NCBI GenBank assembly: GCA_016930235.1
Contig: JAFGHI010000015.1
Coordinates: 4,218 to 68,217, forward strand
Source of the DNA: Candidatus Omnitrophota bacterium
Lineage (GTDB): Bacteria > Omnitrophota > Omnitrophia > Omnitrophales > Aquincolibacteriaceae
DNA length: 64,000 nucleotides
Direction of reading: 5' to 3'
Positions 1-64,000 of the stretch are shown piece by piece. A program made the translations under genes and the position numbers. The notes under the pieces are model-generated. The model had not been told where the DNA came from, made no database searches, and worked only from the letters and a program-made list of their open reading frames with translations. Position 1 is the first letter of the stretch. Every line of letters begins with the position of its first letter.

Positions 1-765
1 CCCTTTCATCCTCTCCATAAGTCCGTAATCAATGGAGATGTTCTCGAGTTTCGCGTAAAACTGGTGCATGCCCTTTTTGACATTGCCCGCGGTAATCTTT
101 TGAATGAGTCTCGCTATTCCTAAAAGATAACGGTCAGCCGCCATTAAGAGCTCATCCGCCCGCCAAAAAAACATCCCGCTATTCCACAAATATCTTTTAG
201 ACCTCAAAAACAATTTTGCTTTCTTCAAGGAGGGTTTTTCATGAAAACGTTTCAATCGATAATAAGCACATCCCCCGTATTGGCCGGCTAAACGATCCAT
301 CTCCAAATATCCGTAACCCGTGTGGGGAAATGTTGGGCGAATACCCAAAGTCACGGGCAAATGGGTTTTTTGCGCAATTCCATAAGCGGCTTTGACCGCC
401 CTTTCAAAAACACCCTCCTTGCTAATACAGTGATCTGATGGAAGAATCGCTAAAACAGCTTCCGGATCTTTCTTCAAGATCACAGAGGCAGCCAAAGCAC
501 TGCAAGGCGCCGTATTCCTGCCGATGGGTTCACCTATCACATGGGCTGATGGCAATCTCAAAAGTTTCTTCACGCAAGAAACCTGATCTTCTTGAGTCAC
601 AACAAGAATTCGAGAATTCGGGATGATTCCTTTGAGCCGACGGACAGTCTGTTCAAGTAGAGTTTTTTTACCGAAGATTTGAAGAAATTGTTTTGGCTTT
701 TTTTCTCGGCTCTCAGGCCAGAAACGGGTTCCTGACCCCCCTGCCATAATAACCGCCCAAAGCAT
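1..765 (-). CDS. Mannose-1-phosphate guanylyltransferase (GDP-mannose pyrophosphorylase), N-terminal ~255 aa. The 3' end lies beyond the left window edge.
   Basis: Own minus-strand translation from the ATG at 765 gives MLWAVIMAGGSGTRFWPESREKKPKQFLQIF..., the classic nucleotidyl-transferase G-rich loop of ManC/CpsB. The frame stays open to position 1. It is not in the ORF track because it is edge-truncated. Its ATG overlaps the TAA stop of the upstream phosphohexomutase (TAATG). Confidence 0.7.
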   Translation of the reverse strand, partial: MLWAVIMAGGSGTRFWPESREKKPKQFLQIFGKKTLLEQTVRRLKGIIPNSRILVVTQEDQVSCVKKLLRLPSAHVIGEPIGRNTAPCSALAASVILKKDPEAVLAILPSDHCISKEGVFERAVKAAYGIAQKTHLPVTLGIRPTFPHTGYGYLEMDRLAGQYGGCAYYRLKRFHEKPSLKKAKLFLRSKRYLWNSGMFFWRADELLMAADRYLLGIARLIQKITAGNVKKGMHQFYAKLENISIDYGLMERMKG

Positions 766-2135
766 TAGAGTGTGCGCCTCAGAGTTTGGATTTGTTCTTC
801 CACGATGTCGCGAATCTCATCCAGCCGTTTCTGACTTGTTGCCTCAAACCGCATCACCAAAGCAGGTTGCGTATTGGAAGCCCGGACAAGTCCCCATCCA
901 TCCTCAAATTCAACCCTTGCCCCGTCAATATCGACGACTTTATATTTTTCCTTGAATGCCCTAATCGCCTCTTCGATTAATTTGAATTTGATCTCATCAG
1001 GACAATCGACGCGAATTTCAGGGGTTGAAACCGTAGGGGGCAAATCCGAAAGGAGCCCGGATAAAGGCTCTTTGTGGTCATCGACGATTTCAAGCATCCG
1101 GCATGCTGCATAAATGGCGTCATCAAAACCCAGCCACCGGTCAACGAAAAACATATGCCCGCTCATTTCTCCTGCCAATTCAGCTTTCGTTTCTTTGATT
1201 TTAGCCTTAATCAGGGAATGCCCTGTTTTCCACATAATAGGATGCCCGTTTCTCTTAGCGATATCATCATAAAGAACCTTGGAACATTTCACATCGCCAA
1301 TAATCGTTGCTCCGGGTTTTCGTTTCAAAATGGCCCGAGCATACAACAGAAGAACGCGATCCCCCATGATAATTCCACCTTTTTCATCAATCACGCCTAT
1401 ACGGTCAGCATCTCCGTCAAAAGCAACTCCAATGTCCGCTTTCTCAGCTTTGACTCTTGCCTGGATATCTTTGAGATTTTCCATAACAGTCGGATCGGGA
1501 TGATGATCCGGGAAACGGGAATCCAGGTTCGAATAAAGCTCAATCACTTCATGCCCCATTCGACGGATCAAATCCGGCGCCACAATTCCGCCCATTCCAT
1601 GACCGGAATCAACCACCACTTTGAGTTTCTTCTTAAATTTAAATTTTTCGATAACAAACCGCTTGTAATCTTCAATGATTTCTCTTTTCTCAACTCTGCC
1701 TTTGCCGGACACAAAGTTTTCACTGTCGATAATTTCTTTGAGTCGCTGGATCTCTTCACCAAAAAAAGGCCTGTCCGAGAGATGGAATTTTATCCCGTTA
1801 TATTCAGGTGGGTTATGAGATCCTGTTATCGAGATACCTCCATCGAGTTTGAAAAAAGACACTGAGAAATAAAGCAAGGGGGTCGGAATAAGTCCTAAAT
1901 CAATAACATGAAGACCGCCTTCTTGAAGGCCTTTTACGAGGCCTTTTAATATCCTCTCCGAACTCGACCTCATATCATGGCCGACAGAAACCTTTTTTTT
2001 GCCTTCTTTGACAAGAACAGTCGCGAAAGCTCGAGCGATCCGGTAGACAACATCGTCATTTAATTCAATCGCTGATTGGTCAGGAAGATCCGCTAAGCCG
2101 CGGATATCGTATTCTCGAAAAATATTATCTGGTAT
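765..2135 (-). CDS. Phosphomannomutase/phosphoglucomutase (alpha-D-phosphohexomutase family)
   Basis: ORF 765..2267. Active-site serine loop TGSHNPPEYNGIK and N-terminal IFREYDIRG. The start was moved to MIPDNIF (2135) because the longer N-terminus overlaps tRNA-Leu. Confidence 0.85.
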   Translation of the reverse strand: MPDNIFREYDIRGLADLPDQSAIELNDDVVYRIARAFATVLVKEGKKKVSVGHDMRSSSERILKGLVKGLQEGGLHVIDLGLIPTPLLYFSVSFFKLDGGISITGSHNPPEYNGIKFHLSDRPFFGEEIQRLKEIIDSENFVSGKGRVEKREIIEDYKRFVIEKFKFKKKLKVVVDSGHGMGGIVAPDLIRRMGHEVIELYSNLDSRFPDHHPDPTVMENLKDIQARVKAEKADIGVAFDGDADRIGVIDEKGGIIMGDRVLLLYARAILKRKPGATIIGDVKCSKVLYDDIAKRNGHPIMWKTGHSLIKAKIKETKAELAGEMSGHMFFVDRWLGFDDAIYAACRMLEIVDDHKEPLSGLLSDLPPTVSTPEIRVDCPDEIKFKLIEEAIRAFKEKYKVVDIDGARVEFEDGWGLVRASNTQPALVMRFEATSQKRLDEIRDIVEEQIQTLRRTL

Positions 2136-2214
2136 CATAAAAATAGTAGCGCACAGCAAAGAGATACCGTCGCCTAGCTGATCGCTACTCCCTTGTTTTG
2201 AATGTTCAGTTCTA

Positions 2215-2299
2215 TGGTGCGAGCGAGAGGACTCGAACCTCCATGGCTTGCGCCGCCAGCCCCTCAAGCTGGTGTGTCTGCCAATTCCACCACGCTCGC
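2215..2299 (-). tRNA. tRNA-Leu (anticodon GAG), class II with long variable arm, CCA encoded
   Basis: Reverse complement reads GCGAGCGTGGTGGAATTGGCAGACACACCAGCTTGAGGGGCTGGCGGCGCAAGCCATGGAGGTTCGAGTCCTCTCGCTCGCACCA. 7-bp acceptor GCGAGCG/CGCTCGC, anticodon loop TTGAGGG, T-loop GGTTCGAGTCC. Confidence 0.85.
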
Positions 2300-2312
2300 A
2301 AAAAGGTTAACG

Positions 2313-2660
2313 TTACTGAAGATTCGCCTTCTTCTTGCGTTCCTTTTTAAGAGAAGTTTCGACACGCCGAAGTTTATCCGCATGCCTTTTTGTCTCACCA
2401 ACCAGACGCTTGATCTTAGCATCTTTCAGCGAAACGTCACTGCTCTTCTCAGAAGCCTTATCGTAGACATAATGGCCGATTTCCGCAAACTTTTGGCTCA
2501 GTTTATGTTCTAACGTCGCTTTTTCGATAAATAGGCGCGTCACTTGTGCAGCTTCACCCGCCTTTTCCGAAAAAACTTTCGCGGATTGCTTAGCAATTTC
2601 AAAAGCCTGATTAATGGCCTTTTCTGTCTTCTCATAAAGCAATTTTCGGTCCACGGTCAT
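2313..2660 (-). CDS. Hypothetical small alpha-helical/coiled-coil protein (phasin-like composition)
   Basis: 115-aa ORF rich in K/E/A, no recognisable catalytic motif. Intact ORF between two tRNAs. Confidence 0.45.
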   Translation of the reverse strand: MTVDRKLLYEKTEKAINQAFEIAKQSAKVFSEKAGEAAQVTRLFIEKATLEHKLSQKFAEIGHYVYDKASEKSSDVSLKDAKIKRLVGETKRHADKLRRVETSLKKERKKKANLQ

Positions 2661-2805
2661 TCCCTCCGTTGTTGATTAAACTATGATTATACCTCTTAAT
2701 CCCTATTAACGAACAGCCTTGCCCTTCACTACTAAAATACTTGGACATCCGCCTTTCGACTCCGCTCAGTCTTGTCCCCAGTGCTAAGCGTCTTTTGTCG
2801 AAGCG

Positions 2806-2876
2806 CTGGGGGACCTGGATTCGAACCAAGACTAAGTGGTCCAGAGCCACTTGTGCTACCATTACACTATCCCCCA
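2806..2876 (-). tRNA. tRNA-Gln (anticodon CUG), CCA not encoded
   Basis: Reverse complement TGGGGGATAGTGTAATGGTAGCACAAGTGGCTCTGGACCACTTAGTCTTGGTTCGAATCCAGGTCCCCCAG. U1:A72 pair and G73 discriminator as in bacterial tRNA-Gln. Anticodon stem AGTGG/CCACT with loop CTCTGGA. T-loop GGTTCGAATCC. Confidence 0.75.
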
Positions 2877-3119
2877 ATATAATTAGGCAACATACCGTTT
2901 TTAAAACTAACCTTTCGAATGGAATTACCCATCCTAGCGCTTTATCGCAAATGCCCTTTTGAATAGGTAACAACGCCATTACAAAAAGTTATTTAGCTCG
3001 CAAACGACTGGATCCTATGATGCCTGCGGGGGTTGCATTATAGCTGGTCTGGAAGGGGTTCTTCAAGATTTATCATTATAAGCGAGAAACGCAGATCTTA
3101 TAGGCCGGTGGTGCAGTTC

Positions 3120-3731
3120 TTATCTCTCATCCTGGGCAATGACGCCACCAATCCCTAACAGACTTCTTACCTTGTCAATAAGGATATCACTAAGAAAAGG
3201 TTTGCCCATACAATCTGAGACACCTGCCGCTAAAATATCCTCGCGTTTTCCTTTATTGGCAAGTGATGTTATAGCGAGAACAGGGATATCCCTTGTCTGT
3301 GGATTTTCCCTGATTTTTCTGCACACCTCAAACCCGTTCATCCCCGGAATCACAAAATCAAGCATAATGAGATCCGGATGCCACCCTTCCCCTAAGAGAG
3401 TTGCATGATAACCGTTTTCTTCCGTCCGGACTTCAACTCCGAGCTCACCTTTTAATAAATCACGCATAATTTCAAGCAAATCCTTTTCATCTTCGACCAC
3501 CAGGACCCTAAAATGGCCTGGGATGAGATCCCATGAAACGGATCGATCCTCTAAGTGTTTTTTTAAAAAATTCTCTACCATCGGCCTCGAGAAACGCCGG
3601 TGACCGCCTAAGACCTCAAAAGAAGCTATCTTCCCCTCCTTTAACCACTGAAAAACATCTTCCTGCGTAACTTGGCACATCTGGGCAAGATCATAAGGTG
3701 AATAAATACTCTTTTTTAAAAAAGGTTCCAT
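3120..3731 (-). CDS. Response regulator with N-terminal excisionase/MerR-type HTH and C-terminal receiver (REC) domain
   Basis: N-terminus YDLAQMCQVTQEDVFQWLKEGKIASF...GGHRRF (HTH_17-like). The C-terminal half has REC signatures VLVVEDE...IMLDFVIPGMNGFEV...IPVLAITS. Confidence 0.8.
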   Translation of the reverse strand: MEPFLKKSIYSPYDLAQMCQVTQEDVFQWLKEGKIASFEVLGGHRRFSRPMVENFLKKHLEDRSVSWDLIPGHFRVLVVEDEKDLLEIMRDLLKGELGVEVRTEENGYHATLLGEGWHPDLIMLDFVIPGMNGFEVCRKIRENPQTRDIPVLAITSLANKGKREDILAAGVSDCMGKPFLSDILIDKVRSLLGIGGVIAQDER

Positions 3732-3738
3732 TGATTTC

Positions 3739-4080
3739 CTATCCTGGCGGCCAAAGCATCGGCCGTCCGCTTAGAAGATGACAGTGAATGTGAAAAACCG
3801 ATTGGCCCGCCTCCTCGCCATTATTCAAAACAAGCCGGTAGTGTTTCCAACCTTTCTTCTGAGCGATGTTCTTTGCTCCTATCAAAACTTGACCGATAAG
3901 GTCCCTGTCCGTTTCTTTCAAATCAGAAACCGAGGCCACATGTTTTTTAGGTATGACTAATAGGTGCGCGGGAGCTTGCGGATGAATATCGCGAATGGCG
4001 ATCAAATCATCATCTTCATGCTCAATTTTACAAGGCATCTTCTTTTCAATCATCTTACAGAAGATACAATCAGACACCAT
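3739..4080 (-). CDS. HIT-family (histidine triad) nucleotide hydrolase
   Basis: 113 aa with C-terminal histidine triad HIHCHLL and N-terminal CIFCKMI zinc-binding motif. Confidence 0.85.
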   Translation of the reverse strand: MVSDCIFCKMIEKKMPCKIEHEDDDLIAIRDIHPQAPAHLLVIPKKHVASVSDLKETDRDLIGQVLIGAKNIAQKKGWKHYRLVLNNGEEAGQSVFHIHCHLLSGRPMLWPPG

Positions 4081-4146
4081 GCCCCCTTTGGGTTTTCTCT
4101 TATCCGAAACCTCGAACCCTAACAGCTATATTCTTATCTCTATGAC

Positions 4147-5451
4147 TTAAGTATCGGACATTTTGAGGAATTTTTTCACTCGTTCGAGACAAATTTCTTT
4201 CCCCAAAAGACTCATCAGTTGAAAAAGACCTGGGCTCCCCGTCCTTCCTGTCATCATGAATCGCAAAGGATGGATAATCTCTTTTGCTTCGAATCCGCAC
4301 TGGTCAGCCCATTGGCGCGTTAAACGTTCAATCTCCTTATCATTTTCGAAATCAGCCCCTCGCGAAACATTCTCTGCCCAACCCTGCAGACATTGGATCA
4401 ATGGCTGATTGCTTAAGATCTCGGCCTTCAATCCTGCCTCATATTCTCCAACGTCACGAAAGCAATAATTCGCTTGTTCTATAAACTCACCCAGGAATCT
4501 TATCCTAGGCCGATAAAGCATGACGAGTTTCTCCCATCGTCCTTTGGGATACTTTTTGGATTCTTCCGGATAAAACGAAGTCATCAGGCTTACATAATCT
4601 TGGTCCGAAAGGTGTTTCATATGCTGGGCATTCACCCAGTCTAGCTTCTCTTCATCAAAGCGGGCGTTACTTTTATGTATTCTCTTGATGGAAAACTTCC
4701 CGACCAGCTCTTTTAATGTAAAAATTTCATGATCCCCGGGAGTACTCCAACCAAGCAAGACCAGATAATTCAATAACCCTTCGGCAAGATATCCTCTCGA
4801 GCGAAATTCCGATAAGGCCGTTGCACCATGCCGCTTCGACAGTGGCGTACCATCAGTCCCCAGGATCAAAGGTAAATGAACATACTTAGGGGGCTTCCAC
4901 TCCATAGCCGCATAGAGCAGAAGTTGCTTGGGCGTATTGGTTAAATGGTCTTCCCCCCGAATCACATGGGAAATTTCCATCTCATGATCATCGACAATGC
5001 AAGCCCAATGATAGGTTGGATTCCCATCAGACTTGATCAGGACAATATCATCAAAGAGTTTTGTATCCACACGAATTTCACCGTGAACAAGATCATGAAA
5101 CACTGATTCCTGAACCGGGATCTTGAATTTAATGGCTTCTTGACCATCTCGGGATTCCCGATAAGCAAGGCCGCGATTCACAAGTGACTCGGCCAGTTCA
5201 CGATAATGAGCCACTCTCTGACTTTGCCTGACAAGATCCCCGTCCCATTCAAGCCCAAGCCATTTCATGGATGCGAGGATATCCTCTTCAAATCTTTTTT
5301 CGGAACGTTCGCGGTCCGTATCTTCAATCCTCATTAAAAAATGCCCCTTTTGATTGCGTGCGTACAGATAATTAAAAAGTGCCGTCCGGACACCCCCGAT
5401 ATGGAGATAACCCGTCGGAGAAGGGGCAAATCGGACACGAATACTATTCAT
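4147..5451 (-). CDS. gltX: Glutamate--tRNA ligase
   Basis: Class I signature PSPTGYLHIGGVRTALFN (HIGH) and KMSKS-like LSKRHG. 434 aa. Confidence 0.9.
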   Translation of the reverse strand: MNSIRVRFAPSPTGYLHIGGVRTALFNYLYARNQKGHFLMRIEDTDRERSEKRFEEDILASMKWLGLEWDGDLVRQSQRVAHYRELAESLVNRGLAYRESRDGQEAIKFKIPVQESVFHDLVHGEIRVDTKLFDDIVLIKSDGNPTYHWACIVDDHEMEISHVIRGEDHLTNTPKQLLLYAAMEWKPPKYVHLPLILGTDGTPLSKRHGATALSEFRSRGYLAEGLLNYLVLLGWSTPGDHEIFTLKELVGKFSIKRIHKSNARFDEEKLDWVNAQHMKHLSDQDYVSLMTSFYPEESKKYPKGRWEKLVMLYRPRIRFLGEFIEQANYCFRDVGEYEAGLKAEILSNQPLIQCLQGWAENVSRGADFENDKEIERLTRQWADQCGFEAKEIIHPLRFMMTGRTGSPGLFQLMSLLGKEICLERVKKFLKMSDT

Positions 5452-5507
5452 GGGACCTAATGTGATGGGATAACCCTGATCGATCAGTCCCCCTATAAGA
5501 AAAAGGA

Positions 5508-5876
5508 CTATTCAGGTGATTTTTTTGATTCAATTGACCGCACAAGACTTTTGACACGTTCCAACTCGAGAGGCTTTCTCAAACAAGCAATGGCTCCTAA
5601 CCCAAGGACTTCGCGTTCTTTGTTGGGCGGCATATATCCAGACATAATCGCTACAGGTGTGTTTCGAATGGCCTTGATTCTTTCAAAAACCTCCCGGCCT
5701 TCCATCTTGGGCATCAAAACATCCAAAAAAATGAGGTCATAGGCCTTCTCTTTGATTTTTTCAAGAGCTTCTTCGCCTCCAAGCGCAATATCAACCTCAT
5801 GATTTTCCTCGATCAAAATATCGCGGAACTCTTCGCAGATAAGCTTTTCATCATCGACAATCAATATCGTGGCCAT
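5508..5876 (-). CDS. Single-domain response regulator (CheY-like receiver)
   Basis: ILIVDDE...DLIFLDVLMPKMEG...PVAIMSGY. Start chosen at MATILIV. Confidence 0.8.
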   Translation of the reverse strand: MATILIVDDEKLICEEFRDILIEENHEVDIALGGEEALEKIKEKAYDLIFLDVLMPKMEGREVFERIKAIRNTPVAIMSGYMPPNKEREVLGLGAIACLRKPLELERVKSLVRSIESKKSPE

Positions 5877-5911
5877 TCTTGGGGTCTCCTTACACAAGCT
5901 TTCTTGAGAAA

Positions 5912-6745
5912 TTACGATGGAAATTTAAAATTTTCCCTGAGCGTCGCAAAATAGCTCCGTTTCGAACTTTTAACCAATCTCAACGGAGTACTTGAACGCG
6001 TAATTTCGATACTATAGCTATCGTCGATTTCAAGATTTTCTTGACCATCCGCCGTCAAAAGCCCCCTTGCGGTATCCTGTCCTCCCTGAATCCGAATCGA
6101 TATCCTTTCGCTTCCTCCGACCACGATGGTCCTTAAAGCTGATGCATGAGGGCAAATGGGTGTAATGATAATGGCATCCAGCTTCGGATGAACAATCGCG
6201 CCACCCGCAGAAAGCGAATAAGCAGTCGAACCCGTTGGGGTCGCCACAATGACCCCATCACCAGAATAAGTGGTTAAATTCTCCCTCCCGACACGAACCT
6301 CCACTTTCAACATTCTTGAAAGACCTTCCCGACTTACGACCATATCATTTAAGGCAACTAACCGCCTTTCCTGACGAGTCTTCTCATTACGTGCCGAACA
6401 AGCCAGCATCAAACGTTCCTCAACTTCAAATTTGCCTAGAAAACAAGCATTGAGCTCCTCAAAGATTTCACTTTCTTTAACTTCTGTCAAAAAACCTAAA
6501 GCGCCCAAATTCACCCCTAGCACCGGAATAGGTTTCTGTTTGAGATGGCGCGCGACTGAAAGAAGAGTCCCATCACCCCCAAGACAAATCACCAAAGAAG
6601 CCTCTTGGAGAATTTCATCCATCGGATGCGTGGAGGAATCTTGTACAACAACGTCCCTCTTGGAAAGCCACTCCTGGAGTTTCGGCAATAATCTTTCAGC
6701 CTGGGGTTTACGCGCATTAACACAAATAGCCACTTTCTTGATCAT
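5912..6745 (-). CDS. nadK: NAD kinase
   Basis: GGDGTLL motif, 277 aa, typical NadK/PpnK layout. Confidence 0.9.
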   Translation of the reverse strand: MIKKVAICVNARKPQAERLLPKLQEWLSKRDVVVQDSSTHPMDEILQEASLVICLGGDGTLLSVARHLKQKPIPVLGVNLGALGFLTEVKESEIFEELNACFLGKFEVEERLMLACSARNEKTRQERRLVALNDMVVSREGLSRMLKVEVRVGRENLTTYSGDGVIVATPTGSTAYSLSAGGAIVHPKLDAIIITPICPHASALRTIVVGGSERISIRIQGGQDTARGLLTADGQENLEIDDSYSIEITRSSTPLRLVKSSKRSYFATLRENFKFPS

Positions 6746-6748
6746 TCT

Positions 6749-8668
6749 CTAAGACCTTTCGGGTAAAGAATACGAGTCTTTGATTTTTGTCATTTCCAAT
6801 ACACAATCAGCCACCTTCTGAGCCGATAGCCCAAAAGTATCAAAAATTTGCTCCCTTGAACCATGCTCGATAAATTGATCGGGCAAGGCAAAACGATGCA
6901 GGTTCACTCCTGTGAGATGATGACGCTCCAATAACTCCAGAACCCGCGCTCCAAATCCTCCGGCATAGACATGTTCTTCAATCGTAAAAAGCCACTTGCT
7001 TCTTTCAAGCGAACTAAATACCAAAGACGCATCCAAGGGCTTTGCAAACCGCATATTGACCACACGGGCATCCACCCCTTCCCTCTCTAATATTTCAGCG
7101 GCTTCAAGCGCAATAACCACCGTACTCCCCAAAACCAGGAGCGATACGTCACGACCCTCCCTGAGGACCTCCCCTTGCCCGATATCAAAGGGTGTCGATT
7201 TAGGCAACTTATCATAAATCTTGGGAATATTCGCACGGGGAAACCGAATAGCAAAAATATGGGGATAATGAACGGCTAATTTCATCATCTGGTTCATTTC
7301 CGTTTCGTCTTTGGGCGCCCCAATCACCGTATTCGGAATATGGGAAAGAAAACTAATATCAAAAACCCCATTATGGGTCGCTCCATCAGCTCCGACAATG
7401 CCCGCCCGATCAATCCCCAAAATAAGAGGTTTACGTTGTAAAGCCACATCATGGATCAAGGAATCATGGGACCGTTGAAGGAAGGAAGAATAAATCGCGC
7501 AAACGGGTTTCAAACCTCCCGCTGCTAAAGCGCCGGCAAATGTTACCGCATGTTGTTCAGCAATTCCGACATCAAAAAAGCGGTCAGGAAATTCCTTTTG
7601 GAAGGTATTGAGTCCTGTCCCTGACGGCATAGCCGCTGTAATCGCAACGATATCTTTTTTCTCTCTGGCAACCTTAACCAGGCTTTGGACAAAGGCTTCC
7701 GTATAGGAGATCCCTTCTTGTTTATATTTTTTGAGCTCTTTCGTCCCTTGGACTTTTTCACCCGTCTTCACATTAAAAGGACTTACCCCATGCAACCGTT
7801 CGGCATCTTTTTCAGCAAAGGCATACCCCTTCCCTTTTTGGGTAATCACGTGAAGGAGACAACACTCGTGAAGCGAGAGAATTTTCTTCAGCGTCTTAAT
7901 CATTCCGACGACATCATGCCCGTCAATCGGGCCAAAATAACGAAACCCAAGCTCTTCGAAGATGACCCCCGGAACAAAGATATGCTTCATCCCTTCCAAA
8001 CTTGTATTGGCAAACCGGCGCAAACGGGGAAACCGATCAAGCTGTTTTTCCACCTCTTGACGAACTTGGTTATAAATTGGATTTGTGATAACTTTATTAA
8101 GATACTTGCTGATGGCCCCGACATTTTTCGAAATCGACATTTCATTATCATTCAGGATCAGCAACATATCCTTTTTCATATGCCCCGCGTTATTCAGCGC
8201 TTCATAAGAAAGTCCCGCCGTTAACGCACCGTCTCCGGCAACCGCAACCACATGATTCTTTTTCTTCTTGATATCCCGCGTCACAGCCAATCCCAGGGCT
8301 TGAGAAATCGCGGTCCCTGCATGACCGACGATAAAAGGGTCATGTTCGCTTTCAAACGGAGAAGGAAAACCGCTAAGTCCCCCGGGCTGTCTTAACGTTA
8401 ACATTCGATCACGACGCCCCGTAATCATTTTATGCACATACGCCTGATGCCCTACATCCCAGCAAATCTTATCTTCGGGGGAATTTAAAACATAATGGAG
8501 AGCAATACAAAGCTCGACCGTCCCCAAACTTGCACCTAAATGTCCTCCGGTTTTGGAGACTGCTTTAATGAGGAAATGACGGTATTCCCTGGCAACTTCG
8601 GACAGTTTTGCCAAAGGAACTGCCTTCAAATCTTTCGGTGAATTGATTTTGTTAATCCACTTTAGCAT
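6749..8668 (-). CDS. dxs: 1-deoxy-D-xylulose-5-phosphate synthase
   Basis: 639 aa. N-terminal LKWINKINSPKDLK...GGHLGASLG and TPP-binding GDG...NDN motif. Transketolase-like C-terminal half. Confidence 0.95.
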   Translation of the reverse strand: MLKWINKINSPKDLKAVPLAKLSEVAREYRHFLIKAVSKTGGHLGASLGTVELCIALHYVLNSPEDKICWDVGHQAYVHKMITGRRDRMLTLRQPGGLSGFPSPFESEHDPFIVGHAGTAISQALGLAVTRDIKKKKNHVVAVAGDGALTAGLSYEALNNAGHMKKDMLLILNDNEMSISKNVGAISKYLNKVITNPIYNQVRQEVEKQLDRFPRLRRFANTSLEGMKHIFVPGVIFEELGFRYFGPIDGHDVVGMIKTLKKILSLHECCLLHVITQKGKGYAFAEKDAERLHGVSPFNVKTGEKVQGTKELKKYKQEGISYTEAFVQSLVKVAREKKDIVAITAAMPSGTGLNTFQKEFPDRFFDVGIAEQHAVTFAGALAAGGLKPVCAIYSSFLQRSHDSLIHDVALQRKPLILGIDRAGIVGADGATHNGVFDISFLSHIPNTVIGAPKDETEMNQMMKLAVHYPHIFAIRFPRANIPKIYDKLPKSTPFDIGQGEVLREGRDVSLLVLGSTVVIALEAAEILEREGVDARVVNMRFAKPLDASLVFSSLERSKWLFTIEEHVYAGGFGARVLELLERHHLTGVNLHRFALPDQFIEHGSREQIFDTFGLSAQKVADCVLEMTKIKDSYSLPERS

Positions 8669-9494
8669 GAACTTTCTTGGGCATCCTTTCCAACAAATAA
8701 TTGGCTAATGCAATCAGTTTGGCGCTTCGCTTACCAAGAACGCGAACTTCGCGCTTTGCTTGAGCGATAAGATCGCGGACTTTTTGGCGCACTTCCCGTA
8801 TTTTCATGAGTTGGAGATATCCATCACCGTCCAACATATCATCGATCGATTGAAAAGCGAGCCCCAAAAGTTCTCCATACTTAGCAATGTGTTGAAAACC
8901 CTTGGGTGAAGCACCGCCCATCACAGCACCCGCCACAGCGCTGACCTTGATCAATTTACCTGTCTTGTGAATATTGATGTAGTCCAACATAGGTAAACTG
9001 AGAGTTCGATCGGAAGATTCGATATCGGCAACCTGGCCTCCGATCATACCATAAGAGCCCGCAGCCGTCGATATCTCCCCGATCAACCGAACGGCTTTTT
9101 CAGCGGATGAAATTTGGGATAAAACATTAAACGCGAGGGTCAACAAACCATCCCCCGTTAAAACCGCGATGGATTCTCCGAACTTCTTATGTACAGTAGG
9201 GTTACCGCGTCTTACCGCATCATTATCAAGCGCCGGCAAATCATCATGCACCAGGGAATAAGCATGAATAAGTTCAATCCCGGCAGCGGCTAAACGGGCG
9301 TCTTCCGTCTTACCTCCAGCGGCCTCAGCTGCGGCCAATGTCAAAACCGGCCGAAATCTTTTGCCTCCATGCAGCACAGCATACCTCATCGCTTCATGAA
9401 TCACATTCGGGTATTGATTCCCCTGGGGGAGAATCTCATTGAGCGTTTTTTCGATCAGCTGGATGTAATTTTTAAAATAATTTTCATACTTCAA
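8652..9494 (-). CDS. ispA: Polyprenyl diphosphate synthase (farnesyl/geranyl diphosphate synthase)
   Basis: First and second aspartate-rich motifs LVHDDLPALDND and FQSIDDMLD. Sits between xseB and dxs as in many bacteria. Confidence 0.9.
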   Translation of the reverse strand: MKYENYFKNYIQLIEKTLNEILPQGNQYPNVIHEAMRYAVLHGGKRFRPVLTLAAAEAAGGKTEDARLAAAGIELIHAYSLVHDDLPALDNDAVRRGNPTVHKKFGESIAVLTGDGLLTLAFNVLSQISSAEKAVRLIGEISTAAGSYGMIGGQVADIESSDRTLSLPMLDYINIHKTGKLIKVSAVAGAVMGGASPKGFQHIAKYGELLGLAFQSIDDMLDGDGYLQLMKIREVRQKVRDLIAQAKREVRVLGKRSAKLIALANYLLERMPKKVHAKVD

Positions 9495-9823
9495 AGCAAC
9501 AAATCCTCGTCATCATTCAGGTTTGTTTTGGACGTTAAACTTGCCTTTTTTGATTTCTTCTTAGGAGCCGACGACGGGCCTGCTCTCTCCCCGTCCTCAT
9601 CATACTCAAAAGACTCTTTCGTTAAACTCCCATCCAAAGCGCGGTTCAATATCTCTATTTTCTTCTCAGCCTGACCTAATTTCTTCTGGCAAATCCCCGA
9701 CAACTGGACGCCTTCCTCATACTTTTTGAGGGCTTCCTCCAAAGATATTTCTCCCGCCTCGAGATCTTCCACAATTTTTTCTAATCTCTCCATCGCCTTC
9801 TCAAACTTGATTTCTTCAGCCAT
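9491..9823 (-). CDS. xseB: Exodeoxyribonuclease VII small subunit
   Basis: FEKAMERLEKIVEDLEAGEISLEEALKKYEEGVQL matches the XseB core. Start set at MAEEIKFE. Overlaps the xseA stop by 8 nt. Confidence 0.8.
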   Translation of the reverse strand: MAEEIKFEKAMERLEKIVEDLEAGEISLEEALKKYEEGVQLSGICQKKLGQAEKKIEILNRALDGSLTKESFEYDEDGERAGPSSAPKKKSKKASLTSKTNLNDDEDLLL

Positions 9824-11066
9824 CGCGTTTTTCCTCCCGATCCTCAACCTTAGTCACTTTTGAATGTAATAGACCCCGGTGTAAACGTGTTTTTATTTCG
9901 TCGCCAATTTTAACTTGCCCCGCTTCTTTTAAGACCTTCCCCCGAGAATCAAAATTCAAGGAATAGCCTCTCTCTAATACCCCAAGGGGACTTAAAGCAT
10001 GCAGTTTTCCTACCAAAGATTGAAACGCTTGTCCTTTTTGTGAAACATAAGAGCGCCAATAATTTTGAAGCTGCCGCAACAACTCATCGATACGTTGCGA
10101 AAATTGCTGAATGAGTATCGCCGGCTGCCGGAATGCATAACTTTCTAAAATCCTTTCAAGGCTACCTTTCCACCCTTCGGTCAAATTCACCATAGCATTC
10201 CTTAACCGAACCTGGCTATTCTCAACTCTTTTCTGAAGTTCCTCGCGGTTCTGAACAACCAATTCCGCAGCCGCTGAAGGTGTCGGAGCCCGCAAATCAG
10301 CAACAAGATCACAAATCGTCCAGTCAATTTCATGGCCGACGGCCGAAATAATGGGTATCTTGGAAGCAAAAACCTCTCGAGCAACCACTTCCTCGTTAAA
10401 GGCCCAAAGATCCTCAAGACTCCCTCCCCCTCGCCCGACGATCATGACATCCACTTGCCCCATTCGATTCATTTCCCGAATCGCTTGGGCTATCTCTTCG
10501 GCGGCTCCTTCTCCTTGGACCTTGACAGGGTAAAGTAAAATGTTGGTTCCACCAAAGCGACGATTGACAACATTCAAAATATCCCGGATGGCAGCACCTG
10601 TCGGAGATGTCACAACCCCGACAGTCGACGGAAATTTTGGGATTATCTTTTTATGGTCTCTGGAAAAAAGTCCTTCCTTCTCTAATTTCTCTTTTAATTG
10701 CAAAAAAGCCAGCTGTAAGGCTCCAACACCTTTGGGTTCCAAACGCTCGATATACAACTGATACTGCCCCCTTGATTCATAAAGAGAAATCTTCCCGCAA
10801 GCAAGGACTTTCAGCCCGTCTTTGATTTCAAATTTGACAACCTGATTATAGCGCGAGAAAAAAACAGCGCTGATTTGGGCCTTGTCATCTTTTAAACTCA
10901 GATACATATGCCCGGAAGAATGATGCTTAAAATTAGAGATCTCCCCTTCAACCCAAATGTTTTGAAAATGCCCTTCCAGCAACATTCGGGCGCGGCGGTT
11001 AAGCTCATAGACCGAATAAACCTTTGTTTCCTTCTGGATACCTTCTTGTAGATGCGCTTCAGACAT
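9816..11066 (-). CDS. xseA: Exodeoxyribonuclease VII large subunit
   Basis: 416 aa. N-terminal OB-fold VWVEGEISNFKHHSSGHMYLSLKD and conserved central catalytic region. Confidence 0.9.
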   Translation of the reverse strand: MSEAHLQEGIQKETKVYSVYELNRRARMLLEGHFQNIWVEGEISNFKHHSSGHMYLSLKDDKAQISAVFFSRYNQVVKFEIKDGLKVLACGKISLYESRGQYQLYIERLEPKGVGALQLAFLQLKEKLEKEGLFSRDHKKIIPKFPSTVGVVTSPTGAAIRDILNVVNRRFGGTNILLYPVKVQGEGAAEEIAQAIREMNRMGQVDVMIVGRGGGSLEDLWAFNEEVVAREVFASKIPIISAVGHEIDWTICDLVADLRAPTPSAAAELVVQNREELQKRVENSQVRLRNAMVNLTEGWKGSLERILESYAFRQPAILIQQFSQRIDELLRQLQNYWRSYVSQKGQAFQSLVGKLHALSPLGVLERGYSLNFDSRGKVLKEAGQVKIGDEIKTRLHRGLLHSKVTKVEDREEKRDG

Positions 11067-11072
11067 TTACAG

Positions 11073-11864
11073 TTACTCCACCCTGCGGTGAATACGCTTT
11101 ACGGATACCGCGCGCTTCTCATCCAAGTCCATTTCAAAAATAACCCCCGAAAACCGGACATCATCCTTTGCCATCTCGAACCTTGCCGGCATTTGAGTGA
11201 TAAACATATGTAGAACGCTTTCAATGTCTCTCCCAATAATGGACTTGTAAGGGCCGCACATCCCGACATCGGTAATATAAGCCGTCCCCTGGGGAAGAAT
11301 CGTCTCATCCGCTGTTTGAACATGCGTATGAGTGCCAAAAATACCGCTTACTTTGCCGTCTAAATACCACCCCATCGCAATCTTTTCGGATGTCGCCTCG
11401 GCATGGAAATCAACGACAATAATATCAACCTTGTTTCTTAGCTCCTCAACTAATTTTCTTGCCGTTTCAAAAGGACATTCAACGGTCTTAAGAAAAACTC
11501 TTCCAATAAGATTAATGACACCTATCTTAATCCCTGTTCGGGTCTGATAGATCCCTTTGCCTTCGCCCGGAACCATCGAAGGGAAATTGGCCGGCCTTAG
11601 GATCCGGTGATCCTCTTGAATAAGTTGTTCAGCCTCTTTCTTTTTAAAAACATGGTCGCCGGTCGTCAAACAATCGATTCCACAGCCGAAAAGTTCTTCG
11701 GTGGTAGCCTCCGTAATTCCCGATCCGCCCGCCGCATTTTCAGCGTTTATTATCACAAAATCGATTTTTTCCTCCCTCTTGATCTGTGGGATCACTTCAG
11801 CGCAGGCCTTCCGCCCAGGCTTCCCCACGACATCTCCACCTATAAGAATCTTGATCCTATTCAA
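11073..11864 (-). CDS. YmdB-like metallophosphoesterase (TIGR00282 family)
   Basis: MNRIKILIGGDVVGKPGRKA...FVIINAENAAGGSGIT and a downstream GDH motif. Confidence 0.85.
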   Translation of the reverse strand: MNRIKILIGGDVVGKPGRKACAEVIPQIKREEKIDFVIINAENAAGGSGITEATTEELFGCGIDCLTTGDHVFKKKEAEQLIQEDHRILRPANFPSMVPGEGKGIYQTRTGIKIGVINLIGRVFLKTVECPFETARKLVEELRNKVDIIVVDFHAEATSEKIAMGWYLDGKVSGIFGTHTHVQTADETILPQGTAYITDVGMCGPYKSIIGRDIESVLHMFITQMPARFEMAKDDVRFSGVIFEMDLDEKRAVSVKRIHRRVE

Positions 11865-11876
11865 GGGACTCCCTTT

Positions 11877-12467
11877 CTAAGAAATAATCTTTGTTTCTTT
11901 ATCCGTAATGTACCCGTCCAAAAGCTTGTCATGCACATCTTTGGGTAATCGTTCTTGTGTTTGTTCAGAAAATGAAATTCCGATCGCCTTCGTTGATATC
12001 CTTCTCCCTGCTAAAAAACGGTCAAAATAGCCTCCTCCTCGTCCCAAACGAACACCTCGAGGGTCAAAAGCGACTCCGGGGACGAATAAAACACCGAAAT
12101 CGTTTATGTTTGCTCTCTTCCCTCTCCTCGATATCGGTTCAAGAATTCCGAAAGGTCCTTTCCTCAAATCCCTCTTCACATTTTGAATCCTGACCGCACT
12201 TAACACTCTCGCTTTTCCCAAACGCGGCAAATAGACTTCGATCCCACTGCGGATGAACCGCCTTATAAGATTCAGGGTATCCACTTCCCAGTCTTTTGAG
12301 ACAAAGATAAAAAGACGCTTGTATTTGTTTTGCCTGACGAAACTCCATAAACGTCTTTGGATAGACCTTATTTTTCTCCTTCGGACCGCTGGAGGTATAC
12401 TCCTGACTTCCTTCCTTATCTTGTTTCTGTACAATGATTTATAAACTTCTATTTGTGAGGCATTCAT
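11877..12467 (-). CDS. 5-formyltetrahydrofolate cyclo-ligase
   Basis: C-terminal GVAFDPRGVRLGRGGGYFDRFL motif. The ORF track starts at 12515, inside the upstream terminator stem. An internal MNASQ start (12467) or MIPTK (12485) is more plausible. Neither has a Shine-Dalgarno, so the start is uncertain. Confidence 0.7.
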   Translation of the reverse strand: MNASQIEVYKSLYRNKIRKEVRSIPPAVRRRKIRSIQRRLWSFVRQNKYKRLFIFVSKDWEVDTLNLIRRFIRSGIEVYLPRLGKARVLSAVRIQNVKRDLRKGPFGILEPISRRGKRANINDFGVLFVPGVAFDPRGVRLGRGGGYFDRFLAGRRISTKAIGISFSEQTQERLPKDVHDKLLDGYITDKETKIIS

Positions 12468-12503
12468 GCTTTTGGTGGGGATCATTTTAGCGAAATTAGG
12501 GGT

Positions 12504-12539
12504 TTTTAGCCACAAATAAAAAACCCTGGGGCCTTTTCA
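12504..12539 (-). terminator. Rho-independent terminator downstream of the outer-membrane barrel gene
   Basis: Minus-strand RNA CCCUGGGGC-UUGAAAAG-GCCCCAGGG (9-bp GC-rich stem) followed by UUUUUUAUUU. Confidence 0.75.
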
Positions 12540-12573
12540 AGCCCCAGGGTTTCGATTCTAAATTTTCTACGTG

Positions 12574-14085
12574 TTAGAACGCTAAGCTGACTGTCCCAAC
12601 AACCTCTTTGGCAGTCTCTGTTGCCTGGTTCATCGATGACCCAAACGTATTTACGGTCGTACGATCCGTGTCAAAATAATCACCGGGCCAGAAGAACGCA
12701 CCGATCAAGCCAAACGTTAAATCTTCCGTATAGGCGTAATCAAGTGTCATATCCAATTCGTTCCCGATAAATTTGCCACGACCGGCAATAGGCACTTCAT
12801 CTAACCAGAAAAGCAACCAACGAGTGAAGAAGGTCAAATCCTGGTTGTTAAACGGATGGAAAGAAGCATCAAACATGACTTGATGCTGATTGGTGTAGCC
12901 AGGTGTAACACCCACATCGGTAAAGTAAAACTGCCCTTGAAACTCCCGAATCGCGCTATAGTACTTACCCCGGAAGAGAGGACGATAATTGGTTGAGGTG
13001 TTATCACTTTCATTACGATCTTCACCCGAATAGAAAACCCATCCTAAACCGAGTTTGGTCGGCCACGGGGCTTCCAGCCAATCCCATTCAGCTCTCAAAT
13101 CATACGCAAGGGCCATAATGTTTTGACGTTCACGCCCGTTAAGCGTAAAAGCACGCAATGTGGAGCTGGCGTCATTAACTCCTTGAGGAAGCACACCGTT
13201 CGCTCCACCTTCTTCACCAAATTCCCACACAACTTCGCCGGCCAACTTCAAACGATCCCACGGCCGAACGCTTCCGCGAAGCCCGATAGCATAGACAACT
13301 TCGGGTTCTGTATAAACATCACCCCAGTTGTTTGCTTGATCTCGATCGCGGCTTAAGAGTGTGTAAATTTCACCTTCTGCAGAATAAGCATCAAAAACAC
13401 GCCCCACATTGATACCTACCAGATCATGATCATCACCCGCATCGATCTGATCTTCACGAACTTTCGCAGCCACCAAATCAAAATGCCATGGAGCATTATC
13501 AATTCTCGCTGTAATGGCATCGAAGCTGTTGAACATCGAAAATTCGTCTGCGGAAATGGTGTTGGAAGGATCGGGATTCCCAAGTTGACTCGAGCCAATG
13601 GCAAACCCTTCACCCCACTGAATATTCTGGCGGCCAATCTTAACCGACAATTCGGGGTAATAAAGTTCTTTGATGGTGATATTGGCAAGATTCAGAATCA
13701 CATCAAACTGGTCATTCGCTGCGCTTCCACCCGCGCCTTGAAAAACAGTACCATTGGTTGCCAATGGCGAACCCTGTGCACCCCCGGAAGGCGCATCAAT
13801 GTCCCGCTGGTTCATGAGTTCAACTTCAGCGGAAATATTTTCGGTTAAATCAGCATCCACTCTCAAGCGGACGGTGCTCATGAAAAACTTCTGGTCATCA
13901 TCACCCGCAAAAACACCACCGTTGTAAGTCGACGTTTCTAAATTACCAAGCGTATAACCGTCACGATACAAACCACGAATCGTTATGTCACCGCTCAGTT
14001 TCACATTCTCGACTGCTGCAAACGCTGGTACTGCTAAAGCCACACACAAAACCAACGTAAGCCAGAACGCTTGTTTGCGAAACAT
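12574..14085 (-). CDS. Outer-membrane beta-barrel protein of unknown function (porin-like)
   Basis: Signal peptide MFRKQAFWLTLVLCVALAVPAFA preceded by GGGAGG RBS. Alternating amphipathic strands. C-terminal ...VSLAF aromatic terminus typical of BAM substrates. Confidence 0.6.
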   Translation of the reverse strand: MFRKQAFWLTLVLCVALAVPAFAAVENVKLSGDITIRGLYRDGYTLGNLETSTYNGGVFAGDDDQKFFMSTVRLRVDADLTENISAEVELMNQRDIDAPSGGAQGSPLATNGTVFQGAGGSAANDQFDVILNLANITIKELYYPELSVKIGRQNIQWGEGFAIGSSQLGNPDPSNTISADEFSMFNSFDAITARIDNAPWHFDLVAAKVREDQIDAGDDHDLVGINVGRVFDAYSAEGEIYTLLSRDRDQANNWGDVYTEPEVVYAIGLRGSVRPWDRLKLAGEVVWEFGEEGGANGVLPQGVNDASSTLRAFTLNGRERQNIMALAYDLRAEWDWLEAPWPTKLGLGWVFYSGEDRNESDNTSTNYRPLFRGKYYSAIREFQGQFYFTDVGVTPGYTNQHQVMFDASFHPFNNQDLTFFTRWLLFWLDEVPIAGRGKFIGNELDMTLDYAYTEDLTFGLIGAFFWPGDYFDTDRTTVNTFGSSMNQATETAKEVVGTVSLAF

Positions 14086-14193
14086 ATGCTTGCCTCCCCT
14101 GTTTTGCACTTGTTAATTTAATTGCGTTTTGGTTCTTAGCCTCATAACATCCGGCTAAATAACAAATTCCACCCTATCCCTAAATATGTCGGC

Positions 14194-14222
14194 ATGTTAG
14201 AAAAAAAGCTTAACATTGTCAA
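14194..14222 (-). promoter_or_regulatory. Candidate sigma-70 promoter for the outer-membrane barrel gene
   Basis: Minus strand TTGACA-17 nt-TAACAT about 75 nt upstream of the ATG. Confidence 0.3.
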
Positions 14223-14303
14223 TTCTTTTTTTTCTGAAGGCCAGTGATCGCCAAAGTTATATGTTCCCTTTGAAAAGCTGATCGAAATATATTATCGGAC
14301 GCT

Positions 14304-17300
14304 TCATCTTTGAAGCTGAGACCCTAAGTCGGATTGCCGTGTTTCCTGAGAACTAATAGGGCCGCCCCATCGTCCTTGTTGAGGTGGAATCGACAAGTTT
14401 TCAGAATCAATTGCAAACTGTTTTCCCTCAAGGAAATAAGCCTGTTTCTTCAATCGATTCTCCCATTCCAGGAACCGGGCTTCTTGCTTCCTTTGATCCT
14501 CAAACATCGTTTTCCGCATCCGGTCGAGATCTCCTTCAGCTTTTCTCAAAGCTGTCCATTCCTGCTGAACCTGCTGCTGCATTTGCCGCAATTCTTTCTC
14601 CCGCTCAGCAATCGCGGTAAATTTCCGCTGCAATTCTTCTTCACTATGCTGAACCGCATTGGTTCTATTTTTTTCTTCTTCCTGCCAGCGCATTTTATCG
14701 TGTTCGAGCCTATTCTTAGCAGAAAGAAGTTCTTGTTTTTCTTTTTCGATTTCACTCCTTTTAGCCAGCAGTTCGTCTCTTAGATTTTTTTGAGAATCGC
14801 TAAAACCCGCCACTTCCCGTTCGAACCGGTCTCTTTCTTCTTGGAGGGCAATCATTTTTTGTTTCAAATCACTTTGATCAAGGCTAAATTGTCTTTTCTC
14901 CTTTTCCAGGGTAATCCTTTCTTGACGTGCTTGCTCAGATTCTTGGAGCATTTGTTCTTTACGCCCGTCAAGCTCTTTGGCCCCCTGCTTCAAGATGGCC
15001 TGTCCTTGCTCCATGGATTGTTCTTTCTCGCGAATCCGATTCTCCCATTCCAGCTTTTTCTGCTCCCAATCCATTAATTTCCTTTCAAAGGCCTGGAAAC
15101 GTTCTTCCATCTCCTGCTCATGCAACCGCATATCCTCTTCACGAGCAGCTAGCTGTTGTTTCTTCTGGTTCATCTCCTGTTCAAGGATATCCAATTCCTG
15201 CCTCTGCCGAAGGGCGTCTTCCTTCCATTCGACTTGGGTATTGTGTAACTTATCCCTCTGAACCCTGAGCTGCTCTTCACGTTCTTGGAGATTCTGTCCC
15301 ATCCTTACGAGACCTTGCTTCTCTTCAAGAAAGGCATTGTAATTTTTTTCAAAATCCGTTTTCGCAACATCAAAAGCTTCTTTTCTTTCATTAAACTGTG
15401 AAATCTCTTGAGCAATCGAATTTTGCTTTTCCTGAAGCAATTGGTTCTTTCGGGCCCATTCTTCCTGAATCTGAGCCAAAGCGGACTTATCTTCATCAAA
15501 CTGTTTGCGTTCCTGTTCGAGATCAACCCGCTTTTTCTCCATATCCCTCTCAGATTCCTTAAACGCCGCCAACCGCCTGATAAATGCCTCCCGTTCAATC
15601 CTGAAAGCCTCGCCATCTTCCTCTAATTTCTGTTCTCGTGTGGCAAGGATTCTCTTTTCACGTTCAATGTCAGCCTTAGATGCATCCAGTTCTTTAACGA
15701 ACTTCTGTTTTTCCGTTTCAAATATCTGCTTTTCTTCATTCAAATAAGAAGACGCGCGGATAAAGGCCTGCTCTTTTTCAGAAACAGACCGGATTCTTTC
15801 ATCAAGATTAGCCTTTTCTTTAAGGATACTACTCTCCAGGGCCTCGAATTCCCTCTTCCTTTGATTGGTCTTCTCTTCCTCTTGGTTAAGCTCCATCCGT
15901 TTTCTGGTGACGAGTTCCTGCATCTGATTGAGCTTGGTCTCTTCTGCTTGGACAATCTGTTCCCTTTCGGCTAAGGACTCCGCCTTTTGGCGTAAAGCAA
16001 GCTCTTCTCCGTTCAATTCCTCACGATAGCGGTCTAATCCTTTCTTTTGCGATTCGATGTCCGAACGCAAATCCTGAAGCTGTTTGGCTTCATCCCGAAT
16101 CCGGCCTGCACGTTCATCCAAGCTCTGTCTCGTTGCATCGAGCGCATTGCGAATCCTATTCTTTTCATCGTTAAAGGCTCCCAGATCTTCAGCTAACTTA
16201 AGTTTCTCATCCTTTAACGCCTCTTCACGGGTCACAGTTTCTGTTTCAAACTGAACGCGCTTATTCTCCCAGTCTTCACGCTGTTGCCGGAAATCCTTCA
16301 ACTCCTTAAAAAACATGGCCCGAGCTTCTTCAAGCGCACCCCGCTCCTGATTAAGATCTTCCAACTGAACCTGTCTGTCCTTTTCCCACTGTTCTTTCTC
16401 GCGAGAAAATTCAGCCCACTGATTGTCCAGTTCTTCCGAGCTCAAAAGAATCTGTTCTTCAGCTCCCCAGCGCGCACGTTGTTCCTCATAATTTTCAATC
16501 TCAGCCATCAATTGCTGCTTGCGATCCATAAGATTTGATATCGTTTGTGCAAGCTCTTCTTTCTCATCCCCAAACGATCTTTTCATTTCCTCCAATTGTC
16601 TTTCCCTTTGCGCCAATTCTTCCTCTTTTTCATCCAAGGCCGATTGACGGGATTGAATATCGGTCTGAGCATCATAAATCCGCTGCCGTTCCTCATCCAA
16701 AGCCTTTTGCTGTTTTTCGAAAATCTTAAACCGCTCTTCAAGCTCGGCACCCTGTCCATCGATGCTGCCTTCTTGATGAGTCAACTTCGCAAGCTGTTTC
16801 TTTAAGTATTCCTCTTTCTCAACGATGGCTTGGACTTTTCCGACAAGATCGCTTTCGATTTTTGCCTTTTTCTTTTCCCATGAAGCTTTCTCTTCCCGAA
16901 ATGTCTTCTCTTGTTCTCCAAGTTCAGAAGCCTTATTTTCGAGAACCTCCATCCTGGCTTCGACAGTAAGCTGGCGGTCTGCGATTTCTTTTTCTTGTTC
17001 GCTTGAAAGCTGTGTTTCGCGTGTCGATAGTTCTCTTAATCGAGAAACAAGTTCCTCCTCTTTGCCCTTTAAGGTTTCCCAATTGCTTTGTCTTTCTTCA
17101 AGCGCTTCTCTCGCCCGCGTATACGCTTCGCGCTCTTCAGTGAGCTGAATCTCCTGCTCCGACAAAGCTTCCTTAAGTTCAGCCACCATTTCTTTGTCTT
17201 TGTCCAGAACATCGAGCCGGGCATTGAGTTCTGCTCTTTCTTTCTCTAGCTTCTGGAAGCTTTCCTTTAATCTTTGTTCGATACCGTCTTTTTGAACTTC

Positions 17301-18239
17301 CCAATCAAACCGGCGCTGAGCCAATTCCTGCCTTTCCTTTTCAATCTCATCATTACGGACATTTAAAAATTCGATTTTCTGTTCCCATTCTTTTTTAAGA
17401 GTCTCCGCCGCATTAAGCTTTTGTTTTAATTCCTCGGACCGCCGCCTCAGCATCTGCTCCTGCTCCTGCAAATCCTCCTTTTTACCCGAACGGCTCAGGA
17501 GCTCAGTGCGCCTTCCGGCCAATTCCATCTTTTCCTGCTCGAGACTTCTGCGTTCACGGGTTAAACGGTCCTCAATGGCCCTTAACTCCCTTTCTTTTTG
17601 TTCGAGTTGACTCTGGCCGCTTGCCATGCCGCGATCCTGCTCATAACTGACTTCGGACATTTGCTTTCTTAAATCAGCAAGCGTCTGTTTCAGATTTTCA
17701 ATCATTAAGTTTCGATCGTGTAATTCATTCGTCAGCCGATCGATTTGAGTCTGCTGATCCTTTTGAGCACCCTGGCCTTGACGTTTTTCGATCACCGCCC
17801 TTAAATCATTCTCGAGCTTTTTCTTAAGTCCTTCGAGTTTCATCTTCTCTTCTTCGATGGCAAGCCGCTGATTCTGCTCAAGATCCTGCATTCTCTCCTC
17901 AAATTCCTTTTCCCGCTGCGCTAGAGCATCTGACTGAGCCTTCTTTTCCCCTACCCATGCTTCACGCTCCTGCTGAAACTTTTCTATTTTATCTAAGAGC
18001 GTTCGTTTGATTTCTTCAAGGCGGGCTTCCTTCTTATCCAAGAGCTGAATCTGGTTATTCCGGTCTTCCGTCCAGCGTCGTTGAGCGGCTTCAAATTGAG
18101 CGATTTCCTGCGCAAAACCGTAGTCGGCGTTTGACCCTTCTTGAGCCATCGAATTAAGAGTGTAAGCAAAGCACAGAAGAAAAGCGATGTGTCCAATAAC
18201 AATCGTTCGGGTGAGAGACTTTTCTACTATACGGTTCAT
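14304..18239 (-). CDS. Giant (1311 aa) membrane-anchored coiled-coil protein with degenerate W-E-x-K/R repeats
   Basis: N-terminal hydrophobic anchor IVIGHIAFLLCFAYTL. The rest is almost entirely E/K/R/Q/L heptad-like sequence. Recurring modules: KEWEQKIEF, FDWEVQKDG, SNWETLKGK, ASWEKKKAK, EQWEKDRQV, EDWENKRVQ, MDWEQKKLEWENRIRE, LEWENRLKK. No nucleotide-binding motif. Confidence 0.7.
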   Translation of the reverse strand: MNRIVEKSLTRTIVIGHIAFLLCFAYTLNSMAQEGSNADYGFAQEIAQFEAAQRRWTEDRNNQIQLLDKKEARLEEIKRTLLDKIEKFQQEREAWVGEKKAQSDALAQREKEFEERMQDLEQNQRLAIEEEKMKLEGLKKKLENDLRAVIEKRQGQGAQKDQQTQIDRLTNELHDRNLMIENLKQTLADLRKQMSEVSYEQDRGMASGQSQLEQKERELRAIEDRLTRERRSLEQEKMELAGRRTELLSRSGKKEDLQEQEQMLRRRSEELKQKLNAAETLKKEWEQKIEFLNVRNDEIEKERQELAQRRFDWEVQKDGIEQRLKESFQKLEKERAELNARLDVLDKDKEMVAELKEALSEQEIQLTEEREAYTRAREALEERQSNWETLKGKEEELVSRLRELSTRETQLSSEQEKEIADRQLTVEARMEVLENKASELGEQEKTFREEKASWEKKKAKIESDLVGKVQAIVEKEEYLKKQLAKLTHQEGSIDGQGAELEERFKIFEKQQKALDEERQRIYDAQTDIQSRQSALDEKEEELAQRERQLEEMKRSFGDEKEELAQTISNLMDRKQQLMAEIENYEEQRARWGAEEQILLSSEELDNQWAEFSREKEQWEKDRQVQLEDLNQERGALEEARAMFFKELKDFRQQREDWENKRVQFETETVTREEALKDEKLKLAEDLGAFNDEKNRIRNALDATRQSLDERAGRIRDEAKQLQDLRSDIESQKKGLDRYREELNGEELALRQKAESLAEREQIVQAEETKLNQMQELVTRKRMELNQEEEKTNQRKREFEALESSILKEKANLDERIRSVSEKEQAFIRASSYLNEEKQIFETEKQKFVKELDASKADIEREKRILATREQKLEEDGEAFRIEREAFIRRLAAFKESERDMEKKRVDLEQERKQFDEDKSALAQIQEEWARKNQLLQEKQNSIAQEISQFNERKEAFDVAKTDFEKNYNAFLEEKQGLVRMGQNLQEREEQLRVQRDKLHNTQVEWKEDALRQRQELDILEQEMNQKKQQLAAREEDMRLHEQEMEERFQAFERKLMDWEQKKLEWENRIREKEQSMEQGQAILKQGAKELDGRKEQMLQESEQARQERITLEKEKRQFSLDQSDLKQKMIALQEERDRFEREVAGFSDSQKNLRDELLAKRSEIEKEKQELLSAKNRLEHDKMRWQEEEKNRTNAVQHSEEELQRKFTAIAEREKELRQMQQQVQQEWTALRKAEGDLDRMRKTMFEDQRKQEARFLEWENRLKKQAYFLEGKQFAIDSENLSIPPQQGRWGGPISSQETRQSDLGSQLQR

Positions 18240-18302
18240 AAAAGGATGAGAATTTTTATTCCTATGATTTATTTCCTTACAAAAATCACATTTTGAGGAT
18301 AG

Positions 18303-18329
18303 AAAAAAAGCCCCATCGCGCGATGGAGC
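18303..18329 (-). terminator. Rho-independent terminator between the two giant coiled-coil genes
   Basis: Minus RNA GCUCCAUC-GCGC-GAUGGGGC (8-bp stem including one GU pair) followed by UUUUUUU. Lies 230 nt after the stop of the upstream gene and 64 nt before the start of the downstream gene. Confidence 0.6.
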
Positions 18330-18559
18330 TTGTTTACCTCTTCGTCATGAAAATCATTTCTGCGCCCGTGGAAAGACCTCCGGTCAATTTTGTAATAAAG
18401 TAGCACGAGCAATGACTTATGTCAAGACGAGGATTAGAGTTATAGCAAATTTGTTTCGGAAAAATGAGAGCGCCCAAATTTCCATTTTAGAACACGCTAT
18501 GAATATCTCAGAGAAGAAGAGTTGTTTTGAACTAACTCTTTCTGGATAGGGGGCTTAGA

Positions 18560-21181
18560 CTATTTCCCGGATCTTATGTTTTGTATCTTTGCAAGTAACG
18601 CTACGCGAACCTGTTCAACAAGTTGTTCCTTGCTTTCAAGTTCTTGGATTTTGGCTTGCGCCACTTTCTGCCAAGCTTCTTTTTGCGTTTCAAACTGGGT
18701 TTCTTTATTCTTTAAGGTATTCCAATGGTTTTCAAATTCTTTGATACGACGGTTGAGATCCTCTTCACGGTTTTGGAAATTCTTTTCGGTTTCCTTATTA
18801 TCTTGCTCCAATTTCTGCCGTTTCTCTTCAATCTCAACTAAGAGCGACTCGATCCTTTTCCGATCTACGCCGATAATTGCTTTCTCCCTCTGAAGTTGCA
18901 GAATTTTTTCACCGGCTTCCGACTTCAATTTTTCGTCACTAATCATCCGTTTGATTTCCTGCCAATCGTCTCTCTGTTTGGCAAAGAAGGCCTTCTCCCG
19001 TCTTAATTGGGCACTCGCCTTATCAAAACGAGCTGTCTTTTCTCTGATCCGTGTCTCCTGATTTTCTACTCTATTTTCGCGCTGTTTGAGTTGTTCTTTT
19101 TCGCGATCCAAGGCGCGGCGCTCAGTTTCAAGACCCACTTTTTCCTTTTCAACAGCAGCGACACGCGCTTTCAATTCTTCATAATTTTGCAATTGATTCT
19201 TAAGTGAGGATTCTTTGTCGGCAAGTGCCTTTTCTCGCACCCGAAGAGCCTCTTCTTCCTGTTTCTTTTCAGCTTGCAAAGACACACGCTCGGCTTTCAA
19301 AAGTTTTAATTGATCCGCCAGAGCTTGTTTTTCCTGCGCCATTTTCTTTCTAGCGTCATCAAAACTTGCATTCCGGGATTCCCATTCTTTCTTCTTCTCC
19401 TCCCAAGAATTGATTTCCGTACGATAATCATTCCATTTTTCATCCAGCACAGCTTTCTCGTTTTGTACGGTCTTGGCCCGCAAAACAAGACTTTCTTCCT
19501 CTTTTCTTTTCTCCGCCGCCCATAGACCTTGCTGCTCTTCAAAAGCTTGTTTCTGCTGATAAAGTTCGTTACGTGCACGGACAACGTCCTGTGCTTTTTG
19601 ATCAAGAGCTACCCTCTTGGCCTCAACCATCTCACGAAGCTTCTCAAGATCCTGCCTTTCCTTTTCCAATCCTTGGCGCATCACCCGAAGAGATTCCCGA
19701 TCTCTCTCCAATTCCTGGATCTGCCCCTCCAATGATTGAACTTTGAGTTCAAGCAACTTCTTTTCCTTCGAAACCCTGCCCTGCTCCAACATTCTTTCTT
19801 CTTCGATCGATCTTCGCTTAGCTTCAATCGCCGTCATGGCGCGCCGCATTTCTTCCCGTTCCAACGACATCGCTTTTCTTTCTTCCTCAAAAGCCATGAT
19901 CTTCTGCTGCCATTTCCCCCTTTCCTCATTCCATTGAGCGGCTTTCCCTTGAAACTCGCGAACACGGGATTCTAACAGCGTTTTTTGCTCCTGAAGTTTT
20001 TCAGCTCTCACCGAAATCTGGTTCAAGGCGTCATCTTTCTTCGAACCCCAAGCGCTTTGCATTTCCTGAAATTCTTGTTTTTCAGCTTGGATGCCTTTGC
20101 GGACGAGCGCCAATTCCTGAAGCTTCTCGTTTAACTCGCGCTCGCGCGCACTCAATGCTTCTTTTTCCTGATCCACCCCGGACATTCTCGCTTCAAATTC
20201 TCGCTCTCTATCTTTCAAGATCTGCCATTGTTTCTCCAATTGCTGACCCTTTACCTGCAACTCGCTAAAAGCAGCTTTCTTTTTTTCTCCCAAAATCTGC
20301 TGGGCCTCGTTTATTTTTCTCTGTTGCTCGTGAAGTTTTTCCCGCACCAAAACAAGATTCGAAACCTTCTCGCGAAGAGCCTCCTCCTTAAGTTGAATCT
20401 GCTTACGAGCTTCGCCCAGGTCCTTCACTTTCTGTCCCACATCTTGTTCTTTTACACTCAGGGCTTTTTCACGCTCCCCCAATTGGGTCATTGCACGCTC
20501 AATCGTTTTCGATTTTTCCTCGATTTCTCGCTCTTTTTGGGTGAGCCATTTTTCCTTCCGTTCAAGAGACTGCCTTTCTTTGTCAACGGAAGATTCGTAT
20601 TCCTTAAACTCATTGATCTTTTCCTGCATTAAAGGCCACTCGCGACGTACTTCCTGCGGGATCGACTTAACGGCCCTTTCTTCTTTGATCACGGAAGGCG
20701 CTTCGGGCCGGATAATGGTTTCATCAAGAATGGGTTTTGCCAAATCGCTCATCATGGAATCAAATTCGTTTTCCCACTGATCATCCAAAACACCTTCTGA
20801 AAAATCCGTCTCCCAAGGCTCAGGATCTCCGCTTTGCGGCATCACAACCCCTTGGAAGGCGCCTTTCATCTCATCCATTCGGGGGTCACTTTGCTTGGGG
20901 GCAGACTCTTTCCACCAAAAACTCTCGTTCTTCTGAGATTTGAAGGCCTCCATTTCTTCGGTAATCTGCTGAAGGGTTTTCGAGGGATCTGCGCTGTTGC
21001 CTTCGGCCATTTCCTGATTCTCTCTGGAAGGAACCTTGGGCCCGTCAAAACCAGAGGCAATTTGTTTGGCTATCTGCCGGCCGGCAATGACAGCTTGAAC
21101 AGGAACTTCGAAAACAAAACAAATGAAAACAAAACAGATAAGGGTACAAGTGAAAAGAAGAACCGGTGATCTCTTTTTCAT
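18560..21181 (-). CDS. Giant (~873 aa) membrane-anchored coiled-coil protein, paralogous to 14304..18239
   Basis: Start set at MKKRSPVLLFTCTLICFVFICFVF (signal anchor) with GAGG 9 nt upstream. The ORF track extends to 21310. Remainder E/K/R/Q-rich with the same aromatic-W modules: EKWLTQKERE, KQWQILKDRE, AQWNEERGKWQQK, INSWEEKKKEWESR, DDWQEIKR. Confidence 0.7.
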   Translation of the reverse strand: MKKRSPVLLFTCTLICFVFICFVFEVPVQAVIAGRQIAKQIASGFDGPKVPSRENQEMAEGNSADPSKTLQQITEEMEAFKSQKNESFWWKESAPKQSDPRMDEMKGAFQGVVMPQSGDPEPWETDFSEGVLDDQWENEFDSMMSDLAKPILDETIIRPEAPSVIKEERAVKSIPQEVRREWPLMQEKINEFKEYESSVDKERQSLERKEKWLTQKEREIEEKSKTIERAMTQLGEREKALSVKEQDVGQKVKDLGEARKQIQLKEEALREKVSNLVLVREKLHEQQRKINEAQQILGEKKKAAFSELQVKGQQLEKQWQILKDREREFEARMSGVDQEKEALSARERELNEKLQELALVRKGIQAEKQEFQEMQSAWGSKKDDALNQISVRAEKLQEQKTLLESRVREFQGKAAQWNEERGKWQQKIMAFEEERKAMSLEREEMRRAMTAIEAKRRSIEEERMLEQGRVSKEKKLLELKVQSLEGQIQELERDRESLRVMRQGLEKERQDLEKLREMVEAKRVALDQKAQDVVRARNELYQQKQAFEEQQGLWAAEKRKEEESLVLRAKTVQNEKAVLDEKWNDYRTEINSWEEKKKEWESRNASFDDARKKMAQEKQALADQLKLLKAERVSLQAEKKQEEEALRVREKALADKESSLKNQLQNYEELKARVAAVEKEKVGLETERRALDREKEQLKQRENRVENQETRIREKTARFDKASAQLRREKAFFAKQRDDWQEIKRMISDEKLKSEAGEKILQLQREKAIIGVDRKRIESLLVEIEEKRQKLEQDNKETEKNFQNREEDLNRRIKEFENHWNTLKNKETQFETQKEAWQKVAQAKIQELESKEQLVEQVRVALLAKIQNIRSGK

Positions 21182-21371
21182 AATCGACCTCGTCGATGGA
21201 AGGATAAAAACATTTTCTCGCTTTATGGGTTCGGTGTCGAGCCCTTTTTTGAATTTTGTTTGTTGGGTTCGTAATTCAATCTCATTAATACAATCGGCCA
21301 TTCCAATCACGAACCTTACTATGTTCTTTAAACGTTACCCTAGTCCTCAAAATACTTTCCGACTTGAAAGG

Positions 21372-21400
21372 TTGGCACCTCCCGGAAACATTGCTATAAT
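21372..21400 (+). promoter_or_regulatory. Sigma-70-type promoter of tRNA-Arg
   Basis: TTGGCA-17 nt-TATAAT, with the -10 ending 18 nt before the mature tRNA 5' end. Confidence 0.6.
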
Positions 21401-21418
21401 ACGCTTCCCATATTTTGA

Positions 21419-21492
21419 GCCCCTATAGCTCAAATGGATAGAGCATCTCCGTCCTAAGGAGAGGGTTGCATGTTCGAGTCATGCTGGGGGCA
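21419..21492 (+). tRNA. tRNA-Arg (anticodon CCU)
   Basis: GCCCCTATAGCTCAAATGGATAGAGCATCTCCGTCCTAAGGAGAGGGTTGCATGTTCGAGTCATGCTGGGGGCA. Acceptor GCCCCTA/TGGGGGC, anticodon stem TCTCC/GGAGA with loop GTCCTAA, T-loop TTCGAGT. Confidence 0.85.
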
Positions 21493-21589
21493 CTTACCCC
21501 TTCTTGCCAAAAGAAAGAACACCGGAACGGATACCCAACTGGGAGAAGAATGACTTGATGATCTTCGTGAAGTTTTAAAGCTTAAGCCG

Positions 21590-22120
21590 CTAAAACTGAA
21601 TCAGTGAAAAAATATCATATTTTGATAGTTTTTCGCGGCCTTTGAGGAAAAGAAGCTCAACAAGGAAGACAATGCGGGCAACCTGCCCTCCCAACTTTTC
21701 AACCAACTCAGCTGCAGCTAACGCCGTTCCTCCCGTCGCCAAGAGGTCATCCACAACAATAACCCTGGCCCCTGATTCGATCGCGTCCTTATGGATCTCA
21801 AGCGTCGCCTCTCCGTATTCCAGTTGGTAGGAGATCTCCTCTGTCTGATAAGGAAGTTTCCCTTTTTTTCGGACAGGAATAAAACCCGCGCCCAAGCGAT
21901 AAGCTAAAACGGGGCTAAAAATAAACCCCCGCGACTCAATCCCCACCACATAACGAATATTGAGATCCTTTAAAGCATTCACCATCTCATCCAAGATGTG
22001 GCGGAAAACAACCGGATGTTTTAAAAGCGGCGTGATATCCTTAAAAACAATGCCTTTTTTAGGAAAATCGGGGATATCCCGCACAAAATTCTTGACCTCT
22101 TTATCATTGAGTTTGTTCAT
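21590..22120 (-). CDS. apt: Adenine phosphoribosyltransferase
   Basis: PRPP-binding motif VIVVDDLLATGGTA and IESRGFIF. 176 aa. Confidence 0.9.
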   Translation of the reverse strand: MNKLNDKEVKNFVRDIPDFPKKGIVFKDITPLLKHPVVFRHILDEMVNALKDLNIRYVVGIESRGFIFSPVLAYRLGAGFIPVRKKGKLPYQTEEISYQLEYGEATLEIHKDAIESGARVIVVDDLLATGGTALAAAELVEKLGGQVARIVFLVELLFLKGREKLSKYDIFSLIQF

Positions 22121-23343
22121 GAGGTTAAATAATTCTCCAGCCGGTCGTTTTCTTCGGATAGACGCAACCGAATCTTTTTAAGCGCCGACGCTTCAATCTG
22201 CCGCACGCGTTCCCGGGTAATCCCAAACTGCTGAGCGACTTCTTCCAAGGTATGCTCTTCTTCTTTGCCCAAACCAAACCGCAAAACCAAAATTTTACGC
22301 TCCCTTTCATCCAAAGTATCCAACAACCTCTGAATCCGTTCGTCCTTAAAAATCTCGGCCATATAAGCGTCCGGCATATGGGATGAATCATCTTCGATAA
22401 GATCAATCAGTTCAGCGGTCCCATCCAAGCTGACAGGAGCATTCAGTGAACTCGGCTTGCCTGCGATATTTTCAATCTCTTTGACTTTATGAATTGAAAT
22501 CTGCATCACGTTGGCAATCTCTTTACGGGTCGGCGGACGGTTTAATTTCTGCGTCAACCCATCCCGGACTTTCCGCCACTTGGCAATGACATCGTACATG
22601 TAAACAGGAATCCGTATGGTTTTCCCTTGGTTCGAGAGTGACCTCATAATGGCCTGTTTGATCCACCAAGAAGCATACGTTGAGAAACGGTACCCCCGGT
22701 CAGGGTTGAATTTCGTCACTGCACGCATTAATCCGATATTCCCTTCTTCAACAAGATCCGAAAAAGACAACCCCATATTGGCGTATCGTTTCGCAATGGA
22801 GATCACCAAACGAAGATTCGACCGAATCATTTGGGAACGAGCTTGAATGGCACCGCGGCTCTTATCGCGTACCCTTTCGGAAAGAACGACCTCTTCTTCA
22901 GGAGTCAGCAAGGGAATATTCTCGATCTGATCGAGATAGATTTTCATGGGAGTCCGGTCAAGCGTTTGATCTTGGGAAGTACCGCCCTGAGTTTGGCTTT
23001 CGTCATCGGGTTCGCGACGGCGTCGGCGCCGCTCATCGGGAGCTTCTAGGACGGCTTCATTTCGAAGAATGTCCCGCGCTTCCTGCCTTAACGACTGTTC
23101 TGCCGTTTTCAGCGCCTCTTTTTCCTTTGAGGTTGCGCGGGTTTTACGGACACGCTGCCTTGCAGCTTCTCTTTCAACGCGCTTCTTTTCCTGCCGGGAC
23201 CGAATCAGGGATAAAACCTCAGCCAGCGTTTTTTTCTGAGGTTTCTTTTTTGAGCGCGGCGCCCGTCCCCGTCTTTTTCCAGACGCGGTTTGACGCCGAC
23301 TCTTAGTAGATTTCTTGTTTTTCCTGCGTTTTGACTGTCCCAT
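22117..23343 (-). CDS. Sigma-70 family RNA polymerase sigma factor (RpoD-like regions 1.2-4) with a K/R-rich N-terminal extension
   Basis: Regions 2 (DLVEEGNIGLMRAVTKFNPDRGYRFSTYASWWIKQAI), 3 and 4 (LEEVAQQFGITRERVRQIE) are present. The first ~130 aa are lysine/arginine-rich instead of the acidic region 1.1. Confidence 0.85.
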   Translation of the reverse strand: MGQSKRRKNKKSTKSRRQTASGKRRGRAPRSKKKPQKKTLAEVLSLIRSRQEKKRVEREAARQRVRKTRATSKEKEALKTAEQSLRQEARDILRNEAVLEAPDERRRRRREPDDESQTQGGTSQDQTLDRTPMKIYLDQIENIPLLTPEEEVVLSERVRDKSRGAIQARSQMIRSNLRLVISIAKRYANMGLSFSDLVEEGNIGLMRAVTKFNPDRGYRFSTYASWWIKQAIMRSLSNQGKTIRIPVYMYDVIAKWRKVRDGLTQKLNRPPTRKEIANVMQISIHKVKEIENIAGKPSSLNAPVSLDGTAELIDLIEDDSSHMPDAYMAEIFKDERIQRLLDTLDERERKILVLRFGLGKEEEHTLEEVAQQFGITRERVRQIEASALKKIRLRLSEENDRLENYLTS

Positions 23344-23359
23344 TCTCTCTCGTCAAAAA

Positions 23360-26014
23360 CTATTTTTTTTCGCGAATCACCGCTTGAGCCGCCGCTAACC
23401 TGGCAATCGGAACTCGATAAGGCGAACAGCTGACATAATTCATCCCCACGTGATGACAAAACTCAACCGATTCCGGATCACCGCCGTGCTCACCGCAAAT
23501 CCCAATTTTTAAATCTGGTCTAACTTTTCGACCTTTTTGAACGCCAAGTTGAACTAAAATCCCGACCCCCTCTTGGTCAAGGCTCTGGAAAGGATCTTTC
23601 TCATAAATCCCCTGAGCCACATATTCCCCGAGAAAAGACCCGGCATCATCACGCGAAAAACCTAAAGCCATTTGAGTCAAGTCATTGGTTCCAAACGAGA
23701 AAAATTCCGCGCTCTCGGCAATACGATCAGCCGTCAAAGCGGCCCGAGGAACTTCAATCATCGTCCCGATCATATAGTCGACCTTGGTCTTCTTCTCTTC
23801 AAAAACCTGAGCAATCACCTTTTCCACTTTCTCTTTAATAATATCGAATTCCTTCTTATGGCCCACGAGTGGGATCATGATCTCAGGAAGGACTTTAATC
23901 CCCTGCTTCTTGACATTGCATGCCGCTTCCACAATCGCCCGAACCTGCATTTCATAAATTTCAGGATAGGTGATGGCAAGACGGCATCCACGGTGCCCCA
24001 GCATCGGATTAAATTCGTGGAGGCTGTTGACTTTCTGCTTAACCGTTTCGGGAGACACCTTTAAGACTTCCGCCATTTCACGTTGATTTTCATCTTCGTG
24101 CGGCAAGAACTCATGGAGCGGCGGGTCCAGCAAACGAACCGTCACAGGAAGTCCCTTCATGGCCTTGAAGATCCCTTCAAAATCCGCACGCTGGATCGGA
24201 AGCAGCTTCTGCAGGGCTTTCTCCCGGCCTTCTTTATTTTCCGCAAGAATCATCTCCCGGACAGCGATAATCCGGTCCCCTTCAAAAAACATATGCTCGG
24301 TTCGGCAAAGCCCGATCCCTTCGGCTCCGAAATTCCTGGCAACCTCCGAATCTTTGGGCGTATCCGCATTCGTCCTAACCTTCAATTTGCGGAATTTGTC
24401 GGCCCATTTCATTAACTTGCCGAAATCCCCGGACAACTGGACCTCAACAGTATTAATTTTACCCGCATAAACCTCCCCCAATGTCCCATCGAGAGAAATA
24501 AATTCTCCCTCTTTAATCACCCGGTTTCCTATGCGGAATTCTTTCGCATCGTAATTGATCTTCATATCACCGGCGCCGGCAACACAACATTTTCCCATTC
24601 CGCGTGCCACAACGGCTGCATGGGAAGTCATTCCTCCGCGTGCCGTCAAAATACCTTTAGCAGCATCCATCCCGCCGATATCTTCAGGAGAAGTTTCAAT
24701 CCGAACCAGGATGACCTTTTCTCCTTTGGCGGTCCAGGCTTCAGCATCATCCGCATTAAAGACCACTTTCCCTGACGCCGCTCCCGGAGAAGCCGGAAGC
24801 CCTTTGACCAAAAAATCCCGTTTGGCTTTGGGATCAAAGGTCGGATGAAGTAACTGATCTAACTGTTTGGGGTCCACCCGCAAAATAGCTTCTTTCTCCG
24901 TCAGGACCCCTTCCTTCACAAATTCGACCGCAGTACGCACAGCCGCGTGGGCCGTTCTTTTTCCATTGCGCGTCTGCAGGAGAAACAGTTTCCCCTCTTG
25001 AATTGTAAATTCGATATCTTGCATATCGCGGTAATGTTTCTCCAGCCTTGCGCGAATCGCACACAGTTCTTTATAAATTACCGGCCAATGTTTTGCCATA
25101 TCGGAAAGAGGTTCGGGCGTCCGGATCCCTGCAACAACGTCCTCCCCTTGAGCATTGACTAAGAATTCACCGTAAAATTTGTTTTCCCCCGTTGATGGGT
25201 TGCGCGTAAAACAAACCCCCGTCCCGGAAGTATCACCCATATTTCCAAAAACCATGGCTTGGACGTTTACCGCCGTCCCCAACAATCCGCGGATTTCATT
25301 CAGTTGACGATACCGAATCGCGCGGGGATTATGCCACGAACTAAAAACAGCATTAATTGCCTTCGAAAGCTGCTCATAGGGGTCTGATGGAAATTCTTCG
25401 CCCGTTTCTTCCTGATAAACCTTCTTATATTGACGGACAATTTCCTTCAGATCATTGCCCGTGAGTTCCACATCCAACTTATACCCGCATTGTTCTTTTT
25501 TCTTCTCCAGAATGTGTTCAAATTTTTCGTGTTTCACATTCATCACGACGTTCCCGAACATCTGAATGAACCGGCGGTAAGCGTCCCAGGCAAAACGGTC
25601 GTTTTCTGTTTTGATGATGAGTCCCTGAACAACATCCGAATTAAGCCCAAGATTAAGAACTGTATCCATCATCCCCGGCATCGAGACAGCGGCCCCGCTT
25701 CGAACCGAAACTAGAAGTGGATTATCACGATCGCCAAAACCGGCACCCATCGAATGCTCAAGTTTTTTCATATTGTCTTTGATTTGTTCTTCTAAACCGG
25801 CAGGCCACTTTTTCCCCGATTGATAAAAAAGATCGCAGGTCTCTGTTGTAATGGTAAACCCGGAAGGCACAGGAATGTCAAGATTGGTCATCTCCGCCAA
25901 GTTGGCCCCTTTTCCACCCAGGAGCCCCTTCATCTTGGCGCTTCCTTCAGCTTTTCCACTCCCGAAAAAATAAACGTATTTAGACTTTTTTGTTTTGGAT
26001 GTCTTAGATGTCAT
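23360..26014 (-). CDS. ppdK: Pyruvate, phosphate dikinase
   Basis: Phospho-histidine motif GGMTSHAAVVARGMGKCCVAG, N-terminal YVYFFGSGKAEG, C-terminal PEP-utilising TIM-barrel motifs. Start approximated at MTSKTSK. The ORF track runs to 26059. Confidence 0.9.
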   Translation of the reverse strand: MTSKTSKTKKSKYVYFFGSGKAEGSAKMKGLLGGKGANLAEMTNLDIPVPSGFTITTETCDLFYQSGKKWPAGLEEQIKDNMKKLEHSMGAGFGDRDNPLLVSVRSGAAVSMPGMMDTVLNLGLNSDVVQGLIIKTENDRFAWDAYRRFIQMFGNVVMNVKHEKFEHILEKKKEQCGYKLDVELTGNDLKEIVRQYKKVYQEETGEEFPSDPYEQLSKAINAVFSSWHNPRAIRYRQLNEIRGLLGTAVNVQAMVFGNMGDTSGTGVCFTRNPSTGENKFYGEFLVNAQGEDVVAGIRTPEPLSDMAKHWPVIYKELCAIRARLEKHYRDMQDIEFTIQEGKLFLLQTRNGKRTAHAAVRTAVEFVKEGVLTEKEAILRVDPKQLDQLLHPTFDPKAKRDFLVKGLPASPGAASGKVVFNADDAEAWTAKGEKVILVRIETSPEDIGGMDAAKGILTARGGMTSHAAVVARGMGKCCVAGAGDMKINYDAKEFRIGNRVIKEGEFISLDGTLGEVYAGKINTVEVQLSGDFGKLMKWADKFRKLKVRTNADTPKDSEVARNFGAEGIGLCRTEHMFFEGDRIIAVREMILAENKEGREKALQKLLPIQRADFEGIFKAMKGLPVTVRLLDPPLHEFLPHEDENQREMAEVLKVSPETVKQKVNSLHEFNPMLGHRGCRLAITYPEIYEMQVRAIVEAACNVKKQGIKVLPEIMIPLVGHKKEFDIIKEKVEKVIAQVFEEKKTKVDYMIGTMIEVPRAALTADRIAESAEFFSFGTNDLTQMALGFSRDDAGSFLGEYVAQGIYEKDPFQSLDQEGVGILVQLGVQKGRKVRPDLKIGICGEHGGDPESVEFCHHVGMNYVSCSPYRVPIARLAAAQAVIREKK

Positions 26015-26192
26015 CTTGCCCTTCCTTGTTAGTGTTTTCATAATAGATTCCCCTTTCAAATGATGGCACCGGATAATTACGATGCTAAAATGAACTCAGG
26101 CTGGTCTTCTTGTGGAAGATTACCGCGTTCCCCAACGTTAATGATGATAATCACTTACAGCTATTATCACCGCGAACAAACGAGGTATTATA

Positions 26193-28307
26193 TCACTTCC
26201 CCTCTAATTTTGTAAGCAAAGAAAGATCGGCTGTTTTTTCAGCATAAAGACGGTTAATCTTTTTCATTAAGGCATGCCTGTTCAATCGTATTCCCGGGTC
26301 CTCCACATTGACGAGAACCGTCTCAAAAAAATCGTGAACCGTTTGATAGAAAACCTCTCCGAAAACAAGGGTCCCTTTCCGATAATCCTTCCTTTGAAGT
26401 ATCTCTCTGATCTCATCGGACTTGCTTTCGAATAAAGCAAAAAGTTTATGCTCAAGATCATGCTGAAATAATCCGGAATCAACTTTTTCGGGAACGCTTT
26501 CCTTAACCCCTTTTAAGATATTGGCGGTCCTTTCGACAACCTTAGCCGCTTTCAAAAAAGCCTCGGGATTTTTTTGATTCAATTCCAATAAAACATGATA
26601 ACGTTCAAAAACATCCGCAAGATCATCCGAAGAGGCCTCCCAAACAGCTTGGAAGATCTCCATCGACCGGTCCTGAAAATTTGTCTGCAGCTCAAACGCA
26701 ACTCTTTCCTTAAAAAAACCTGTTAACCGGCTTTTCAATTCCGGAAAATCCAGGCTGATGACCTTTCCGTACAACGAAGCCGATTCCTCGACCGCTTTCG
26801 ACAAAGAAAAATGAAATCGGAAAGCCCGAATAAGTTTAACCAAGATCCCGCCGGCGCGCCGAAGCGCAAAAGGGTCCTGACTGCCCGTCGGTTCGAGACC
26901 TGTCCCAAAAGCACCGACCACAAGATCCAAGCGGTCCAGGACCCCAAAAAGCCCGCCTAAGCGAGTCATGCTCGATGCTACTTCTTGAAAATCTTCGCTC
27001 AAATTCTTCGGTAAATATTGAGCCCCGATGGCTTTCGCAACACTTTCTTTCTCCCCGGCTTCCAGCGCATATTCCCGGCCGACAATCCCTTGAAGATCCG
27101 GGAATTCATAGACAAGTTGGGTCACCAAATCAATCTTAGAAAGTTTGGCGGCCCTTTTAAGGTCTTCCTGGAACTCCCCCAACCCGGTCATTTCACACAA
27201 ACGTTGCGCTAACTTCTCTAACCGGGCTGTCTTATCCCGCATCGTACCGAGTTTCCCCAAGTAGACAATCTGCTCCAGTAACGGCTCTTTCTTCCCAAGC
27301 GTTTCTTTGGTATCCGCATCATAGAAATACCTCGCGTCCTTCAGCCGGGATTCCAACACGTTTTCATAATCTGCCTTAATCTGGGAAAGCGCCCCGCGTT
27401 TACCATTCATCACGGCCACAAATTTACCGGTTGGGCGCTTCTTCAAGTCATAACACGCAAAGATCTTTTGATTCTTCTTCATGCAGCTGGCGAGAACCTC
27501 GGACGGAAGATCCAAATAGGACTTTGAAAACTTGCCCTCTAAAATAAAGGGTTCCTCCACAAGCTGGGCGGTCGTATGGACCAATTCCTCATCGATAAAT
27601 TTCTGTTGATATTTTCTGGCAAGGGCCTGTTCAATCACAGCTTTCCTTTTCTCCAAACTCAGGACGACATGATGTCTTTTAAGCAAGGATTCATAAGTTT
27701 TCCAGTCCGCTTTTTTCAGCGGAAAGGATTTGGGAGATAAGAATCTGTGGCCATAACTTTTGGCTTCGGCTTCCAAGCCGGCCAATTCGAAATTGACTTT
27801 CTTCTGATCCAATAAAGCAACGACCCAGCGGACCGGCCGGGGGAAGCGAAAACCGCTCGGTTCCCACCGCATGAGTTTGGGGAACGGCAACGTTGTAAAA
27901 ACTTCCGTCAAAAGAGAAGGAAGCAGTGAAACCATGAATTTCCCTTTTTCCTTCTTTTGAATAGCAACGAATTTCCCTTTCGGTGTTTCCCGGCTCTTGA
28001 CATCCTTTTCAGCCGCATTCTTGGCTTTCAAAAAACCTTGAAGGGCAGTTGTGGCTTTCCCCTCCGTATTGAAAGCCTTCTCCCACGATGGCCCCGTTAT
28101 CTCAAGTATTTGATCTTCCTGTTTGACGGGCAGGCCCGTTATCCATAAGGCGATACGTCGGGGAGTTGCCTCGACTTTGATTTCCTTTGGAGCAATTCTG
28201 TTTTCCCGAAAAACACTTCTAACCTTTTGCTCCAATTGCGAATAGATCACATCTAAGCTGGCCAGAGGCAATTCCTCGGTTCCGATTTCGACAAGAAGGT
28301 TGGGCAT
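26193..28307 (-). CDS. glyS: Glycine--tRNA ligase beta subunit
   Basis: MPNLLVEIGTEELP N-terminus typical of GlyS. The ORF-track N-terminal extension would overlap glyQ, so the start is set 11 nt downstream of the glyQ stop. Confidence 0.9.
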   Translation of the reverse strand: MPNLLVEIGTEELPLASLDVIYSQLEQKVRSVFRENRIAPKEIKVEATPRRIALWITGLPVKQEDQILEITGPSWEKAFNTEGKATTALQGFLKAKNAAEKDVKSRETPKGKFVAIQKKEKGKFMVSLLPSLLTEVFTTLPFPKLMRWEPSGFRFPRPVRWVVALLDQKKVNFELAGLEAEAKSYGHRFLSPKSFPLKKADWKTYESLLKRHHVVLSLEKRKAVIEQALARKYQQKFIDEELVHTTAQLVEEPFILEGKFSKSYLDLPSEVLASCMKKNQKIFACYDLKKRPTGKFVAVMNGKRGALSQIKADYENVLESRLKDARYFYDADTKETLGKKEPLLEQIVYLGKLGTMRDKTARLEKLAQRLCEMTGLGEFQEDLKRAAKLSKIDLVTQLVYEFPDLQGIVGREYALEAGEKESVAKAIGAQYLPKNLSEDFQEVASSMTRLGGLFGVLDRLDLVVGAFGTGLEPTGSQDPFALRRAGGILVKLIRAFRFHFSLSKAVEESASLYGKVISLDFPELKSRLTGFFKERVAFELQTNFQDRSMEIFQAVWEASSDDLADVFERYHVLLELNQKNPEAFLKAAKVVERTANILKGVKESVPEKVDSGLFQHDLEHKLFALFESKSDEIREILQRKDYRKGTLVFGEVFYQTVHDFFETVLVNVEDPGIRLNRHALMKKINRLYAEKTADLSLLTKLEGK

Positions 28308-28317
28308 GAAAGATCCT

Positions 28318-29232
28318 TTACCTTTTGGCCTTTCTTTTCTTGAGAGGGTACCCTTGTTTTTCGCGGCTTTCCAAGTAACTCTTGGCACATTCCCGGGCGA
28401 GGGCACGGACACGGCCGATATAACGCGGTCTTTCATTAACGCTAACAGCCCCGCGGGCGTCCAGCAAATTAAAAAGATGAGATGTTTTCAGGCAACAATC
28501 ATAAGCCGGCAGAACAAGACCCTCTTCCAACAGTTTTCGAACTTGCTTTTCGTAATCTTCAAAATGGCGTTTGATCATTTCCGGATTCGAGCCTTCAAAA
28601 TTGAAGCGAGAAAACTCTTTTTCACCCTGCAAATGAACATCTCCGTAAGTCACCCCTCGGGACCATTCAATATCAAAAATGGATTCCTTCTTTTGGAGGA
28701 ACATTGCAATCCGTTCCAAGCCGTAAGTGATTTCACAAGACACGACGTCTAGATCAATCCCGCCGCATTGCTGAAAGTAAGTGAATTGCGTGATTTCCAT
28801 GCTGTCCAGCCACACTTCCCAGCCCAACCCCCACGCCCCCAATGTCGGCGATTCCCAATCGTCTTCCACAAAACGGACATCGTGCGAGAGAAGGTCAATC
28901 CCCAGATATTTCAAACTGTCAAGGTACAGCTGTTGAGAATTTTCGGGTGAGGGTTTTAAAATAACTTGATATTGATAGTAATGCTGCGTTCGGTGGGGAT
29001 TTTCTCCGTACCGGCCATCGGTCGGCCTGCGGGAAGGTTCCACATAAGCTGCATTCCAAGGTTCGGGCCCCAAGGCACGCAAAAAAGTATGAGGTGAAAA
29101 AGTCCCGGCCCCCACTTCGAGGTCATAAGGCTGCATAATCAGGCAACCCCGCTCGCTCCAATAAGTATTTAACTTCTGGATTAACTCCTGAAAACTAAGT
29201 GACTTAGGCATAAAGTGGAAGGATTGTAACAA
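28318..29232 (-). CDS. glyQ: Glycine--tRNA ligase alpha subunit
   Basis: 304 aa. [17 protein letters not shown]...[19 protein letters not shown], the highly conserved GlyQ core. Confidence 0.9.
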
Positions 29233-29274
29233 ATTGGTGCCATGGATTCAAGATAACTGCAACTCTTGTCCAAC

Positions 29275-29304
29275 GAAAAAACCCCCGCCTTGCTTAAGGC
29301 GGGG
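29275..29304 (-). terminator. Rho-independent terminator downstream of comEA
   Basis: Minus RNA CCCCCGCCUU-AAGC-AAGGCGGGGG (10-bp stem) followed by UUUUUU. Confidence 0.8.
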
Positions 29305-29350
29305 GTTTCATGCTACTGCTCGGACCTCGGTTTTAGCCAAAATCCCGGTT

Positions 29351-29683
29351 TTAGACGGAAATCTGGCTTTTAATCTTCTGGAGCTTAGCTCCTCCAATAC
29401 CGCGAACATTCGCCAAATCTTCAAGCGTCTCGAAAGGACCATTGTCCTTACGGAACTGGACAATCCGCTCAGCAAGAGCGGGCCCAATCCCTCGAATGGC
29501 TTGAAGCTCTTCAAGACCGGCTTTATTGATGTTCACAGGACCGGAAACAGCCGCCTGCCCCTGTGCTACGGGGCGTTGGGCTGCCTCTAGGGGATTCAAT
29601 CCCATCATAGAAAAGCTCCCGAAAATCAGAGTGACAAGCAGGGTTAACTGCAAAACTCTCATCTTCGAACGCATAACTGCCAT
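29351..29683 (-). CDS. comEA: ComEA-like competence protein (helix-hairpin-helix DNA binding, secreted)
   Basis: Signal peptide then INKAGLEELQAIRGIGPALAERIV...LANVRGIGGAKLQKIK (tandem HhH). Start placed at MAVMRSKMRVL. Confidence 0.8.
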   Translation of the reverse strand: MAVMRSKMRVLQLTLLVTLIFGSFSMMGLNPLEAAQRPVAQGQAAVSGPVNINKAGLEELQAIRGIGPALAERIVQFRKDNGPFETLEDLANVRGIGGAKLQKIKSQISV

Positions 29684-29815
29684 GACTTTCACCTCCTCTA
29701 ACGAAACATTCAAAAGCAGGTGGAGTATAGGGCAAATATGATTATTCGTCAAGTATTATTTATATTATATTAATATACTGAATTCCCTTACTTTTTGTCT
29801 AATCTCATATTTTTA

Positions 29816-29843
29816 TTGACAATTCTTACTTAAGGGGTAATAT
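29816..29843 (+). promoter_or_regulatory. Candidate sigma-70 promoter for the XRE/cupin regulator in an AT-rich divergent region
   Basis: TTGACA-16 nt-TAATAT, about 28 nt upstream of the ATG at 29871. Confidence 0.4.
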
Positions 29844-29870
29844 CCACTTATCCGCTAGGAGCAAGCCAAA

Positions 29871-30428
29871 ATGCTAAAAAACCTCGGACAACGCATCCGA
29901 AGCTTACGCAAAGAAAAAGGATTAACTCTCGTCGAAGTAGCAGAGAAAACGGGAGTCGCACAAGCCACCCTTTCGCGAATCGAAACCGGAACCATGATGG
30001 GGACGGTCGAAAGCCATGAAAAAATATCCGAGGTTCTGGGAATTGGCTTAGCCGAACTTTACACCGGTGTTGACCGGAGGCACGAACAGATCACCCATCT
30101 GACCCAGGAAGCGGATAAGAAAGTCACCTTCCATAACAAGAACGTCCAAATCGAACTTCTCACAACGGGAAGTTCCAAAAAGAAAATTACCCCCCTTCTG
30201 ATGACCCTGCAAGCCGGGAGTGAAACTCCAACCGATCATCTTGAACGCGGGGTCGAAAAGTTTATCTACGTACTGGAAGGCGAAATTCATGTCAAACTCG
30301 AAAAAGAAATTTATCCGCTCAAGACAGGCGAAACACTCTACTTTGATGCTTCCCTCGCCCATCAATGCATCAACGACAAGCAAAAGACAGCGCGAGCTTT
30401 GATCACTGTTTCTCCTTCTAAAATTTAG
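29871..30428 (+). CDS. XRE-family transcriptional regulator with C-terminal cupin domain
   Basis: N-terminal HTH LRKEKGLTLVEVAEKTGVAQATLSRIE. C-terminal cupin barrel (ETLYFDASLAHQCIN). Confidence 0.85.
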   Translation: MLKNLGQRIRSLRKEKGLTLVEVAEKTGVAQATLSRIETGTMMGTVESHEKISEVLGIGLAELYTGVDRRHEQITHLTQEADKKVTFHNKNVQIELLTTGSSKKKITPLLMTLQAGSETPTDHLERGVEKFIYVLEGEIHVKLEKEIYPLKTGETLYFDASLAHQCINDKQKTARALITVSPSKI

Positions 30429-32803
30429 ATAAGATCCTGGGCCAATAATCCCTTCAAGAAAGATTCGATCCGTAACGGAACCCTTTTGTCAGCTCTGACA
30501 TTTTTATCCAGGGTCAGTGTCACTGCCCCGTAAGTCTTCGTATCGAAGAAGAAGCTCCCGCTCCCTACAGCAATCCTTGAAAGAGATTCATCGCTTTCAG
30601 GTGTTAAGATGACTTTGGGCTGAAAAACATCTATCATCTCTTCAAAGACTTTTTGATCCGACCCCCTGAGAGGCGGCATCACCAAAACGTCGATCCGGTC
30701 CAAAGTTGTGAAATCTCTTTCTCCAAACCGGGGCGCTTCATCCAGGTTTGGAATTACAAGGAACCGCCACCCCTTCACCTCAAGAAGATAAAACATCTGA
30801 TTCCCTTGGAAATGAACAGCCCGAATCTTCTCGTCTTTTTCGAACCGAATAACTTCGCCCGGTCGAATTGTCGCTCGATTGACTTCTCTTTGCATTTCAT
30901 AGGGAAGAACATTCCTAAAAATTGAATCTAGCCCCTCGGGATAGATCAAGTACTGAATGGAAAAATTCCTGAGAATAGTTGCCAGACCCCCCGTATGTTT
31001 CTTCATAAGATCAGTCAGCACGACTCCGGTCAGTGTTTTGATCCCTTTTTCCCGCAGGTAGGGCGCAAGAATCCACTGGCCCTGATCGGAAGGAAACCCC
31101 CGGCCCGCATTCACTAACCAGTGGTTGGAATCTTCAAATTGAAGATGGAGAATCTGATTTTTGCCCGCCGAAAACAAAGTCCCCGAAAAGAGAGGAGCAG
31201 GCCTTGGATAAAAAAAACCAACCAATACACAAAGCCAAAAGCTCCATAAAAATGACAACCCCCACCGGTTTGTTATCATTTTTAGCGGCTTCCGAAAACC
31301 CGGCAAAAAATCTCCTTCTTTCTTTGCTTTGAACCGAAAACCATAACCGGCCACCAACAACCCAAGCCCGAAGTAATAAAGTCCGATCTGAAATGAAGAG
31401 GGGGACGGAAGATAAGCATATCCCCATTCGAGCCCCGCGCATTGGTGAATCCAGAAAAGAACAAATTGGATGCAAGTCGACGAAAATCCGGTTAGAAAAC
31501 TGCCGATCCAAGGAAGAAAACCCAATCCTAAGGACAGAAAAGCACCGAGTAAGGCCAAATGGAAAACGGGGATCGCGATAAAATTGGCGGCCAGGCTGAT
31601 CGGCGAGAAAATATGAAAATAGCAAATAACGACGGGAAAAGTTCCCGCCAGGACAGCCAAGGTGTTCATCACCGCCTCCGACCATCTCCATGTTTCAAAT
31701 TCCCTTCTTAAAAAAAGAATCAGCGAAAAAACCGATAGAAAAGATAAATGAAAGGACCAATGAAAGAGATTTTTGGGGTCGATAAAGACAAGGAAAAAGA
31801 ACGCCATAAAAAAAGTGTTGAGAGAATTGCGTTCGCGTTCAAGCAAAAGGGCAAGGAAACTAAGCCCCCCCATCCATCCCGCTCTCTGGACGGGAATCCC
31901 CCAGCCTGCAATCGCGGCATAAAAAAGAATCACGCCGAGGGACAGGAACGCGGAAAGTTTCTGATCACACCCCAAAGCCATGAGCGCAAGATAAAAACTC
32001 CCCGAAAGCAGGATGATATGCAAACCGCTGATCGCCAAAAGATGTGCCGTTCCTGTCTTAATGAAATCATCCCGTATCTGGGGATCCAATTGCTTTCGAT
32101 CCCCCAGGATTAAGGCCCGAAAAACCGAAGCGTGCTCAGGCGAAAATAATCCGTTGAGTCTTACAGCAATTTTTCGACGTGCCGAATGGAGCAAACGAAG
32201 TGCATTCCATGGATTAGCGCTTGCGATCCTGCGGCTGGAGGAACGGCCGTATGCCTTCAAAACCACCTGGATCCCCCTTTGTTTTAAATAATGTCCGTAA
32301 TCAAAACCGCCGGGATTCGTTACGGGATAGGGATAATCGAGGTGCCCGTAAATCCTTAAACGGTCGGCAAAATCAGGAATTTCTTCGGGTTGAAAAAGAA
32401 ATACCTGAACCCGGCCCGTTACCTTAAAGAATTCTTTTCTCCCGGAGATCTTCCGGACAATATTTTTCGAATCCAGGACAAATGAAACCGTTTTCTTTTT
32501 GCCCTGACTCTTGACTTCCGGGGGAGAAACCACGATCCCTTCCAAGGAAACCCGAGTCAAACCCGCAAAGGATTCAACCGGAGGATCACTGGCCCAAGAA
32601 AACATTTTCCCCCGAACAAACCCAAGCAAACATAAAGAGATCATAAAAATGGGCAGGAAAAATCGCTTCCCGCGGAGAACCCATAAAAAAGGGATAAAAG
32701 ACAAACTCATCAAAAAGAGCCACCACATCGAAACATGGACGAACTCGCACAAAAAGACCCCCGTCACAAAACCAAGCGAGATCCAAAAAAAAGGAACCCT
32801 CAT
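30425..32803 (-). CDS. comEC: DNA internalisation competence protein ComEC/Rec2 with C-terminal metallo-beta-lactamase domain
   Basis: Competence-domain signature TGTAHLLAISGLHIILLSG, many transmembrane segments, C-terminal beta-lactamase-like region. Its stop overlaps the start of the XRE gene. Confidence 0.85.
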   Translation of the reverse strand: MRVPFFWISLGFVTGVFLCEFVHVSMWWLFLMSLSFIPFLWVLRGKRFFLPIFMISLCLLGFVRGKMFSWASDPPVESFAGLTRVSLEGIVVSPPEVKSQGKKKTVSFVLDSKNIVRKISGRKEFFKVTGRVQVFLFQPEEIPDFADRLRIYGHLDYPYPVTNPGGFDYGHYLKQRGIQVVLKAYGRSSSRRIASANPWNALRLLHSARRKIAVRLNGLFSPEHASVFRALILGDRKQLDPQIRDDFIKTGTAHLLAISGLHIILLSGSFYLALMALGCDQKLSAFLSLGVILFYAAIAGWGIPVQRAGWMGGLSFLALLLERERNSLNTFFMAFFFLVFIDPKNLFHWSFHLSFLSVFSLILFLRREFETWRWSEAVMNTLAVLAGTFPVVICYFHIFSPISLAANFIAIPVFHLALLGAFLSLGLGFLPWIGSFLTGFSSTCIQFVLFWIHQCAGLEWGYAYLPSPSSFQIGLYYFGLGLLVAGYGFRFKAKKEGDFLPGFRKPLKMITNRWGLSFLWSFWLCVLVGFFYPRPAPLFSGTLFSAGKNQILHLQFEDSNHWLVNAGRGFPSDQGQWILAPYLREKGIKTLTGVVLTDLMKKHTGGLATILRNFSIQYLIYPEGLDSIFRNVLPYEMQREVNRATIRPGEVIRFEKDEKIRAVHFQGNQMFYLLEVKGWRFLVIPNLDEAPRFGERDFTTLDRIDVLVMPPLRGSDQKVFEEMIDVFQPKVILTPESDESLSRIAVGSGSFFFDTKTYGAVTLTLDKNVRADKRVPLRIESFLKGLLAQDLI

Positions 32804-32995
32804 CCCTTACACCGAGCCCTTTCGGAGGCTCTCTTCTTGACGCTCCTGGACTTGGACATGAACATCGTGCCACTTGACGTCTTGGGCAAGCAGGCCCAGG
32901 AAATACCGCATCAGGCTGTAAATAACGAGAGTGACTAGAGCAAAAAAAAGAAGAGTGTGTTGATACTGTTTAAGTCTGGACATAGTTGACTATGG

Positions 32996-33032
32996 TTGAT
33001 ATATATGCATATTATTATTGCATATATATCAA
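32996..33032. repeat. Perfect AT-rich inverted repeat TTGATATATATGCA-N9-TGCATATATATCAA upstream of comEC
   Basis: Read directly: 14-nt arms that are exact reverse complements, separated by TATTATTAT. Flanked by a second small palindrome CATAGTTGACTATG and a TGATTATCA motif. Confidence 0.7.
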
Positions 33033-33096
33033 TGATTATCAACCTTCCGTATGCCCATCGGCCGCGCAGGCCAAATTCCGACCAGCCGGCCGGAAT

Positions 33097-33312
33097 TCAA
33101 CGTTGAGCGTAACTGCTTAAACAGGAAGGACATAGGCAATCGGAATATTGCTCTGCCAGGCGAGTTAAGACCTCTTTCGATAAGGAGGATTGAGAACACC
33201 AACAGGGCATTGGGCTCTCATCTTGGCAAGAAAATTCACCAAGACACCTGGGACACTTCTTTTTTTTACCCATTCCGGTTTCCCCAGGCCGATCTTTTAT
33301 AATCTCTTCCAC
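33097..33312 (-). CDS. Small cysteine-rich protein (CWC-type, 8 Cys)
   Basis: 71 aa with CPRC...C..ESPMPCWC...C.CPSC spacing. Overlaps the end of the ABC ATPase gene by 16 nt, as the last gene of the uptake operon. Confidence 0.45.
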   Translation of the reverse strand: MEEIIKDRPGETGMGKKKKCPRCLGEFSCQDESPMPCWCSQSSLSKEVLTRLAEQYSDCLCPSCLSSYAQR

Positions 33313-34073
33313 GGGATCACGTAAAATTCCTGATCAAAGTGTCCGTAGCGGGCATTGATGCCGTAGCCTTCTTTCAAGTTGTCCGGAGACAAAACATCGG
33401 CAGCGGACCCGGAAGCCAGGATTTTGCCTTCCCGCAAAAGATAAAGCCGGTCGCAAAAACGGGCGGCCAGGGTCAAATCATGCAGCACCACCATCACCCC
33501 GGACCCTCGAAACGCAACGTCCTTCAACAATTGCATGACTTGGATCTGATGATTGGGGTCCAATCCCGCGACGGGTTCATCGGCCAAGATCATTTCTGAA
33601 TTCCCCGCCAAAACACGGGCAAACATTACGAGGGCTTTTTCGCCCCCTGCCAAATGATCCATCGGGCGGTCCGCCAAATGCAACACATCCGATTTTTTCA
33701 TCGCATTGTAAATGGCCTCGTAATCAATTTTCCGAAGGTCCTGCCAGGGCAAAAGATGCGGAATTCTTCCCAGGGCCACGACCCTTTGGGCCGTTAACGA
33801 CCAGGAAACAGACGCCCCTTGCGGGAGATAGGAAAAATATTGGGCAAGCCGGCGTCTATGGATTTCCGACAAAGACTGTCCTTTAACTTCAATCCTCCCT
33901 TTCTGAAAAGGAAGAAACCGAAGAAGCGTCCGCATCAAGGTCGATTTCCCCGCTCCGTTGGGGCCGATCAGGCCGATCAACTCTCCCCGGGGAAGATCCA
34001 TATTCACCTTGCTTAGGACAAGTTTCTTGTCGAGCGAAACATCCAAATCCCGAATCTGAACAAAATCTTTCAT
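33297..34073 (-). CDS. ABC transporter ATP-binding protein (BtuD/FecE-like, iron-complex/cobalamin uptake type)
   Basis: Walker A GPNGAGKST, signature LAGGEKALVMFARVL, Walker B ILADEP. 258 aa. Confidence 0.85.
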   Translation of the reverse strand: MKDFVQIRDLDVSLDKKLVLSKVNMDLPRGELIGLIGPNGAGKSTLMRTLLRFLPFQKGRIEVKGQSLSEIHRRRLAQYFSYLPQGASVSWSLTAQRVVALGRIPHLLPWQDLRKIDYEAIYNAMKKSDVLHLADRPMDHLAGGEKALVMFARVLAGNSEMILADEPVAGLDPNHQIQVMQLLKDVAFRGSGVMVVLHDLTLAARFCDRLYLLREGKILASGSAADVLSPDNLKEGYGINARYGHFDQEFYVIPWKRL

Positions 34074-35089
34074 CAGGATACGTTCCTCCGCATTTTAAAG
34101 ATAAGGGCCAGGAAAAATGGGGCCCCGATTAAGGACGTCAGGACCCCGAGCTTTAATTCCGTGCCGACCGAAAAATATCTGACGAACAAATCCGCCCAAA
34201 GAACAAGGACCGCGCCGCCCACTGCACTTATTCCCAGCAGTTTCCCGGGCTCATGTTTGACAAGGGGCCTGAACAAATGAGGAACCATCAACCCGACAAA
34301 CACCACACTCCCGCAAACAGCCGTCACGCCTCCGACAGCCAGGGCCGTCCCTAAAATAATCCGGAACCGGACCCGCTGAATGGGAATCCCTAAACTCATG
34401 GCCGCTTCTTCCCCGAGACTCAAGGCATTCAGTGCACGGCCGTCCCACAAAAGAAGTAAACATCCCAACAAAACAAAGGGAGCAACTAAAGTTAGATGAT
34501 CAAAACTGCGGTCGGTCAAAGACCCCATCTGCCAGAAAACAATTTCAAGCGCCGCATAAGGATCTTTGGAAAGATTGAGCACCAGAGACGTTCCGGCAAA
34601 GGCCAGGGTATTGATTGCGATACCCGCCAGGATAAGTGTCTGGACACTGGCCATGTACCCGGCAAAAAGATAAAGAATCAAAACCGTAAGAAAAGCACCC
34701 GCCATTCCCCCCAGCGGCAACGCCAGCGAAAAGGAAGAAGCCAACCCCGAGTAAATTACGAGGACGGCCCCCAAAACAGCCCCTCCATTCACCCCCAAAA
34801 CACCGGGCTCGGCCAGAGGATTACGTAATAATCCCTGCATCGACGCCCCTGCAAGCCCTAACGACGCCCCCAGGAAAACGGCCAATAAACTCCGGGGCAT
34901 CCGAATATCCCAAAGAATGACCACCGCCTCGGAACTTTTTCCGTGAACAATGTCGAGTGCCGTGTCCCAGAGAGAAATCTCCGAAGCCCCGGCATTGAGG
35001 GAAATCAAAAAACTCAGAAGCAAGAGAATACTCATTGAGAAAAAGAGAAAAAAGCCGGAGAATTTTGATCCAACCGCAGGTTGCTTCAT
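34073..35089 (-). CDS. FecCD-family ABC permease (BtuC-like)
   Basis: 338 aa, about 9-10 TM helices, glycine-rich. Layout typical of BtuC/FepD permeases. Stop/start overlap with the ATPase gene. Confidence 0.8.
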   Translation of the reverse strand: MKQPAVGSKFSGFFLFFSMSILLLLSFLISLNAGASEISLWDTALDIVHGKSSEAVVILWDIRMPRSLLAVFLGASLGLAGASMQGLLRNPLAEPGVLGVNGGAVLGAVLVIYSGLASSFSLALPLGGMAGAFLTVLILYLFAGYMASVQTLILAGIAINTLAFAGTSLVLNLSKDPYAALEIVFWQMGSLTDRSFDHLTLVAPFVLLGCLLLLWDGRALNALSLGEEAAMSLGIPIQRVRFRIILGTALAVGGVTAVCGSVVFVGLMVPHLFRPLVKHEPGKLLGISAVGGAVLVLWADLFVRYFSVGTELKLGVLTSLIGAPFFLALIFKMRRNVS

Positions 35090-35106
35090 GTCTTATCCCT
35101 CAACCG

Positions 35107-35976
35107 TTACCTTGAAATTCCCGATAATGCCCCTGAAATCTTTTCGACCGCCTCGACCGACCTTGGAGATCCGCAATTGAGCAAGCAGGCCGGAAGCTCA
35201 ATCACTTTAACTCCCGGCAAAGCTTTACGGATCGCCGGATGATTGAGGATATCACGTCTCTCGGTCCGCGTGTGGCGCCAAACATCCGACAAAATAATGA
35301 GGTCTGGTTGTTGGACAATCAAGGTTTCCACAGACATCAATTGATGCCCCTTGGCCCCCGTCCGGACGGCAATATTCTCCGCACCCGCCTCCGTCAAAAT
35401 CGAATGCTCAAAGGTATCTTTTCCCGGAACGCTCCCGCGGATCCCCCAGAAAACAGCCGACCGGCCGCTCTGTGGCCGAGCAATATGTCCCAGCCGTTCA
35501 TTGATTTCACGGATGATTTCCTCGCCCCGTTCTTTTTCCTGAAGGACCTCGGCCATTTGCCGGATCATGTCCCGAATCTCATCGAAATTCTTGGGGATAG
35601 GGACCGACACGACCCGAACGCCTAATTTCTCCAGAAACTGAATGGTCTGCCGCCGCGTGAAAGGCCCGGCAAAAACCAAATCGGGTTTCAAAACCATGAT
35701 CTCCTCGGCATCACCGCGAATCATCGGGATCCCTTTGACCTCGTCCGTGATGGGAGAAAAGACCTGGTCCTTTGAATAACGTGTAATCGCCACGATCCGT
35801 TCCCGATCGGCAAGCCGGATGAGGAGTTCATCGGAACAAAAATTCGCAGAAATAATCCGGGACGGTTTCAGTACCGTTTCTTCTTGGGAGGCAATCTCAA
35901 GAGACTGCGCCGAGACAATGTCCCTTCCCGAGAGAGCAAACAAAACCAGGAAGAAAAAAAACCAAACCCTTAGCAT
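35107..35976 (-). CDS. Periplasmic substrate-binding protein of the uptake system (BtuF-like)
   Basis: Signal peptide MLRVWFFFFLVLFALSGRDIVSA, then a class III SBP-like layout. Start set at MLRV. The ORF-track extension overlaps the receptor gene. Confidence 0.65.
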   Translation of the reverse strand: MLRVWFFFFLVLFALSGRDIVSAQSLEIASQEETVLKPSRIISANFCSDELLIRLADRERIVAITRYSKDQVFSPITDEVKGIPMIRGDAEEIMVLKPDLVFAGPFTRRQTIQFLEKLGVRVVSVPIPKNFDEIRDMIRQMAEVLQEKERGEEIIREINERLGHIARPQSGRSAVFWGIRGSVPGKDTFEHSILTEAGAENIAVRTGAKGHQLMSVETLIVQQPDLIILSDVWRHTRTERRDILNHPAIRKALPGVKVIELPACLLNCGSPRSVEAVEKISGALSGISR

Positions 35977-36002
35977 ACCAACCGCCTCCGGCTTTGAAAC
36001 AG

Positions 36003-38273
36003 TTAAAATTCCCAGCGTACCCCACATTGGTATTCCCGCGGAGCTCCGGGCACAACAAAGGTATACGTTCCATCGGGAAGGACCGTCGCACCGCCCCAAG
36101 CCGCTGGGAAGACTGTCGCATCCACAGCACGGGAATAATACTTGTTATTAAAAACGTTGTTCACCTTAAAATAAACCTCGAAATTTCTCCAGGAATAGGA
36201 AACGAGAAAATCCCAAACCGAATAGGCCTTGATTTGATGGCCCGCCCCGCCGGTCGCATCCAAGGTTGCCTGAGCGGTCGACTCATAAGCCAGCACGTGT
36301 TGGTCCCCGGTATAAATCCCATTGAGGGACAATTTTAAACCGTCATAAGGTTCTCCCAAACGGACCAAGGGATAAAGCGTCGTTCCCCAGGTAAAACGGT
36401 GTTCCGGGATTTGCCCCAAGTCCCGGCCGTCGATGAGACTCCCTCCCTGGTCGGTTTCCCGCACGTAAGCATCCGTGAGCGTATAAGACCCGTAAAGTGA
36501 AATCTCGTCGACTGGCTTGACGTCCAATCGCGTCTCAATCCCCGAACGCCTGCTTTTTCCGATATTAATATTCTGTCCGAAAGGCGCATTGACCGTCACC
36601 GAAGTAGAGTCCCAAACAATCTCATCCTTTAAATCAATCAGAAAGAAACTGCATTTGAAAAGCCCCATCTCTTTCGGTAAACGAATCCGGGTACCGACTT
36701 CGTAACTATCCGAGACCTCGGGACGAAGACTTGTCGAAATAGTCCCGGAGAAAGGAGACAATTCACTGATCGTCGGCACACGAAACCCCTGGCTGTAATT
36801 GCCGTAAAGATCCGTCCAAGAAAGGGGTTTGATAATCAGACCGGTTGACCAACTCGCTTCATCCCACCGGCGGCTGATATTCTGGGTCGGCATCATGGCA
36901 TCCGAGGCATTCAAGCGATATTGGTCGAGCCTCATCCCAACATGCGCGGTCACCCGTTGGGCGATCTCTCCGGTCTGGCGCCAGTAGAGTGCCCAGTTTC
37001 TCGGGTCCGAGCTCCTGTCGGTTTCGCGCGGACTGTTTTCAACGACATTTCCTCCGAAGGCATCCTGTTCCAATCCGTAATTGGAGGCGTTACGAAACTC
37101 CATCCCCAGGGTTGTTTGGTTGTGATACCAGCCCCACTCGTCCTCATAAGCAAGCTGCCAGACAAGATCGGTCGCCCTTGATTTTGTCGTCACCAGATCC
37201 GTATCGGGATTAAAAGCACCGTCGGCGAACGTAAGCGATGTCGTGTAAAAGTGAGCGAGATTGACCCGCCAGGAAGCCAAGATCGAGGCCAAAACACGGT
37301 GGTCCCAAAAATATTTATTGGCCTCCATTTGAAGGATTGTCATCCGGTAATCCCGGCCATCCAAGGGCTTTAAGGTCATTTCTTCATTGATCTGATACAA
37401 ATCGTAAGGCAGCGCCCCCGGATTGGAAACCGCATCATCCACGTGCTTCAACCCGAACCGAAAGTTCCCCTGGTCGTCGGGAAGTTCATAAGCGGTCTTG
37501 ATATTAAAGGAAGTAATCCGGTATTCCCCATTACTGCGGAAACCGTCCCCTAATTTACGGCTGCTGTTGAAATAGTAGGTCCACTTTCCCGCCAAGGGCG
37601 TTATTTTATCCTGAAGCGTCCCGCTAAATCCGTTATAGAATTGAATGCCCCGGTTGCTTGAGAATTCAAAACCTCCGAAAAGGCTCAGACGCTTTTCACT
37701 CGGCCGGCGCGTCGTCAAATGGACCACTCCGGCAAAGGCACCGCTCCCAAAAATAGGCGAAGCCGAACCGCGGTCAATTTGGATCGATTCAAGATCGCTC
37801 ATATCGATCAAGGGATAAATCACATCATCCCCGTCCACTTCATTGATACGGACCCCGTCCAAAAGATGGACGACCGCGCTCCCTTCCGAAAAACCCCGGA
37901 GACTGAACGTGCGGTCGACCCCGTTTCCGACCTGGTCATAAAAAAGGGCGCCCTCCACATCCTCGATGGACCCTTGATAATCACGCGGATGATAGGCATG
38001 AACTTCTTCGCCTTCGCGGCGCGTGACATTGGCGGGAATGTAACTTATATTGGCAGGAACATCGGCAAATGGGACTTTGAAACAAGGAAGCCGTGAAGCC
38101 ACCACCGTCACCTGATCATAGGTTAACACCCGTGATTCATCGGTCTTCAACTCGTCTGTAACTTCTGGAGTTTCTGTTGGGTTCGGTGAAGGAACCTCAG
38201 CAAAAACCGGGTACGACACACTCAAAAAAACCAAAAGCAAAAACTTACTGACTTGAAGCAACATCCTTTCCAT
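36003..38273 (-). CDS. TonB-dependent outer-membrane receptor (BtuB-like)
   Basis: Signal peptide MERMLLQVSKFLLLVFLSVSYPVFA with AAAGGAGG RBS. Plug domain, 22-strand barrel. C-terminal ...GVRWEF aromatic terminus. Preceded by cobalamin-riboswitch-like leader. Confidence 0.85.
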   Translation of the reverse strand: MERMLLQVSKFLLLVFLSVSYPVFAEVPSPNPTETPEVTDELKTDESRVLTYDQVTVVASRLPCFKVPFADVPANISYIPANVTRREGEEVHAYHPRDYQGSIEDVEGALFYDQVGNGVDRTFSLRGFSEGSAVVHLLDGVRINEVDGDDVIYPLIDMSDLESIQIDRGSASPIFGSGAFAGVVHLTTRRPSEKRLSLFGGFEFSSNRGIQFYNGFSGTLQDKITPLAGKWTYYFNSSRKLGDGFRSNGEYRITSFNIKTAYELPDDQGNFRFGLKHVDDAVSNPGALPYDLYQINEEMTLKPLDGRDYRMTILQMEANKYFWDHRVLASILASWRVNLAHFYTTSLTFADGAFNPDTDLVTTKSRATDLVWQLAYEDEWGWYHNQTTLGMEFRNASNYGLEQDAFGGNVVENSPRETDRSSDPRNWALYWRQTGEIAQRVTAHVGMRLDQYRLNASDAMMPTQNISRRWDEASWSTGLIIKPLSWTDLYGNYSQGFRVPTISELSPFSGTISTSLRPEVSDSYEVGTRIRLPKEMGLFKCSFFLIDLKDEIVWDSTSVTVNAPFGQNINIGKSRRSGIETRLDVKPVDEISLYGSYTLTDAYVRETDQGGSLIDGRDLGQIPEHRFTWGTTLYPLVRLGEPYDGLKLSLNGIYTGDQHVLAYESTAQATLDATGGAGHQIKAYSVWDFLVSYSWRNFEVYFKVNNVFNNKYYSRAVDATVFPAAWGGATVLPDGTYTFVVPGAPREYQCGVRWEF

Positions 38274-38494
38274 CTCTCCTCCTTTACCCGCGTAAAGAGA
38301 CCCTAGGGGTTCTAGGATCTGTTTCCTTGAAAAGAGCGAGATCTTCTGGCTTGTGGCAACAGTCGCAATCACCTACTTGCAGCACCTTCCCAACAAAATA
38401 AGTTAAAAGTAAAAAGTCAAAAATTAAAACTATCGAAAATCATTTTCTTAACCCGTAACTCGCTTTTGACTTTTGATTTATTACTTCTAACTTT

Positions 38495-38575
38495 TAAGTC
38501 AGTGGTCTTCGGCTGCTTTCGTTCCACGTACAGCTGCGGGGCAGCGGCGGCTCATCCGCCTTCCCTCCACTCTCA
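38495..38575 (-). promoter_or_regulatory. Second, compact cobalamin-riboswitch-like aptamer (copy 2) in the receptor leader
   Basis: Minus RNA GAGUGGAGGGAAGGCGGAUGAGCCGCCGCUGCCCCGCAGCUGUACGUGGAACGAAAGCAGCCGAAGACCACUGAC. Contains AGGGAAG, GCUGCCCCGCAGCUGUA (core GCC-CCCGC-ACUGU), a B12-box-like AGCCGAAGACC and CCACUG. Shares the CCGCCGCUG...ACGAAAGC...ACCACUG backbone with copy 1. Confidence 0.45.
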
Positions 38576-38595
38576 AGTTTTGATTGTGAACGAAC

Positions 38596-38646
38596 AAAAA
38601 AAATCCCTTTGAGCAAGTTCCGAGGAGAATACGCTGCTCAAAGGGA
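38596..38646 (-). terminator. Intrinsic terminator (probable riboswitch expression platform)
   Basis: Minus RNA UCCCUUUGAGCA-19 nt loop-UGCUCAAAGGGA (12-bp stem) followed by UUUUUUUU. About 55 nt downstream of the B12 box of copy 1. Confidence 0.7.
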
Positions 38647-38699
38647 AAACACTTCCTAAGCTTTTTTCAATCCTCTGCTCGGAGGCTCAATCTTTCATG

Positions 38700-38900
38700 T
38701 TGATGAGGGTAGGTCTTCTGACTGACGAGCGTTCGTATCCTACTTACGAACCTTCCCACCCGCCAAAACTGAGGCAGGCAGTGGTTAATTTCGCTTTCGT
38801 TCTCGTCGACAGCGGCGGCACCGTGGAGTCAATTGCACACAGCAATTGCTCGCTTCCCTATGAAGTTCGAAATCCCTTTCGAACACCCACACCGTTTAAG
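38700..38900 (-). promoter_or_regulatory. Cobalamin (B12) riboswitch-like aptamer (copy 1)
   Basis: Minus RNA contains, in canonical order: AUAGGGAAGCGAGC, GGUGCCGCCGCUGUCGA, ACCACUGCC, GGUGGGAAGG, and the B12 box AGUCAGAAGACCUACC (consensus AGYCMGGAGACCKGCC, 2 mismatches). No ORF on either strand. Confidence 0.6.
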
Positions 38901-38923
38901 AAAGAACATTCAATAGTGGAGTC

Positions 38924-38951
38924 ATTATAGAAAAAAGAGGGGGCTTGTAAA
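38924..38951 (-). promoter_or_regulatory. Candidate sigma-70 promoter of the riboswitch-regulated uptake operon
   Basis: Minus strand TTTACA-16 nt-TATAAT immediately upstream of the riboswitch region. Confidence 0.45.
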
Positions 38952-38983
38952 GATGATTTTTGAAGAAAAGGAAAACAAGACAA

Positions 38984-39559
38984 TTACATGCTGAGGATAA
39001 TTTCTTCGCCGGACTGCTCAAGGATGACCGAACGTCCCTGAATATCTTTGACTACCGTATCTTGGTTCACCTCATCCCCGATCATGTAAATACGGTTATT
39101 GATGAGCGCCAGTTGCCTGCCCGCGGAAGTCGTAATCCCGCTCAAAACATATTTGCTCGTCCGCGGCCTAACAACGACGGGCTCAAATGATTCTCTTAGG
39201 ACGGGCTGTTTGGGAGCGGTCACGGCCGGCTTGGGGGCCCGCTGGAAGTTTTCCATCATGACCGTCGTTGCAATCACCATCGCCCCGAGCACCATCACAC
39301 TGACCAGCACAATGCAACAAACAACAACGGCCTTCATGAGATTTTTTTTCGTCCGGGAATCCAGAACCGGAGCACGATAAGGGCGATGCGTTTCTCTAAT
39401 CTCCTTGTGGAAATCAAACGGCGGCTTGGGTTCAGGTTTCGGCACAACCCGCTTCGGTAGTTCTTTCTGTTTCGGCGGCGGCTCCATCACGGAAGTGGCC
39501 GCACTCAAATCCTGAGGCAACCGTCCCGTCTTTTCAAGCGCCTGCTGGATGAGACTCAT
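38984..39559 (-). CDS. GspB/ExeB-like protein (partner of ExeA-type ATPase). Proline-rich linker, single TM, C-terminal T2SSB-like domain.
   Basis: 191 aa. PKPEPKPP linker, TM VVVCCIVLVSVMVLGAMVIA, C-terminus LSGITTSAGRQLALINNRIYMIGDEVNQDTVVKDIQGRSVILEQSGEEIIL. Its start overlaps the ExeA-like stop by 4 nt. Confidence 0.5.
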   Translation of the reverse strand: MSLIQQALEKTGRLPQDLSAATSVMEPPPKQKELPKRVVPKPEPKPPFDFHKEIRETHRPYRAPVLDSRTKKNLMKAVVVCCIVLVSVMVLGAMVIATTVMMENFQRAPKPAVTAPKQPVLRESFEPVVVRPRTSKYVLSGITTSAGRQLALINNRIYMIGDEVNQDTVVKDIQGRSVILEQSGEEIILSM

Positions 39560-40365
39560 ACATGAACTCCTTCAAGATCGGCTTGGGCACATTCCACCAT
39601 CTGCTGCGTCACCACCGTTGAATTTTGAGTGAATGCCGCCATCAGGGCACGATCGGCCAAGACATTGATCACACGCGGGATTCCGGAGGACAAATGATAA
39701 ATAAGCTCACCCGCTTCTTCGGAAAAAAAGTTTCGTTCCGCACCCGCAACCGTAAGCCGGTGAGCAATATAATTTCTGACATCCTCCCGTGAAAGCTCAG
39801 GCAAATGATAGCGGATCGTGATCCTCTGGCGAAGCTGTTTTAAACAAGGACGGTTTAAAAGATCTTTGAGTTCGGGCTGGCCCACTAAAATAATTTGAAG
39901 CAATTTATGAATCGGCGTCTCGAGATTGGATAAAAGACGGACCTGCTCCAGGGCCTTCGGGCTCAAAAGCTGGCATTCGTCAATAATCGCCACCGCATTA
40001 AACCCCTTCTGCGACTCTTCAATCAGAAAATTGTTGAGGGCATCAAAATAATGCTTTCGTTTCTTCCCCGGAGGCGTGATGCCAAAATCCTCGACAATGG
40101 CCTGCAAGACCTCAAACTCCGAAAGCCTGGGATTGAAAAGCAAGGAGGTATGCGCCTTGCCTTCCAACTTATTGAGGAGTGTCCGGCAAATCGTTGTCTT
40201 CCCGGCCCCGATCTCCCCTGTAATCTGAATAAATCCCCTGCGGCTCTCGACCCCGTAAAGAAGATTGGACAGGGCCTCCAAGTGATGCCGGCTAAAATAG
40301 ACAAACCGTGGGTCCGGCGTCATGTTGAAGGGAGATTCTCTCAATCCAAAGAAATTCTCGTACAT
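39556..40365 (-). CDS. ExeA/GspA/MshM-like AAA ATPase (short form, no peptidoglycan-binding domain)
   Basis: Walker A GEIGAGKTT, Walker B AIIDECQ. N-terminal FGLRESPFNMTPDPRFVYFSRHHLEAL is characteristic of ExeA-family ATPases. Confidence 0.75.
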   Translation of the reverse strand: MYENFFGLRESPFNMTPDPRFVYFSRHHLEALSNLLYGVESRRGFIQITGEIGAGKTTICRTLLNKLEGKAHTSLLFNPRLSEFEVLQAIVEDFGITPPGKKRKHYFDALNNFLIEESQKGFNAVAIIDECQLLSPKALEQVRLLSNLETPIHKLLQIILVGQPELKDLLNRPCLKQLRQRITIRYHLPELSREDVRNYIAHRLTVAGAERNFFSEEAGELIYHLSSGIPRVINVLADRALMAAFTQNSTVVTQQMVECAQADLEGVHV

Positions 40366-40453
40366 AATCTCAACCTTTTTCTTATTTCGAAATGGTGCTG
40401 ATAGGCTTACTCAAAGTAACGGCAAATCCGGGAAACTCTGAAGCGCTCCGGCG

Positions 40454-42493
40454 TCAAGCCCGAGCGAACTGGAAGACCTTGCCGTCTTTTCGGGGAATCT
40501 CAAAGACAAACGGTTTTCCCTTTTCCCACAAAATCTTCTCGGCCTTCCCCGCGAGGATATCTTCAATCTTAACGTTGGATACCGATTGCTCCAGTCCCGG
40601 CAAATAAACACTCGCGCTCTTATCTTCGTCCCCGTTATTCACCGCCACCAGATAGGAAAACTTGCCCCGTTCGAACCAAGCCGTCTTGATATCACGAGTA
40701 ACACTCCGGGAAGGCCGCAAAACACCCAGAAAACTCAGAACCTCCTCAATCAAAGAAGGCGTTGGGTCCACACCTAAATGAAGGAGATATCCCTTCCCGA
40801 TTTTCTTCTTATAGCCGATTGTCTTTCGTCCGTAGCTTCCCAAATCCGCTTGAACGGGATTTCCTGAAACGTTACGGAAACAATAAACCGAACTGATGAT
40901 CTCCACACCGCTTCTTTTTTTGCTCAGGCACACCTTGAATTTTCTTTTGAATTCGAAAAGAACACTCTGCGGCTCTTCGAATCCGACGATCGAACGCGGG
41001 ATAAAGCACTCATCCTTGCGGGGGTAATCGCGGAAAGCCACCAGGACACCGCCTCTTTCAACGTAACGGCGAAGGTTTTCCTGAGCCTTCGGTGCGAGCC
41101 ATTGATTGCCCGAATAAAAAAGGCATTTTTTGTCCGGAAGACCTTTCCTGGGGTCCAAAAGTTCATAATCGACGTCCGCATCATAAAGGGCCGTCAAAAC
41201 CGGACTGTCGTGCGAAAGGGTCCTTGCCGCGTATTGAAGCGGATTCAACGTCACGCCGATATCGCAAACTTTCTTGAGCTCCGGTAAATACATTTTCTCG
41301 GCCACCTTCACCATTTGCCCGAAAGCCTCGTAAAGTTCCGGCCGCACCCTTCCCCATTCATTGATCGGAGACATGTACCAGTTGTCCCGGTTCACCAGCA
41401 TATACCAATTCCAGCCCGCCACGCCGCCCAGGATCGCACTCAAACCCAGCAGGCGGTAATGATTCGGCGTCAAAACCCCGCTTTCGTAATGCCGCGAATG
41501 CCAGATACCGGATTCGAATTCCGCAATAAAAGGGAGCCGGGAAGTATTTTTCAGGAATCGCACCTTGTCGATAAATTTCCTCTGCTCAAACTTATCTTCG
41601 CCGAATTCATTGGAGGGATAAAGGTCCACACCGACAAGGTCCGAGACTTCCTGCATATCCGACCAATCGTGCGCATAAAAGAAGGGATAAACGTTCAGAT
41701 AGATCGGAATATCCACGCCCAGCTTCCGGTAAGCCTGGACATTCCACTCGGCACATTGGCGCGAATAACTATATTTGAACCTAAAATAATCCAGATGCCG
41801 CTGCAGCTCGTGATCGCCCTTGAGCTGAAAACCTTCGGACCGGTTGAGCATCGTCGCAAGAAATGCGCCCGCCTCTTCAAATCTTTTGTAATGAGTCCCC
41901 CACCGTTCGTTGAGATCCTTAATCCGACCGGCATAAAGTTTCTTTAAAAATCCCTGAAATAGCCCCGGCTTGCCGGCCAACCCGTATTGAGCACCGAAGA
42001 CATCCGGCCACGGATCGATTTCGTTATCCGCTTGAAGGAGCAGGATATGGCCGCGGCTCCTCGTGGCAAAATAAGGGCTCAAAACCTTGACGACTTTTTT
42101 TAAATAATTGCCGGCAAACTTCAGAAACTGAGGATGCAAACGGTGATAACGATACGCATAAGCGGGAACCCCTTCGCGCGGCCATTCACTGTAGATATAA
42201 GGCCCGGGCCGGATCACGACCCAAAATCCCATCCGCCGGGTCAAATCAAGAAATGCGACAAGATTTCTTTTAGGATCCGTTTGGCCCGTGAAATCAAATT
42301 GTCCCCGGCGGGGCTCATGATAATCCCAGGGGATGTAAGTCGAAACGATCTTGAGTCCGAGTCCTTTAACTTGCGTGAGGATTTCTTCCCAGGCATCCGG
42401 ATGAAGCCTCCAGTAATGCACCTCTCCGGAAAGAAGCGGGATCTTTTTTGGGCCTACGACGATTTGATTGTTCCTGATTTCAACTTTGGGCAT
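40454..42493 (-). CDS. Glycoside hydrolase family 35-like beta-galactosidase
   Basis: N-terminal LLSGEVHYWRLHPDAWEEILTQVKGLGLKIVSTYIPWDYHEPRRGQFDF resembles the GH35 TIM-barrel start. Start set at MPKVEI, which abuts the leuS stop. Confidence 0.65.
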   Translation of the reverse strand: MPKVEIRNNQIVVGPKKIPLLSGEVHYWRLHPDAWEEILTQVKGLGLKIVSTYIPWDYHEPRRGQFDFTGQTDPKRNLVAFLDLTRRMGFWVVIRPGPYIYSEWPREGVPAYAYRYHRLHPQFLKFAGNYLKKVVKVLSPYFATRSRGHILLLQADNEIDPWPDVFGAQYGLAGKPGLFQGFLKKLYAGRIKDLNERWGTHYKRFEEAGAFLATMLNRSEGFQLKGDHELQRHLDYFRFKYSYSRQCAEWNVQAYRKLGVDIPIYLNVYPFFYAHDWSDMQEVSDLVGVDLYPSNEFGEDKFEQRKFIDKVRFLKNTSRLPFIAEFESGIWHSRHYESGVLTPNHYRLLGLSAILGGVAGWNWYMLVNRDNWYMSPINEWGRVRPELYEAFGQMVKVAEKMYLPELKKVCDIGVTLNPLQYAARTLSHDSPVLTALYDADVDYELLDPRKGLPDKKCLFYSGNQWLAPKAQENLRRYVERGGVLVAFRDYPRKDECFIPRSIVGFEEPQSVLFEFKRKFKVCLSKKRSGVEIISSVYCFRNVSGNPVQADLGSYGRKTIGYKKKIGKGYLLHLGVDPTPSLIEEVLSFLGVLRPSRSVTRDIKTAWFERGKFSYLVAVNNGDEDKSASVYLPGLEQSVSNVKIEDILAGKAEKILWEKGKPFVFEIPRKDGKVFQFARA

Positions 42494-44979
42494 TATTGGG
42501 CCACAATATTGACAATCCGTCCGGGGACGACGATGACTTGTTTGATCTCCTTGCCTTCCAGCCACTGTTTGACTTGTTCATCTTGGAAAACCTTTTCCCG
42601 GATGTTGTCTTCCTTTTCCTCTTTCGAAACGGAGATCTTGGCGCGTACCTTGCCGCCGATGAGGACCGCCATTTCGACGGTTTCCTCAACCAAATAAGAA
42701 GGATCGTATTCCGGCCAAGCTTCATAAGCAAGTGTCCCGGAATGTCCTAAACGCTTCCATAACTCTTCGGTCAGGTGAGGCGCAAAGGGCGCCAGGAGCA
42801 AAACAAATTTTTCCATCACTTCACGGGAACATGTTTCTTCTTTGAGCATCACGTTGACAAAAATCATCAGGGCCGAGATCGCCGTGTTCAATCGAATGCC
42901 TTCGATATCTTCGGTCACCTTTTTGACCGTCTGGTGAATCAACTTTTGTTCGGCCGCGTTCGGCTTCCTATTCTGAACCTTGGAATGAAGAGTCCCTTCC
43001 GAGATAAAGAGCCGCCACGTCCGGCCGAGGAACCGGTAAACGCCTTCGACCCCCTGCATCGACCACGGCTTGGTCATTTCAAGCGGTCCCATAAACATCT
43101 CATACAAGCGGATACTGTCGGCCCCGTAGCGTTCGATGAGTTCGTCGGGATTGAGAATGTTCCCGCGCGACTTGGACATCTTTTGATTGTCCTCCCCGAG
43201 GATCATCCCCTGATTGACTAATCGTTTAAAAGGCTCGACTTCCGAAACCACCCCGCAATCGTAAAGAACTTTATGCCAGAATCTCGCGTAAAGAAGATGC
43301 AGCACCGCGTGTTCGGCCCCTCCGACATATAAATCCACCGGCATCCAGTATTTCTCTTTCTTTTCTGCAACCGCTGCCTTCGGATTCTTAGGATCGATAA
43401 ACCGCAGGTAATACCAGCAAGACCCCGCCCATTGAGGCATCGTATTCGTTTCCCGTTTCGCAGGCCTTCCGGTCTTCGGGTCTTGGGTGTTCACCCATTC
43501 CTTCATCAAAGCAAGCGGACTTTCACCCGTCCCCGTCGGTTTGTAGCTTCTCGACTCCGGCAGCCGGATCGGGAGTTCCTTTTCATCCACCAGGCAAGGT
43601 TTCTCATCCACGTGAATAACAGGGATCGGTTCCCCCCAGTATCTTTGACGGCTGAAGAGCCAGTCCCTCAATTTATATTGGATTGACTTCTTTCCGATCC
43701 CTTTTTTCTTCAGCCAATCCGTAATTTTTGGGATTGCCTGGTCGCTCGGCATCTCATCGATTGAAAAAGATTTGTCCGGCGTCGTTGAATTCTTGCAAAG
43801 ACCGACACCGACGAAAGCGCGTTCCTTATTGTCTTCCGGAACACCAGGTTCCTGGATCACCCAAACAATCGGAAGTTTAAACTTCGTCGCAAATTCAAAA
43901 TCGCGCTCGTCGTGCGCCGGGACAGCCATAATGGCCCCGGTCCCGTAACTGATCAGCACATAATCGGCAATCCAGATCGGGATCTCTTTTTGCGTGAGTG
44001 GATTCGTCGCATACGCGCCCGTAAAAACACCCGTTTTTTCCTTGGCAAGATCCGTCCGGTCTAAATCAGATTTTAAAGAGGCTTGCCGGACATAAGCCTC
44101 CACTTCTTTTTTCTTATCAGGAGTCACAATCTTTTTAACGAGAGGATGTTCCGGGGCAAGCACCATATAAGTCGCTCCGAACAAAGTGTCGGGACGGGTC
44201 GTGAATACCCGGATGACATCGTCGGACACCGCAACCGGGAAATCAACTTCCGCGCCGACGGATTTCCCGATCCAGTTTCTCTGCATCTCCTTGATCGGTT
44301 CCGGCCAATCAAGAAGATTCAGATCTTCCAGCAGCCTTTCGGCATAGGCAGTAATCTTAAGAACCCATTGACGCATAGGCTTACGAACTACCGGATGTCC
44401 TCCCCGTTCACTTTTCCCGTTAATCACTTCTTCATTCGCCAAAACGGTCCCAAGTGCCGGACACCAGTTAACAGGGACCTCCGCCTCGTAAGCCAGCCCT
44501 TTCTCAAAAAGCTTCATAAAAATCCACTGGGTCCACCGGTAATAGCCGGGGTCCGTCGTGTTGATTTCCCTCTGCCAGTCGTAACTGAATCCGATACGTT
44601 TAATCTGCCTTTTGAAATTCTGGATATTTTTCTCGGTCGTCTCGCGCGGGTGGGTCCCGGTATCCAGGGCGTGTTGTTCGGCCGGCAACCCGAAGGCGTC
44701 CCAGCCCATCGGATGCAGGACATTGAACCCACGCATCCTTTTGTAACGGGAAATAATATCGGTGGCGGTATACCCTTCCAGATGGCCTACGTGCAGTCCG
44801 GACCCCGAAGGGTACGGGAACATATCCAGGATATAATACTTGGGTTTCTCGCTCCCCTTTTCGCCCGGATCGGGTGAACGGAAAGTGCCGTGCTTTTCCC
44901 AATATTCCTGCCAGGAAAGTTCTATCTCATCAAAGGGATATTGTTTGATTCCGCTTGCCATAGGCGGGTATTTTAACAC
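42493..44979 (-). CDS. leuS: Leucine--tRNA ligase
   Basis: 828 aa. [12 protein letters not shown] (HIGH region), KMSKS, CP1 editing domain. Canonical bacterial LeuRS. Confidence 0.95.
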
Positions 44980-45013
44980 AAGCGCAAAAAATCACGAAAC
45001 TTCTTCAGGAAAA

Positions 45014-45097
45014 ACTGCGGAGGGAGAGAGTCGAACTCTCACGGCCTTGCGGCCACTGGATTTTGAGTCCAGCGCGTCTGCCAGTTCCGCCACCCCC
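45014..45097 (-). tRNA. tRNA-Leu (anticodon CAA), class II
   Basis: Reverse complement GCGGGGGTGGCGGAACTGGCAGACGCGCTGGACTCAAAATCCAGTGGCCGCAAGGCCGTGAGAGTTCGACTCTCTCCCTCCGCA. Anticodon stem CTGGA/TCCAG with loop CTCAAAA, long variable arm, T-loop GTTCGACTC. Confidence 0.85.
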
Positions 45098-45124
45098 GCA
45101 AATCACAGGTAAGAATAAAAAAAC

Positions 45125-45197
45125 TTGGACCGGAGGGGAGTTGAACCCCTGACCTCCACAATGCCATTGTGGCGTTCTCCCAACTGAACTACCGGCC
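45125..45197 (-). tRNA. tRNA-Ala (anticodon GGC)
   Basis: Reverse complement GGGCCGGTAGTTCAGTTGGGAGAACGCCACAATGGCATTGTGGAGGTCAGGGGTTCAACTCCCCTCCGGTCCA. G3:U70 identity pair present. Anticodon stem CCACA/TGTGG with loop ATGGCAT. Confidence 0.85.
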
Positions 45198-45395
45198 CAC
45201 GTAAGAAATTATACCAAAGCAAACTTTATACAGGCAGTGTCTACCGTCAAAACCACTTACCAAAACATCGCAGTCCTGCAAAGTTCCTGAGGAACGAAGC
45301 AGGACCGGCCCATGAATGAATTGCAGGGTATCTTAATCAAAAGCGGGTATCGAGACAAGGATTAAGTAATGAAAAACCCTGAAGAATATTCCCAT

Positions 45396-45433
45396 AAGAA
45401 AAAGGGCCAGATCTTTTTGATCTGGCCCTTTTT
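45396..45433. terminator. Bidirectional intrinsic terminator (A-tract, 10-bp stem, T-tract)
   Basis: AAGAAAAAG-GGCCAGATC-TTTTT-GATCTGGCCC-TTTTT. On the minus strand it follows the small secreted-protein gene. It also isolates the tRNA-Ala/Leu unit. Confidence 0.8.
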
Positions 45434-45455
45434 AAAGAAATTCGCCTCGCTTAAT

Positions 45456-45782
45456 TTAGAACAAGGTTTCAGGATCCACTGGCATTCCCTGCTGATGATC
45501 AGGAATAAATGCAGCAATGAAATCCCACATACCACTGCCCGTGCGAACAACTGTTTGGAAGAGTCCGTCAAGGGCACCCGAAATATGGCGGATGACCGGA
45601 CGTCCTGCCCCTTGGTGGTATTCCTGAATCGTGATAGGGACTTCCATCCATCCGCCAATCACATTCTTGAAACCACGCACAAAATCCTTCTGCATGTTAT
45701 CCTGATACTCGCCCGCGAAAGCCGGTGTGACCGAAGCAGCTAAGATCAGGACTAACAATACCGCAAGAATTTTCTTCATATT
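45456..45782 (-). CDS. Small secreted protein of unknown function
   Basis: Start at MKKILAVLLVLILAASVTPAFA (signal peptide) with GGGAGGG RBS. About 108 aa. No catalytic motif. Candidate TTGACA-16-TAGGAT promoter at 45836..45863. Confidence 0.5.
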   Translation of the reverse strand, partial: NMKKILAVLLVLILAASVTPAFAGEYQDNMQKDFVRGFKNVIGGWMEVPITIQEYHQGAGRPVIRHISGALDGLFQTVVRTGSGMWDFIAAFIPDHQQGMPVDPETLF

Positions 45783-46090
45783 GATTCCCTCCCTTGGATT
45801 ATCAATGGTCGAAATAAGAAATACTGACCTCACTATCCTAAGGTTTATCGACCTCTTGTCAAGTTAGTTCAATATTCACGTAATTGGGTGTTTCGGCAAA
45901 ACGCTTAAAAAGTGTAGCCTAAATATTCAATTGTTTCCGGCATCCCCCTCAAAAAAGACTCGCCCTCCGGTCACAATTCCCGGCACGTTCTTCAGAAATT
46001 CCTCTCGGAAAGCTGCGGGGATCCCCTTAAACCGAGTAAAGTTTTGGGTGCCAAGGCCGATGTTCCATATACGGCGAGATTGACCAAATA

Positions 46091-46294
46091 GTGGGGGAAA
46101 AATTGAAACCGTTATACACCTGTTCGAGCTGTCAGTGGTCGGGGGATGAAACCCATTTTATCACCAAAATCCTCTCGATCATGTACCGCCCCAAGCACGA
46201 AAATATCCAGGCCTTCAAACAAATCAAGTGTCCCAAGTGTCACAATCTCGTCACGATCATTTTCGAGACCCTTGACGGTCAAGTCGCGAAGTAA
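46091..46294 (+). CDS. Small zinc-ribbon protein (two CxxC pairs). GTG start.
   Basis: 67 aa. CSSCQWSG...CPKCHNLV. GGGGG stretch upstream. Overlaps the surE 3' end by 16 nt, convergent. Could be spurious. Confidence 0.35.
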   Translation: MGEKLKPLYTCSSCQWSGDETHFITKILSIMYRPKHENIQAFKQIKCPKCHNLVTIIFETLDGQVAK

Positions 46295-47064
46295 GACTTC
46301 TCCCCTTCCTTAAATTGTTTCAGCCAGTTCTCGACCGGTTTCATCGCATCATAATCCGTTAAATCGAGTTTCAAAGGCGTAATCGAAATATATTTTTCGA
46401 TAATGGCTTCTTCATCACTCGAGCCGTCCGCATCATCGACTTCAATCTGACCGGCCAGGGTATAAATCTTATCTCCCTCATGAAGACCGTGAGAAATAAA
46501 CTCCTCGATGAACCGGCTGGAGGCCTGTTTGGTCACCCGGATCCCTTTGATTTCATTTCCGGGAACCGGAGGAATATTAATGTTTAACATAATGCCGCGG
46601 GGCAAACTTCCCTGCTCATACCCGGTTGCGATCTTTTTCGCGAGATCAACCCCGACCGAAAAATCGCTGAAAGTCGGGCTGCATAACGACATCGCCACCG
46701 CCGGAATGCGATTGATCAAACTTTCCCGAGCCGCCGAGATAGTTCCCGAATAATAAACGCTGACCCCCGTATTCGTTCCGTGATTGATCCCTGAAATCAC
46801 GAGGTCGGGACGAAAATCAGGGATCTCGGAAAGCGCAAACTTGACACAATCAGCAGGCGTCCCTTCCACTGAAAAATGCCTGAGCCCCGAAATTTCGAAT
46901 TCCTTAATGCGCAATTTCTGGCGTAACGAGATGGAATGGCTTGAAGCCGATTTCTCGTTTTTGGGAGCCACCAAAAGGACCTCCGCGCTCCCTTTTAACC
47001 CTTGGGCCAAGGCCTCAATCCCCGGCGCTTGAATCCCGTCATCATTGGTCAATAATATTTTCAT
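46279..47064 (-). CDS. surE: 5'/3'-nucleotidase SurE
   Basis: MKILLTNDDGIQAPGIEALA...GINHGTN, the SurE metal-binding N-terminus. Confidence 0.9.
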   Translation of the reverse strand: MKILLTNDDGIQAPGIEALAQGLKGSAEVLLVAPKNEKSASSHSISLRQKLRIKEFEISGLRHFSVEGTPADCVKFALSEIPDFRPDLVISGINHGTNTGVSVYYSGTISAARESLINRIPAVAMSLCSPTFSDFSVGVDLAKKIATGYEQGSLPRGIMLNINIPPVPGNEIKGIRVTKQASSRFIEEFISHGLHEGDKIYTLAGQIEVDDADGSSDEEAIIEKYISITPLKLDLTDYDAMKPVENWLKQFKEGEKSYFAT

Positions 47065-47174
47065 TCTTCGTTGACTCCCTTTGTATCACTCCGCGGCTCA
47101 ACCTGCGCGAACGGGCATCCTAGTTTGTTGCAATGTCATTGCGGATAAATTCACGAAAAGCCAATCTTCAATGG

Positions 47175-47558
47175 TCACTGCGGGATCATCATAAAAACAG
47201 TCGCAATAGCGTAATCTCTTTCGTGCGACATCGAAAGCTCGATCTGGCAGCGTTTGGGAACGCCGAAACGTTTTCTCGATTCCTCCGAAAGATAAATGAA
47301 AGGTTTGCCCGTCGGCCGTCTTCTGACCTCAATCTCCCGGAACCGGTAGCGGTGCTCGCGCTTCACTTCAAAGGCCTTCATCGCGGCCTCTTTGGCGGCA
47401 AACCGTGAAGCATAATGTTCGGCCTTCATCCGTTTGGATTCGCAGTAATCCCGCTCGGCCTGGGTAAAAACCCGATGAAGAAACCGGCTTCCGCGGCGCT
47501 TCATGACCCGCTCAACCCTGCGGACGTTGGTAATATCGATCCCTTGGCGGATTTCCAT
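47175..47558 (-). CDS. acpS: Holo-[acyl-carrier-protein] synthase (4'-phosphopantetheinyl transferase)
   Basis: 127 aa. GIDITNVRRVE...FAAKEAAMKA, the AcpS core. Confidence 0.85.
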   Translation of the reverse strand: MEIRQGIDITNVRRVERVMKRRGSRFLHRVFTQAERDYCESKRMKAEHYASRFAAKEAAMKAFEVKREHRYRFREIEVRRRPTGKPFIYLSEESRKRFGVPKRCQIELSMSHERDYAIATVFMMIPQ

Positions 47559-47572
47559 ACGGTCGGATCTTG

Positions 47573-47863
47573 CTAGGTTCGGAACATAAAATAAGCGATG
47601 GCAATGACAATCAGGATGGAAATAATGTAGAAATTATTAAATCGCCAAAAATCACTCACCTTGGCCAAAAGGTTAATGCTGCTCTTCTTACGGTAGGAAA
47701 GAATATCACTTCGAAGATTAAGAGCGTCTTCCTTGCGGAAGCGGATATACGTTCCCCCGATTTTATATGCCCGCAATCTCCTTTGTTTCAAATAATGTTC
47801 GAGCTGCTCCTGATCAATCTCGAGGAATCTTTTGACTTCATCAACCGTTAGCATGTTATTCAT
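47573..47863 (-). CDS. Small membrane protein with N-terminal excisionase-type HTH and C-terminal TM helix
   Basis: LTVDEVKRFLEIDQEQLEHYLKQRRLRAYKIGGTYIRFRKEDA (HTH_17-like), then FYIISILIVIAIAYFMF. Confidence 0.5.
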   Translation of the reverse strand: MNNMLTVDEVKRFLEIDQEQLEHYLKQRRLRAYKIGGTYIRFRKEDALNLRSDILSYRKKSSINLLAKVSDFWRFNNFYIISILIVIAIAYFMFRT

Positions 47864-47981
47864 AATGCGTCTCTCGCTCTCCGCTAAAACCTATCCCGAA
47901 CAGGAAAGAAACCTTCCGCTCCGGAAGTTTCTGCCTGCCCTTGGTAAATAAGACAACAATCTCAAACTGGAAATGGATCGC

Positions 47982-48518
47982 TTAGGCCTTGACGTTCTCT
48001 TCCTGAATCCAGCGGTCCACAGACGCCTTCGAAAAAACCCAGCTGTTATTTTGATACTGGGCCGGGATCTTGCTCTGCTGAGCCCAATCCTCAACGACCT
48101 TGGCTTCCACTTCCAAATACTGAGCGACATCTTTAAGGGTCAGATAAACATCCGGGCTGTCATCCCCAGGGCGCAAATTCATCATCGAAATCTGCCCTTC
48201 AAGGACAGCACCTTCCGTCACACTCAGTTGAGGCGTCGAAATGTTCCCCCGAATAAGGGCGGGCGCGATCACGGACAAACTCTTCGTGGCTGCAATATCC
48301 CCCGTGATTTTCCCGGCGACAATAATCCGGTCCCCTTCAATGTTGGCTTTGACCTTGGCATTCTCACCAATGGTCAAGTTCCCCCGGGTTTCCAATTTTC
48401 CCTCAAAACTGCCGTTAATGCGTAGATTGACGGGATCCTTAAAGGTAATGGTCCCCTGCATACTCGCATCAACGTCGAGTATCTTTTCTTCCAGATCTCC
48501 ACTCTTTTTCTTCGCCAT
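47982..48518 (-). CDS. Bactofilin-family cytoskeletal protein fused to a C-terminal excisionase-type HTH
   Basis: Beta-helical bactofilin repeats (GNLTIGENAKVKANIEGDRIIVAGKITGDIAA...LEGQISMM), then LTLKDVAQYLEVEAKVVEDWAQQSKIPAQYQNNSWVFSKASVDRWIQ. Confidence 0.7.
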   Translation of the reverse strand: MAKKKSGDLEEKILDVDASMQGTITFKDPVNLRINGSFEGKLETRGNLTIGENAKVKANIEGDRIIVAGKITGDIAATKSLSVIAPALIRGNISTPQLSVTEGAVLEGQISMMNLRPGDDSPDVYLTLKDVAQYLEVEAKVVEDWAQQSKIPAQYQNNSWVFSKASVDRWIQEENVKA

Positions 48519-48693
48519 GGAAGAATCCTCCTTTATTCCTCGTTTGCCCGACTTAAAATGGTAATTTTTTGATTGTTAAAAAAGGGCGCTTCATTATCCC
48601 ATAATTGATCGAAGAGTAAAGTAAAAAAGGCGGTTTGGACGGGATAACGGAAACGTTGAAGATTTGCTCAGGCTCCGGTAAAATCTTATAGCT

Positions 48694-50166
48694 ATGCTGA
48701 TCCGTTCAACACTCTTAATCGGTGTGACCAGCTTTTGGTTAACGATGATGAGTATGCTCATCGGCCGTGAGTTTTTCGAGCTCACGCCCATTCAAACCGC
48801 CTACGAAGTCCTTCCGCTCACGACAGGACAGTTAAGGCGGGAAGACCAAGGGATCTATCTTGGAAACCGGCGCATCGGTCTTTCTTTCTCCCGGCTTGAG
48901 GCCGATCCGGAAAAGGAAACCGCCTTCGAGCTTCACGTGCATACTTATATGTCTTTTTTCCTGCTTGGCGAACGCGTCGAAATGCTGGTGAAGGGAAAGG
49001 CAAAATTGGATGAGTCATTTTATCTCAAGCGTTTTGCGATCAAAATCACCTCCCAAGATTATTGGACGGAACTCCAGGGCGAAGTCCTGGACCATACGAT
49101 CAACCTTGTCGTTGAAGAGAAAGACACGGCGGCCGATAGACGCTTAATCCCGATTAAAGGTCCTATCCTCTTCTCAGAATCGCTGGATTATCTTTGGACC
49201 CCCGAAAACCTCAAAACCGGAAAACGGGGCCGGCTGCAAATCTTCAACCCCATGGTCGCCAACCCCGAGGACATCGAATTCCGGGTCGGAGAAAAAGAAA
49301 CCATGAACTACCGGGGTGAAACAAAAGAGGTCTATCGGGTCTACCTGAAAAAGGGCGAAATCGAAACGACTTCCTGGGTGACCCCGGAAGGGATCACGCT
49401 TCAAAAGGAAAGCTATACGGGACTTCTCTTCGTAAAAGAACCCGCCTGGGAGCTTTACGAAGCTATGAGGAACGAGATGAGTTCCCCGCCTGACCTTCCC
49501 AATCTCTTTTCGATCCCGACAAACCAAATACTCGGGGACCTGGAAAACTTATCTTACCTGAAGGCCGTCTTAAAATCTCAAGACAAAGAAGAAATCGTGG
49601 AGATCACACGCCGGCCCTTAAGTGAAGTGAAAGATCTTCCTTGGCCCGTTAAAACCGAAGATCCGTCTTTTGATGTATATCTGAATCCTTCTGTCTTCAT
49701 TCAATCGGATGACGGCGAAATTAAAGCCAAAGCGCGCGAAATTGTCGGCGAAGAAACCACCGCGCTGGGGGCCAGCCTCAAAATCATGAAATGGGTCCAC
49801 AAAAATATGAATCCACTCCCAACGGTGGGAATCCCTTCAGCCAAACAGATTCTGACCACGCTGAAAGGAGACTGCAACGAATACACGGCCCTTTTCACCG
49901 CCCTTACCCGTTCGCTTGGGATCCCCACCAAGATGATTGCCGGACTCGTTTACCGGGACGGCCGTTTCTTTTATCACGCGTGGCCCGAGGTTTATACCGG
50001 CCAATGGGTCAGCCTGGATCCGACCTTCAATCAAGCCCCGAGTGATGTCGGGCATATCCCCCTTCTTGACGGAGATTTGAAGGAACAAATCAACCTTGTG
50101 AGCCGCTTAGGCCAAACCAAAGTTTTGATCCTTGAAACAAAAAAAGACAGCGAGAAAAAACTATGA
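48694..50166 (+). CDS. Transglutaminase-like cysteine protease superfamily protein with N-terminal membrane anchor
   Basis: Core GDCNEYTALFTALTRSLGIPTKMIAGLVYRDGRFFYHAWPEVY (Cys-His-Asp triad context). N-terminal TM LLIGVTSFWLTMMSMLIG. Confidence 0.8.
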   Translation: MLIRSTLLIGVTSFWLTMMSMLIGREFFELTPIQTAYEVLPLTTGQLRREDQGIYLGNRRIGLSFSRLEADPEKETAFELHVHTYMSFFLLGERVEMLVKGKAKLDESFYLKRFAIKITSQDYWTELQGEVLDHTINLVVEEKDTAADRRLIPIKGPILFSESLDYLWTPENLKTGKRGRLQIFNPMVANPEDIEFRVGEKETMNYRGETKEVYRVYLKKGEIETTSWVTPEGITLQKESYTGLLFVKEPAWELYEAMRNEMSSPPDLPNLFSIPTNQILGDLENLSYLKAVLKSQDKEEIVEITRRPLSEVKDLPWPVKTEDPSFDVYLNPSVFIQSDDGEIKAKAREIVGEETTALGASLKIMKWVHKNMNPLPTVGIPSAKQILTTLKGDCNEYTALFTALTRSLGIPTKMIAGLVYRDGRFFYHAWPEVYTGQWVSLDPTFNQAPSDVGHIPLLDGDLKEQINLVSRLGQTKVLILETKKDSEKKL

Positions 50167-50906
50167 ATCCAATTCTAAAAATCCAAGGACTGAAAAAAAA
50201 TTACGAAAAAAAAGAGGCCGTCAAAGGCATTGACCTTGAGATCCGGGAGGGCGAGCTCTTTTCCCTGCTCGGACCCAACGGGGCCGGCAAAACCACCACC
50301 CTCAAGATGCTGGTCGGCCTTTTGAAACCGACGTCGGGAGAGATCCGTATCGGCGGGTTTGACATAGTCCGGAACCCGATCGAGGCCAAAAAAATCATCA
50401 GTTTTGTCCCGGACGTCCCTTATATTTATGACAAATTGACCCCCTGGGAATTCCTTCGGTTTATCGGAAAACTTTACGCGATCGAACCCAAAACGTCAAA
50501 CGATCGCGCCGCGGAACTCCTCAAATTTTTCGAGATGTGGTCCTACCGGGACGTCTTGATCGAAGAATTCTCCCACGGAATGAAGCAAAAAATTATTCTC
50601 TCGGGAGCTCTTCTTCCCGAACCAAAAGTTTTTATCCTGGACGAACCGATGGTCGGCCTGGACCCGGTCAGTATCCATAGTTTCAAGGAAATGATGAAGC
50701 GCAAAGCCAAGGAAGGGATGACCATTATTTTTTCGACCCACACCCTGGCTTGGGCCGAGGAACTGGCGGACCGGATCGGGATTATTCACCAGGGCCGTTT
50801 GATCTCCCTGGGCACTTTATCGCAACTCCAGCAGCAATTCCAGTCGAGGGAAAACCTGGAAGAAATGTTTATGAGCCTGGTGGCCAAGGAAAACGAATCC
50901 GTTTAA
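50163..50906 (+). CDS. ABC transporter ATP-binding protein
   Basis: Walker A GPNGAGKTT, signature LSGALLPE..., Walker B FILDEP, H-loop. Start overlaps the stop of the transglutaminase gene. Confidence 0.9.
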   Translation: MNPILKIQGLKKNYEKKEAVKGIDLEIREGELFSLLGPNGAGKTTTLKMLVGLLKPTSGEIRIGGFDIVRNPIEAKKIISFVPDVPYIYDKLTPWEFLRFIGKLYAIEPKTSNDRAAELLKFFEMWSYRDVLIEEFSHGMKQKIILSGALLPEPKVFILDEPMVGLDPVSIHSFKEMMKRKAKEGMTIIFSTHTLAWAEELADRIGIIHQGRLISLGTLSQLQQQFQSRENLEEMFMSLVAKENESV

Positions 50907-50912
50907 ATCGAT

Positions 50913-52568
50913 ATGAAAACATTTTATTCCCTTCTAGAACTTAAAGCGGCTATGATCCGCAATGCCTTCCGGAAACTCCTGACACGGTCAAAGTTTGAGT
51001 TGATCACGCTGATCTTCTTTTTTCTCGTGACCGGTATCGGGCTTTTTATTTTTTTTCATCAGGGATTCCGATTCTTTAAAGGCCAGGAACCTTTCGGCTC
51101 GATCCTGATCGACCAAACTTTTTATCTCTTTAATTTCGTCCTTTTTACGATGCTTTTTGTCTCTTCGGCGATTTCCTCGTACGCGTCACTTTTCCGTTCC
51201 AATGAAGTGGTCTTTCTATTGGCCAGGCCGATTCCCTGGAACCAGGTCTATTTCTTGAAAGTGACAGAGGCCGTATGGTTCAGTTCCTGGGCCTTCCTCT
51301 TTCTGGCAGTTCCTTTTATGAGCGCTTACGGATTAAGCAAGGAGGTCCCCTGGTTAGTGATCCTTCTTCTGACCTTTCTTTTTTATCTGCCCTTTGTTTT
51401 GCTGGCAGGCGTTTTAGGGACGATCGCTTCTGTCCTGACGGTTTGGCTGCTGCCCAACCGGCAAAGCCGGCATATTGCACTTCTGATTGCCGTAGCGATT
51501 GCTATTCTTTTCCTCTTTAAAACCGGCCCGGAAGCGATTCAAGAGCAGGGCTCGGTCGCAAGCATTCTGAGCGGTTATTTGCCGCAGGTCACGTTCTCAA
51601 AATACCCGCTCTTGCCTTCGGCCTGGACCACCCAAGGGATCCTGGCCCTCACTTCAGACCCGGGATCACTCTGGCGGTGGAGTGACGGGACCTTTTACCT
51701 GCTTGTCTTACTATCCAACTTATTCTTTTTCATGATCCCGTCTTATTCGATCGGCTGTCTCCTCTTCCCAAAAACTTATTTGCGCGCGCAGGATCACGGA
51801 GAGTCTGATCCCAAGAAAAGGGCCCGCATTCACCGGCACCTGGAAAGCTGGCTCGACCGGATCCCGTTTACCTCGCGCTCAGCGATGGCCTTTCTCGAAA
51901 AAGACATCAAGACATTTTCACGGGAGGCCTCGGAATGGTCCCAGCTCATCATTTTCTTCGGGCTGCTTTTAGTCTATTTTCTTAACTTGAAAAATCTGGA
52001 GTTTCATATCCTGAAGGATTTCTGGAAGAATCTGGTCTTTATCTTAAACACCGTCGGAACGTACGTCGTCCTCTCAAGTTTCAGTATGCGTTTTGTCTTT
52101 CCGATGCTGTCCCTGGAAGGTTCGCGCGCGTGGATTATCGGGGTCGCTCCGATCCGTTTGTCGTCTCCGGTCTTTGAGAAATTCTTCCTCGGGACCTTTG
52201 TCTCGGCCCTTTTGACACTGCCCCTCGTTTATCTTTCCGGCTGGCTGCTTGAAATCCCAATGGAACGGGTCTTCTTCACAACCGGCCTGGGATTTTTTGT
52301 CTGTATCGCTTTGACGGGACTTTCGGTGGGATTGGGTGCCATCTTCCCCAATTTCAAATCGACAAACCCTTCGGAAATTATCTCGGGATTCGGCGGCGCC
52401 ATGGTCTTAACCACTCACTTGGGCTATTTGACCGCTATCGGACTCGCCCTTTTTCTTTTTAAGGACCCCAGCGGGCCTGCCTTTCTCAGTCTTGCCCTCG
52501 CAAGCCTTGCGGTGGGAATATTTCCCCTTCAACTCGGCATCCGGGCCTTAAAGAAAATGGAATTCTGA
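50913..52568 (+). CDS. Polytopic ABC exporter permease (putative)
   Basis: 551 aa with about 12-14 hydrophobic helices. No other motif. Directly follows the ATPase. Confidence 0.65.
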   Translation: MKTFYSLLELKAAMIRNAFRKLLTRSKFELITLIFFFLVTGIGLFIFFHQGFRFFKGQEPFGSILIDQTFYLFNFVLFTMLFVSSAISSYASLFRSNEVVFLLARPIPWNQVYFLKVTEAVWFSSWAFLFLAVPFMSAYGLSKEVPWLVILLLTFLFYLPFVLLAGVLGTIASVLTVWLLPNRQSRHIALLIAVAIAILFLFKTGPEAIQEQGSVASILSGYLPQVTFSKYPLLPSAWTTQGILALTSDPGSLWRWSDGTFYLLVLLSNLFFFMIPSYSIGCLLFPKTYLRAQDHGESDPKKRARIHRHLESWLDRIPFTSRSAMAFLEKDIKTFSREASEWSQLIIFFGLLLVYFLNLKNLEFHILKDFWKNLVFILNTVGTYVVLSSFSMRFVFPMLSLEGSRAWIIGVAPIRLSSPVFEKFFLGTFVSALLTLPLVYLSGWLLEIPMERVFFTTGLGFFVCIALTGLSVGLGAIFPNFKSTNPSEIISGFGGAMVLTTHLGYLTAIGLALFLFKDPSGPAFLSLALASLAVGIFPLQLGIRALKKMEF

Positions 52569-52678
52569 TTTCGAGCCTTCTTAAAACCATTCAAACCGGT
52601 TCTCGTCCCCGCTCAGCACAATCTATCCACCGAAATCTTCCGTAATCGATAGGAAAACAGTTGTTTTGGGGTTGTCCC

Positions 52679-52707
52679 TTGACTTATCAAAAACGATAAG
52701 TTATTAT
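52679..52707 (+). promoter_or_regulatory. Promoter with embedded palindromic operator upstream of the toxin-antitoxin pair
   Basis: TTGACT-17 nt-TATTAT. The spacer contains the inverted repeat ACTTATC-AAAAAC-GATAAGT. The -10 ends about 9 nt before the toxin ATG (near-leaderless). Confidence 0.5.
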
Positions 52708-52715
52708 TATTGATA

Positions 52716-52988
52716 ATGTGGCGAATCCAAGAGCATAAAGATATTGCCAAGCTTTGTCGCAAGTTACCCGAACATATCGTCAAGAAATATGAAGTTTGGA
52801 AAAACATCGTATTCCGACACGGTCCCGGCAAATTGAAAGAATTCCCAGGACTTCACGATGAGGCGCTTAAGGGTGAACGAAAAGGCAAGCGTTCTTCACG
52901 TCTGAGTTTGCAGTATCATGTCGTCTATACGGTTCGACATGACATTGTGACGGTTTATGTATTAGAGATTACGCCCCATCGTTATTAG
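52716..52988 (+). CDS. RelE/ParE-superfamily toxin (HigB-like, toxin-first arrangement)
   Basis: C-terminal LKGERKGKRSSRLSLQYHVVYTVRHDIVTVYVLEITPHRY follows the RelE/HigB fold pattern. ATG at 52716 preferred over the TTG at 52710. Confidence 0.6.
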   Translation: MWRIQEHKDIAKLCRKLPEHIVKKYEVWKNIVFRHGPGKLKEFPGLHDEALKGERKGKRSSRLSLQYHVVYTVRHDIVTVYVLEITPHRY

Positions 52989-53000
52989 GAGGTTGTTCCA

Positions 53001-53279
53001 ATGCCAAAGAATAGAGAAAATGAATTTGTGCCCGCGAAGAAGCATGCCAGTCTGACAACCGGCGAAGTCATTCGCATGCTCCGTGAACTTAAGGGCTGGA
53101 CTCAGGAAGAATTGGCCAACCGCTCGGGAATTACAGCCACCAACATCAGTTCGCTTGAGAACGGCCGAGTCGAGATCGGCAAGAAACGCGCAGAGCAGCT
53201 TGCCGCAGCATTCAAGATCCACCCCGCAATTATTATGTTTCCGGAATATGAAGAGGGTACTGTTCTAAAAGCTGCTTGA
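53001..53279 (+). CDS. XRE-family HTH antitoxin (HigA-like)
   Basis: TTGEVIRMLRELKGWTQEELANRSGITATNISSLENGR. RBS AGGAGG 7 nt upstream. 12 nt after the toxin stop. Confidence 0.65.
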   Translation: MPKNRENEFVPAKKHASLTTGEVIRMLRELKGWTQEELANRSGITATNISSLENGRVEIGKKRAEQLAAAFKIHPAIIMFPEYEEGTVLKAA

Positions 53280-53304
53280 CACAACTTCACGGCAGGGGGT
53301 TTTC

Positions 53305-55128
53305 TTACTTTTCCAACTCGTCCAGTTTTTCCTGCAGGCTGCACCACTCGCTTTCGGCCTTTTCGATATAGATCTGGATATTCTTCAGGCGGACGTTGCG
53401 GTCTTTGGAAAAATAGAAGGGGTTCTTGCGGATCTCTTCCAGCAGTTTATTGCGTTCCTCCGTATGATGACTGATACGTTTCTCCACTTTGGTCATCTCT
53501 CTTTTGACCTTTGCGATCTCCGACTTCAATTTCTTCTTCTGAACGTATTCCTTGGTCACCGGCTCTTCCTTCCTGGAAGAATGTTCTTGGGCCTTTTGAT
53601 GCGTCCTTCCGGAGACGGGCGAGGGCGCTTCCACTTCCTCGCCCCGGGCAAGACTCTCCAGGGAATAAACGTAATCCTCATAAGTCCCGGGATAGCGAAT
53701 GATCTTACCTTTCTTGATCTCGAGAATATATTGAGCCACAAGATTCACGAAGGTGCGGTCGTGGCTGATGAAAAAGATCATTCCTTCGAATCTTTTGAGC
53801 GCACGCCCCAGGGCCTCCACGGTTTCAAAATCCAGATGGTTGGTCGGTTCATCCAAAAGCAGGACCTGACTTTTTGAGAGAAGCAATCCCGCCAGGACCA
53901 GCCGCGCGCGTTCCCCGCCGCTTAGGACCTTGATCTTCTTTTTGACGTCATCCCCCTTGAAAAGAAAACAGCCGGCCATCGTGAGGATTTCCTGATTCGT
54001 CACGCCCTCTGCGCTTTCGCGCATCAGATGGGCATAGATATTATCTTCCGGATCCAGAACGGAAAAAACATGCTGGGCATAATAGGCAACTTTCAGACCC
54101 GCGGCCCACCGGAAAGTCCCGCCTTTGGCGGCTAGGTCCCCGGCAATGGTCCGAAGAAAAGTGGTTTTGCCTTCGCCGTTGTCCCCCAGGATCGCGACAT
54201 GTTTTCCGCGGTCAATATCCAGGCAAATCCCGCTGGCCACATCCTTCTCGGAATAACCGATCCCGAGGTCCTCGCAGGAAAAACCGGGGCCGACTTTGGG
54301 TTCAACGGGCGGGATATAAATACGTACGCGGCCCGTCTCGTGTGCAATTTCAATCGTCTTAAGCTTTGCGATCTGTTTCATCTTGGACTGCGCCCGCGTT
54401 GCGGTTGAAGCCTTCGCACGAAATCGGTCCACGAAAGCCTGAAGCTGGCTGCGTTTTTTTTCGATCCCCCGGTTGTAGGCCTGAATCTGCGCAAGCTGCT
54501 CTTCCTTAAACTCGAAATACTCCTCGATGTCCCCGGGATAAAGCGTGAGTTCGCCGTTTTCCACTTCGAGGGTGTGGTCGCAGGTCCGTTTCAGGAATTC
54601 GCGGTCGTGGGAAACGATCAGGTACCCGCCCCTGAAATCGAGAAGGAAATTCTCAAGGAGGATCATCGTGCTCAAATCCAGGTAATTACTCGGCTCATCG
54701 AGAATCAAAAAATTCGGATCTCCCAAAAGCATGGCGGCAAGCTTGACCCGGGTTTGATAGCCGCCGGGAAGATTCCCGACCGGTTCATTTAACATTTCAT
54801 TTTTGAGTTGAAAACGCGCCGCTGTCTGGCCGCATTCCCAGTGCTCACTACCGGTCACACGCATCAGAAAATCCAGGACGGTTTCCCCGGGCTTGAAGGT
54901 ATCGTGCTGTTCGAGATAACTCAGTCGGAGTGACTTGTTGCGGGTTATGTCACCGCTGTCGGCCGTTTCGTGACCGGTGATGATGCGGCAAAGCGTCGAC
55001 TTCCCGGCCCCGTTTCGTCCGATCATGCCGATCTTTTGGTCGTTCGAAAAGGACGCGGTCGCGTCTTCCAAAATGCGGGACGCCCCGTAGGCTTTCGAGA
55101 TATCTTTGATCTGAAGAAGAACCGTCAT
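53305..55128 (-). CDS. ABC-F family ATPase (tandem ABC domains, no TMD) with C-terminal coiled-coil tail
   Basis: Two Walker A motifs (GRNGAGKST, GDNGEGKTT), two LSGG signatures, inter-domain linker. 607 aa. Confidence 0.9.
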   Translation of the reverse strand: MTVLLQIKDISKAYGASRILEDATASFSNDQKIGMIGRNGAGKSTLCRIITGHETADSGDITRNKSLRLSYLEQHDTFKPGETVLDFLMRVTGSEHWECGQTAARFQLKNEMLNEPVGNLPGGYQTRVKLAAMLLGDPNFLILDEPSNYLDLSTMILLENFLLDFRGGYLIVSHDREFLKRTCDHTLEVENGELTLYPGDIEEYFEFKEEQLAQIQAYNRGIEKKRSQLQAFVDRFRAKASTATRAQSKMKQIAKLKTIEIAHETGRVRIYIPPVEPKVGPGFSCEDLGIGYSEKDVASGICLDIDRGKHVAILGDNGEGKTTFLRTIAGDLAAKGGTFRWAAGLKVAYYAQHVFSVLDPEDNIYAHLMRESAEGVTNQEILTMAGCFLFKGDDVKKKIKVLSGGERARLVLAGLLLSKSQVLLLDEPTNHLDFETVEALGRALKRFEGMIFFISHDRTFVNLVAQYILEIKKGKIIRYPGTYEDYVYSLESLARGEEVEAPSPVSGRTHQKAQEHSSRKEEPVTKEYVQKKKLKSEIAKVKREMTKVEKRISHHTEERNKLLEEIRKNPFYFSKDRNVRLKNIQIYIEKAESEWCSLQEKLDELEK

Positions 55129-55203
55129 TTTTTAATTTTAACCAAAACCTCGAGAGAAACAAAGGATTGTTTGAAGAATTTTCAAGCCAAGACATCCGTT
55201 CTT

Positions 55204-55926
55204 ATGCTAGGCTACCTGCGGTCATATTGTTTTTCACCTCAAAGGAATCAAAAAGAGGCCGTTACTTCTACAACCGTGAAAATTCAATTATGGGTCTTTC
55301 CCGTTCTTCTTTTAATGGCCGTTGCGCGCGTGGGGCTTTCTGTCGCTCCCGAGGAAAACAGCTGGGATGAAGACAAACCCAAAAAGGACATTTCGGTTTA
55401 TCACCGCGCAGTGGAAGGCACCCATCGCAAAGACGTGAAAGCGGTCACGGCCCTGAAGGTCCCGAAAGAAAAGGTCATGGCAGCGCTCCGGGCCACCGAG
55501 CTTTCCTCCGAGTGGATGTATGCACTCGAAACCTCCGAGATTTTCGAAACGACCGAAGAGGGGCATACCGTTTACTATTTTTACTGGAATGTTCTGCCGC
55601 CCTTCCCCGACCACGACACTTATCTCATTCGCGAGGAAGAACCGGGTCCCTCCCCTGAAATAACGATTTTTCGGCACACTTATTATGACGGAGGATATCC
55701 CAAAAAAGACGGCCTGAGCCGCATGGATACCTTTGGATGCCTCTGGGAAATCGAAGCCCTGGGCCCTGAAGCAACAAAGATAGCTTTGACGCTCCAAGCC
55801 AACCCTAGCGGGACAATCCCCGCCTGGTTTGTCAATTATATGACGACCCTGAATGCCACCGAAAGTCTCGAAGGCCTCAAAAAATTTATCCTGGAAGAAC
55901 GGTACCAAAAGGCCCAGGCAGGCTAA
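55204..55926 (+). CDS. Secreted START/SRPBCC-like lipid-binding domain protein
   Basis: Hydrophobic leader IQLWVFPVLLLMAVARVGLSVA, then WDEDKPKKDISVYHRAVEGTHRKDVKAVTALKVPKEKVMAAL...YYFYWNVLPPFPDHDTYLIRE, typical of START domains. Start at MLGYL chosen to avoid overlap with the ABC-F gene. Exact start uncertain. Confidence 0.5.
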   Translation: MLGYLRSYCFSPQRNQKEAVTSTTVKIQLWVFPVLLLMAVARVGLSVAPEENSWDEDKPKKDISVYHRAVEGTHRKDVKAVTALKVPKEKVMAALRATELSSEWMYALETSEIFETTEEGHTVYYFYWNVLPPFPDHDTYLIREEEPGPSPEITIFRHTYYDGGYPKKDGLSRMDTFGCLWEIEALGPEATKIALTLQANPSGTIPAWFVNYMTTLNATESLEGLKKFILEERYQKAQAG

Positions 55927-55980
55927 AACTGAAAATCCGTTGGACATCTCTTTAAACTTTCCCTAGAATCTTTTTACACA

Positions 55981-58233
55981 ATGACGGCCAATTCTTCTTC
56001 TCAACGGTTTTCTGTTTTTCTTTTTTCCGTAACTCTCTTTGTAAGCGCCTTTCTTTTATTTTCCGTCCAGCCGATGTTTGCCAAGATGGTCCTGCCGCTC
56101 TTGGGCGGCGCTCCGAATGTTTGGAACACCTGTCTCGTCTTCTTTCAGATGACACTCCTTCTTGGGTATTGTTACGCACACGTTTTGGCATCATTTAAAA
56201 TCCGTCACCAATTATGGATTCACGGACTTTTTCTGACGCTGGCTTTCTTGGCACTTCCGGTTGCGATCCCCCAGGGCGCCGTTCCGCCCACGAATACGAA
56301 CCCGGTGCCGTGGCTGTTGCGCATCCTCCTGGTCGGGATCGGGCTGCCTTTCTTTGTCGTCTCAACGACATCACCCCTTATCCAAAAGTGGTTCTCCGGG
56401 ATCAAGCACGCGTCGTCCCATGATCCTTATTTTCTTTATGCCGCAAGCAATCTTGGAAGCCTCATCGCCCTTTTAAGTTATCCGGTATGGATTGAGGCCG
56501 CCTGGGCCCTTCAAACCCAGAGCCACTATTGGGGACTCGTCTACATCCTTTTCTTCCTCCTGACATTATCCTGCGCCTTTTTACTGGTCCATTCGCAACG
56601 AAGACAAATAGAGTCACCGCAGGAAACAGCTTCTCTTACGAACCGGCCGCTCACGGCAAAAAAACGGTTATTCTGGATCCTCCTCGCTTTCGTCCCTTCA
56701 AGCCTGATGTTGGGAGTCACCACTTTTATCACGACGGATGTCGCCGCTGTTCCGCTGCTTTGGATCATTCCGCTCTCACTTTATCTTCTCTCATTTATCT
56801 TTGTCTTTGCAAAAAGAACCTGGATTTCCCCGGCTCTGATGAATTGGTCCTTTGCCTTTTTTGTGGTCCCGATCTTCATCAGCTTTGCCGCAAAAGCACC
56901 CGCACCGGCCTGGCTGCACATTCTCTTCTTTTTCACGGCCGCCATGATTTGCCATAAAAGGCTCGCTGACGACAGGCCGGACCCCAGGCACTTGACGGAA
57001 TTTTATCTGTGGATCTCTGTCGGCGGAGCCCTCGGCGGTTTCTTTAACGCCCTGGCCGCGCCCGTTCTCTTTTCGGATATCCTGGAATATCCATTTGTCA
57101 TTATCCTGCTTTGCTTCTTAAGGCCGAATCTAAGGCAGGAAAAAAAAAGGCCTTTTTTTCTCGCTCAAGATTTCGTCGCGCCTGTTCTCATTTTTTTAGT
57201 GGTCATCGCCATCAAACTTGTTTTCTATCAACTCAAAATCACACCTTCTTTAACTCATATGCTGACTCCGGCCAATATTGTGACCGTCATCTTTTTCTAT
57301 GCGGTCCCCGCCCTCCTGTGCTTTGTCTTCCGGAACCGCTCCGCAAGATTTGGGCTCTGCATTCTGGCTTTTTTCTCGGCACATTTATTCCTTTCACAAG
57401 TCGGCTGGTTTTCCAAAGAAAAAACCCTCCACCAGGAAAGGAGTTTCTTCGGGGTGACAACGGTGATCGAAACCCCAATCTACCGGATCTTGCGTCACGG
57501 GACCACGGTTCATGGGATGCAATTTCTCGACCCGGCAAAACAGCGGGAACCTCTTACCTATTTTCACCGTAAAGGACCGATCGGCGACATTTTCAAAACC
57601 GCTTACGGAAAAGGTCCCTTGGAAAAAATCGCTGTGGTGGGTCTAGGGGCGGGGACCCTTGCAAGCTACGCCAAGGAAGGCCAGCATTGGGATTTCTACG
57701 AGATCGATCCTGTCATCCAAAGGATCGCTGCGGACCCCGCTTATTTCACCTATCTTTCCGGTAGTAAGGCCGAAAACGAAATTATCCTCGGTGACGGCCG
57801 TTTGGAAATCGCCGGGGCCGCGGAGCAGTCCTACGATCTCATCTTTTTAGACGTCTTCAGTTCGGATGCCATCCCGGTTCACATCCTGACCAAAGAAGCC
57901 ATCCTACTTTACCTTTCGAAATTGAAACCCGAAGGAATGCTCGCCTTGAATATTTCCAACCGCTACCTCAAGCTCGAGACTGTATTGAGCAGTCTGGCAA
58001 AAACGCTCGGGTTGGTTTGTCTGGTGAAGTATGACATCAAGTCAACACTAAAAATCGACGAAAGCGGCAAGATATCCTCAGCCTGGGCCGTCCTAACGCG
58101 AAGACCGGAATCGGTTCAAAACCTAATCCATAAGGAAGATTGGAAACAGCTAACGGTCTATTCCAAACCGGCCGAATGGACGGACAATTACTCGAATATC
58201 CTCAGTCTCTATGAATGGGGAATCTTGAAATAG
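55981..58233 (+). CDS. Fused membrane (MFS-like) / spermidine-synthase-like protein
   Basis: N-terminal about 480 aa polytopic membrane domain. C-terminal IAVVGLGAGTLASYAKEGQHWDFYEIDPVI...DLIFLDVFSSD matches the spermidine synthase-like Rossmann fold. Confidence 0.7.
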   Translation: MTANSSSQRFSVFLFSVTLFVSAFLLFSVQPMFAKMVLPLLGGAPNVWNTCLVFFQMTLLLGYCYAHVLASFKIRHQLWIHGLFLTLAFLALPVAIPQGAVPPTNTNPVPWLLRILLVGIGLPFFVVSTTSPLIQKWFSGIKHASSHDPYFLYAASNLGSLIALLSYPVWIEAAWALQTQSHYWGLVYILFFLLTLSCAFLLVHSQRRQIESPQETASLTNRPLTAKKRLFWILLAFVPSSLMLGVTTFITTDVAAVPLLWIIPLSLYLLSFIFVFAKRTWISPALMNWSFAFFVVPIFISFAAKAPAPAWLHILFFFTAAMICHKRLADDRPDPRHLTEFYLWISVGGALGGFFNALAAPVLFSDILEYPFVIILLCFLRPNLRQEKKRPFFLAQDFVAPVLIFLVVIAIKLVFYQLKITPSLTHMLTPANIVTVIFFYAVPALLCFVFRNRSARFGLCILAFFSAHLFLSQVGWFSKEKTLHQERSFFGVTTVIETPIYRILRHGTTVHGMQFLDPAKQREPLTYFHRKGPIGDIFKTAYGKGPLEKIAVVGLGAGTLASYAKEGQHWDFYEIDPVIQRIAADPAYFTYLSGSKAENEIILGDGRLEIAGAAEQSYDLIFLDVFSSDAIPVHILTKEAILLYLSKLKPEGMLALNISNRYLKLETVLSSLAKTLGLVCLVKYDIKSTLKIDESGKISSAWAVLTRRPESVQNLIHKEDWKQLTVYSKPAEWTDNYSNILSLYEWGILK

Positions 58234-58291
58234 CCTGCCTGTTGTCCATTTTCTAAACCTTAAACAACCGCCGGGATAAACCGTTATCAGC

Positions 58292-59692
58292 TTAAAAATC
58301 CACCTGCCCGCGAAGACCGGCAATAACGACATTGGAACTCGCAAACTCCGGATCGTTGCCCGCCGGATTCCAGATCACCTGAAGATCAGGGCCGATGATC
58401 AGGTGATCATTGAGGGCGTAATTATAATAAAGCTCAAGGTGATGTTCGGTATCAGCAAGTCTCGTCTCTTGACCGATTTTGGTTGTCGCCAGATGATAAT
58501 CCCCTCCGGGGAACACTTGTCCGAACGCAATACCGATTCGATCGTCTGTTCTGTTCCAAAGTTGCCCGTCCAATTGAATACCAAAACTCCACGCGATCTC
58601 GGCATTGGAAACCGTCTCATCCTGCCAGCCGAAGCGGCTGAATAACGTGACCGTATCCGTAATGCACTGGTCGGCGCTCACACCCCAGCCGTGATTTTCG
58701 TCCCAAACCCGGTCGGTTTCCATCAGGTTGGTATGGTTAGTGTCATTGTGCCAGAAATAAAACCGGTAATTGCCGGGCAGATCTTCTCCCCAAAAATCCG
58801 GCTTCAAATTAATCTGCGCGAAACTAAAGGCCGTATCAAAAAAGTCATTGCCGTCCAGGTCCCCGTCAATCATCCCGCTTGTCACCTCAATCCACGGGGC
58901 CCACTCGGGAGCATAAATCCCACGGAAACCCAAATGATTGCCGGGCAGCTCCGTCACCACGGAATTGCGGAACATCAGACTCAGGAACTGCGACGCCTCA
59001 TCGTGCGCAATCTCGTTCTGATCCATGATGATTGTAGAGTCAAGATAACCGCCGGTCAAAGTCAACTGATGGTCCAACAGATAATGCTCATAATAAACCT
59101 CCGTCAGGGTAATCAGATTACCCGAGTCATCCGCATCCCGGTTGATTGAAGCGAAGACATCGGCGAGATTGCGATCGACACCTGCGCCGTCCCCTGTTTC
59201 CAAATGAAGGAAGGCATATCCCCAATCGTCAAATTCTTTTTCCACCTCGAGATCAATCGAATAGCTGGCATCCGTTTCATCTTCGCCACGCTTGGCCCCG
59301 TGAATGTTATAGGCATGCTGTCCGACAAAGGTCGCGCCCGCCCCGAACTTCAAACCGCCCAGCCATTCGTAATTTTCGCGTTCTACGAGCGGGTGTTCAT
59401 AAACTTGCGCAGCCAGCTGTTTCATCTGATCATCGTCTATTTTGATATCGATTTTTCGTCCCCGGATTTCCTCGATATCCGCCTGGAGCTCCGCGAGACG
59501 GGCCTCCTGGTTCGCAATCATTTGATTCTGGTCTTCGATGACCGCCTTCTGGTCCAGCACCATTTTTTCCAGACGGTCAAAACGCTGAACGATCTGATCC
59601 AACGATTGCGCCGCAAGCTCGTTGGCCCATCCCGGCCCGGCGAAAATACTTATCCATAAAATTAGGCAAAAAAATCCGTAAAACAATTTCAT
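58292..59692 (-). CDS. Outer-membrane porin with N-terminal coiled-coil segment (OprB-like carbohydrate-porin architecture)
   Basis: Signal peptide, about 60-aa coiled coil (LDQIVQRFDRLEKMVLDQKAVIEDQNQMIANQEARLAELQADIEEIRG), beta-rich remainder ending ...GLRGQVDF. Confidence 0.5.
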   Translation of the reverse strand: MKLFYGFFCLILWISIFAGPGWANELAAQSLDQIVQRFDRLEKMVLDQKAVIEDQNQMIANQEARLAELQADIEEIRGRKIDIKIDDDQMKQLAAQVYEHPLVERENYEWLGGLKFGAGATFVGQHAYNIHGAKRGEDETDASYSIDLEVEKEFDDWGYAFLHLETGDGAGVDRNLADVFASINRDADDSGNLITLTEVYYEHYLLDHQLTLTGGYLDSTIIMDQNEIAHDEASQFLSLMFRNSVVTELPGNHLGFRGIYAPEWAPWIEVTSGMIDGDLDGNDFFDTAFSFAQINLKPDFWGEDLPGNYRFYFWHNDTNHTNLMETDRVWDENHGWGVSADQCITDTVTLFSRFGWQDETVSNAEIAWSFGIQLDGQLWNRTDDRIGIAFGQVFPGGDYHLATTKIGQETRLADTEHHLELYYNYALNDHLIIGPDLQVIWNPAGNDPEFASSNVVIAGLRGQVDF

Positions 59693-59755
59693 CTCATTCC
59701 CCCCAGTTAATGTGTTACTAATTATTTATTCGTGCCACCTTCGGCGAAAAAAATA

Positions 59756-60151
59756 TTAGCGGATCGGACAGGTAATAAGCTCGCCGCTTTTGATCCCTTT
59801 TAAGCCGATCATCTTTTTCGCGAGATCATTCAATTCCTTGGCGCGGCCTTTCAAGAGGATGGTTTCCAGGCAATTATCGTGGTCGAGGTGAACGTGCTGG
59901 CCGGAGAGGATCAAATGATGGAAATCATGCTGAAGACAAACCAGTTTATTGAGTAATTCGCGTTTGTGATGATCGTAGACAATCGCCAGGCAGCCGGTCA
60001 CGAGTTTGTTCCCCTGACAATCCTCCCGGATCAAAGTCTTACGGATCAAAAAACGGATTGCCTGCGAACGGTTGGGCAATTTATGTTTCTGGACTAACCG
60101 GTCCAGTTCGCGCAATAAGTCATCTTCTAAAGAAACACCGAATCGTTTCAT
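59756..60151 (-). CDS. nikR: Nickel-responsive regulator NikR (ribbon-helix-helix + metal-binding domain)
   Basis: MKRFGVSLEDDLLRELDRLV...NRSQAIRFLIR (RHH). C-terminal H-rich LQHDFHHLILSGQHVHLDHDNCLE. Confidence 0.8.
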   Translation of the reverse strand: MKRFGVSLEDDLLRELDRLVQKHKLPNRSQAIRFLIRKTLIREDCQGNKLVTGCLAIVYDHHKRELLNKLVCLQHDFHHLILSGQHVHLDHDNCLETILLKGRAKELNDLAKKMIGLKGIKSGELITCPIR

Positions 60152-60213
60152 CTTGAAATCTTCTCCGATCCACGCATTCTAGCCCAAGTTTTCAAATGAC
60201 CACTACAAATATT

Positions 60214-61131
60214 TTAAGCTGCCACTCTCTTCAAGGAAAAACAGGTCACGACGGCAGCCACCGCCCACCCCAAAAGAAAGGTGGCAAAGACACCGATCAT
60301 CCCGGCCAGTCCTGTGGACAAAGCCTCAACCGGGATCCCTGCGACGGCATAATCAGGCATCGGACTCGCAAAGGCCGGGGCCGCTTCGTGAAGAAACTGA
60401 TATTTTTCGGCGACCCACTCCAAGCCGTCCGGAAAACCGCTCGCAAAAGGGCTCAAGAGACCGGCAATCAATCCCGAAGCCAGAAGCGGAGCCCCAATGA
60501 TCCATTCCGGCACCTTTTCATAAGTCTCTTCCGCAAACAAATAATAAGCGGAAAGTGTGATGAGCGCCTCGCCGATCCCGATCAGCGCATGGGTCCCCAA
60601 CATGGAGACGGCCACTTTTGAAAAATCAATGGTCCCGGCAACGGCAAGTTCAAGGCTGCAAGCAAAAGCGGCCGCCACAACCGAAATCCAGGCAACCGAT
60701 CCAACCGACACAATCCGTTTCAAGGAAGTAAACGGGAAAGACCGAACCCTCTTGCTTCGCAAGATCCCCCCCAAACCCGCACCGATCACCGCCATATTGA
60801 GGACGTTCGCCCCCAAAACCGAAAAACCGCCGTCTGAAAAAAGAAGGCACTGGACTGAAACCACCAGGGCCATTGCCAGGATCCCGAAAGGTGTCCCCAA
60901 AAGCGCCGAGGCCAAGACACCGCCCAATAAATGTCCCGATGTCCCGTTTTGAATCGGAAAATTCATCATCTGACCTGAGAAAATGAGCGCGGCCACCGCC
61001 CCGAAACGCGCAGCCTTCGGTCTTTCTTTGGATTTCACCGCCGCGACCGCGGCTCCAACGATTCCCACGGCGCTTACAGCCGCCGTGACAGGGCAAATCG
61101 TACCGTTTAACATTTCATTAGGAATATGCAT
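60214..61131 (-). CDS. CbiM/NikM-family ECF-transporter substrate-capture component (Ni/Co), possibly fused with an N-like segment
   Basis: Start at MHIPNEMLNG, the MHIPDG-type CbiM/NikM N-terminus. 7+ TM helices. Directly upstream of nikR. Confidence 0.75.
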   Translation of the reverse strand: MHIPNEMLNGTICPVTAAVSAVGIVGAAVAAVKSKERPKAARFGAVAALIFSGQMMNFPIQNGTSGHLLGGVLASALLGTPFGILAMALVVSVQCLLFSDGGFSVLGANVLNMAVIGAGLGGILRSKRVRSFPFTSLKRIVSVGSVAWISVVAAAFACSLELAVAGTIDFSKVAVSMLGTHALIGIGEALITLSAYYLFAEETYEKVPEWIIGAPLLASGLIAGLLSPFASGFPDGLEWVAEKYQFLHEAAPAFASPMPDYAVAGIPVEALSTGLAGMIGVFATFLLGWAVAAVVTCFSLKRVAA

Positions 61132-61336
61132 AAAAACCCTCCTTAAATTTTTGATAATGGAGTAATCGTCCAACGCAACCTTGTCATTAAGGCTACCGGA
61201 TGGGTGTTACTTTTTGAAAAAAGATGATACCACTCAAAAAGGGATTGTCAAACGGTTTCTGGGCAAGCAATGGATTAGAAATAAAAATGGGTTTTTCCGG
61301 AGGACAGATTTGATTCGAAGACCGCGTTCCCGCTGC

Positions 61337-61861
61337 TCAACTTTTATCCTCCCCTTTTCGGAATAAGGAGAGATATTCGCCGTAGCCTTCGGACTCGAGA
61401 TTCTCGAGCGGAACAAATCGTAGGGCCGCGGAATTGATACAGTAGCGGCGTCCCGTCGGCTGAGGGCCGTCTTCAAACACGTGCCCAAGATGCGAGTCGG
61501 CCTCTTTGCTGCGGACTTCTGTCCTTTCCATCAACATCCGCTTGTCTTTCTGGGTCATCACATTCTCAGATTGAATCGGGCGCGTAAAACTCGGCCAACC
61601 GGTACCCGAATCGTATTTATCAAGGGAACTGAAAAGCGGCTCGCCGGAGACCACATCCACATAAATCCCGGGGCGTTTATGGTCCCAGAATTCATTATTG
61701 AAAGGGGCCTCGGTCCCGTCTTCCTGCGTCACATGATATTGAATGGATGTCAGCTTCTCCTTCATCTCTTTGGGGTCCATGGTCTTCGCCTCCTCGGCAT
61801 AAACACTTATGCCTAGAATGAAAAATATCAGGATACCTGCTCCCAATCCGCCTAGTCTCAT
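61337..61861 (-). CDS. msrB: Peptide-methionine (R)-S-oxide reductase MsrB (secreted)
   Basis: Signal peptide. GTGWPSF and CINSAAL catalytic Cys motifs. [10 protein letters not shown]. Confidence 0.85.
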
Positions 61862-61950
61862 TTTAGGGCGCCTCGCAAGGTATAACGCTACCGAAGTTTA
61901 GGAAGTTCCGAAGCAAGAAGTTTGAAGCCTGCCGCTTGCCGCTGCGACTA

Positions 61951-62832
61951 TTAGGAGCTGTAAACCAACGCCGCCAATCCCTTGTCCAACAATGTCTGAT
62001 TGATGTAGGTCTTCCCCGCCCAAATATCTGCCAGATACCGATCATATTTATCGGATTTTGAAGTGGTTATCAGGATTTCTTTGCCGGGTTTGAGCTTGCC
62101 CTGAAGAAAACTTTTGGCCTTACGTCCCGCCGGTTCTGTAAGTTCGGGCGTATCGATCCCGCGAAGCCTGAGTTTCTGGTGCGTAAAATAATTCGCGTTT
62201 AAGGAAACTTTCGCCCACACCGTATCTCCGTCAATCACCCGCTCAATCTCGGCCTTATAGGTATAAGAAGACATCCGGACTTCATATTTCCTGCCTGGCG
62301 GTAAATTGTGGTAGACCTCAAATCCCAAATCAGCAATCCACCTTGTCCCCGATCGGAAGATCCCGTACTCCCCTATCTTCCCTTTCTTCGGAAGGAGACA
62401 CGCTAAAATGTTTTCCTCGTCTTTGCCCGCTTTCAACTGGCGGATTTTTGCGCGAAGAACGCGCTTACTCCAGCCCTTCGCTGCCGCCTGTTTTGTCAAA
62501 CGCTCTCTTAATGCCGGATCATTCACGGTAAGCAACGCTTCATAGTGTCCCCATTTCATTTTTCCGTCCGGACGGAAAAATGGATATGCGCGGGCGAATT
62601 CAAGGCAATAGTAGAGATATGTTTTCTTGAAATTTAAGTCACGGGCCAATCGCACCAGCAAAAAGGAACCCTTCGGCGCACGTTTTTGATACTTCAGGAT
62701 ATACCGGTCAATCGCCCGGCCCATGTCCCAATTCACCTGCAGCCTTGTCTTCTCGATACGCGATTTACCTGCGGTAGATAAACGTTTGAGCCGGCTGATA
62801 AGCTTTGGGTAGGCGGATAAGGTAGATGTCAT
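61951..62832 (-). CDS. Fusion protein: YhcG/DUF1016 N-terminal-like helical domain + C-terminal staphylococcal-nuclease (SNase/thermonuclease) domain
   Basis: N-terminus KTRLQVNWDMGRAIDRYILKYQ...YYCLEFARAYPFF. C-terminus IDGDTVWAKV...LRLRGIDTPE...DKYDRYLADIW...NQTLLDKGLA (SNase catalytic and Ca-binding pattern). Confidence 0.6.
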   Translation of the reverse strand: MTSTLSAYPKLISRLKRLSTAGKSRIEKTRLQVNWDMGRAIDRYILKYQKRAPKGSFLLVRLARDLNFKKTYLYYCLEFARAYPFFRPDGKMKWGHYEALLTVNDPALRERLTKQAAAKGWSKRVLRAKIRQLKAGKDEENILACLLPKKGKIGEYGIFRSGTRWIADLGFEVYHNLPPGRKYEVRMSSYTYKAEIERVIDGDTVWAKVSLNANYFTHQKLRLRGIDTPELTEPAGRKAKSFLQGKLKPGKEILITTSKSDKYDRYLADIWAGKTYINQTLLDKGLAALVYSS

Positions 62833-62968
62833 AGAGATAGTTTAAAGTTTCTAGTTTCTTGTTTCAAGGGGTCTATCATGTTCCGACTAGAAACCGGCAA
62901 CGGATAACACACCGTCAGGACCTGCCCTTGCAGTTACCTTACGCTCCCGTGATTTGCTATAATGCGGC

Positions 62969-64000
62969 ATGCCGGATACGAATCGAGATATTTTCCTTCC
63001 CACAACGCACTCTGAAATGGAAGGCCGCGGCTGGGACGAACTGGACGTCATCCTGATTACCGGAGACGCTTATGTCGACCATCCTTCCTACGGAGCGGCG
63101 GTTATCGGACGCGTGCTCGAAGACGCGGGGTTCCGTACCGGGATCATCGCCCAGCCGGACTGGAAGAAGACCGCGGATTTCAAAAAACTCGGGAGGCCGA
63201 AACTCTTTTTCGGAATCACGGCCGGCAATCTTGATTCGGCGCTCAGCAATTACACGCCGGCCAGAAAAATCCGGCACAAGGATTATTATTCCCCCGGCGG
63301 ACGGTCCGGACTCCGGCCCAATCTCGCAACCGTTGTGTACGCCAATAAAGTCCGCGAAGCGTGGCCGGGCGCACCGGTCGTGATCGGCGGCATCGAGGCA
63401 AGCCTCCGGCGGCTCGCTCATTACAGCTATTGGGATGACAGTGTCCGCCGTTCGATCCTGCTGGATGCCAAGGCCGACATCCTCGTCTACGGAATGGGAG
63501 AAAGACAGACCGTTGAAATTGCAAAGCGGATCCGCGACGGCGAAGACATCAAACACTTGGACGGAATCCCGGGAACGGTTGTCGCAAGATCCGCTCACCT
63601 CCAAATTCCAAAGTCCGTCACCCTCCCGTCTTATGAAGAGGTACGCAAGGATCCGGTAAAATTCAACGAGGCCTTCAAACTTTCTTATTATGAATGTGAT
63701 GCCGTACGGGGCCGGCCCGTCGTCCAGCCGCACGCAGATCGTTCCATTATCCAGTATCCGCCGCCGCTGCCTTTAAAAACGGCCGAGATCGATCACCTTT
63801 ATGATCTTCCTTTTACACGCCGCTGGCATCCCTGTTACGACGTCGAGGGCGGCGTGCCGGGATTTGAAGTCGTACGCTTTTCGATCACCTCCCACCGCGG
63901 CTGTTCGGCCGAATGCAATTTCTGTTCGCTTTACGCGCATCAGGGCCGCATCATCCAGAGCCGCAGCCACGATTCGATCCTGCGCGAAGTCAAGCGGATC
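62969..64000 (+). CDS. ygiQ: YgiQ-family radical SAM protein (UPF0313), N-terminal 344 aa. Continues beyond the right edge.
   Basis: Own translation from the ATG at 62969: MPDTNRDIFLPTTHSEMEGRGWDELDVILITGDAYVDHPSYGAAVIGRVLEDAGFRTGIIAQPDW... open to position 64000. Radical-SAM cluster motif CSAECNFC near 63900. Missing from the ORF track because it is edge-truncated. Confidence 0.85.
   Translation, partial: MPDTNRDIFLPTTHSEMEGRGWDELDVILITGDAYVDHPSYGAAVIGRVLEDAGFRTGIIAQPDWKKTADFKKLGRPKLFFGITAGNLDSALSNYTPARKIRHKDYYSPGGRSGLRPNLATVVYANKVREAWPGAPVVIGGIEASLRRLAHYSYWDDSVRRSILLDAKADILVYGMGERQTVEIAKRIRDGEDIKHLDGIPGTVVARSAHLQIPKSVTLPSYEEVRKDPVKFNEAFKLSYYECDAVRGRPVVQPHADRSIIQYPPPLPLKTAEIDHLYDLPFTRRWHPCYDVEGGVPGFEVVRFSITSHRGCSAECNFCSLYAHQGRIIQSRSHDSILREVKRI

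Follow-up and report, generated by a model that had tools for sequence, protein, structure and literature searches.

Lpp, TolA domain II and Thermotoga Omp-alpha are rods of ~8–50 nm that stand perpendicular across the periplasm and are held by lipid, transmembrane or SLH anchors. Scy (~1300 aa) and FilP carry a long, 51-residue repeat based on hendecads, SAH (ER/K) domains are helices not known to have a hydrophobic seam, and a PEGA domain forms part of CrvA. In Vibrio, the adjacent homologous genes for CrvA and CrvB give rise to a periplasmic filament; CrvY is the single-gene ancestral form in related genera, and Crv homologues have been reported to be restricted to Vibrionaceae (10.1101/2020.02.20.954503). 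In IF proteins, conservation is highest in the consensus motifs that lie at either end of the rod (PMC10873595).

We analyzed a window of 64,000 nucleotides from a diderm-type Omnitrophota (contig JAFGHI010000015.1), in which two adjacent minus-strand genes, CC1 and CC2, encode giant helical proteins. Like CrvA and CrvB, these are two adjacent homologous, non-enzymatic, filament-type proteins placed outside the cytoplasmic membrane (for CC1 and CC2 by prediction), with a single ancestral-type gene in related lineages (CrvY there, giants of 2022 and 2688 aa here). However, CC1 and CC2 are several times longer, belong to Omnitrophota, and have single-stripe heptads with Trp-marked stutters; Pfam found no PEGA or Crv-type domain in them, a comparison made at the level of domains. 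CrvA and CrvB assemble a filament, whereas CC1 and CC2 are putative filament formers. Most likely, the two pairs are analogous rather than homologous.

The likeness to crescentin, FilP and Scy lies in a head, a long heptad rod and a tail, in stutters and in the absence of an enzymatic domain (PMC10873595, PMC6599971). Scy is also close to CC1 in length. Those proteins are cytoplasmic, whereas CC1 and CC2 carry predicted export signals; Scy and FilP are hendecad-based, whereas period 7 dominates here; and stutters are few in crescentin and IF proteins, whereas the heptad repeat of CC1 and CC2 breaks about once per 60–70 residues, mostly by 4-residue stutters. The canonical a/d core of an IF-like parallel dimer is not present, the second core position being mostly K/R, and no sequence similarity of CC1 or CC2 to crescentin, FilP or Scy was detected. 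With Lpp, TolA and Omp-alpha, the two proteins would share being extracytoplasmic α-helical rods with a structural role in a diderm envelope, but the rods of CC1, CC2 and their relatives would reach 100–380 nm when fully extended and have no lipobox, SLH domain or C-terminal anchor. Gram-positive M-protein-like fibrils and S-layer anchors have LPXTG, SLH or wall-binding domains, none of which was found by Pfam in CC1, CC2 or their orthologues.

Layout and predicted export of CC1 and CC2

An earlier note, made from the letters of this DNA, had described two adjacent, paralogous, membrane-anchored coiled-coil proteins. Both ORFs lie where it placed them, and every motif string that it quoted is present (Table 1). 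The composition of the two proteins is similar (E 16–18%, K+R 19–20%, Q 9–11%, L 9–10%), with ~44% charged residues, a hydrophobic content of 24%, a helix share of ~90% and one hydrophobic segment each, at the N-terminus. The absence of a catalytic signature was borne out: pattern scans found neither Walker A nor Walker B in CC1 or CC2, nor a lipobox, and Pfam reported no domain of any kind, Gram_pos_anchor, SLH and the like included, in these proteins or in the orthologues.

Table 1. Positions of the rod genes, their parts and the adjoining landmarks in the window.
Feature	Positions	Strand	Description
CC1	14304..18239	-	ORF, 1311 aa; predicted exported rod protein; this window's member of the Omnitrophota slot family
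CC1 C-terminal tail (aa 1256-1311)	14307..14474	-	Conserved; FLEWENRLKKQ ... W ... SSQETRQSDLGSQLQR
CC1 internal Ndom-like unit (aa 606-667)	16239..16424	-	Spacing of W618 and W657 again 39 aa; evidence weak
CC1 head, Ndom (aa 43-106)	17922..18113	-	Conserved; holds Trp modules at W56 and W95 with a spacing of 39 aa
CC1 signal peptide (aa 1-32)	18144..18239	-	MNRIVEKSLTRTIVIGHIAFLLCFAYTLNSMA, cut before QEG; predicted from sequence pattern
CC2-CC1 spacer	18240..18559	-	320 bp; terminator-like hairpin 18308-18331 and promoter-like hexamers
CC2	18560..21181	-	ORF, 873 aa; predicted exported rod protein; probable diverged, truncated paralogue of CC1 first half
CC2 C-terminal Ndom-like unit (aa 828-871)	18569..18700	-	Stop codon truncates it at ~position 48/64 of the model
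CC2 helical rod (aa 176-827)	18701..20656	-	AF2 helices; heptad stripe, 9 register breaks
CC2 non-helical head (aa 31-175)	20657..21091	-	Pro/acidic/Trp-rich; predicted disordered
CC2 signal peptide or signal anchor (aa 1-30)	21092..21181	-	MKKRSPVLLFTCTLICFVFICFVFEVPVQA, junction before VIAG
tRNA-Arg(CCT)	21419..21493	+	Conserved marker of the slot, which reads APRT, tRNA-Arg, rod gene

The start of CC2 was assigned to the ATG that has GAGGT 5 nt upstream; alternative starts giving 913 or 916 aa have no well-spaced RBS. Because the spacer contains a terminator-like hairpin and promoter-like hexamers, CC2 and CC1 appear to be separate transcription units. As a known RNA the spacer was rejected, with every Rfam family below threshold and a folding z-score of only -1.8. 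No DNA-level repeats were found, and the genomic neighbours are housekeeping genes that give no hint of function.

Judged by sequence, CC1 is tripartite, with a conserved head of ~60 aa, a rod of variable length and a conserved tail of ~60 aa. Identity to the closest relatives was ~42% in head and tail and 23–26% in the rods, so that the CC1 family, like IF proteins, is most conserved at the rod ends. In an alignment of seven heads (A1), E50, W56, K70, I77, K78, L81, L82, K84 and I85 were invariant, and the Ndom HMM scored 89–99 bits on family N-termini. In the tail alignment (A2: CC1, P0002 and the L005 and L007 giants), W62, E63, L66, W94 and G95 were invariant (A2 numbering), and the relatives end in LPxxhKGR. 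The putative internal unit of CC1 scored 9.4 bits in the first HMM pass, equal to the best control; it is colinear, has the F-7/W/39-aa/W layout, and lies where the BLASTP alignment of CC2 with CC1 stops.

CC2 is built differently at its front: all 15 of its Pro residues fall within aa 6–183, and AF2 pLDDT is below 50 over residues 38–66, 80–135 and 147–175 of the head. AF2 helices follow at 176–333, 347–467, 473–603, 618–750 and 774–870. An Ndom HMM built with CC2 left out gave 22.0 bits on the CC2 C-terminus, against at most 9.7 bits for reversed and shuffled controls. By eye, LQQITEE...FWW at the N-terminus of CC2 could pass for a vestige of the head motif, but the HMM gave it no support. 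A clean tandem array of domains was also discarded, as iterative HMM searching yielded few extra Ndom-like units and its later rounds were circular.

In CC1 the n-region carries a charge of +2, the uncharged run measures 21 aa, positions -3 and -1 are S and A, and the mature N-terminus is acidic. CC1 and all aligned relatives share a small-x-A|Q site after the hydrophobic segment, the A|Q junction being common to all. In the seven correctly parsed family N-termini, CC1 and CC2 included, the charge before the hydrophobic segment was +2 to +3, the uncharged runs measured 12–24 aa, and the charge after the segment was net negative in all except CC2. CC1-type N-termini thus have the look of Sec signal peptides that are cleaved off, and the membrane anchoring proposed earlier is doubtful for them. 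The N-terminus of CC2, which has an n-region of charge +3, a hydrophobic core of 18 aa, the junction VQA|V (V at -3, A at -1) and an AF2 helix at residues 6–23, is ambiguous between signal peptide and signal anchor. Because the x-x-A|Q site is common to the CC1 relatives and the charge pattern is N-in/C-out, the rods are predicted to be extracytoplasmic. As to export of the CrvA/CrvB type, signal-peptide-like N-termini, a conserved A|Q site and N-in/C-out charges were found as sequence patterns.

Single-stripe heptads and their Trp-marked breaks

Global Fourier analysis was uninformative owing to register shifts, and the autocorrelation of hydrophobic residues was used instead. At lags 7, 14, 21 and 28, z was 14, 12, 10 and 8 in CC1 and 9.7, 10.2, 9.3 and 5.5 in CC2, with values of up to 16 overall; at lag 11 it was only 0.4–2.8. 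Heptad periodicity, one of the checks proposed with the original description, was thus confirmed.

These heptads are atypical, with one hydrophobic position each and no canonical a/d coiled coil, which departs from the coiled coil first proposed. The stripe position was hydrophobic in 97–99% of cases in CC1 and CC2 and in 86–88% in two orthologues; its residues ranked L > F > I > W, with an aromatic share of 23–26%. Relative to the stripe in CC1 and CC2, position +4 was 39–43% K/R, +3 was 34–39% K/R and +1 was 35–37% E/D; with the stripe taken as d, K/R thus falls at g and a, and E/D at e. The second core position was hydrophobic in only ~17–23% of cases and K/R in 39–43%, whereas the controls (MukB arms and tropomyosin) have the usual second core position. 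At lags 3 and 4, none of the four family proteins had an autocorrelation above zero, whereas the controls gave positive values or values near zero. Opposite-charge pairs were enriched at i+3/i+4 (intrahelical), not at i+5 (interhelical). With charge pairs of the intrahelical kind, the helices could be partly single or packed in some other way. The core is also unusually weak for a coiled coil. CC1 and CC2 resemble SAH (ER/K) domains in their charge content and i+3/i+4 pairs, but differ in having a hydrophobic seam, one heptad position that stays occupied over hundreds of residues.

CC1 has 20 register breaks, 14 of them stutters, and CC2 has 9, of which 7 are stutters. The AF2 models are mostly helical outside the CC2 head and split the rods into helices of ~20–160 aa, at low confidence (pLDDT 59–64, pTM 0.25–0.27). 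The single uninterrupted helix of 1300 aa that had been envisaged is, on these breaks and models, unlikely.

Trp stood before a non-heptad gap in 25 of 48 cases, against 65 of 861 for other stripe residues (odds ratio 13, p 1.5e-14); the Trp module marks the discontinuities of the heptad repeat. In full, the signature is a W with an aromatic residue at -7, K/R at both -3 and +4, and a hydrophobic residue at +11. Among 29 windows, an aromatic was found at -7 in 16 (background 5%), a basic residue at -3 in 14 and at +4 in 18 (background 21%), and an aliphatic residue at +11 in 15 (background 19%); the signature recurs in two orthologues (38 windows). The W-E-x-K/R module that drew attention to these genes is therefore real in being enriched above background, but its literal form, W-[EQ]-x-[KR], matches just 6 of 18 and 3 of 17 Trp residues and is a piece of the longer signature.

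Relatives, paralogy and genomic slot

No confident homology to a characterised family such as SMC, M-protein or S-layer anchor was found in Pfam, NCBIfam and PDB searches, in keeping with the earlier note, which had assigned the pair to none. Neither PDB sequences, PADLOC and PHROGs nor Foldseek gave anything significant for CC1 or CC2, and Foldseek of the low-confidence CC2 model against PDB returned zero matches. The defence-system and phage libraries held nothing relevant, their sole match being one of 19 bits to JetC arms. In NCBIfam only sub-threshold coiled-coil noise from SMC, HmpF and Rad50 appeared: TIGR02168 (SMC) gave 44.7 bits for CC1 and 36.6 bits for CC2, over coiled-coil stretches only, against a cut-off of 567; HmpF (NF038350) gave 30.4 and 30.3 bits against 200, and FlbB (NF047368) 19.6 bits against 110. 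The likeness to SMC, MukB, Rad50 and JetC arms (at most 45 bits) is that of long heptad-containing helices. Proteins of the SMC/MukB/Rad50 type have an ATPase head, Walker motifs and a hinge, all absent from CC1 and CC2 (no Pfam SMC_N or hinge), and MukB arms have a normal two-position core, in contrast to the single stripe.

An exhaustive HMMER scan of 1.84 billion representative proteins gave nine matches, of which seven were real, all of them fragments. By exact-sequence look-up, full-length CC1 and CC2 were absent from a collection of 15 billion proteins; the exact CC1 protein was found on Logan contig SRR13394437_403781. Word-index homology searches with the full-length proteins returned 8000 low-complexity candidates, none significant, and these negatives are uninformative because the HMMER scan did recover relatives. 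By sequence, the rod family is small and so far confined to Omnitrophota-like contigs.

In other Omnitrophota contigs the slot reads APRT, tRNA-Arg(CCT), rod gene, 5-FTHF cyclo-ligase. Orthologous giants occupy it in the L005/L004, L007 and L006 contigs, among them the CC1 orthologues of 2022 aa (L007) and 2688 aa (L005); the tRNA adjoins the rod gene in L005, L007 and L006 and the outer-membrane barrel in L002. One related MAG has no rod genes at this slot, so they are not universally required. A recent horizontal insertion beside the tRNA was rejected, the arrangement of tRNA and rod gene being kept in other contigs and the GC and GC3 of the rod genes matching those of the adjoining genes (host-like). 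The earlier note had also suggested profiling co-occurrence with the adjoining barrel; such a link was rejected on synteny, the barrel occurring without rod genes in one related MAG and the rod gene without the barrel in two other contigs.

BLASTP aligned CC2 240–870 with CC1 105–651 colinearly (23% identity, E 1e-8), and CC2 168–870 with residues 306–1144 of the L007 giant. The Smith-Waterman score of the rods was 466, a modest excess over the reversed control (396), with shuffles at 316 +/- 16. The two proteins also share single-stripe heptads and Trp/stutter modules. Paralogy is thus supported, though not strongly, and the original claim of two adjacent, related giant helical heptad proteins stands. 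Judged by these alignments, CC2 is apparently an ancient duplicate of CC1 cut down to the first half. The splitting of one giant gene into CC2 and CC1 was rejected, as the signal peptide and head of CC1 align with orthologue N-termini, and CC2 matches the first half of CC1 rather than a missing N-terminal part.

A putative envelope scaffold and its rivals

We tentatively favour, at a little short of even confidence, the reading that CC1 and CC2 are exported IF-like rods making a periplasmic or envelope scaffold. Sec would export both as non-enzymatic α-helical rods outside the cytoplasmic membrane. The chains may pair as parallel dimers, which fits the pattern of K/R at g and E at e, and such dimers, linked by the conserved ends of the rods, may build periplasmic filaments or a meshwork. 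CC2, by analogy with CrvA/CrvB, might be a co-assembling or capping partner. Because the fully extended length is ~100–380 nm (103–377 nm as computed), the rods would lie along the envelope, not across it. Of the periplasm- or envelope-spanning scaffold suggested earlier, an extracytoplasmic scaffold is the most plausible part; the rods would be too long to span the envelope. Such a "periskeleton" or scaffold could stiffen, shape or space the envelope of Omnitrophota cells, which measure ~0.2 μm (PMC10066038). In this scheme, filament formation, oligomeric state and orientation are what we purely infer.

The same rods might instead cross the outer membrane and, as surface fibrils, a coat or adhesins, touch the cells of a host or prey, which would suit the parasitic or predatory lifestyle proposed for Omnitrophota. 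Omnitrophota have been proposed to attach by very large surface proteins, and rod length equals or exceeds the diameter of the cell (PMC10066038). The export signal, the range of orthologue length (1311–2688 aa) and the near-identical 55-aa tandem repeats of the homologue P0004 fit this reading, the last two being typical of surface proteins. However, no secretion-system gene, autotransporter or other β-domain, sorting signal or adhesin domain was found, the adjoining barrel is not co-conserved, and a stable housekeeping slot with host-like GC3 points to a core structural gene more than to a surface antigen in an arms race; we consider surface fibrils unlikely. Periplasmic rods held at the inner membrane by a signal anchor that stays uncleaved, projecting from this membrane or lying on it and serving to space or tether like TolA or Omp-alpha, are quite unlikely. 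The 18-residue, very hydrophobic core of CC2 (VLLFTCTLICFVFICFVF) is of membrane-spanning length, and the uncharged run of CC1 (21 aa) also speaks in favour, but most h-regions of the CC1 family are short (an uncharged stretch, c-region included, of 12–18 aa in P0001, P0003, P0004 and P0005), a cleavage-type small-x-A|Q site is conserved after every CC1-type h-region, and a perpendicular spacer of this length is geometrically impossible in any periplasm.

It is improbable that the proteins form no coiled coil at all and act as highly charged single α-helices. Their narrow, K/R-flanked ridge of aromatic or aliphatic residues would then serve as a long ruler or binding strip on a membrane leaflet, peptidoglycan, polysaccharide or the like, an anionic surface in each case. 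In favour of this are the single hydrophobic position of each heptad, its K/R flanks and the acidic far face, as well as salt-bridge spacing at i+3/i+4 and the aromatic share of the stripe. Yet the strict 7-residue spacing (3.5 residues per turn) winds the ridge around the helix, as expected of supercoiled pairing rather than flat binding, and charged single α-helices are not known to come near the hydrophobic content and stripe occupancy seen here. Coiled-coil domains of IF-like proteins have been reported to bind cellulose (PMC6224456), which counts in favour of a binding strip. Cytoplasmic CCRP-like rods, which the size and composition of the proteins and their weak, sub-threshold likeness to SMC, HmpF and Rad50 coiled coils would suit, are very improbable: by the positive-inside rule, all seven correctly parsed N-termini come out as N-in/C-out, the cleavage-type A|Q site is conserved, and the periodicity is not the hendecad of Scy and FilP.

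A bolder form of the scaffold reading, which we regard as rather doubtful, would make the rods a new class of exported cytoskeleton-like polymer. It would have a one-stripe heptad seam (Leu/Phe/Trp with Lys/Arg flanks), Trp stutters as hinges or registration points and end-to-end joining of heads and tails, and would wrap the periplasm of the ultra-small cells of Omnitrophota or form their coat. Expansion of the rod (1311–2688 aa) and gene duplication (CC2) would tune its length.

The rule that each heptad has a single hydrophobic residue, that K/R takes the core position next to it and that Trp stands just ahead of stutters is simple and testable, and of possible interest to coiled-coil structural biologists and protein designers. 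Because the family is near-invisible in protein databases, with fragments only among the cluster representatives, the head and tail motifs can be used to find and annotate more members. If the rods form extracytoplasmic filaments, CrvAB would no longer be the sole type of periplasmic "periskeleton" known; theirs would be the second, and the first from an uncultured phylum of ultra-small cells.

The rod genes and their locus

Based on their sequences, CC1 and CC2, two adjacent genes that lie exactly where the earlier note had placed them, encode members of a family of predicted exported, non-enzymatic, tripartite helical rods, with a single hydrophobic position per heptad (the stripe) and Trp-marked four-residue register breaks (stutters). 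The CC2 start ATG at 21181 has a properly spaced GAGGT upstream; the alternative starts upstream (GTG, 916 aa; ATG, 913 aa) showed no well-spaced ribosome-binding site. Both proteins are rich in E/K/R/Q/L, and each has one hydrophobic segment, at the extreme N-terminus, as had been described. A pattern check of both detected no Walker A, Walker B or lipobox. GC and GC3 of the two genes are those of the flanking genes, and no DNA-level similarity was found between them; recent insertion was thus ruled out, and CC1 and CC2 are old residents of the host genome. The spacer between them holds a 7-codon ORF (MIFMTKR) and a strong hairpin (18308-18331; AAGCTCCATCGCGCGATGGGGCTT, then a T run) approximately 70 nt upstream of the CC1 start, which could be a CC2 terminator, a CC1 leader/attenuator or a small RNA.

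Features of the window and of the related contigs L002, L005 and L007
Feature	Position	Strand	Details
CC1	14304..18239	-	ORF, 1311 aa
CC2	18560..21181	-	ORF, 873 aa
CC2-CC1 spacer	18240-18559	-	320 bp; terminator-like hairpin, promoter-like hexamers
Outer-membrane barrel next to CC1	12574-14085	-	Alginate_exp, E 1e-14; equivalent in L002 (related MAG locus), 8247-9740
RpoD-like sigma factor gene	22117-23343	-	Equivalent in L002, 6359-7372
Cobalamin riboswitch aptamers	38319-38602 + 38691-38905	-	Tandem pair, 52 and 62 bits; immediately upstream of 789-aa ORF
789-aa ORF	36003-38372
Giant orthologue, L005	9857-17923		Trp-free centre at aa ~1000-1780
Giant orthologue, L007	9938-16006		Trp-free centre at aa ~1150-1566

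The order glyQ-glyS-PPDK-sigma-APRT-tRNA-Arg(CCT)-[rod gene]-5-FTHF cyclo-ligase-xseA-...-ispA is common to the window, L005 and L007, and CC1 therefore has positional orthologues. Across several Omnitrophota lineages the rod family keeps to this slot, and in the genome of the window the rod gene is apparently duplicated. At its N-terminus the sigma factor carries a long extension of extremely high K/R content (MGQSKRRKNKKSTKSRRQTASGKRRGRAPRSKKKPQKK…), also found in the related MAG, and there is a 4-nt overlap between its gene and the APRT start.

The barrel was ruled out as a rod partner. In Candidatus Omnitrophota MAG JACQLI01, which carries its nearest relative (53% identity), the slot reads APRT-tRNA-Arg-barrel and lacks a rod gene; L005 and L007 show the reverse, a rod gene and no barrel; and the barrel gene has a promoter-like site of its own. 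The barrel is thus an independent neighbour, and its distribution marks the interval from tRNA-Arg(CCT) to 5-FTHF cyclo-ligase as a site whose cargo of envelope genes varies.

A single-stripe heptad with Trp-marked stutters

Hydrophobic autocorrelation showed strong peaks only at lags 7, 14, 21 and 28 in CC1, CC2 and both giant orthologues, with no enrichment at lags 3 and 4, at which the controls, E. coli MukB arms and tropomyosin, were mostly positive. The heptads are 'leucine-zipper-only' rather than a canonical a/d core. Register was assigned with a Viterbi model rewarding one position per heptad only. In CC1 and CC2, 97-99% of the residues on the stripe are hydrophobic (L > F > I > W; 23-26% aromatic), position +1 is 35-37% E/D, position +3 is 34-39% K/R, and position +4 is 39-43% K/R and just 17-23% hydrophobic. 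If the stripe is read as d, acidic residues fall at e and basic ones at g, as is classical for parallel dimers, and a is unusually basic. Pairs of opposite charge are over-represented at i+3 and i+4 and not at i+5, which indicates that intrahelical salt bridges are prominent.

The register breaks once per approximately 60-70 residues in CC1 and CC2, mostly by stutters, in which successive stripe residues are 4 or 11 positions apart. Of the 29 Trp in the two rods, 16 have an aromatic residue at -7 (background 5%), 14 a basic one at -3, 18 a basic one at +4 (background 21%) and 15 an aliphatic one at +11; the orthologues share this signature and add acidic residues at +1 and +3. The W-E-x-K/R module proposed in the earlier note is a real motif, and all of its quoted strings were found in the proteins, but it is a partial view (literal matches, 6/18 and 3/17). 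The Trp lie within the stripe, and a non-heptad step follows 25 of 48 Trp compared with 65 of 861 other stripe residues (odds ratio 13, p 1.5e-14), so the module is a conserved stutter marker and not a ligand-binding or catalytic motif. Both giant orthologues have long Trp-free central stretches with module-rich regions on either side, and may therefore contain two different kinds of segment.

The AF2 models, computed with no alignment, are of low confidence (pLDDT 59-64, pTM ~0.25). CC1(1-1200) is modelled as 16 helices of 22 to 122 residues, the first being the signal peptide; in the CC2 model a signal helix is followed by a disordered head (38-175) and then by five helices, each 97-158 residues long. 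At full extension the helical spans would reach 183 nm in CC1, 103 nm in CC2, and 281 and 377 nm in the orthologues; Omnitrophota cells are approximately 200 nm across (PMC10066038).

Conserved ends, predicted export and the probable origin of CC2

All CC1-type N-termini have a positive n-region, a hydrophobic stretch, a junction ending A|Q (SMA|Q, VFA|Q, ALA|Q, LYA|Q three times, SFA|Q, INA|Q) and a net-acidic segment. This layout is that expected of a signal peptidase I substrate, with a predicted N-in/C-out charge distribution, and its retention although the sequences diverge argues that the feature is translated and functional. The earlier description of both proteins as membrane-anchored is therefore doubtful for the CC1 type; it may apply to CC2 (MKKRSP-VLLFTCTLICFVFICFVF-EVPVQA|VIAG), whose longer core may undergo cleavage or stay in place as an anchor. 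Either way, the helical part of CC2 is predicted to lie outside the cytoplasmic membrane.

The first ~60 mature residues form a conserved head (invariant E50, W56, K70, I77, K78, L81, L82, K84 and I85 in the N-terminal alignment A1) with two Trp modules 39 residues apart. The C-terminus is likewise conserved (tail alignment A2): [LF]x[EL]WEx[KR]L[KR][KQ] is followed by a second Trp ~30 residues on and an acidic Ser-rich stretch, terminating in LPxxhKGR in relatives. Compared with the closest relatives, head and tail show ~42% identity and the rods 23-26%. Conserved rod ends around a variable rod are a hallmark of intermediate-filament proteins (PMC10873595), which the CC1 family resembles in this respect.

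A head HMM built without CC2 (reversed and fully shuffled controls, maximum 9.7 bits) detected extra copies in the giants of L007 (1110-1155, 21.8 bits) and L005 (1775-1825, 13.3 bits), and another that forms the extreme C-terminal end of CC2 (828-871, 22.0 bits); a weaker copy in CC1 (606-667) scored 9.4 bits, below the control maximum, and keeps the 39-residue Trp-to-Trp spacing. By BLASTP, CC2 240-870 is colinear with CC1 105-651 (E 1e-8), and CC2 168-870 aligns with the L007 giant 306-1144; in each case the match runs as far as the internal head-like unit. Together with the C-terminal head match, this supports the paralogy noted earlier. Nevertheless, much of the raw similarity is generic (Smith-Waterman score 466 versus 396 reversed and 316 +/- 16 for heptad-block shuffles). 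The CC2 stop lies inside the head-like unit, the family tail is missing, and a signal peptide precedes a Pro/acidic/Trp-rich disordered head of its own. The simplest reading is that part of a CC1-type gene, its 5' half, was duplicated in tandem long ago and that the copy, CC2, was truncated within the internal head-like unit.

A small family and its possible role

No match to CC1 or CC2 was found in Pfam, PHROGs or, using phmmer, all PDB sequences. NCBIfam returned sub-cut-off coiled-coil noise only (SMC, 44.7 bits versus a cut-off of 567; HmpF, 30 versus 200; FlbB, 19.6 versus 110), and PADLOC a single 19-bit match to JetC arms. Neither the head and tail profiles against PDB (no significant match) nor Foldseek with the low-confidence CC2 model added any. 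Across these resources, neither protein could thus be linked with confidence to SMC, M protein or S-layer anchors, and the earlier description holds up largely as given, the feature being real and cleanly defined.

Searched exhaustively by HMMER with residues 1-1200 of CC1 as the query (E <= 1e-3), 1.84 billion cluster representatives yielded only nine hits, of which seven were real, every one a fragment; six cover the N-terminus and one (P0002) the C-terminus. Scanning metagenome contigs with A1 recovered four loci; the match starts a single giant ORF of 2688 aa in L005 (L004 same) and one of 2022 aa in L007. In a 15-billion-protein collection relatives occur only as fragments, and full-length CC1, CC2 and both giant orthologues are absent; low-complexity candidates overwhelmed a word-index homology search. 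Genes for long coiled coils such as these are difficult to find by search and are systematically under-represented. One fragment, P0004, carries near-identical 55-aa tandem repeats at aa 270-419, each with a Trp module (…LAVNPWEGKEKDLARREAELQNQT…), which shows that rods can expand by recent repeat amplification. The family is new and very small, and would best be filed with bacterial coiled-coil-rich structural proteins, here apparently exported.

As to function, we infer that the rods probably pair as parallel dimers and would join at their conserved ends, lying along the envelope as an extracytoplasmic filament or meshwork. In function, the nearest precedent is CrvA/CrvB, a periplasmic filament of Vibrio that likewise has adjacent homologous genes and a single-gene form in related taxa (10.1101/2020.02.20.954503); the Pfam scan detected no Crv-type domain in CC1 or CC2.

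Other readings compete with a filament or meshwork and are given here in falling order of likelihood. The same exported rods could form fibrils on the cell surface or act as an adhesin. A tether in the inner membrane, its N-terminal segment uncleaved, would agree with the longer core of CC2 and less with the conserved A|Q junctions of the CC1 type. A charged single helix binding a surface would draw on the intrahelical salt bridges, set against the 97-99% hydrophobic stripe. A cytoplasmic CCRP is largely excluded, the N-termini having the layout of export signals. The interest of the rods lies mainly in the unusual heptad rule and in a possible periskeleton of ultra-small cells.

Follow-up and report, generated by a model that had tools for sequence, protein, structure and literature searches.

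Two cobalamin aptamers upstream of a B12-uptake operon

The window analysed here, a 64,000-nucleotide stretch of a Candidatus Omnitrophota contig (JAFGHI010000015.1), contains on its minus strand a predicted operon encoding a TonB-dependent receptor and a BtuFCD-like transporter. The receptor matches generic TonB-dependent NCBIfam families best and BtuB models only weakly, the permease matches BtuC (6.5e-60) and the ATPase the corrinoid/heme type, and every match in the operon, the receptor's included, falls below the curated cut-offs; an identical protein on record is annotated from a Candidatus Omnitrophica MAG. Judged by these families, the operon directly downstream of the leader is of the B12-uptake type.

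A scan with the Rfam model RF00174 reveals two full-length cobalamin aptamers on the minus strand ahead of the receptor gene (Table 1), each aligned to positions 1–189 of the 189 in the model, with scores of 62.3 bits for copy 1 and 52.4 bits for copy 2 against a gathering score of 31.5 bits. Copy 2 scores the lower of the two, but at 21 bits above the threshold and with an E value of 3.5e-10 (whole window, all families) its match is far beyond chance, and the second cobalamin aptamer that a sequence-only reading had placed after the terminator is confirmed. The two matches are separated by 88 nt, and the interval holds only a 32-codon open reading frame of doubtful meaning. PMC9481103 defines same-ligand tandems by two complete aptamers for a single class of ligand that have a gap of less than 300 nt and no gene between them, and by these covariance-model matches the leader is a genuine cobalamin-aptamer tandem. 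Both copies also align across model positions ~90–150, CCACUG and GGGAAGG included, and the P6 peripheral extension (the CCACUG ... GGGAAGG domain) that marks class I, AdoCbl-type, aptamers as distinct from class II, AqCbl/MeCbl-type, ones is present in each, making both candidate class I aptamers by sequence.

A sigma-70-like promoter matching the consensus at 11 of 12 positions lies upstream of copy 1, and relatives have similar TTTAC-/TATAAT boxes ahead of their single aptamer. A crude consensus scan for sigma-70-type sites across 38200–39050 turned up no other promoter-like site, and in particular no second candidate between the units.

Table 1. Predicted features of the tandem leader and its operon, in window coordinates.
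Feature	Position	Strand	Basis or detail
Sigma-70-like promoter, TTTACA-16 nt-TATAAT	38924..38951	minus	Consensus scan
Riboswitch 1 aptamer, peripherally extended, type A leader lineage	38691..38905	minus	RF00174
L5 of riboswitch 1, UGCCG	38820-38816	minus	Within aptamer 1
B12 box of riboswitch 1, AGUCAGAAGACCUACC	38723-38708	minus	Within aptamer 1
P13/L13 hairpin of riboswitch 1, CCUC-CGAGCA-GAGG	38672..38685	minus	Loop 38681-38676; predicted to kiss L5 UGCCG
Intrinsic terminator of riboswitch 1	38596..38645	minus	Fold; CCCUUUGAGCAG (38645-38634) with CUUGCUCAAAGGG (38617-38605), then U8 (38603-38596)
Riboswitch 2 aptamer, type B leader lineage	38319..38602	minus	RF00174; homology to type B leaders
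32-codon ORF, UUG start	38499..38597	minus	ORF list
P1 of copy 2 (manual), CUUGAGAG with CUCUUUUCAAG	38577-38570 with 38336-38326	minus	Comparison with type B leaders
L5 of riboswitch 2, CCCCG	38541-38537	minus	Within aptamer 2
AT-rich lineage-specific insertion, ~99 nt, between CCACUG and GGGAAGG	38397..38495	minus	Model alignment
B12 box of riboswitch 2, AGCCAGAAGAUCUC	38351-38338	minus	Model alignment
Extra hairpin AGAUCCUAG-AACCC-CUAGGGUCU, separating aptamer 2 from its P13 hairpin	38298..38320	minus	Predicted in all folds
P13/L13 hairpin of riboswitch 2, CUUUA-CGCGGG-UAAAG (38297-38282)	38278..38297	minus	Fold and type B homology; loop 38292-38287
Regulated operon, TonB-dependent receptor and BtuFCD-like	33297..38273	minus	NCBIfam
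TonB-dependent receptor	38273-36003	minus	NCBIfam
BtuF-like binding protein	~35976-35107	minus	NCBIfam
BtuC-like permease	35089-34073	minus	NCBIfam
ATPase	34073-33297	minus	NCBIfam

Structure of the second aptamer

The motifs originally quoted for copy 2 are all found on the minus strand, with AGGGAAGG at 38566-38559, GCUGCCCCGCAGCUGUA at 38545-38529, AGCCGAAGACC and CCACUG at 38514-38499, and GGGAAGG at 38391-38385, followed by AGCCAGAAGAUCUC. The model alignment redraws the element that they compose. Copy 2 had been described as compact (38495-38575), followed by an AT-rich spacer and a separate B12-box-like segment, but the model match runs the full distance given in Table 1 and both of these pieces lie inside it. 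AGCCGAAGACC is the strand just before CCACUG rather than a B12 box, and the true box is AGCCAGAAGAUCUC, which differs from the consensus AGCCAGGAGACCUG by one C-to-U change that retains a G-U pair. The 'CCGCCGCUG' backbone supposedly shared by the two copies is out of register, corresponding to the L5/P5 region in copy 1 and to the P4 3′ strand in copy 2.

All of the core motifs of copy 2 are intact, namely GGGAA, L5, CAGCUGUA, GAACGAAAGC, CCACUG, GGGAAGG, AGUAGG and the B12 box, and CUGUA, which is listed among the conserved core motifs tested, is present in the model alignment. In the Rfam alignment of copy 2 eight positions are deleted and P1 is left unpaired; comparison with related leaders of the type described below as type B yields a P1 by hand, and a P1-to-P1 extent of ~38577-38326. 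In the thermodynamic fold the same flanking strands pair together and close aptamer 2, and relative to type B the pairing CUUAAG/CUUAAG has become CUUGAG/UUCAAG, with one compensatory pair.

The 99-nt insertion folds as one long imperfect hairpin (−23.6 kcal/mol) that lengthens the peripheral stem of aptamer 2, at a site occupied by a loop of only 8–30 nt in type B relatives. Its position inside the aptamer in the model alignment rules out a spacer, and a multi-copy mobile element is ruled out by BLAST, which recovered no further copy from the window or from 93 loci. One relative, L007, has a large insertion at the same peripheral loop, with a short resemblance to the 99-nt segment by eye that BLAST does not support. 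P3 of copy 2 uses G-U pairs (GAUCUC in place of GACCUC) and its L4 lacks 2 nt relative to the type B consensus GGUGAAAAUCC; taken with the insertion and the P1 that the Rfam model leaves unpaired, these features give copy 2 a somewhat eroded look.

Expression platforms and kissing loops

Aptamer 1 is followed by a hairpin of the form cuc-CG(N)GCA-gag, conserved among the tabulated type A relatives, and then by the terminator that had been proposed to separate the aptamers, a hairpin of −22.0 kcal/mol with eight U residues, which has a homologous counterpart in type A relatives. A competing antiterminator pairs 38690-38666, P13 included, with 38629-38609. The two folds of the platform are nearly isoenergetic, at −31.1 kcal/mol with the terminator and −29.1 kcal/mol with the antiterminator, and for a nascent transcript ending at 38612 the minimum-energy fold is the antiterminator.

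The hairpin reported downstream of copy 2, written as CUUUAC-GCGG-GUAAAG and followed by GGAGG and the ATG at 38273, is present as quoted, and its overlap with the Shine-Dalgarno sequence is borne out by the fold: the 3′ arm runs into GGAGG (38282-38278), ahead of the AUG at 38273-38271. A hairpin of the form cuuua-CG(NN)GGG-uaaag-GAG, with its loop also conserved, precedes the AUG in 8/8 type B leaders. At −5.7 kcal/mol the structure is weak, and of GGAGG it sequesters just the first G; a further part of GGAGG is paired only in a form with a bulged extension, at −6.7 kcal/mol. Folding of platform 2 in isolation allows the P1 3′ strand CUCUUUUC to pair with GAGGAGAG across the Shine-Dalgarno sequence, and this pairing would argue for a different, even opposite, switching logic. 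Type B relatives lack the extra hairpin that follows aptamer 2, and it is probably a spacer; this palindromic hairpin has no minus-strand U-tract behind it and was not flagged in the terminator scan of that strand, and it is rejected as a terminator after unit 2. In silico, the leader has the arrangement expected of a bi-mechanism tandem, with a terminator after unit 1 and a hairpin overlapping the Shine-Dalgarno sequence after unit 2.

Each platform contains a candidate kissing-loop partner for the L5 of its own aptamer. In unit 2, with the register set by hand, CCCCG is complementary to the CG(C)GGG of the P13 loop, and across the three leader types the L5/L13 pairs are UGCCG/CG-N-GCA, UCCCG/CG-U-GGA and CCCCG/CG-N(N)-GGG. 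Two of the five pairs are changed on both sides among 13 distinct leaders, a covariation that comes from only three loop types and represents about two independent changes. Among the same 13 leaders 98.5% of the cells are paired, compared with 37–62% when the partner is slid; these counts are biased towards the model, in that MAFFT mis-registered the 2-nt bulges when L5 and L13 segments were aligned, and the bulge bases were removed and the register, with its bulge of 1–2 nt, fixed by hand. Two leaders, L019 and L046, fit the kissing-loop model poorly. By inspection, the L5 of either unit has two mismatches with the L13 of the other, so the two loop pairs appear to be mutually incompatible, and because of this incompatibility each aptamer is predicted to communicate only with its own platform.

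Ancestry of the two units

The loci used for conservation include one true ortholog, from a scan of genome contigs, seven obtained through protein look-ups and 78 from metagenomes. Copy 1 is 80–86% identical to the aptamers of one class of leader in other Omnitrophota, which we call type A, and copy 2 is 77–79% identical to those of a second class in other genomes, type B; homology to copy 2 is seen in L020-23, L027, L029, L031, L036 and L045. Between the two copies identity is only 68%. Their expression platforms follow type A and type B respectively. The local duplication that had been suggested from the sequence is ruled out, as the copies are not each other's closest relatives and their platforms are homologous to two leader types; by these comparisons the tandem is built from two different leader lineages.

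A trace of this ancestry may persist between the units, where the UUG of the 32-codon open reading frame stands at the site at which type A relatives start the receptor. The relatives have GAAAGGG-U7-AUG/GUG at this point, and the window has a remnant Shine-Dalgarno sequence, AAAGGGA, plus 6 nt. The frame crosses the 5′ half of aptamer 2, and by our own estimate the random chance of an open frame this long is ~20%; it is probably a relic.

The tandem is known from one contig, and the same arrangement was not found in a second genome. An Rfam scan of 28 orthologous loci gives one aptamer in 21 and none in seven, with two in none of them, and a loose B12-box pattern applied to 93 loci gives at most one upstream box in each.

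A model for regulation and its alternatives

We favor as likely the interpretation that two complete, independently acting corrinoid OFF riboswitches lie in series behind one promoter in the leader of the receptor/btuFCD-like operon. The analysis shows the two aptamers with their platforms, the covarying complementarity of the loops and the separate descent of the units; we infer that both units bind ligand, are carried on one transcript, regulate in the OFF direction and act independently. Riboswitch 1 probably stops transcription and riboswitch 2 probably blocks translation, a division of labour already raised in the sequence-only reading; it is the best reading because there is a terminator between the aptamers, the sole promoter-like site lies upstream, and a hairpin overlaps the Shine-Dalgarno sequence. 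When unit 1 binds corrinoid, its L5 (UGCCG) would kiss the CG(A)GCA loop of P13; this would lock P13 and keep its sequence from forming the antiterminator with the terminator loop and 3′ arm, so that the terminator would form and transcription would stop at the U8 near 38596. Unit 2 would be carried on read-through transcripts, and on binding corrinoid its L5 (CCCCG) would kiss the CG(C)GGG loop of the second P13 hairpin; since the 3′ arm of this hairpin extends into the Shine-Dalgarno sequence, initiation of receptor translation would be blocked. The predicted net effect is that one class of ligand is checked twice in succession, giving a steeper dose response and control of mRNAs that have already been made. 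A more elaborate version, which we regard as quite improbable, is that the two aptamer subtypes differ in corrinoid preference or affinity and form a recent chimera with orthogonal loop addresses (UGCCG/CG-N-GCA and CCCCG/CG-N-GGG) that would integrate two cobamide signals or thresholds on two time scales, with translation of the relic open reading frame perhaps coupling the decisions.

It is conceivable, if unlikely, that only riboswitch 1 functions and that copy 2, brought in with a type B leader by recombination, is a relic in decay, serving now just as a lengthy, structured 5′ UTR whose Shine-Dalgarno hairpin is constitutive. The signs of erosion described above and the lower score are consistent with such decay, related leaders of this operon gain hairpin insertions freely, and the lack of two aptamers at any of the 28 scanned loci gives no evident long-term advantage to a tandem in this family. 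However, copy 2 still clears the family threshold by a wide margin, its core motifs are all intact, its P1 has been kept through a compensatory pair and its L5/L13 complementarity has been kept (CCCCG with CG-C-GGG), and the L007 aptamer with a large insertion at the same loop is the sole aptamer of its leader and is therefore presumed functional.

We consider it very unlikely that the units are coupled, whether through translation of the open reading frame (38597-38499) from the remnant Shine-Dalgarno sequence and UUG, which would unfold unit 2 on read-through and keep the receptor Shine-Dalgarno sequence open, or through a terminated unit 1 RNA of ~320 nt acting as a corrinoid-sensing small RNA. 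The frame does start exactly at the type A receptor start position with the same Shine-Dalgarno geometry, and PMC11260477 reports interplay between uORF translation and B12 riboswitches in M. tuberculosis; against this, such a frame would arise by chance about once in five, UUG is weak as a start codon, the arrangement is absent from the relatives, and nothing points to a trans target for the terminated RNA. An assembly artefact, joining a strain with a type A leader to one with a type B leader, seems scarcely credible. Both leader types do occur singly in related populations, and the tandem lies on a single metagenome-assembled contig, with no independent assembly of the window's own receptor on record. 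A false join would nonetheless need a repeat shared at the junction, and the units are ~68% identical with no long exact match; two complete units follow each other cleanly head to tail before one intact ORF, and the junction consists of the U-tract and then UUGUUCGUUCACAAUCAAAAC, resembling the 5′ start of type B leaders L029 and L031.

Relation to known riboswitch systems

The earlier description of tandem arrangements as uncommon is reasonable, yet this one has precedents: PMC9481103 counts 26 tandem AdoCbl doublets (Sudarsan et al. 2006, as cited there), and a layout with a terminator followed by ribosome-binding-site control is also published. The doublets resemble the present leader in having two complete cobalamin-class riboswitches in one leader, each with its own platform, with no intervening gene and a gap of less than 300 nt. 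The units here appear to differ in belonging to distinct leader sub-lineages rather than being near-identical repeats, and in having different platforms, a terminator and then a ribosome-binding-site hairpin; the leader comes from an uncultured member of the Omnitrophota and precedes a TonB-dependent receptor/BtuFCD operon. PMC9481103 also presents SAM-II followed by SAM-V, and mixed-platform SAM-II doublets, as bi-mechanism tandems, and states that its own assessment of tandems for this property was not comprehensive. In those tandems, too, both aptamers sense the same ligand; ligand and fold differ from ours, and here both aptamers belong to one Rfam family.

If both units work, this leader would exemplify in nature a "bi-mechanism" doublet of the cobalamin class; documented examples of this layout have mainly been SAM riboswitches. 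It would also be a clear instance of a tandem formed when two diverged leaders were joined, rather than through duplication. What is currently understood about cobalamin riboswitches is unchanged by it. The covarying, incompatible L5/L13 pairs suggest that aptamers of the same class could operate on one RNA without cross-talk, which would be useful for riboswitch engineering, and the arrangement fits tight control of B12 scavenging in Omnitrophota.

The individual units have close parallels. In the P. megaterium metE corrinoid riboswitch a model involving the kissing loop, P13 and antiterminator versus terminator has been validated by mutation (PMC10327014), and unit 1 is predicted to behave alike, with L5 kissing L13, P13 competing with the antiterminator, and locked P13 leading to the terminator. 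It differs in that L5 is UGCCG and not the consensus UCCCG, L13 has a one-nucleotide bulge, and the predicted antiterminator pairs P13 and upstream bases with the terminator loop and 3′ arm rather than the 5′ arm. Unit 2 is predicted to resemble E. coli btuB and env8HyCbl, which control translation through a hairpin that holds the ribosome-binding site (PMC10327014), with the kissing loop stabilising that hairpin. The L13 bulge is common to unit 2 and env8HyCbl, and an outer-membrane B12-uptake receptor is the target both here and in E. coli btuB, whereas unit 2 differs from both systems in its CCCCG L5, in its full peripheral extension with the 99-nt insertion, and in its position downstream of another complete riboswitch.

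Two full-length cobalamin aptamers in one leader

Comparison of the whole window with all Rfam families gives two full-length matches to the cobalamin model RF00174 (gathering score 31.5) in the leader, with copy 1, the upstream aptamer, scoring 62.3 bits (E = 5e-13) and copy 2, the downstream one, 52.4 bits (E = 3.5e-10). The second aptamer proposed by the sequence-only reading is therefore present, above the gathering score and complete. The compact copy 2 (38495-38575), AT-rich spacer and separate B12-box-like segment described there are parts of a single aptamer, spanned by one match; its B12 box is AGCCAGAAGAUCUC and not AGCCGAAGACC, and while CCGCCGCUG does occur in both copies, the model alignment places it in different structural elements of each. 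The same alignment reveals a 99-nt insertion in a peripheral hairpin of copy 2, between CCACUG and GGGAAGG, which is predicted to fold as one long imperfect hairpin (-23.6 kcal/mol) and is not repeated elsewhere in the window or among 93 related loci. Copy 2 looks partly eroded, to judge from this insertion, G-U pairs in P3, a shortened L4 and a P1 that emerges only from manual comparison and thermodynamic folding.

Features of the leader, its operon and related leaders (locus prefix L, orthologous receptor loci with their own coordinates)
Feature	Position	Strand	Remarks
Sigma-70-like promoter	38951-38924	-	TTTACA-16-TATAAT; upstream of copy 1
Aptamer, copy 1	38905-38691	-	RF00174
P13 hairpin	38685-38672	-	CCUC-CGAGCA-GAGG; after aptamer 1
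Terminator	38645-38596	-	CCCUUUGAGCAG...CUUGCUCAAAGGG + U8; hairpin -22.0 kcal/mol; after aptamer 1
Aptamer, copy 2	38602-38319	-	RF00174
32-codon ORF	38597-38499	-	UUG start
B12 box, copy 2	38351-38338	-	
Extra hairpin	38320-38298	-	first element after aptamer 2
SD hairpin	38297-38282	-	CUUUA-CGCGGG-UAAAG; -5.7 kcal/mol; then GGAGG, then AUG at 38273
TonB-dependent receptor	38273-36003	-	first gene downstream of leader; NCBIfam
BtuF-like binding protein	downstream of leader	-	NCBIfam
BtuC-like permease	downstream of leader	-	NCBIfam
ATPase, corrinoid-ATPase similarity	downstream of leader	-	NCBIfam
Terminator arm as SD (examples)	L001:2835-2856; L013:2437-2452; L014:2478-2495; L015:2487-2503; L007:2485-2503		type A
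Second CG(N)GC(A/U) hairpin	L001:2858-2878; L013:~2452-2472; L014:~2496-2516		after start codon; also in L007, L008, L010, L015, L030, L032, L034, L035, L037, L039
Leader insertions	L007:2243-2345; L010:2198-2320; L008:2140-2280; L029:1130-1245 and 1390-1480; L001:2925-2990; L034		

Origin of the doublet

Among the leaders of orthologous receptors (44-65% identity), gathered from genomes and metagenomes, those with a single aptamer can be sorted into types. Type A leaders have a core ...CUCCACGGUGCCGCCGCUGUCG... followed by a hairpin cuc-CG(N)GCA-gag; type B leaders have a core ...ACUGCCCCGCAGCUGU(A/G)AGUGGAACGAAAGC... and a hairpin cuuua-CG(NN)GGG-uaaag-GAG immediately before the AUG; and a minor type, A', has UCCCG as L5. 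In the window, copy 1 and its platform belong to type A, and copy 2 and its platform to type B; the 5′ flank of copy 2, UUGUUCGUUCACAAUCAAAAC, is also similar to the 5′ ends of type B leaders, for example those of L029 and L031. Across conserved blocks, identity to type A aptamers of other genomes is 80-86% for copy 1, identity to type B aptamers is 77-79% for copy 2, and the two copies share only 68%; the doublet is therefore not the local duplication suggested earlier. In a rough neighbour-joining tree the window's receptor nests within the type-A-led clade, beside L007; we therefore infer, as the simplest history, insertion of a type B unit between the ORF and a type A terminator.

Among 28 orthologous loci scanned with Rfam, 21 have exactly one cobalamin aptamer, seven have none and none has two; with a loose B12-box pattern, none of 93 loci shows more than one upstream box. 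Four leaders (L028, L030, L032 and L037) are clearly of type A in their aptamer sequence, with the L5 region and P13 hairpin in all and the B12-box variant AGUCAGAAUAUC in three, yet give no RF00174 match at the gathering threshold, so that the scan undercounts single aptamers in this family.

Kissing loops and expression platforms

In cobalamin riboswitches a corrinoid-dependent L5-L13 kissing loop stabilises P13, favouring the terminator in P. megaterium metE and the RBS hairpin in E. coli btuB and env8; L13 of env8 is bulged, and L5 has the consensus UCCCG (PMC10327014). The L5/L13 pairs here are UGCCG/CG-N-GCA in type A, copy 1 included, CCCCG/CG-N(N)-GGG in type B, copy 2 included, and UCCCG/CG-U-GGA in L024 and L047. 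Once the bulge is taken out and the alignment register chosen by hand, 98.5% of positions in the five loop pairs are paired among 13 distinct leaders. Two of the five show two-sided changes (U-A to C-G; G-C to C-G), and only about two independent changes underlie the covariation. Shifting the partner by 1-3 columns lowers pairing of the 12-pair structure (P5, kissing loop and P13 stem) from 98.1% to 37-62%; the fit is poor for L019 and L046. Inspection shows two mismatched positions when L5 of either window unit is set against L13 of the other, and the units thus look insulated from each other.

The predicted folds of platform 1 are nearly isoenergetic (terminator -31.1 versus antiterminator -29.1 kcal/mol). 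In the predicted antiterminator, 38690-38666, including the P13 hairpin, pairs with the loop and 3′ arm of the terminator, and this fold has the lowest energy in the nascent RNA until that arm is completed. The SD hairpin of platform 2 is weak, and when the platform is folded in isolation the P1 3′ strand can alternatively pair with the SD. The 32-codon ORF begins exactly at the receptor start position of relatives and crosses the 5′ half of aptamer 2. The ancestral start may have left it behind as a relic; alternatively, it may be a uORF whose translation could unfold aptamer 2.

Most likely, both units are carried on one transcript, on which corrinoid bound to unit 1 would terminate transcription and corrinoid bound to unit 2 would block the SD of read-through RNAs. 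This corresponds to the "pseudo-cooperative / bi-mechanism" logic of tandem riboswitches (PMC9481103). Both doublet and layout are already known: reports of tandem AdoCbl riboswitches date back to 2006, a 2022 count gave 26 AdoCbl doublets, and SAM-II/SAM-V tandems are described as having a terminator-then-RBS layout, the review authors stating that not every tandem was evaluated for this property (PMC9481103). The window doublet is therefore a further example of a described arrangement, with modest added interest in two respects: it is a chimera of two leader lineages, and its kissing-loop pairs look orthogonal.

Variation among related leaders

In many type A leaders the terminator 3′ arm, GAAAGGG(G), doubles as the SD, with AUG or GUG directly after the U-tract, and one hairpin would then control both transcription and translation; L008 and L010 end in an SD hairpin instead of a terminator. 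Type A leaders also have another hairpin, a few bases past the start codon, whose loop is again CG(N)GC(A/U) (e.g. ccggaa-CGAGCGA-uuccgg) and whose stems vary among loci with pairing kept; the window's receptor gene has no such hairpin. The resulting RNA-level constraint probably explains the conserved receptor N-terminus, MxGNAxF, and the hairpin could be a second kissing-loop partner through which the same aptamer controls translation too.

L024 (~1120-1330) and L047 (~1110-1320) have one aptamer, a P13 hairpin, a strong terminator, ~100 nt without an aptamer and a type-B-like SD hairpin (CUUUA-CGCAAGA-UAAAGGAGG), which is the window's layout minus aptamer 2 and suggests either that modules were shuffled or that a second aptamer was lost. 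Lineage-specific hairpin insertions are abundant, including a ~100-nt AT-rich one in L007, in the same loop as in copy 2, a ~60-nt tandem repeat within the aptamer periphery of L010, and palindromic GUCAU(U/C)CCCGCG..GCGGG(A/G)AUCC elements in L029, L001 and L034. Ahead of the aptamer, every leader type has a short motif, UG(U/A)UCUUU(C/G)AA, at the 5′ ends of most related leaders; its spacing is roughly constant relative to P1 but not to the promoter, and versions of it occur in both window units (UGUUCUUUC, 38908-38900; UUGUUCGUUCAC, 38597-38586; minus strand).

Operon and surroundings

The NCBIfam matches of all four downstream genes fall below curated cut-offs, and a role in B12 uptake thus rests on the riboswitches and on the BtuC and corrinoid-ATPase similarity. 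No sigma-70-like promoter other than that upstream of copy 1 was found in 38200-39050. A protein identical to the receptor is on record from a Candidatus Omnitrophica MAG. Ordinary features include an XrtA/PEP-CTERM-associated ATPase homologue just upstream of the leader (39556-40365, minus) and five tRNA genes (45016-45198, 2218-2299, 2806-2876 (-), 21419-21492 (+)).

Follow-up and report, generated by a model that had tools for sequence, protein, structure and literature searches.

The first report of AdoCbl riboswitches in tandem dates from 2006 (Sudarsan et al.), and Sherlock et al. arrived at a count of 26 such doublets in 2022 (PMC9481103). An intervening terminator is the accepted sign that the units of a tandem are independent, and a "bi-mechanism," in which a terminator is followed by control at the ribosome-binding site (RBS), is explicit for SAM classes; the same study leaves the expression platforms of the AdoCbl doublets unclassified (PMC9481103). 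A further point of reference is the E. coli btuB/env8 HyCbl type of riboswitch, in which a hairpin loop pairs with L5, leaves a nucleotide unpaired, and masks the RBS of a gene for a B12 receptor (PMC5028336).

The leader studied here lies on the minus strand of a 64,000-nucleotide stretch of DNA from a Candidatus Omnitrophota bacterium (the window), and all features described below are on that strand. It contains two aptamers of the cobalamin riboswitch family RF00174 in one 5' UTR, with no ORF between them and a gap (38691 to 38577) of about 113 nt, shorter than 300 nt. We consider it probable that each aptamer is part of a complete cobalamin riboswitch and that the two riboswitches work one after the other, independently, on a single operon. 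Like the known AdoCbl-AdoCbl doublets, the leader has the same Rfam family twice, no ORF between the copies, a gap below 300 nt, and a terminator after the first copy. It differs from them in that its second unit seems to work at the level of translation, in that its aptamers are diverged subtypes and no near-duplicates, and in its host, which belongs to Omnitrophota. With the SAM-II/SAM-V and mixed SAM-II doublets, it shares the order of a terminator first and an RBS second, OFF switches, and presumably the same ligand for both units (PMC9481103), whereas the ligand class is another one and both aptamers of the window are of one family. At the sequence level, the terminator-then-RBS layout is present, with a terminator in unit 1 and the Shine-Dalgarno sequence in the 3' arm of the P13 hairpin of unit 2. 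No account of cobalamin riboswitches in tandem in Omnitrophota came up in literature searches. The arrangement is thus known but uncommon, and the window is notable mainly for its apparent mosaic origin, its two kissing-loop sequences, and its host phylum.

Transcription of the leader would start near 38917, downstream of a sigma-70-like promoter, TTTACA-16-TATAAT (38951..38924), that matches the consensus at 11 of 12 positions. This site is the best promoter-like match across the 20 kb scanned (26001..46000) and the sole promoter-like site within 38100..39100; the promoter scan found no second such site between the two aptamers. The leader extends from about 38917 to 38274 (about 640 nt) and contains no ORF of at least 80 aa, the biggest same-strand ORF being 41 aa. 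Minimum-energy folds of the whole leader gave long-range pairings that did not reproduce the aptamer architecture, and they were not used for the mechanism.

Aptamer 1, referred to here as type A, occupies 38905..38691 and matches RF00174 over model positions 1-189 with 62.3 bits (E = 5e-13), against a gathering score of 31.5 bits. Its motifs are AUAGGGAAG (38861..38853), GGUGCCGCC followed by GCUGU (starting at 38822), CCACUGCC (38784..38777), GGUGGGAAGG (38760..38751), and the B12 box AGUCAGAAGACCUACC (38723..38708). In the RF00174 alignments of both aptamers, the conserved core follows the canonical order of GGGAA, P5 then CUGU, CCACUG, GGGAAGG, and B12 box. P1 of aptamer 1 is formed by 38893..38885 with 38710..38702, where eight of nine pairs are made; the usual L4 loop is replaced by a hairpin at 38848..38830, and L5 reads UGCCG (38820..38816). 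Aptamers of this type are present in at least 20 Omnitrophota orthologous leaders.

Aptamer 1 is followed by a small P13 hairpin, CCUC-CGAGCA-GAGG (38685..38672), with a predicted energy of -3.4 kcal/mol, the loop of which (L13, CGAGCA, 38681..38676) complements L5 of aptamer 1 if one nucleotide is bulged out. Downstream of it lies an intrinsic terminator (38646..38596, -21.2 kcal/mol), composed of a perfect 12-bp stem (arms 38646..38635 and 38615..38604), a 19-nt loop, and, with no spacer, U8 (38603..38596). Only four perfect stems of 9 bp or more with at least six T after them exist in the 64-kb window, this one being the longest, and no site with such a stem and T-run arose in 20 shuffles; the hairpin with its U-run is thus not attributable to chance. 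The element is absent from the consensus terminator scan, which takes loops of up to 8 nt and passed over it on account of its 19-nt loop; a custom scan for stems and T-runs was used instead. For a terminator, a 19-nt loop is unusually long. Homologous hairpin and U-run elements end the type-A riboswitches of relatives. The original prediction for this DNA, made from the letters and an ORF list, had placed the cobalamin-riboswitch motifs, the TTTACA-16-TATAAT promoter, and the 12-bp hairpin with U8 on the minus strand, and all of them are found where it put them. Its proposal of a cobalamin aptamer with an intrinsic-terminator platform ahead of a TonB receptor and ABC importer is supported by the covariance match, the terminator statistics, and the gene content, although the GGUGCC that it took for the core GGUG motif is really P5/L5.

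The same prediction described an ORF-free leader with a single riboswitch. Its account of unit 1 is supported and the absence of longer ORFs stands, but the approximately 320 nt from the terminator to the receptor ATG hold a second full-length RF00174 match, and this aptamer, with an RBS-sequestering hairpin of its own, had been missed, so that the picture becomes one of tandem control. Aptamer 2 (38602..38319; type B) takes up the stretch from the terminator to the receptor AUG and scores 52.4 bits (E = 3.5e-10) over model positions 1-189. Its L5 is CCCCG (38541..38537), and its B12 box is AGCCAGAAGAUCUCGC (38351..38336), where a C-to-U change gives GAUCU for GACCU and the P3 pairing is kept as G-U. 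The Rfam alignment suggested an aptamer without P1, a reading overturned by the type-B relatives, which identify Rfam's "P2" segment as P1: an 8-bp helix, rich in G-U pairs, of CUUGAGAG (38577..38570) with UUUUCAAG (38333..38326). Compared strand by strand, P1 covaries in seven type-B relatives; when composite P1 segments were aligned with MAFFT, the window sequence came out of register. The 5' and 3' strands are GCUUGGGA and UCCCGGGC in L007, GUUUGAGA and UCUCAGAC in L009, GCUUAAGG and CCUUGAGC in both L078 and L079, GCUUAAGG and UCUUAAGC in L080, GUUUAAGA and UCUUAAGC in L082, and ACCUAGAC and GUUUAGGU in L010.

The length of aptamer 2 includes a 99-nt insertion in its RF00174 alignment at the tip of the P6 extension, where a long AU-rich hairpin is predicted (38486..38400, 24% G+C, -23.6 kcal/mol). 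The insertion was considered as a repeat or mobile element, and no other copy was found in the window or in the 129 loci collected for comparison; nor did the promoter scan find a promoter-like site inside it. In relatives, this point of P6 holds unrelated insertions that range from 0 to 126 nt, and the AU-rich hairpin thus looks like ordinary variability.

The expression platform of unit 2, from P13 to AUG, spans 38299..38271. Within it, the P13 hairpin CUCUUUA-CGCGGG-UAAAGGAG (38299..38279, -4.2 to -6.7 kcal/mol) presents the L13 loop CGCGGG (38292..38287), which is complementary to L5 of aptamer 2 with one bulged nucleotide, and holds in its 3' arm the Shine-Dalgarno sequence AAGGAGG (38284..38278), 4 nt before the receptor start codon AUG (38273..38271). 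This hairpin is conserved beside the start codon in all type-B relatives. Unit 2 is like E. coli btuB/env8 HyCbl in having a hairpin loop that pairs with L5, an unpaired nucleotide, and an occluded RBS (PMC5028336). The env8 RBS lies within L13 itself, whereas that of unit 2 is in the 3' arm of P13 (PMC5028336). Unit 2 differs further from btuB/env8 in a J1/13 of about 26 nt with an extra hairpin and in an AdoCbl-type aptamer, with the P6 extension and its insertion described above.

In both units, L5 and L13 are joined by five of five possible Watson-Crick pairs and one bulged L13 nucleotide, with UGCCG facing CGAGCA in unit 1 and CCCCG facing CGCGGG in unit 2. This L5-L13 kissing loop takes the place of the B12-box pairing that had been envisaged as the regulatory pseudoknot. 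The rule that L13 is the reverse complement of L5 holds across lineages for UGCCG, CCCCG, CCCGG, UACCG, and UCCCG. In composite alignments, 98-99% of kissing-loop cells are paired, compared with 38-63% in slid controls, and compensatory changes occur at two to three of the five pairs. As some rows of the second composite alignment had been chosen by the L5/L13 rule itself, a cleaner control was run: 39 of 50 aptamers are followed downstream by a hairpin loop that complements their own L5, compared with 2.2-2.5% for non-cognate pentamers, and four of the failing aptamers (L078, L079, L080, and L082) fit with a 2-nt bulge. Between the two units of the window, non-cognate L5/L13 pairings reach just three of five positions. 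Orthogonality of the two kissing loops is only a weak observation, however, because nearest-neighbor energies separate cognate from non-cognate pairings poorly.

When these elements are placed in the order in which they would be transcribed, a two-stage mechanism can be proposed. We infer that, upon ligand binding to unit 1, L5 (UGCCG) would kiss L13 (CGAGCA) and lock P13, the 12-bp terminator with its U8 would form, and RNA polymerase would stop at about 38596. Without ligand, the weak P13 would open, and its strands would pair with the terminator loop before the 3' arm of the terminator is made; with this antiterminator formed first, transcription would read through. Unit 2 would then control the translation of the read-through mRNA, in that ligand binding would bring L5 (CCCCG) into contact with L13 (CGCGGG), lock the Shine-Dalgarno hairpin, and block initiation at AUG 38273. 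Both units would accordingly be OFF switches, expression would require that neither be ligand bound, and repression at two levels should be tighter and steeper, as in a "bi-mechanism" or a pseudo-cooperative tandem. The sequence itself shows both aptamers, both hairpins, the terminator, and the complementarity and covariation of L5 with L13; ligand binding, the precise pairing of the antiterminator, and the dose response belong to the model.

The antiterminator of unit 1 has a candidate in the segment AUUCUCCUCGGA of the terminator loop (38630..38619), which may pair with P13 strands 38683..38678 and 38675..38670. For a transcript cut at 38616, the minimum-energy fold has the P13 strands paired with the terminator loop in just this way, as a duplex of 12 bp with a 2-nt bulge and a predicted -14.6 kcal/mol. 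Compared with shuffled P13 sequences, the duplex of the window has a z score of -2.0; the corresponding mean for type-A relatives is a modest -0.8. Clear complementarity of the P13 region to the terminator loop or arm is seen in several relatives. The candidate helix cannot coexist with P13 or, for steric reasons, with the terminator stem. As the predicted terminator (-21.2 kcal/mol) is thermodynamically favored over the antiterminator (-14.6 kcal/mol), read-through would need kinetic control.

Additional insight is gained from the relatives of the locus. Receptor-alignment scans yielded 129 loci, about 50 of which are Omnitrophota orthologues (L001-L044 and L077-L087, including the type-A and type-B loci). 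A strict regular expression for the B12 box missed most aptamers in them and gave way to scans with Rfam and with a core profile for nhmmer. With the latter, a cobalamin-aptamer core was detected upstream in about 50 of about 53 fetched Omnitrophota-type receptor loci, and 30 of these approximately 50 aptamers are also above the RF00174 gathering score. The leaders fall into designs that recur in the window. In type A, L4 is replaced by GAG, a hairpin, and GACUCC, L5 is UGCCG, and the small hairpin CCUC-CGAGCA-GAGG is followed by a platform consisting of a hairpin with U6-8, a GAAAGGG Shine-Dalgarno sequence in its 3' arm, and a start codon immediately after. Type B has a canonical P4/L4, the L5 sequence CCCCG, and the hairpin CACUUUA-CG(N1-2)GGG-UAAAGGAG just before the start codon. 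Unit 1 is like the single riboswitches of type-A relatives in its L5, its P13, and its hairpin with a U-run, and unit 2 is like those of type-B relatives in its L5 and its CUUUA-CGCGGG-UAAAGGAG-AUG platform. As each type with its platform solely regulates the orthologous receptors of relatives, each unit corresponds to a design that works alone. The difference lies in what follows the U-run: in type-A relatives, it is the start codon, with the Shine-Dalgarno sequence in the 3' arm of the terminator, whereas in the window it is unit 2.

The surroundings of the leader point to a mosaic origin. The genes upstream of the leader, encoding GH35, AAA22, and T2SSB-like proteins, also precede the type-A riboswitch in L008 and L086, and the BtuC-like gene is 62-68% identical to its counterparts in type-A loci, compared with 35-40% for type-B loci, in which btuCD lie upstream of the riboswitch. 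Receptor residues 56-756 are likewise closest to type-A loci. As the flanking genes and the receptor body are type-A-like, both flanks and unit 1 can be assigned to the type-A lineage, and from these sequence comparisons the approximately 320-nt type-B unit 2 and the present start codon appear to have been inserted together at a later time, immediately behind the U-run. Each of the approximately 50 Omnitrophota orthologous leaders has exactly one aptamer, the window excepted; the tandem is thus not conserved among them, for which reason selection for the pair cannot be shown. Among all fetched loci, two aptamers in one leader occur only in the window and in L041, from an unrelated uncultured bacterium. 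The L041 tandem has the same terminator-then-RBS layout, independent of that of the window, and, as in the window, its units carry two different codes, the L5/L13 pairs being CCCCG with CGUGGG and CCCGG with CCAGGG.

The uniqueness of the tandem among the orthologous leaders raises the possibility that only one unit works and that the other is a decaying relic of recombination. The lower score of aptamer 2, the C-to-U change in the B12 box, and the many G-U pairs of P1 would fit such a view, and two relatives, L011 and L002, which keep a type-B-like RBS hairpin without a type-B aptamer, indicate that units of this kind can decay. The large AU-rich insertion of aptamer 2 likewise counts against the tandem reading. 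The loop of the aptamer-less L011, however, has lost its GGG, suggesting that decay shows fast, whereas in both units of the window L13 is still perfectly complementary and sits in an intact hairpin. As the full-model scores of both aptamers are also well in excess of the gathering score, and the 12-bp stem with its U8 is perfect, we regard a single working unit as unlikely. It is a little harder still to sustain that the aptamers sense different corrinoid forms, distinguished by upper or lower ligands, so that the leader would be a two-input NOR gate. The structural difference between the subtypes (GAG, hairpin, and GACUCC in type A against the canonical P4/L4 of type B) and the different L5/L13 sequences could be taken as signs of it. 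Both, however, are RF00174 aptamers with the P6 extension of AdoCbl-type architecture, either type alone controls orthologous receptors in relatives, suggesting equivalent signals, and cobalamin riboswitches are reportedly broadly corrinoid sensitive (PMC9600662). In a broader form, the tandem can be speculated to be a mosaic of distinct aptamer subtypes with their own L5/L13 codes that serves as a two-channel corrinoid sensor rather than as redundancy. This would apply if stacking needs kissing-loop orthogonality or if the subtypes discriminate corrinoid forms; we hold it to be a rather doubtful, though conceivable, extension.

A further concern is that the contig comes from a metagenome-assembled genome, that the receptor sequence is on record from one contig only, and that both unit types occur singly in related populations, so that an assembly chimera could have joined a type-A and a type-B locus. 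This would take two junctions in a stretch of about 320 nt, yet both flanks belong to the type-A lineage by the upstream genes, the BtuC-like gene, and the receptor body, no repeat is found at the junction, and the same layout occurs independently in L041; an artifact of this kind is thus very improbable. We give even less credence to cooperation of the two aptamers on a single expression platform, after the manner of tandem glycine aptamers. They do share one leader and are just about 113 nt apart, but a complete terminator lies between them, which is a criterion for independent units (PMC9481103), and each has its own cognate L13 hairpin. Two independent riboswitches in series accordingly remain our preferred reading of the leader.

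The first gene controlled by the leader encodes a TonB-dependent outer-membrane receptor of 756 aa (38273..36003; PF07715 Plug and PF00593 beta-barrel) that has a 100% identical entry among the proteins of a metagenome-assembled Candidatus Omnitrophica genome. It is followed by the genes of an ABC importer (together 36099..33297), encoding a periplasmic binding protein (Peripla_BP_2, 36099..35107, start uncertain), a FecCD-type permease (35089..34073) with BtuC as its best match, below the cut-off, and an ABC ATPase (ABC_tran, 34073..33297); the gene order after the receptor is the same in type-A relatives. The importer proteins match the general families Peripla_BP_2, FecCD, and ABC_tran but do not reach the NCBIfam equivalog cut-offs for BtuC (203 vs 334 bits), BtuF (35 vs 234), or BtuD (120 vs 281), and the receptor likewise stays below the BtuB equivalogs TIGR01779 (57.4 vs 599.7 bits) and NF007926 (34.8 vs 836). 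By sequence, the nearest solved structures of the receptor are heme receptors, the colicin I receptor (Cir), and transferrin-binding protein A (TbpA), and those of the binding protein are heme- and iron-binding proteins, ahead of BtuF. On these sequence comparisons, the receptor is a TonB-dependent receptor but no demonstrable BtuB orthologue.

From the proteins alone, the operon would be annotated for iron, heme, or siderophore uptake. As the transporter proteins are not diagnostic, the riboswitches are the best evidence for corrinoid uptake, and it is most likely that the operon imports corrinoids. The earlier view that a corrinoid uptake system is to be recognized here by its riboswitch and not by its proteins thus holds, with all four proteins below their NCBIfam Btu cut-offs and an aptamer core upstream of nearly all Omnitrophota-type receptors.

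In conclusion, the leader offers a clean natural AdoCbl-AdoCbl tandem in which control by a terminator is followed by control at the RBS. The rule that L13 is the reverse complement of L5 plus one or two bulged nucleotides is testable and, in the annotation of genomes, can help to find where a cobalamin riboswitch has its expression platform. The cells of Omnitrophota, an uncultivated phylum, are very small and possibly dependent on hosts. For these bacteria, the receptor family described here, marked by riboswitches ahead of nearly all of its orthologues, is the likely route of corrinoid scavenging.

Two of the fetched receptor loci present arrangements that may be leftovers of earlier tandems. 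In both L011 (3619..3806) and L002 (3747..3839), a type-A-like riboswitch is followed by a type-B-like RBS hairpin, CUUUACGCAAGAUAAAGGAGG in L011, where GGG is lost from the loop, and CUCUUUCGCGGGGCAAAAAGGAG in L002. The type-A-like riboswitch of L011 ends in a clear hairpin and U-run terminator, and the type-B aptamer is missing from both loci despite the presence of the RBS hairpin. A tandem cobalamin riboswitch is also found on an unrelated contig from an uncultured bacterium (L041 3492..3975), where unit a combines a P13 hairpin (UUCUC-CGUGGG-GAGAA) with a U7 terminator, and unit b has the RBS hairpin CUUU-CCAGGG-AAAG. The gene 3' of it encodes a distant TonB receptor (29% identity), and this tandem is independent of that in the window.

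A second L13-like hairpin lies at the 5' end of the receptor ORF, about 11-26 nt past the start codon, in 15 of the 26 distinct type-A loci (among them L004, L008, L012, L014, L016, L019, L021, L022, L023, L027, L029, L031, L044, and L083). Its loop reads CGNGC(N)A and its 5-bp stems covary (GGGAA/UUCCC, CGGAA/UUCCG, CGGGA/UCCCG, and CGGAG/CUCCG). This hairpin could serve as an additional kissing partner for L5, one that blocks translation. The window has no in-ORF L13-like hairpin, and the same position there is occupied by unit 2.

Type-A aptamers share a further feature, in that GAG-[variable hairpin]-GACUCC stands where the canonical L4 loop (GGUGNNAANCC) would be. This replacement is present in the window (38830..38848, minus strand) as well as in the type-A aptamers of L001-L044, and the variant appears to be Omnitrophota-wide. 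In type-B loci (L007, L009, L010, L078, and L079), the riboswitch comes after the btuC-like and btuD-like genes and controls the receptor only, the ABC importer being outside its control. As for other structured RNAs, a c-di-GMP-I riboswitch (RF01051, 48.5 bits) is located about 3.2 kb downstream of the receptor gene end at L034 (9318..9463), and the Rfam scan places five tRNA genes in the window (2218..2299, 2806..2876, 21419..21492, 45016..45099, and 45126..45198).

Within the P6 extension of aptamer 2 lies a long, imperfect, AU-rich hairpin (38400..38486, minus strand), with a G+C content of 24% versus 48% for the window; further copies were found neither in the window nor among the 129 loci. 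A 77-amino-acid ATG ORF on the plus strand (38697..38930), antisense to aptamer 1, is probably spurious. A 32-codon ORF on the minus strand (38499..38597) begins with a UUG that overlaps the final two U of the U-run and occupies the position of the receptor start codon in type-A relatives; it is probably a leftover of a former start site. This ORF spans the 5' half of aptamer 2, which would be unfolded if the ORF were translated.
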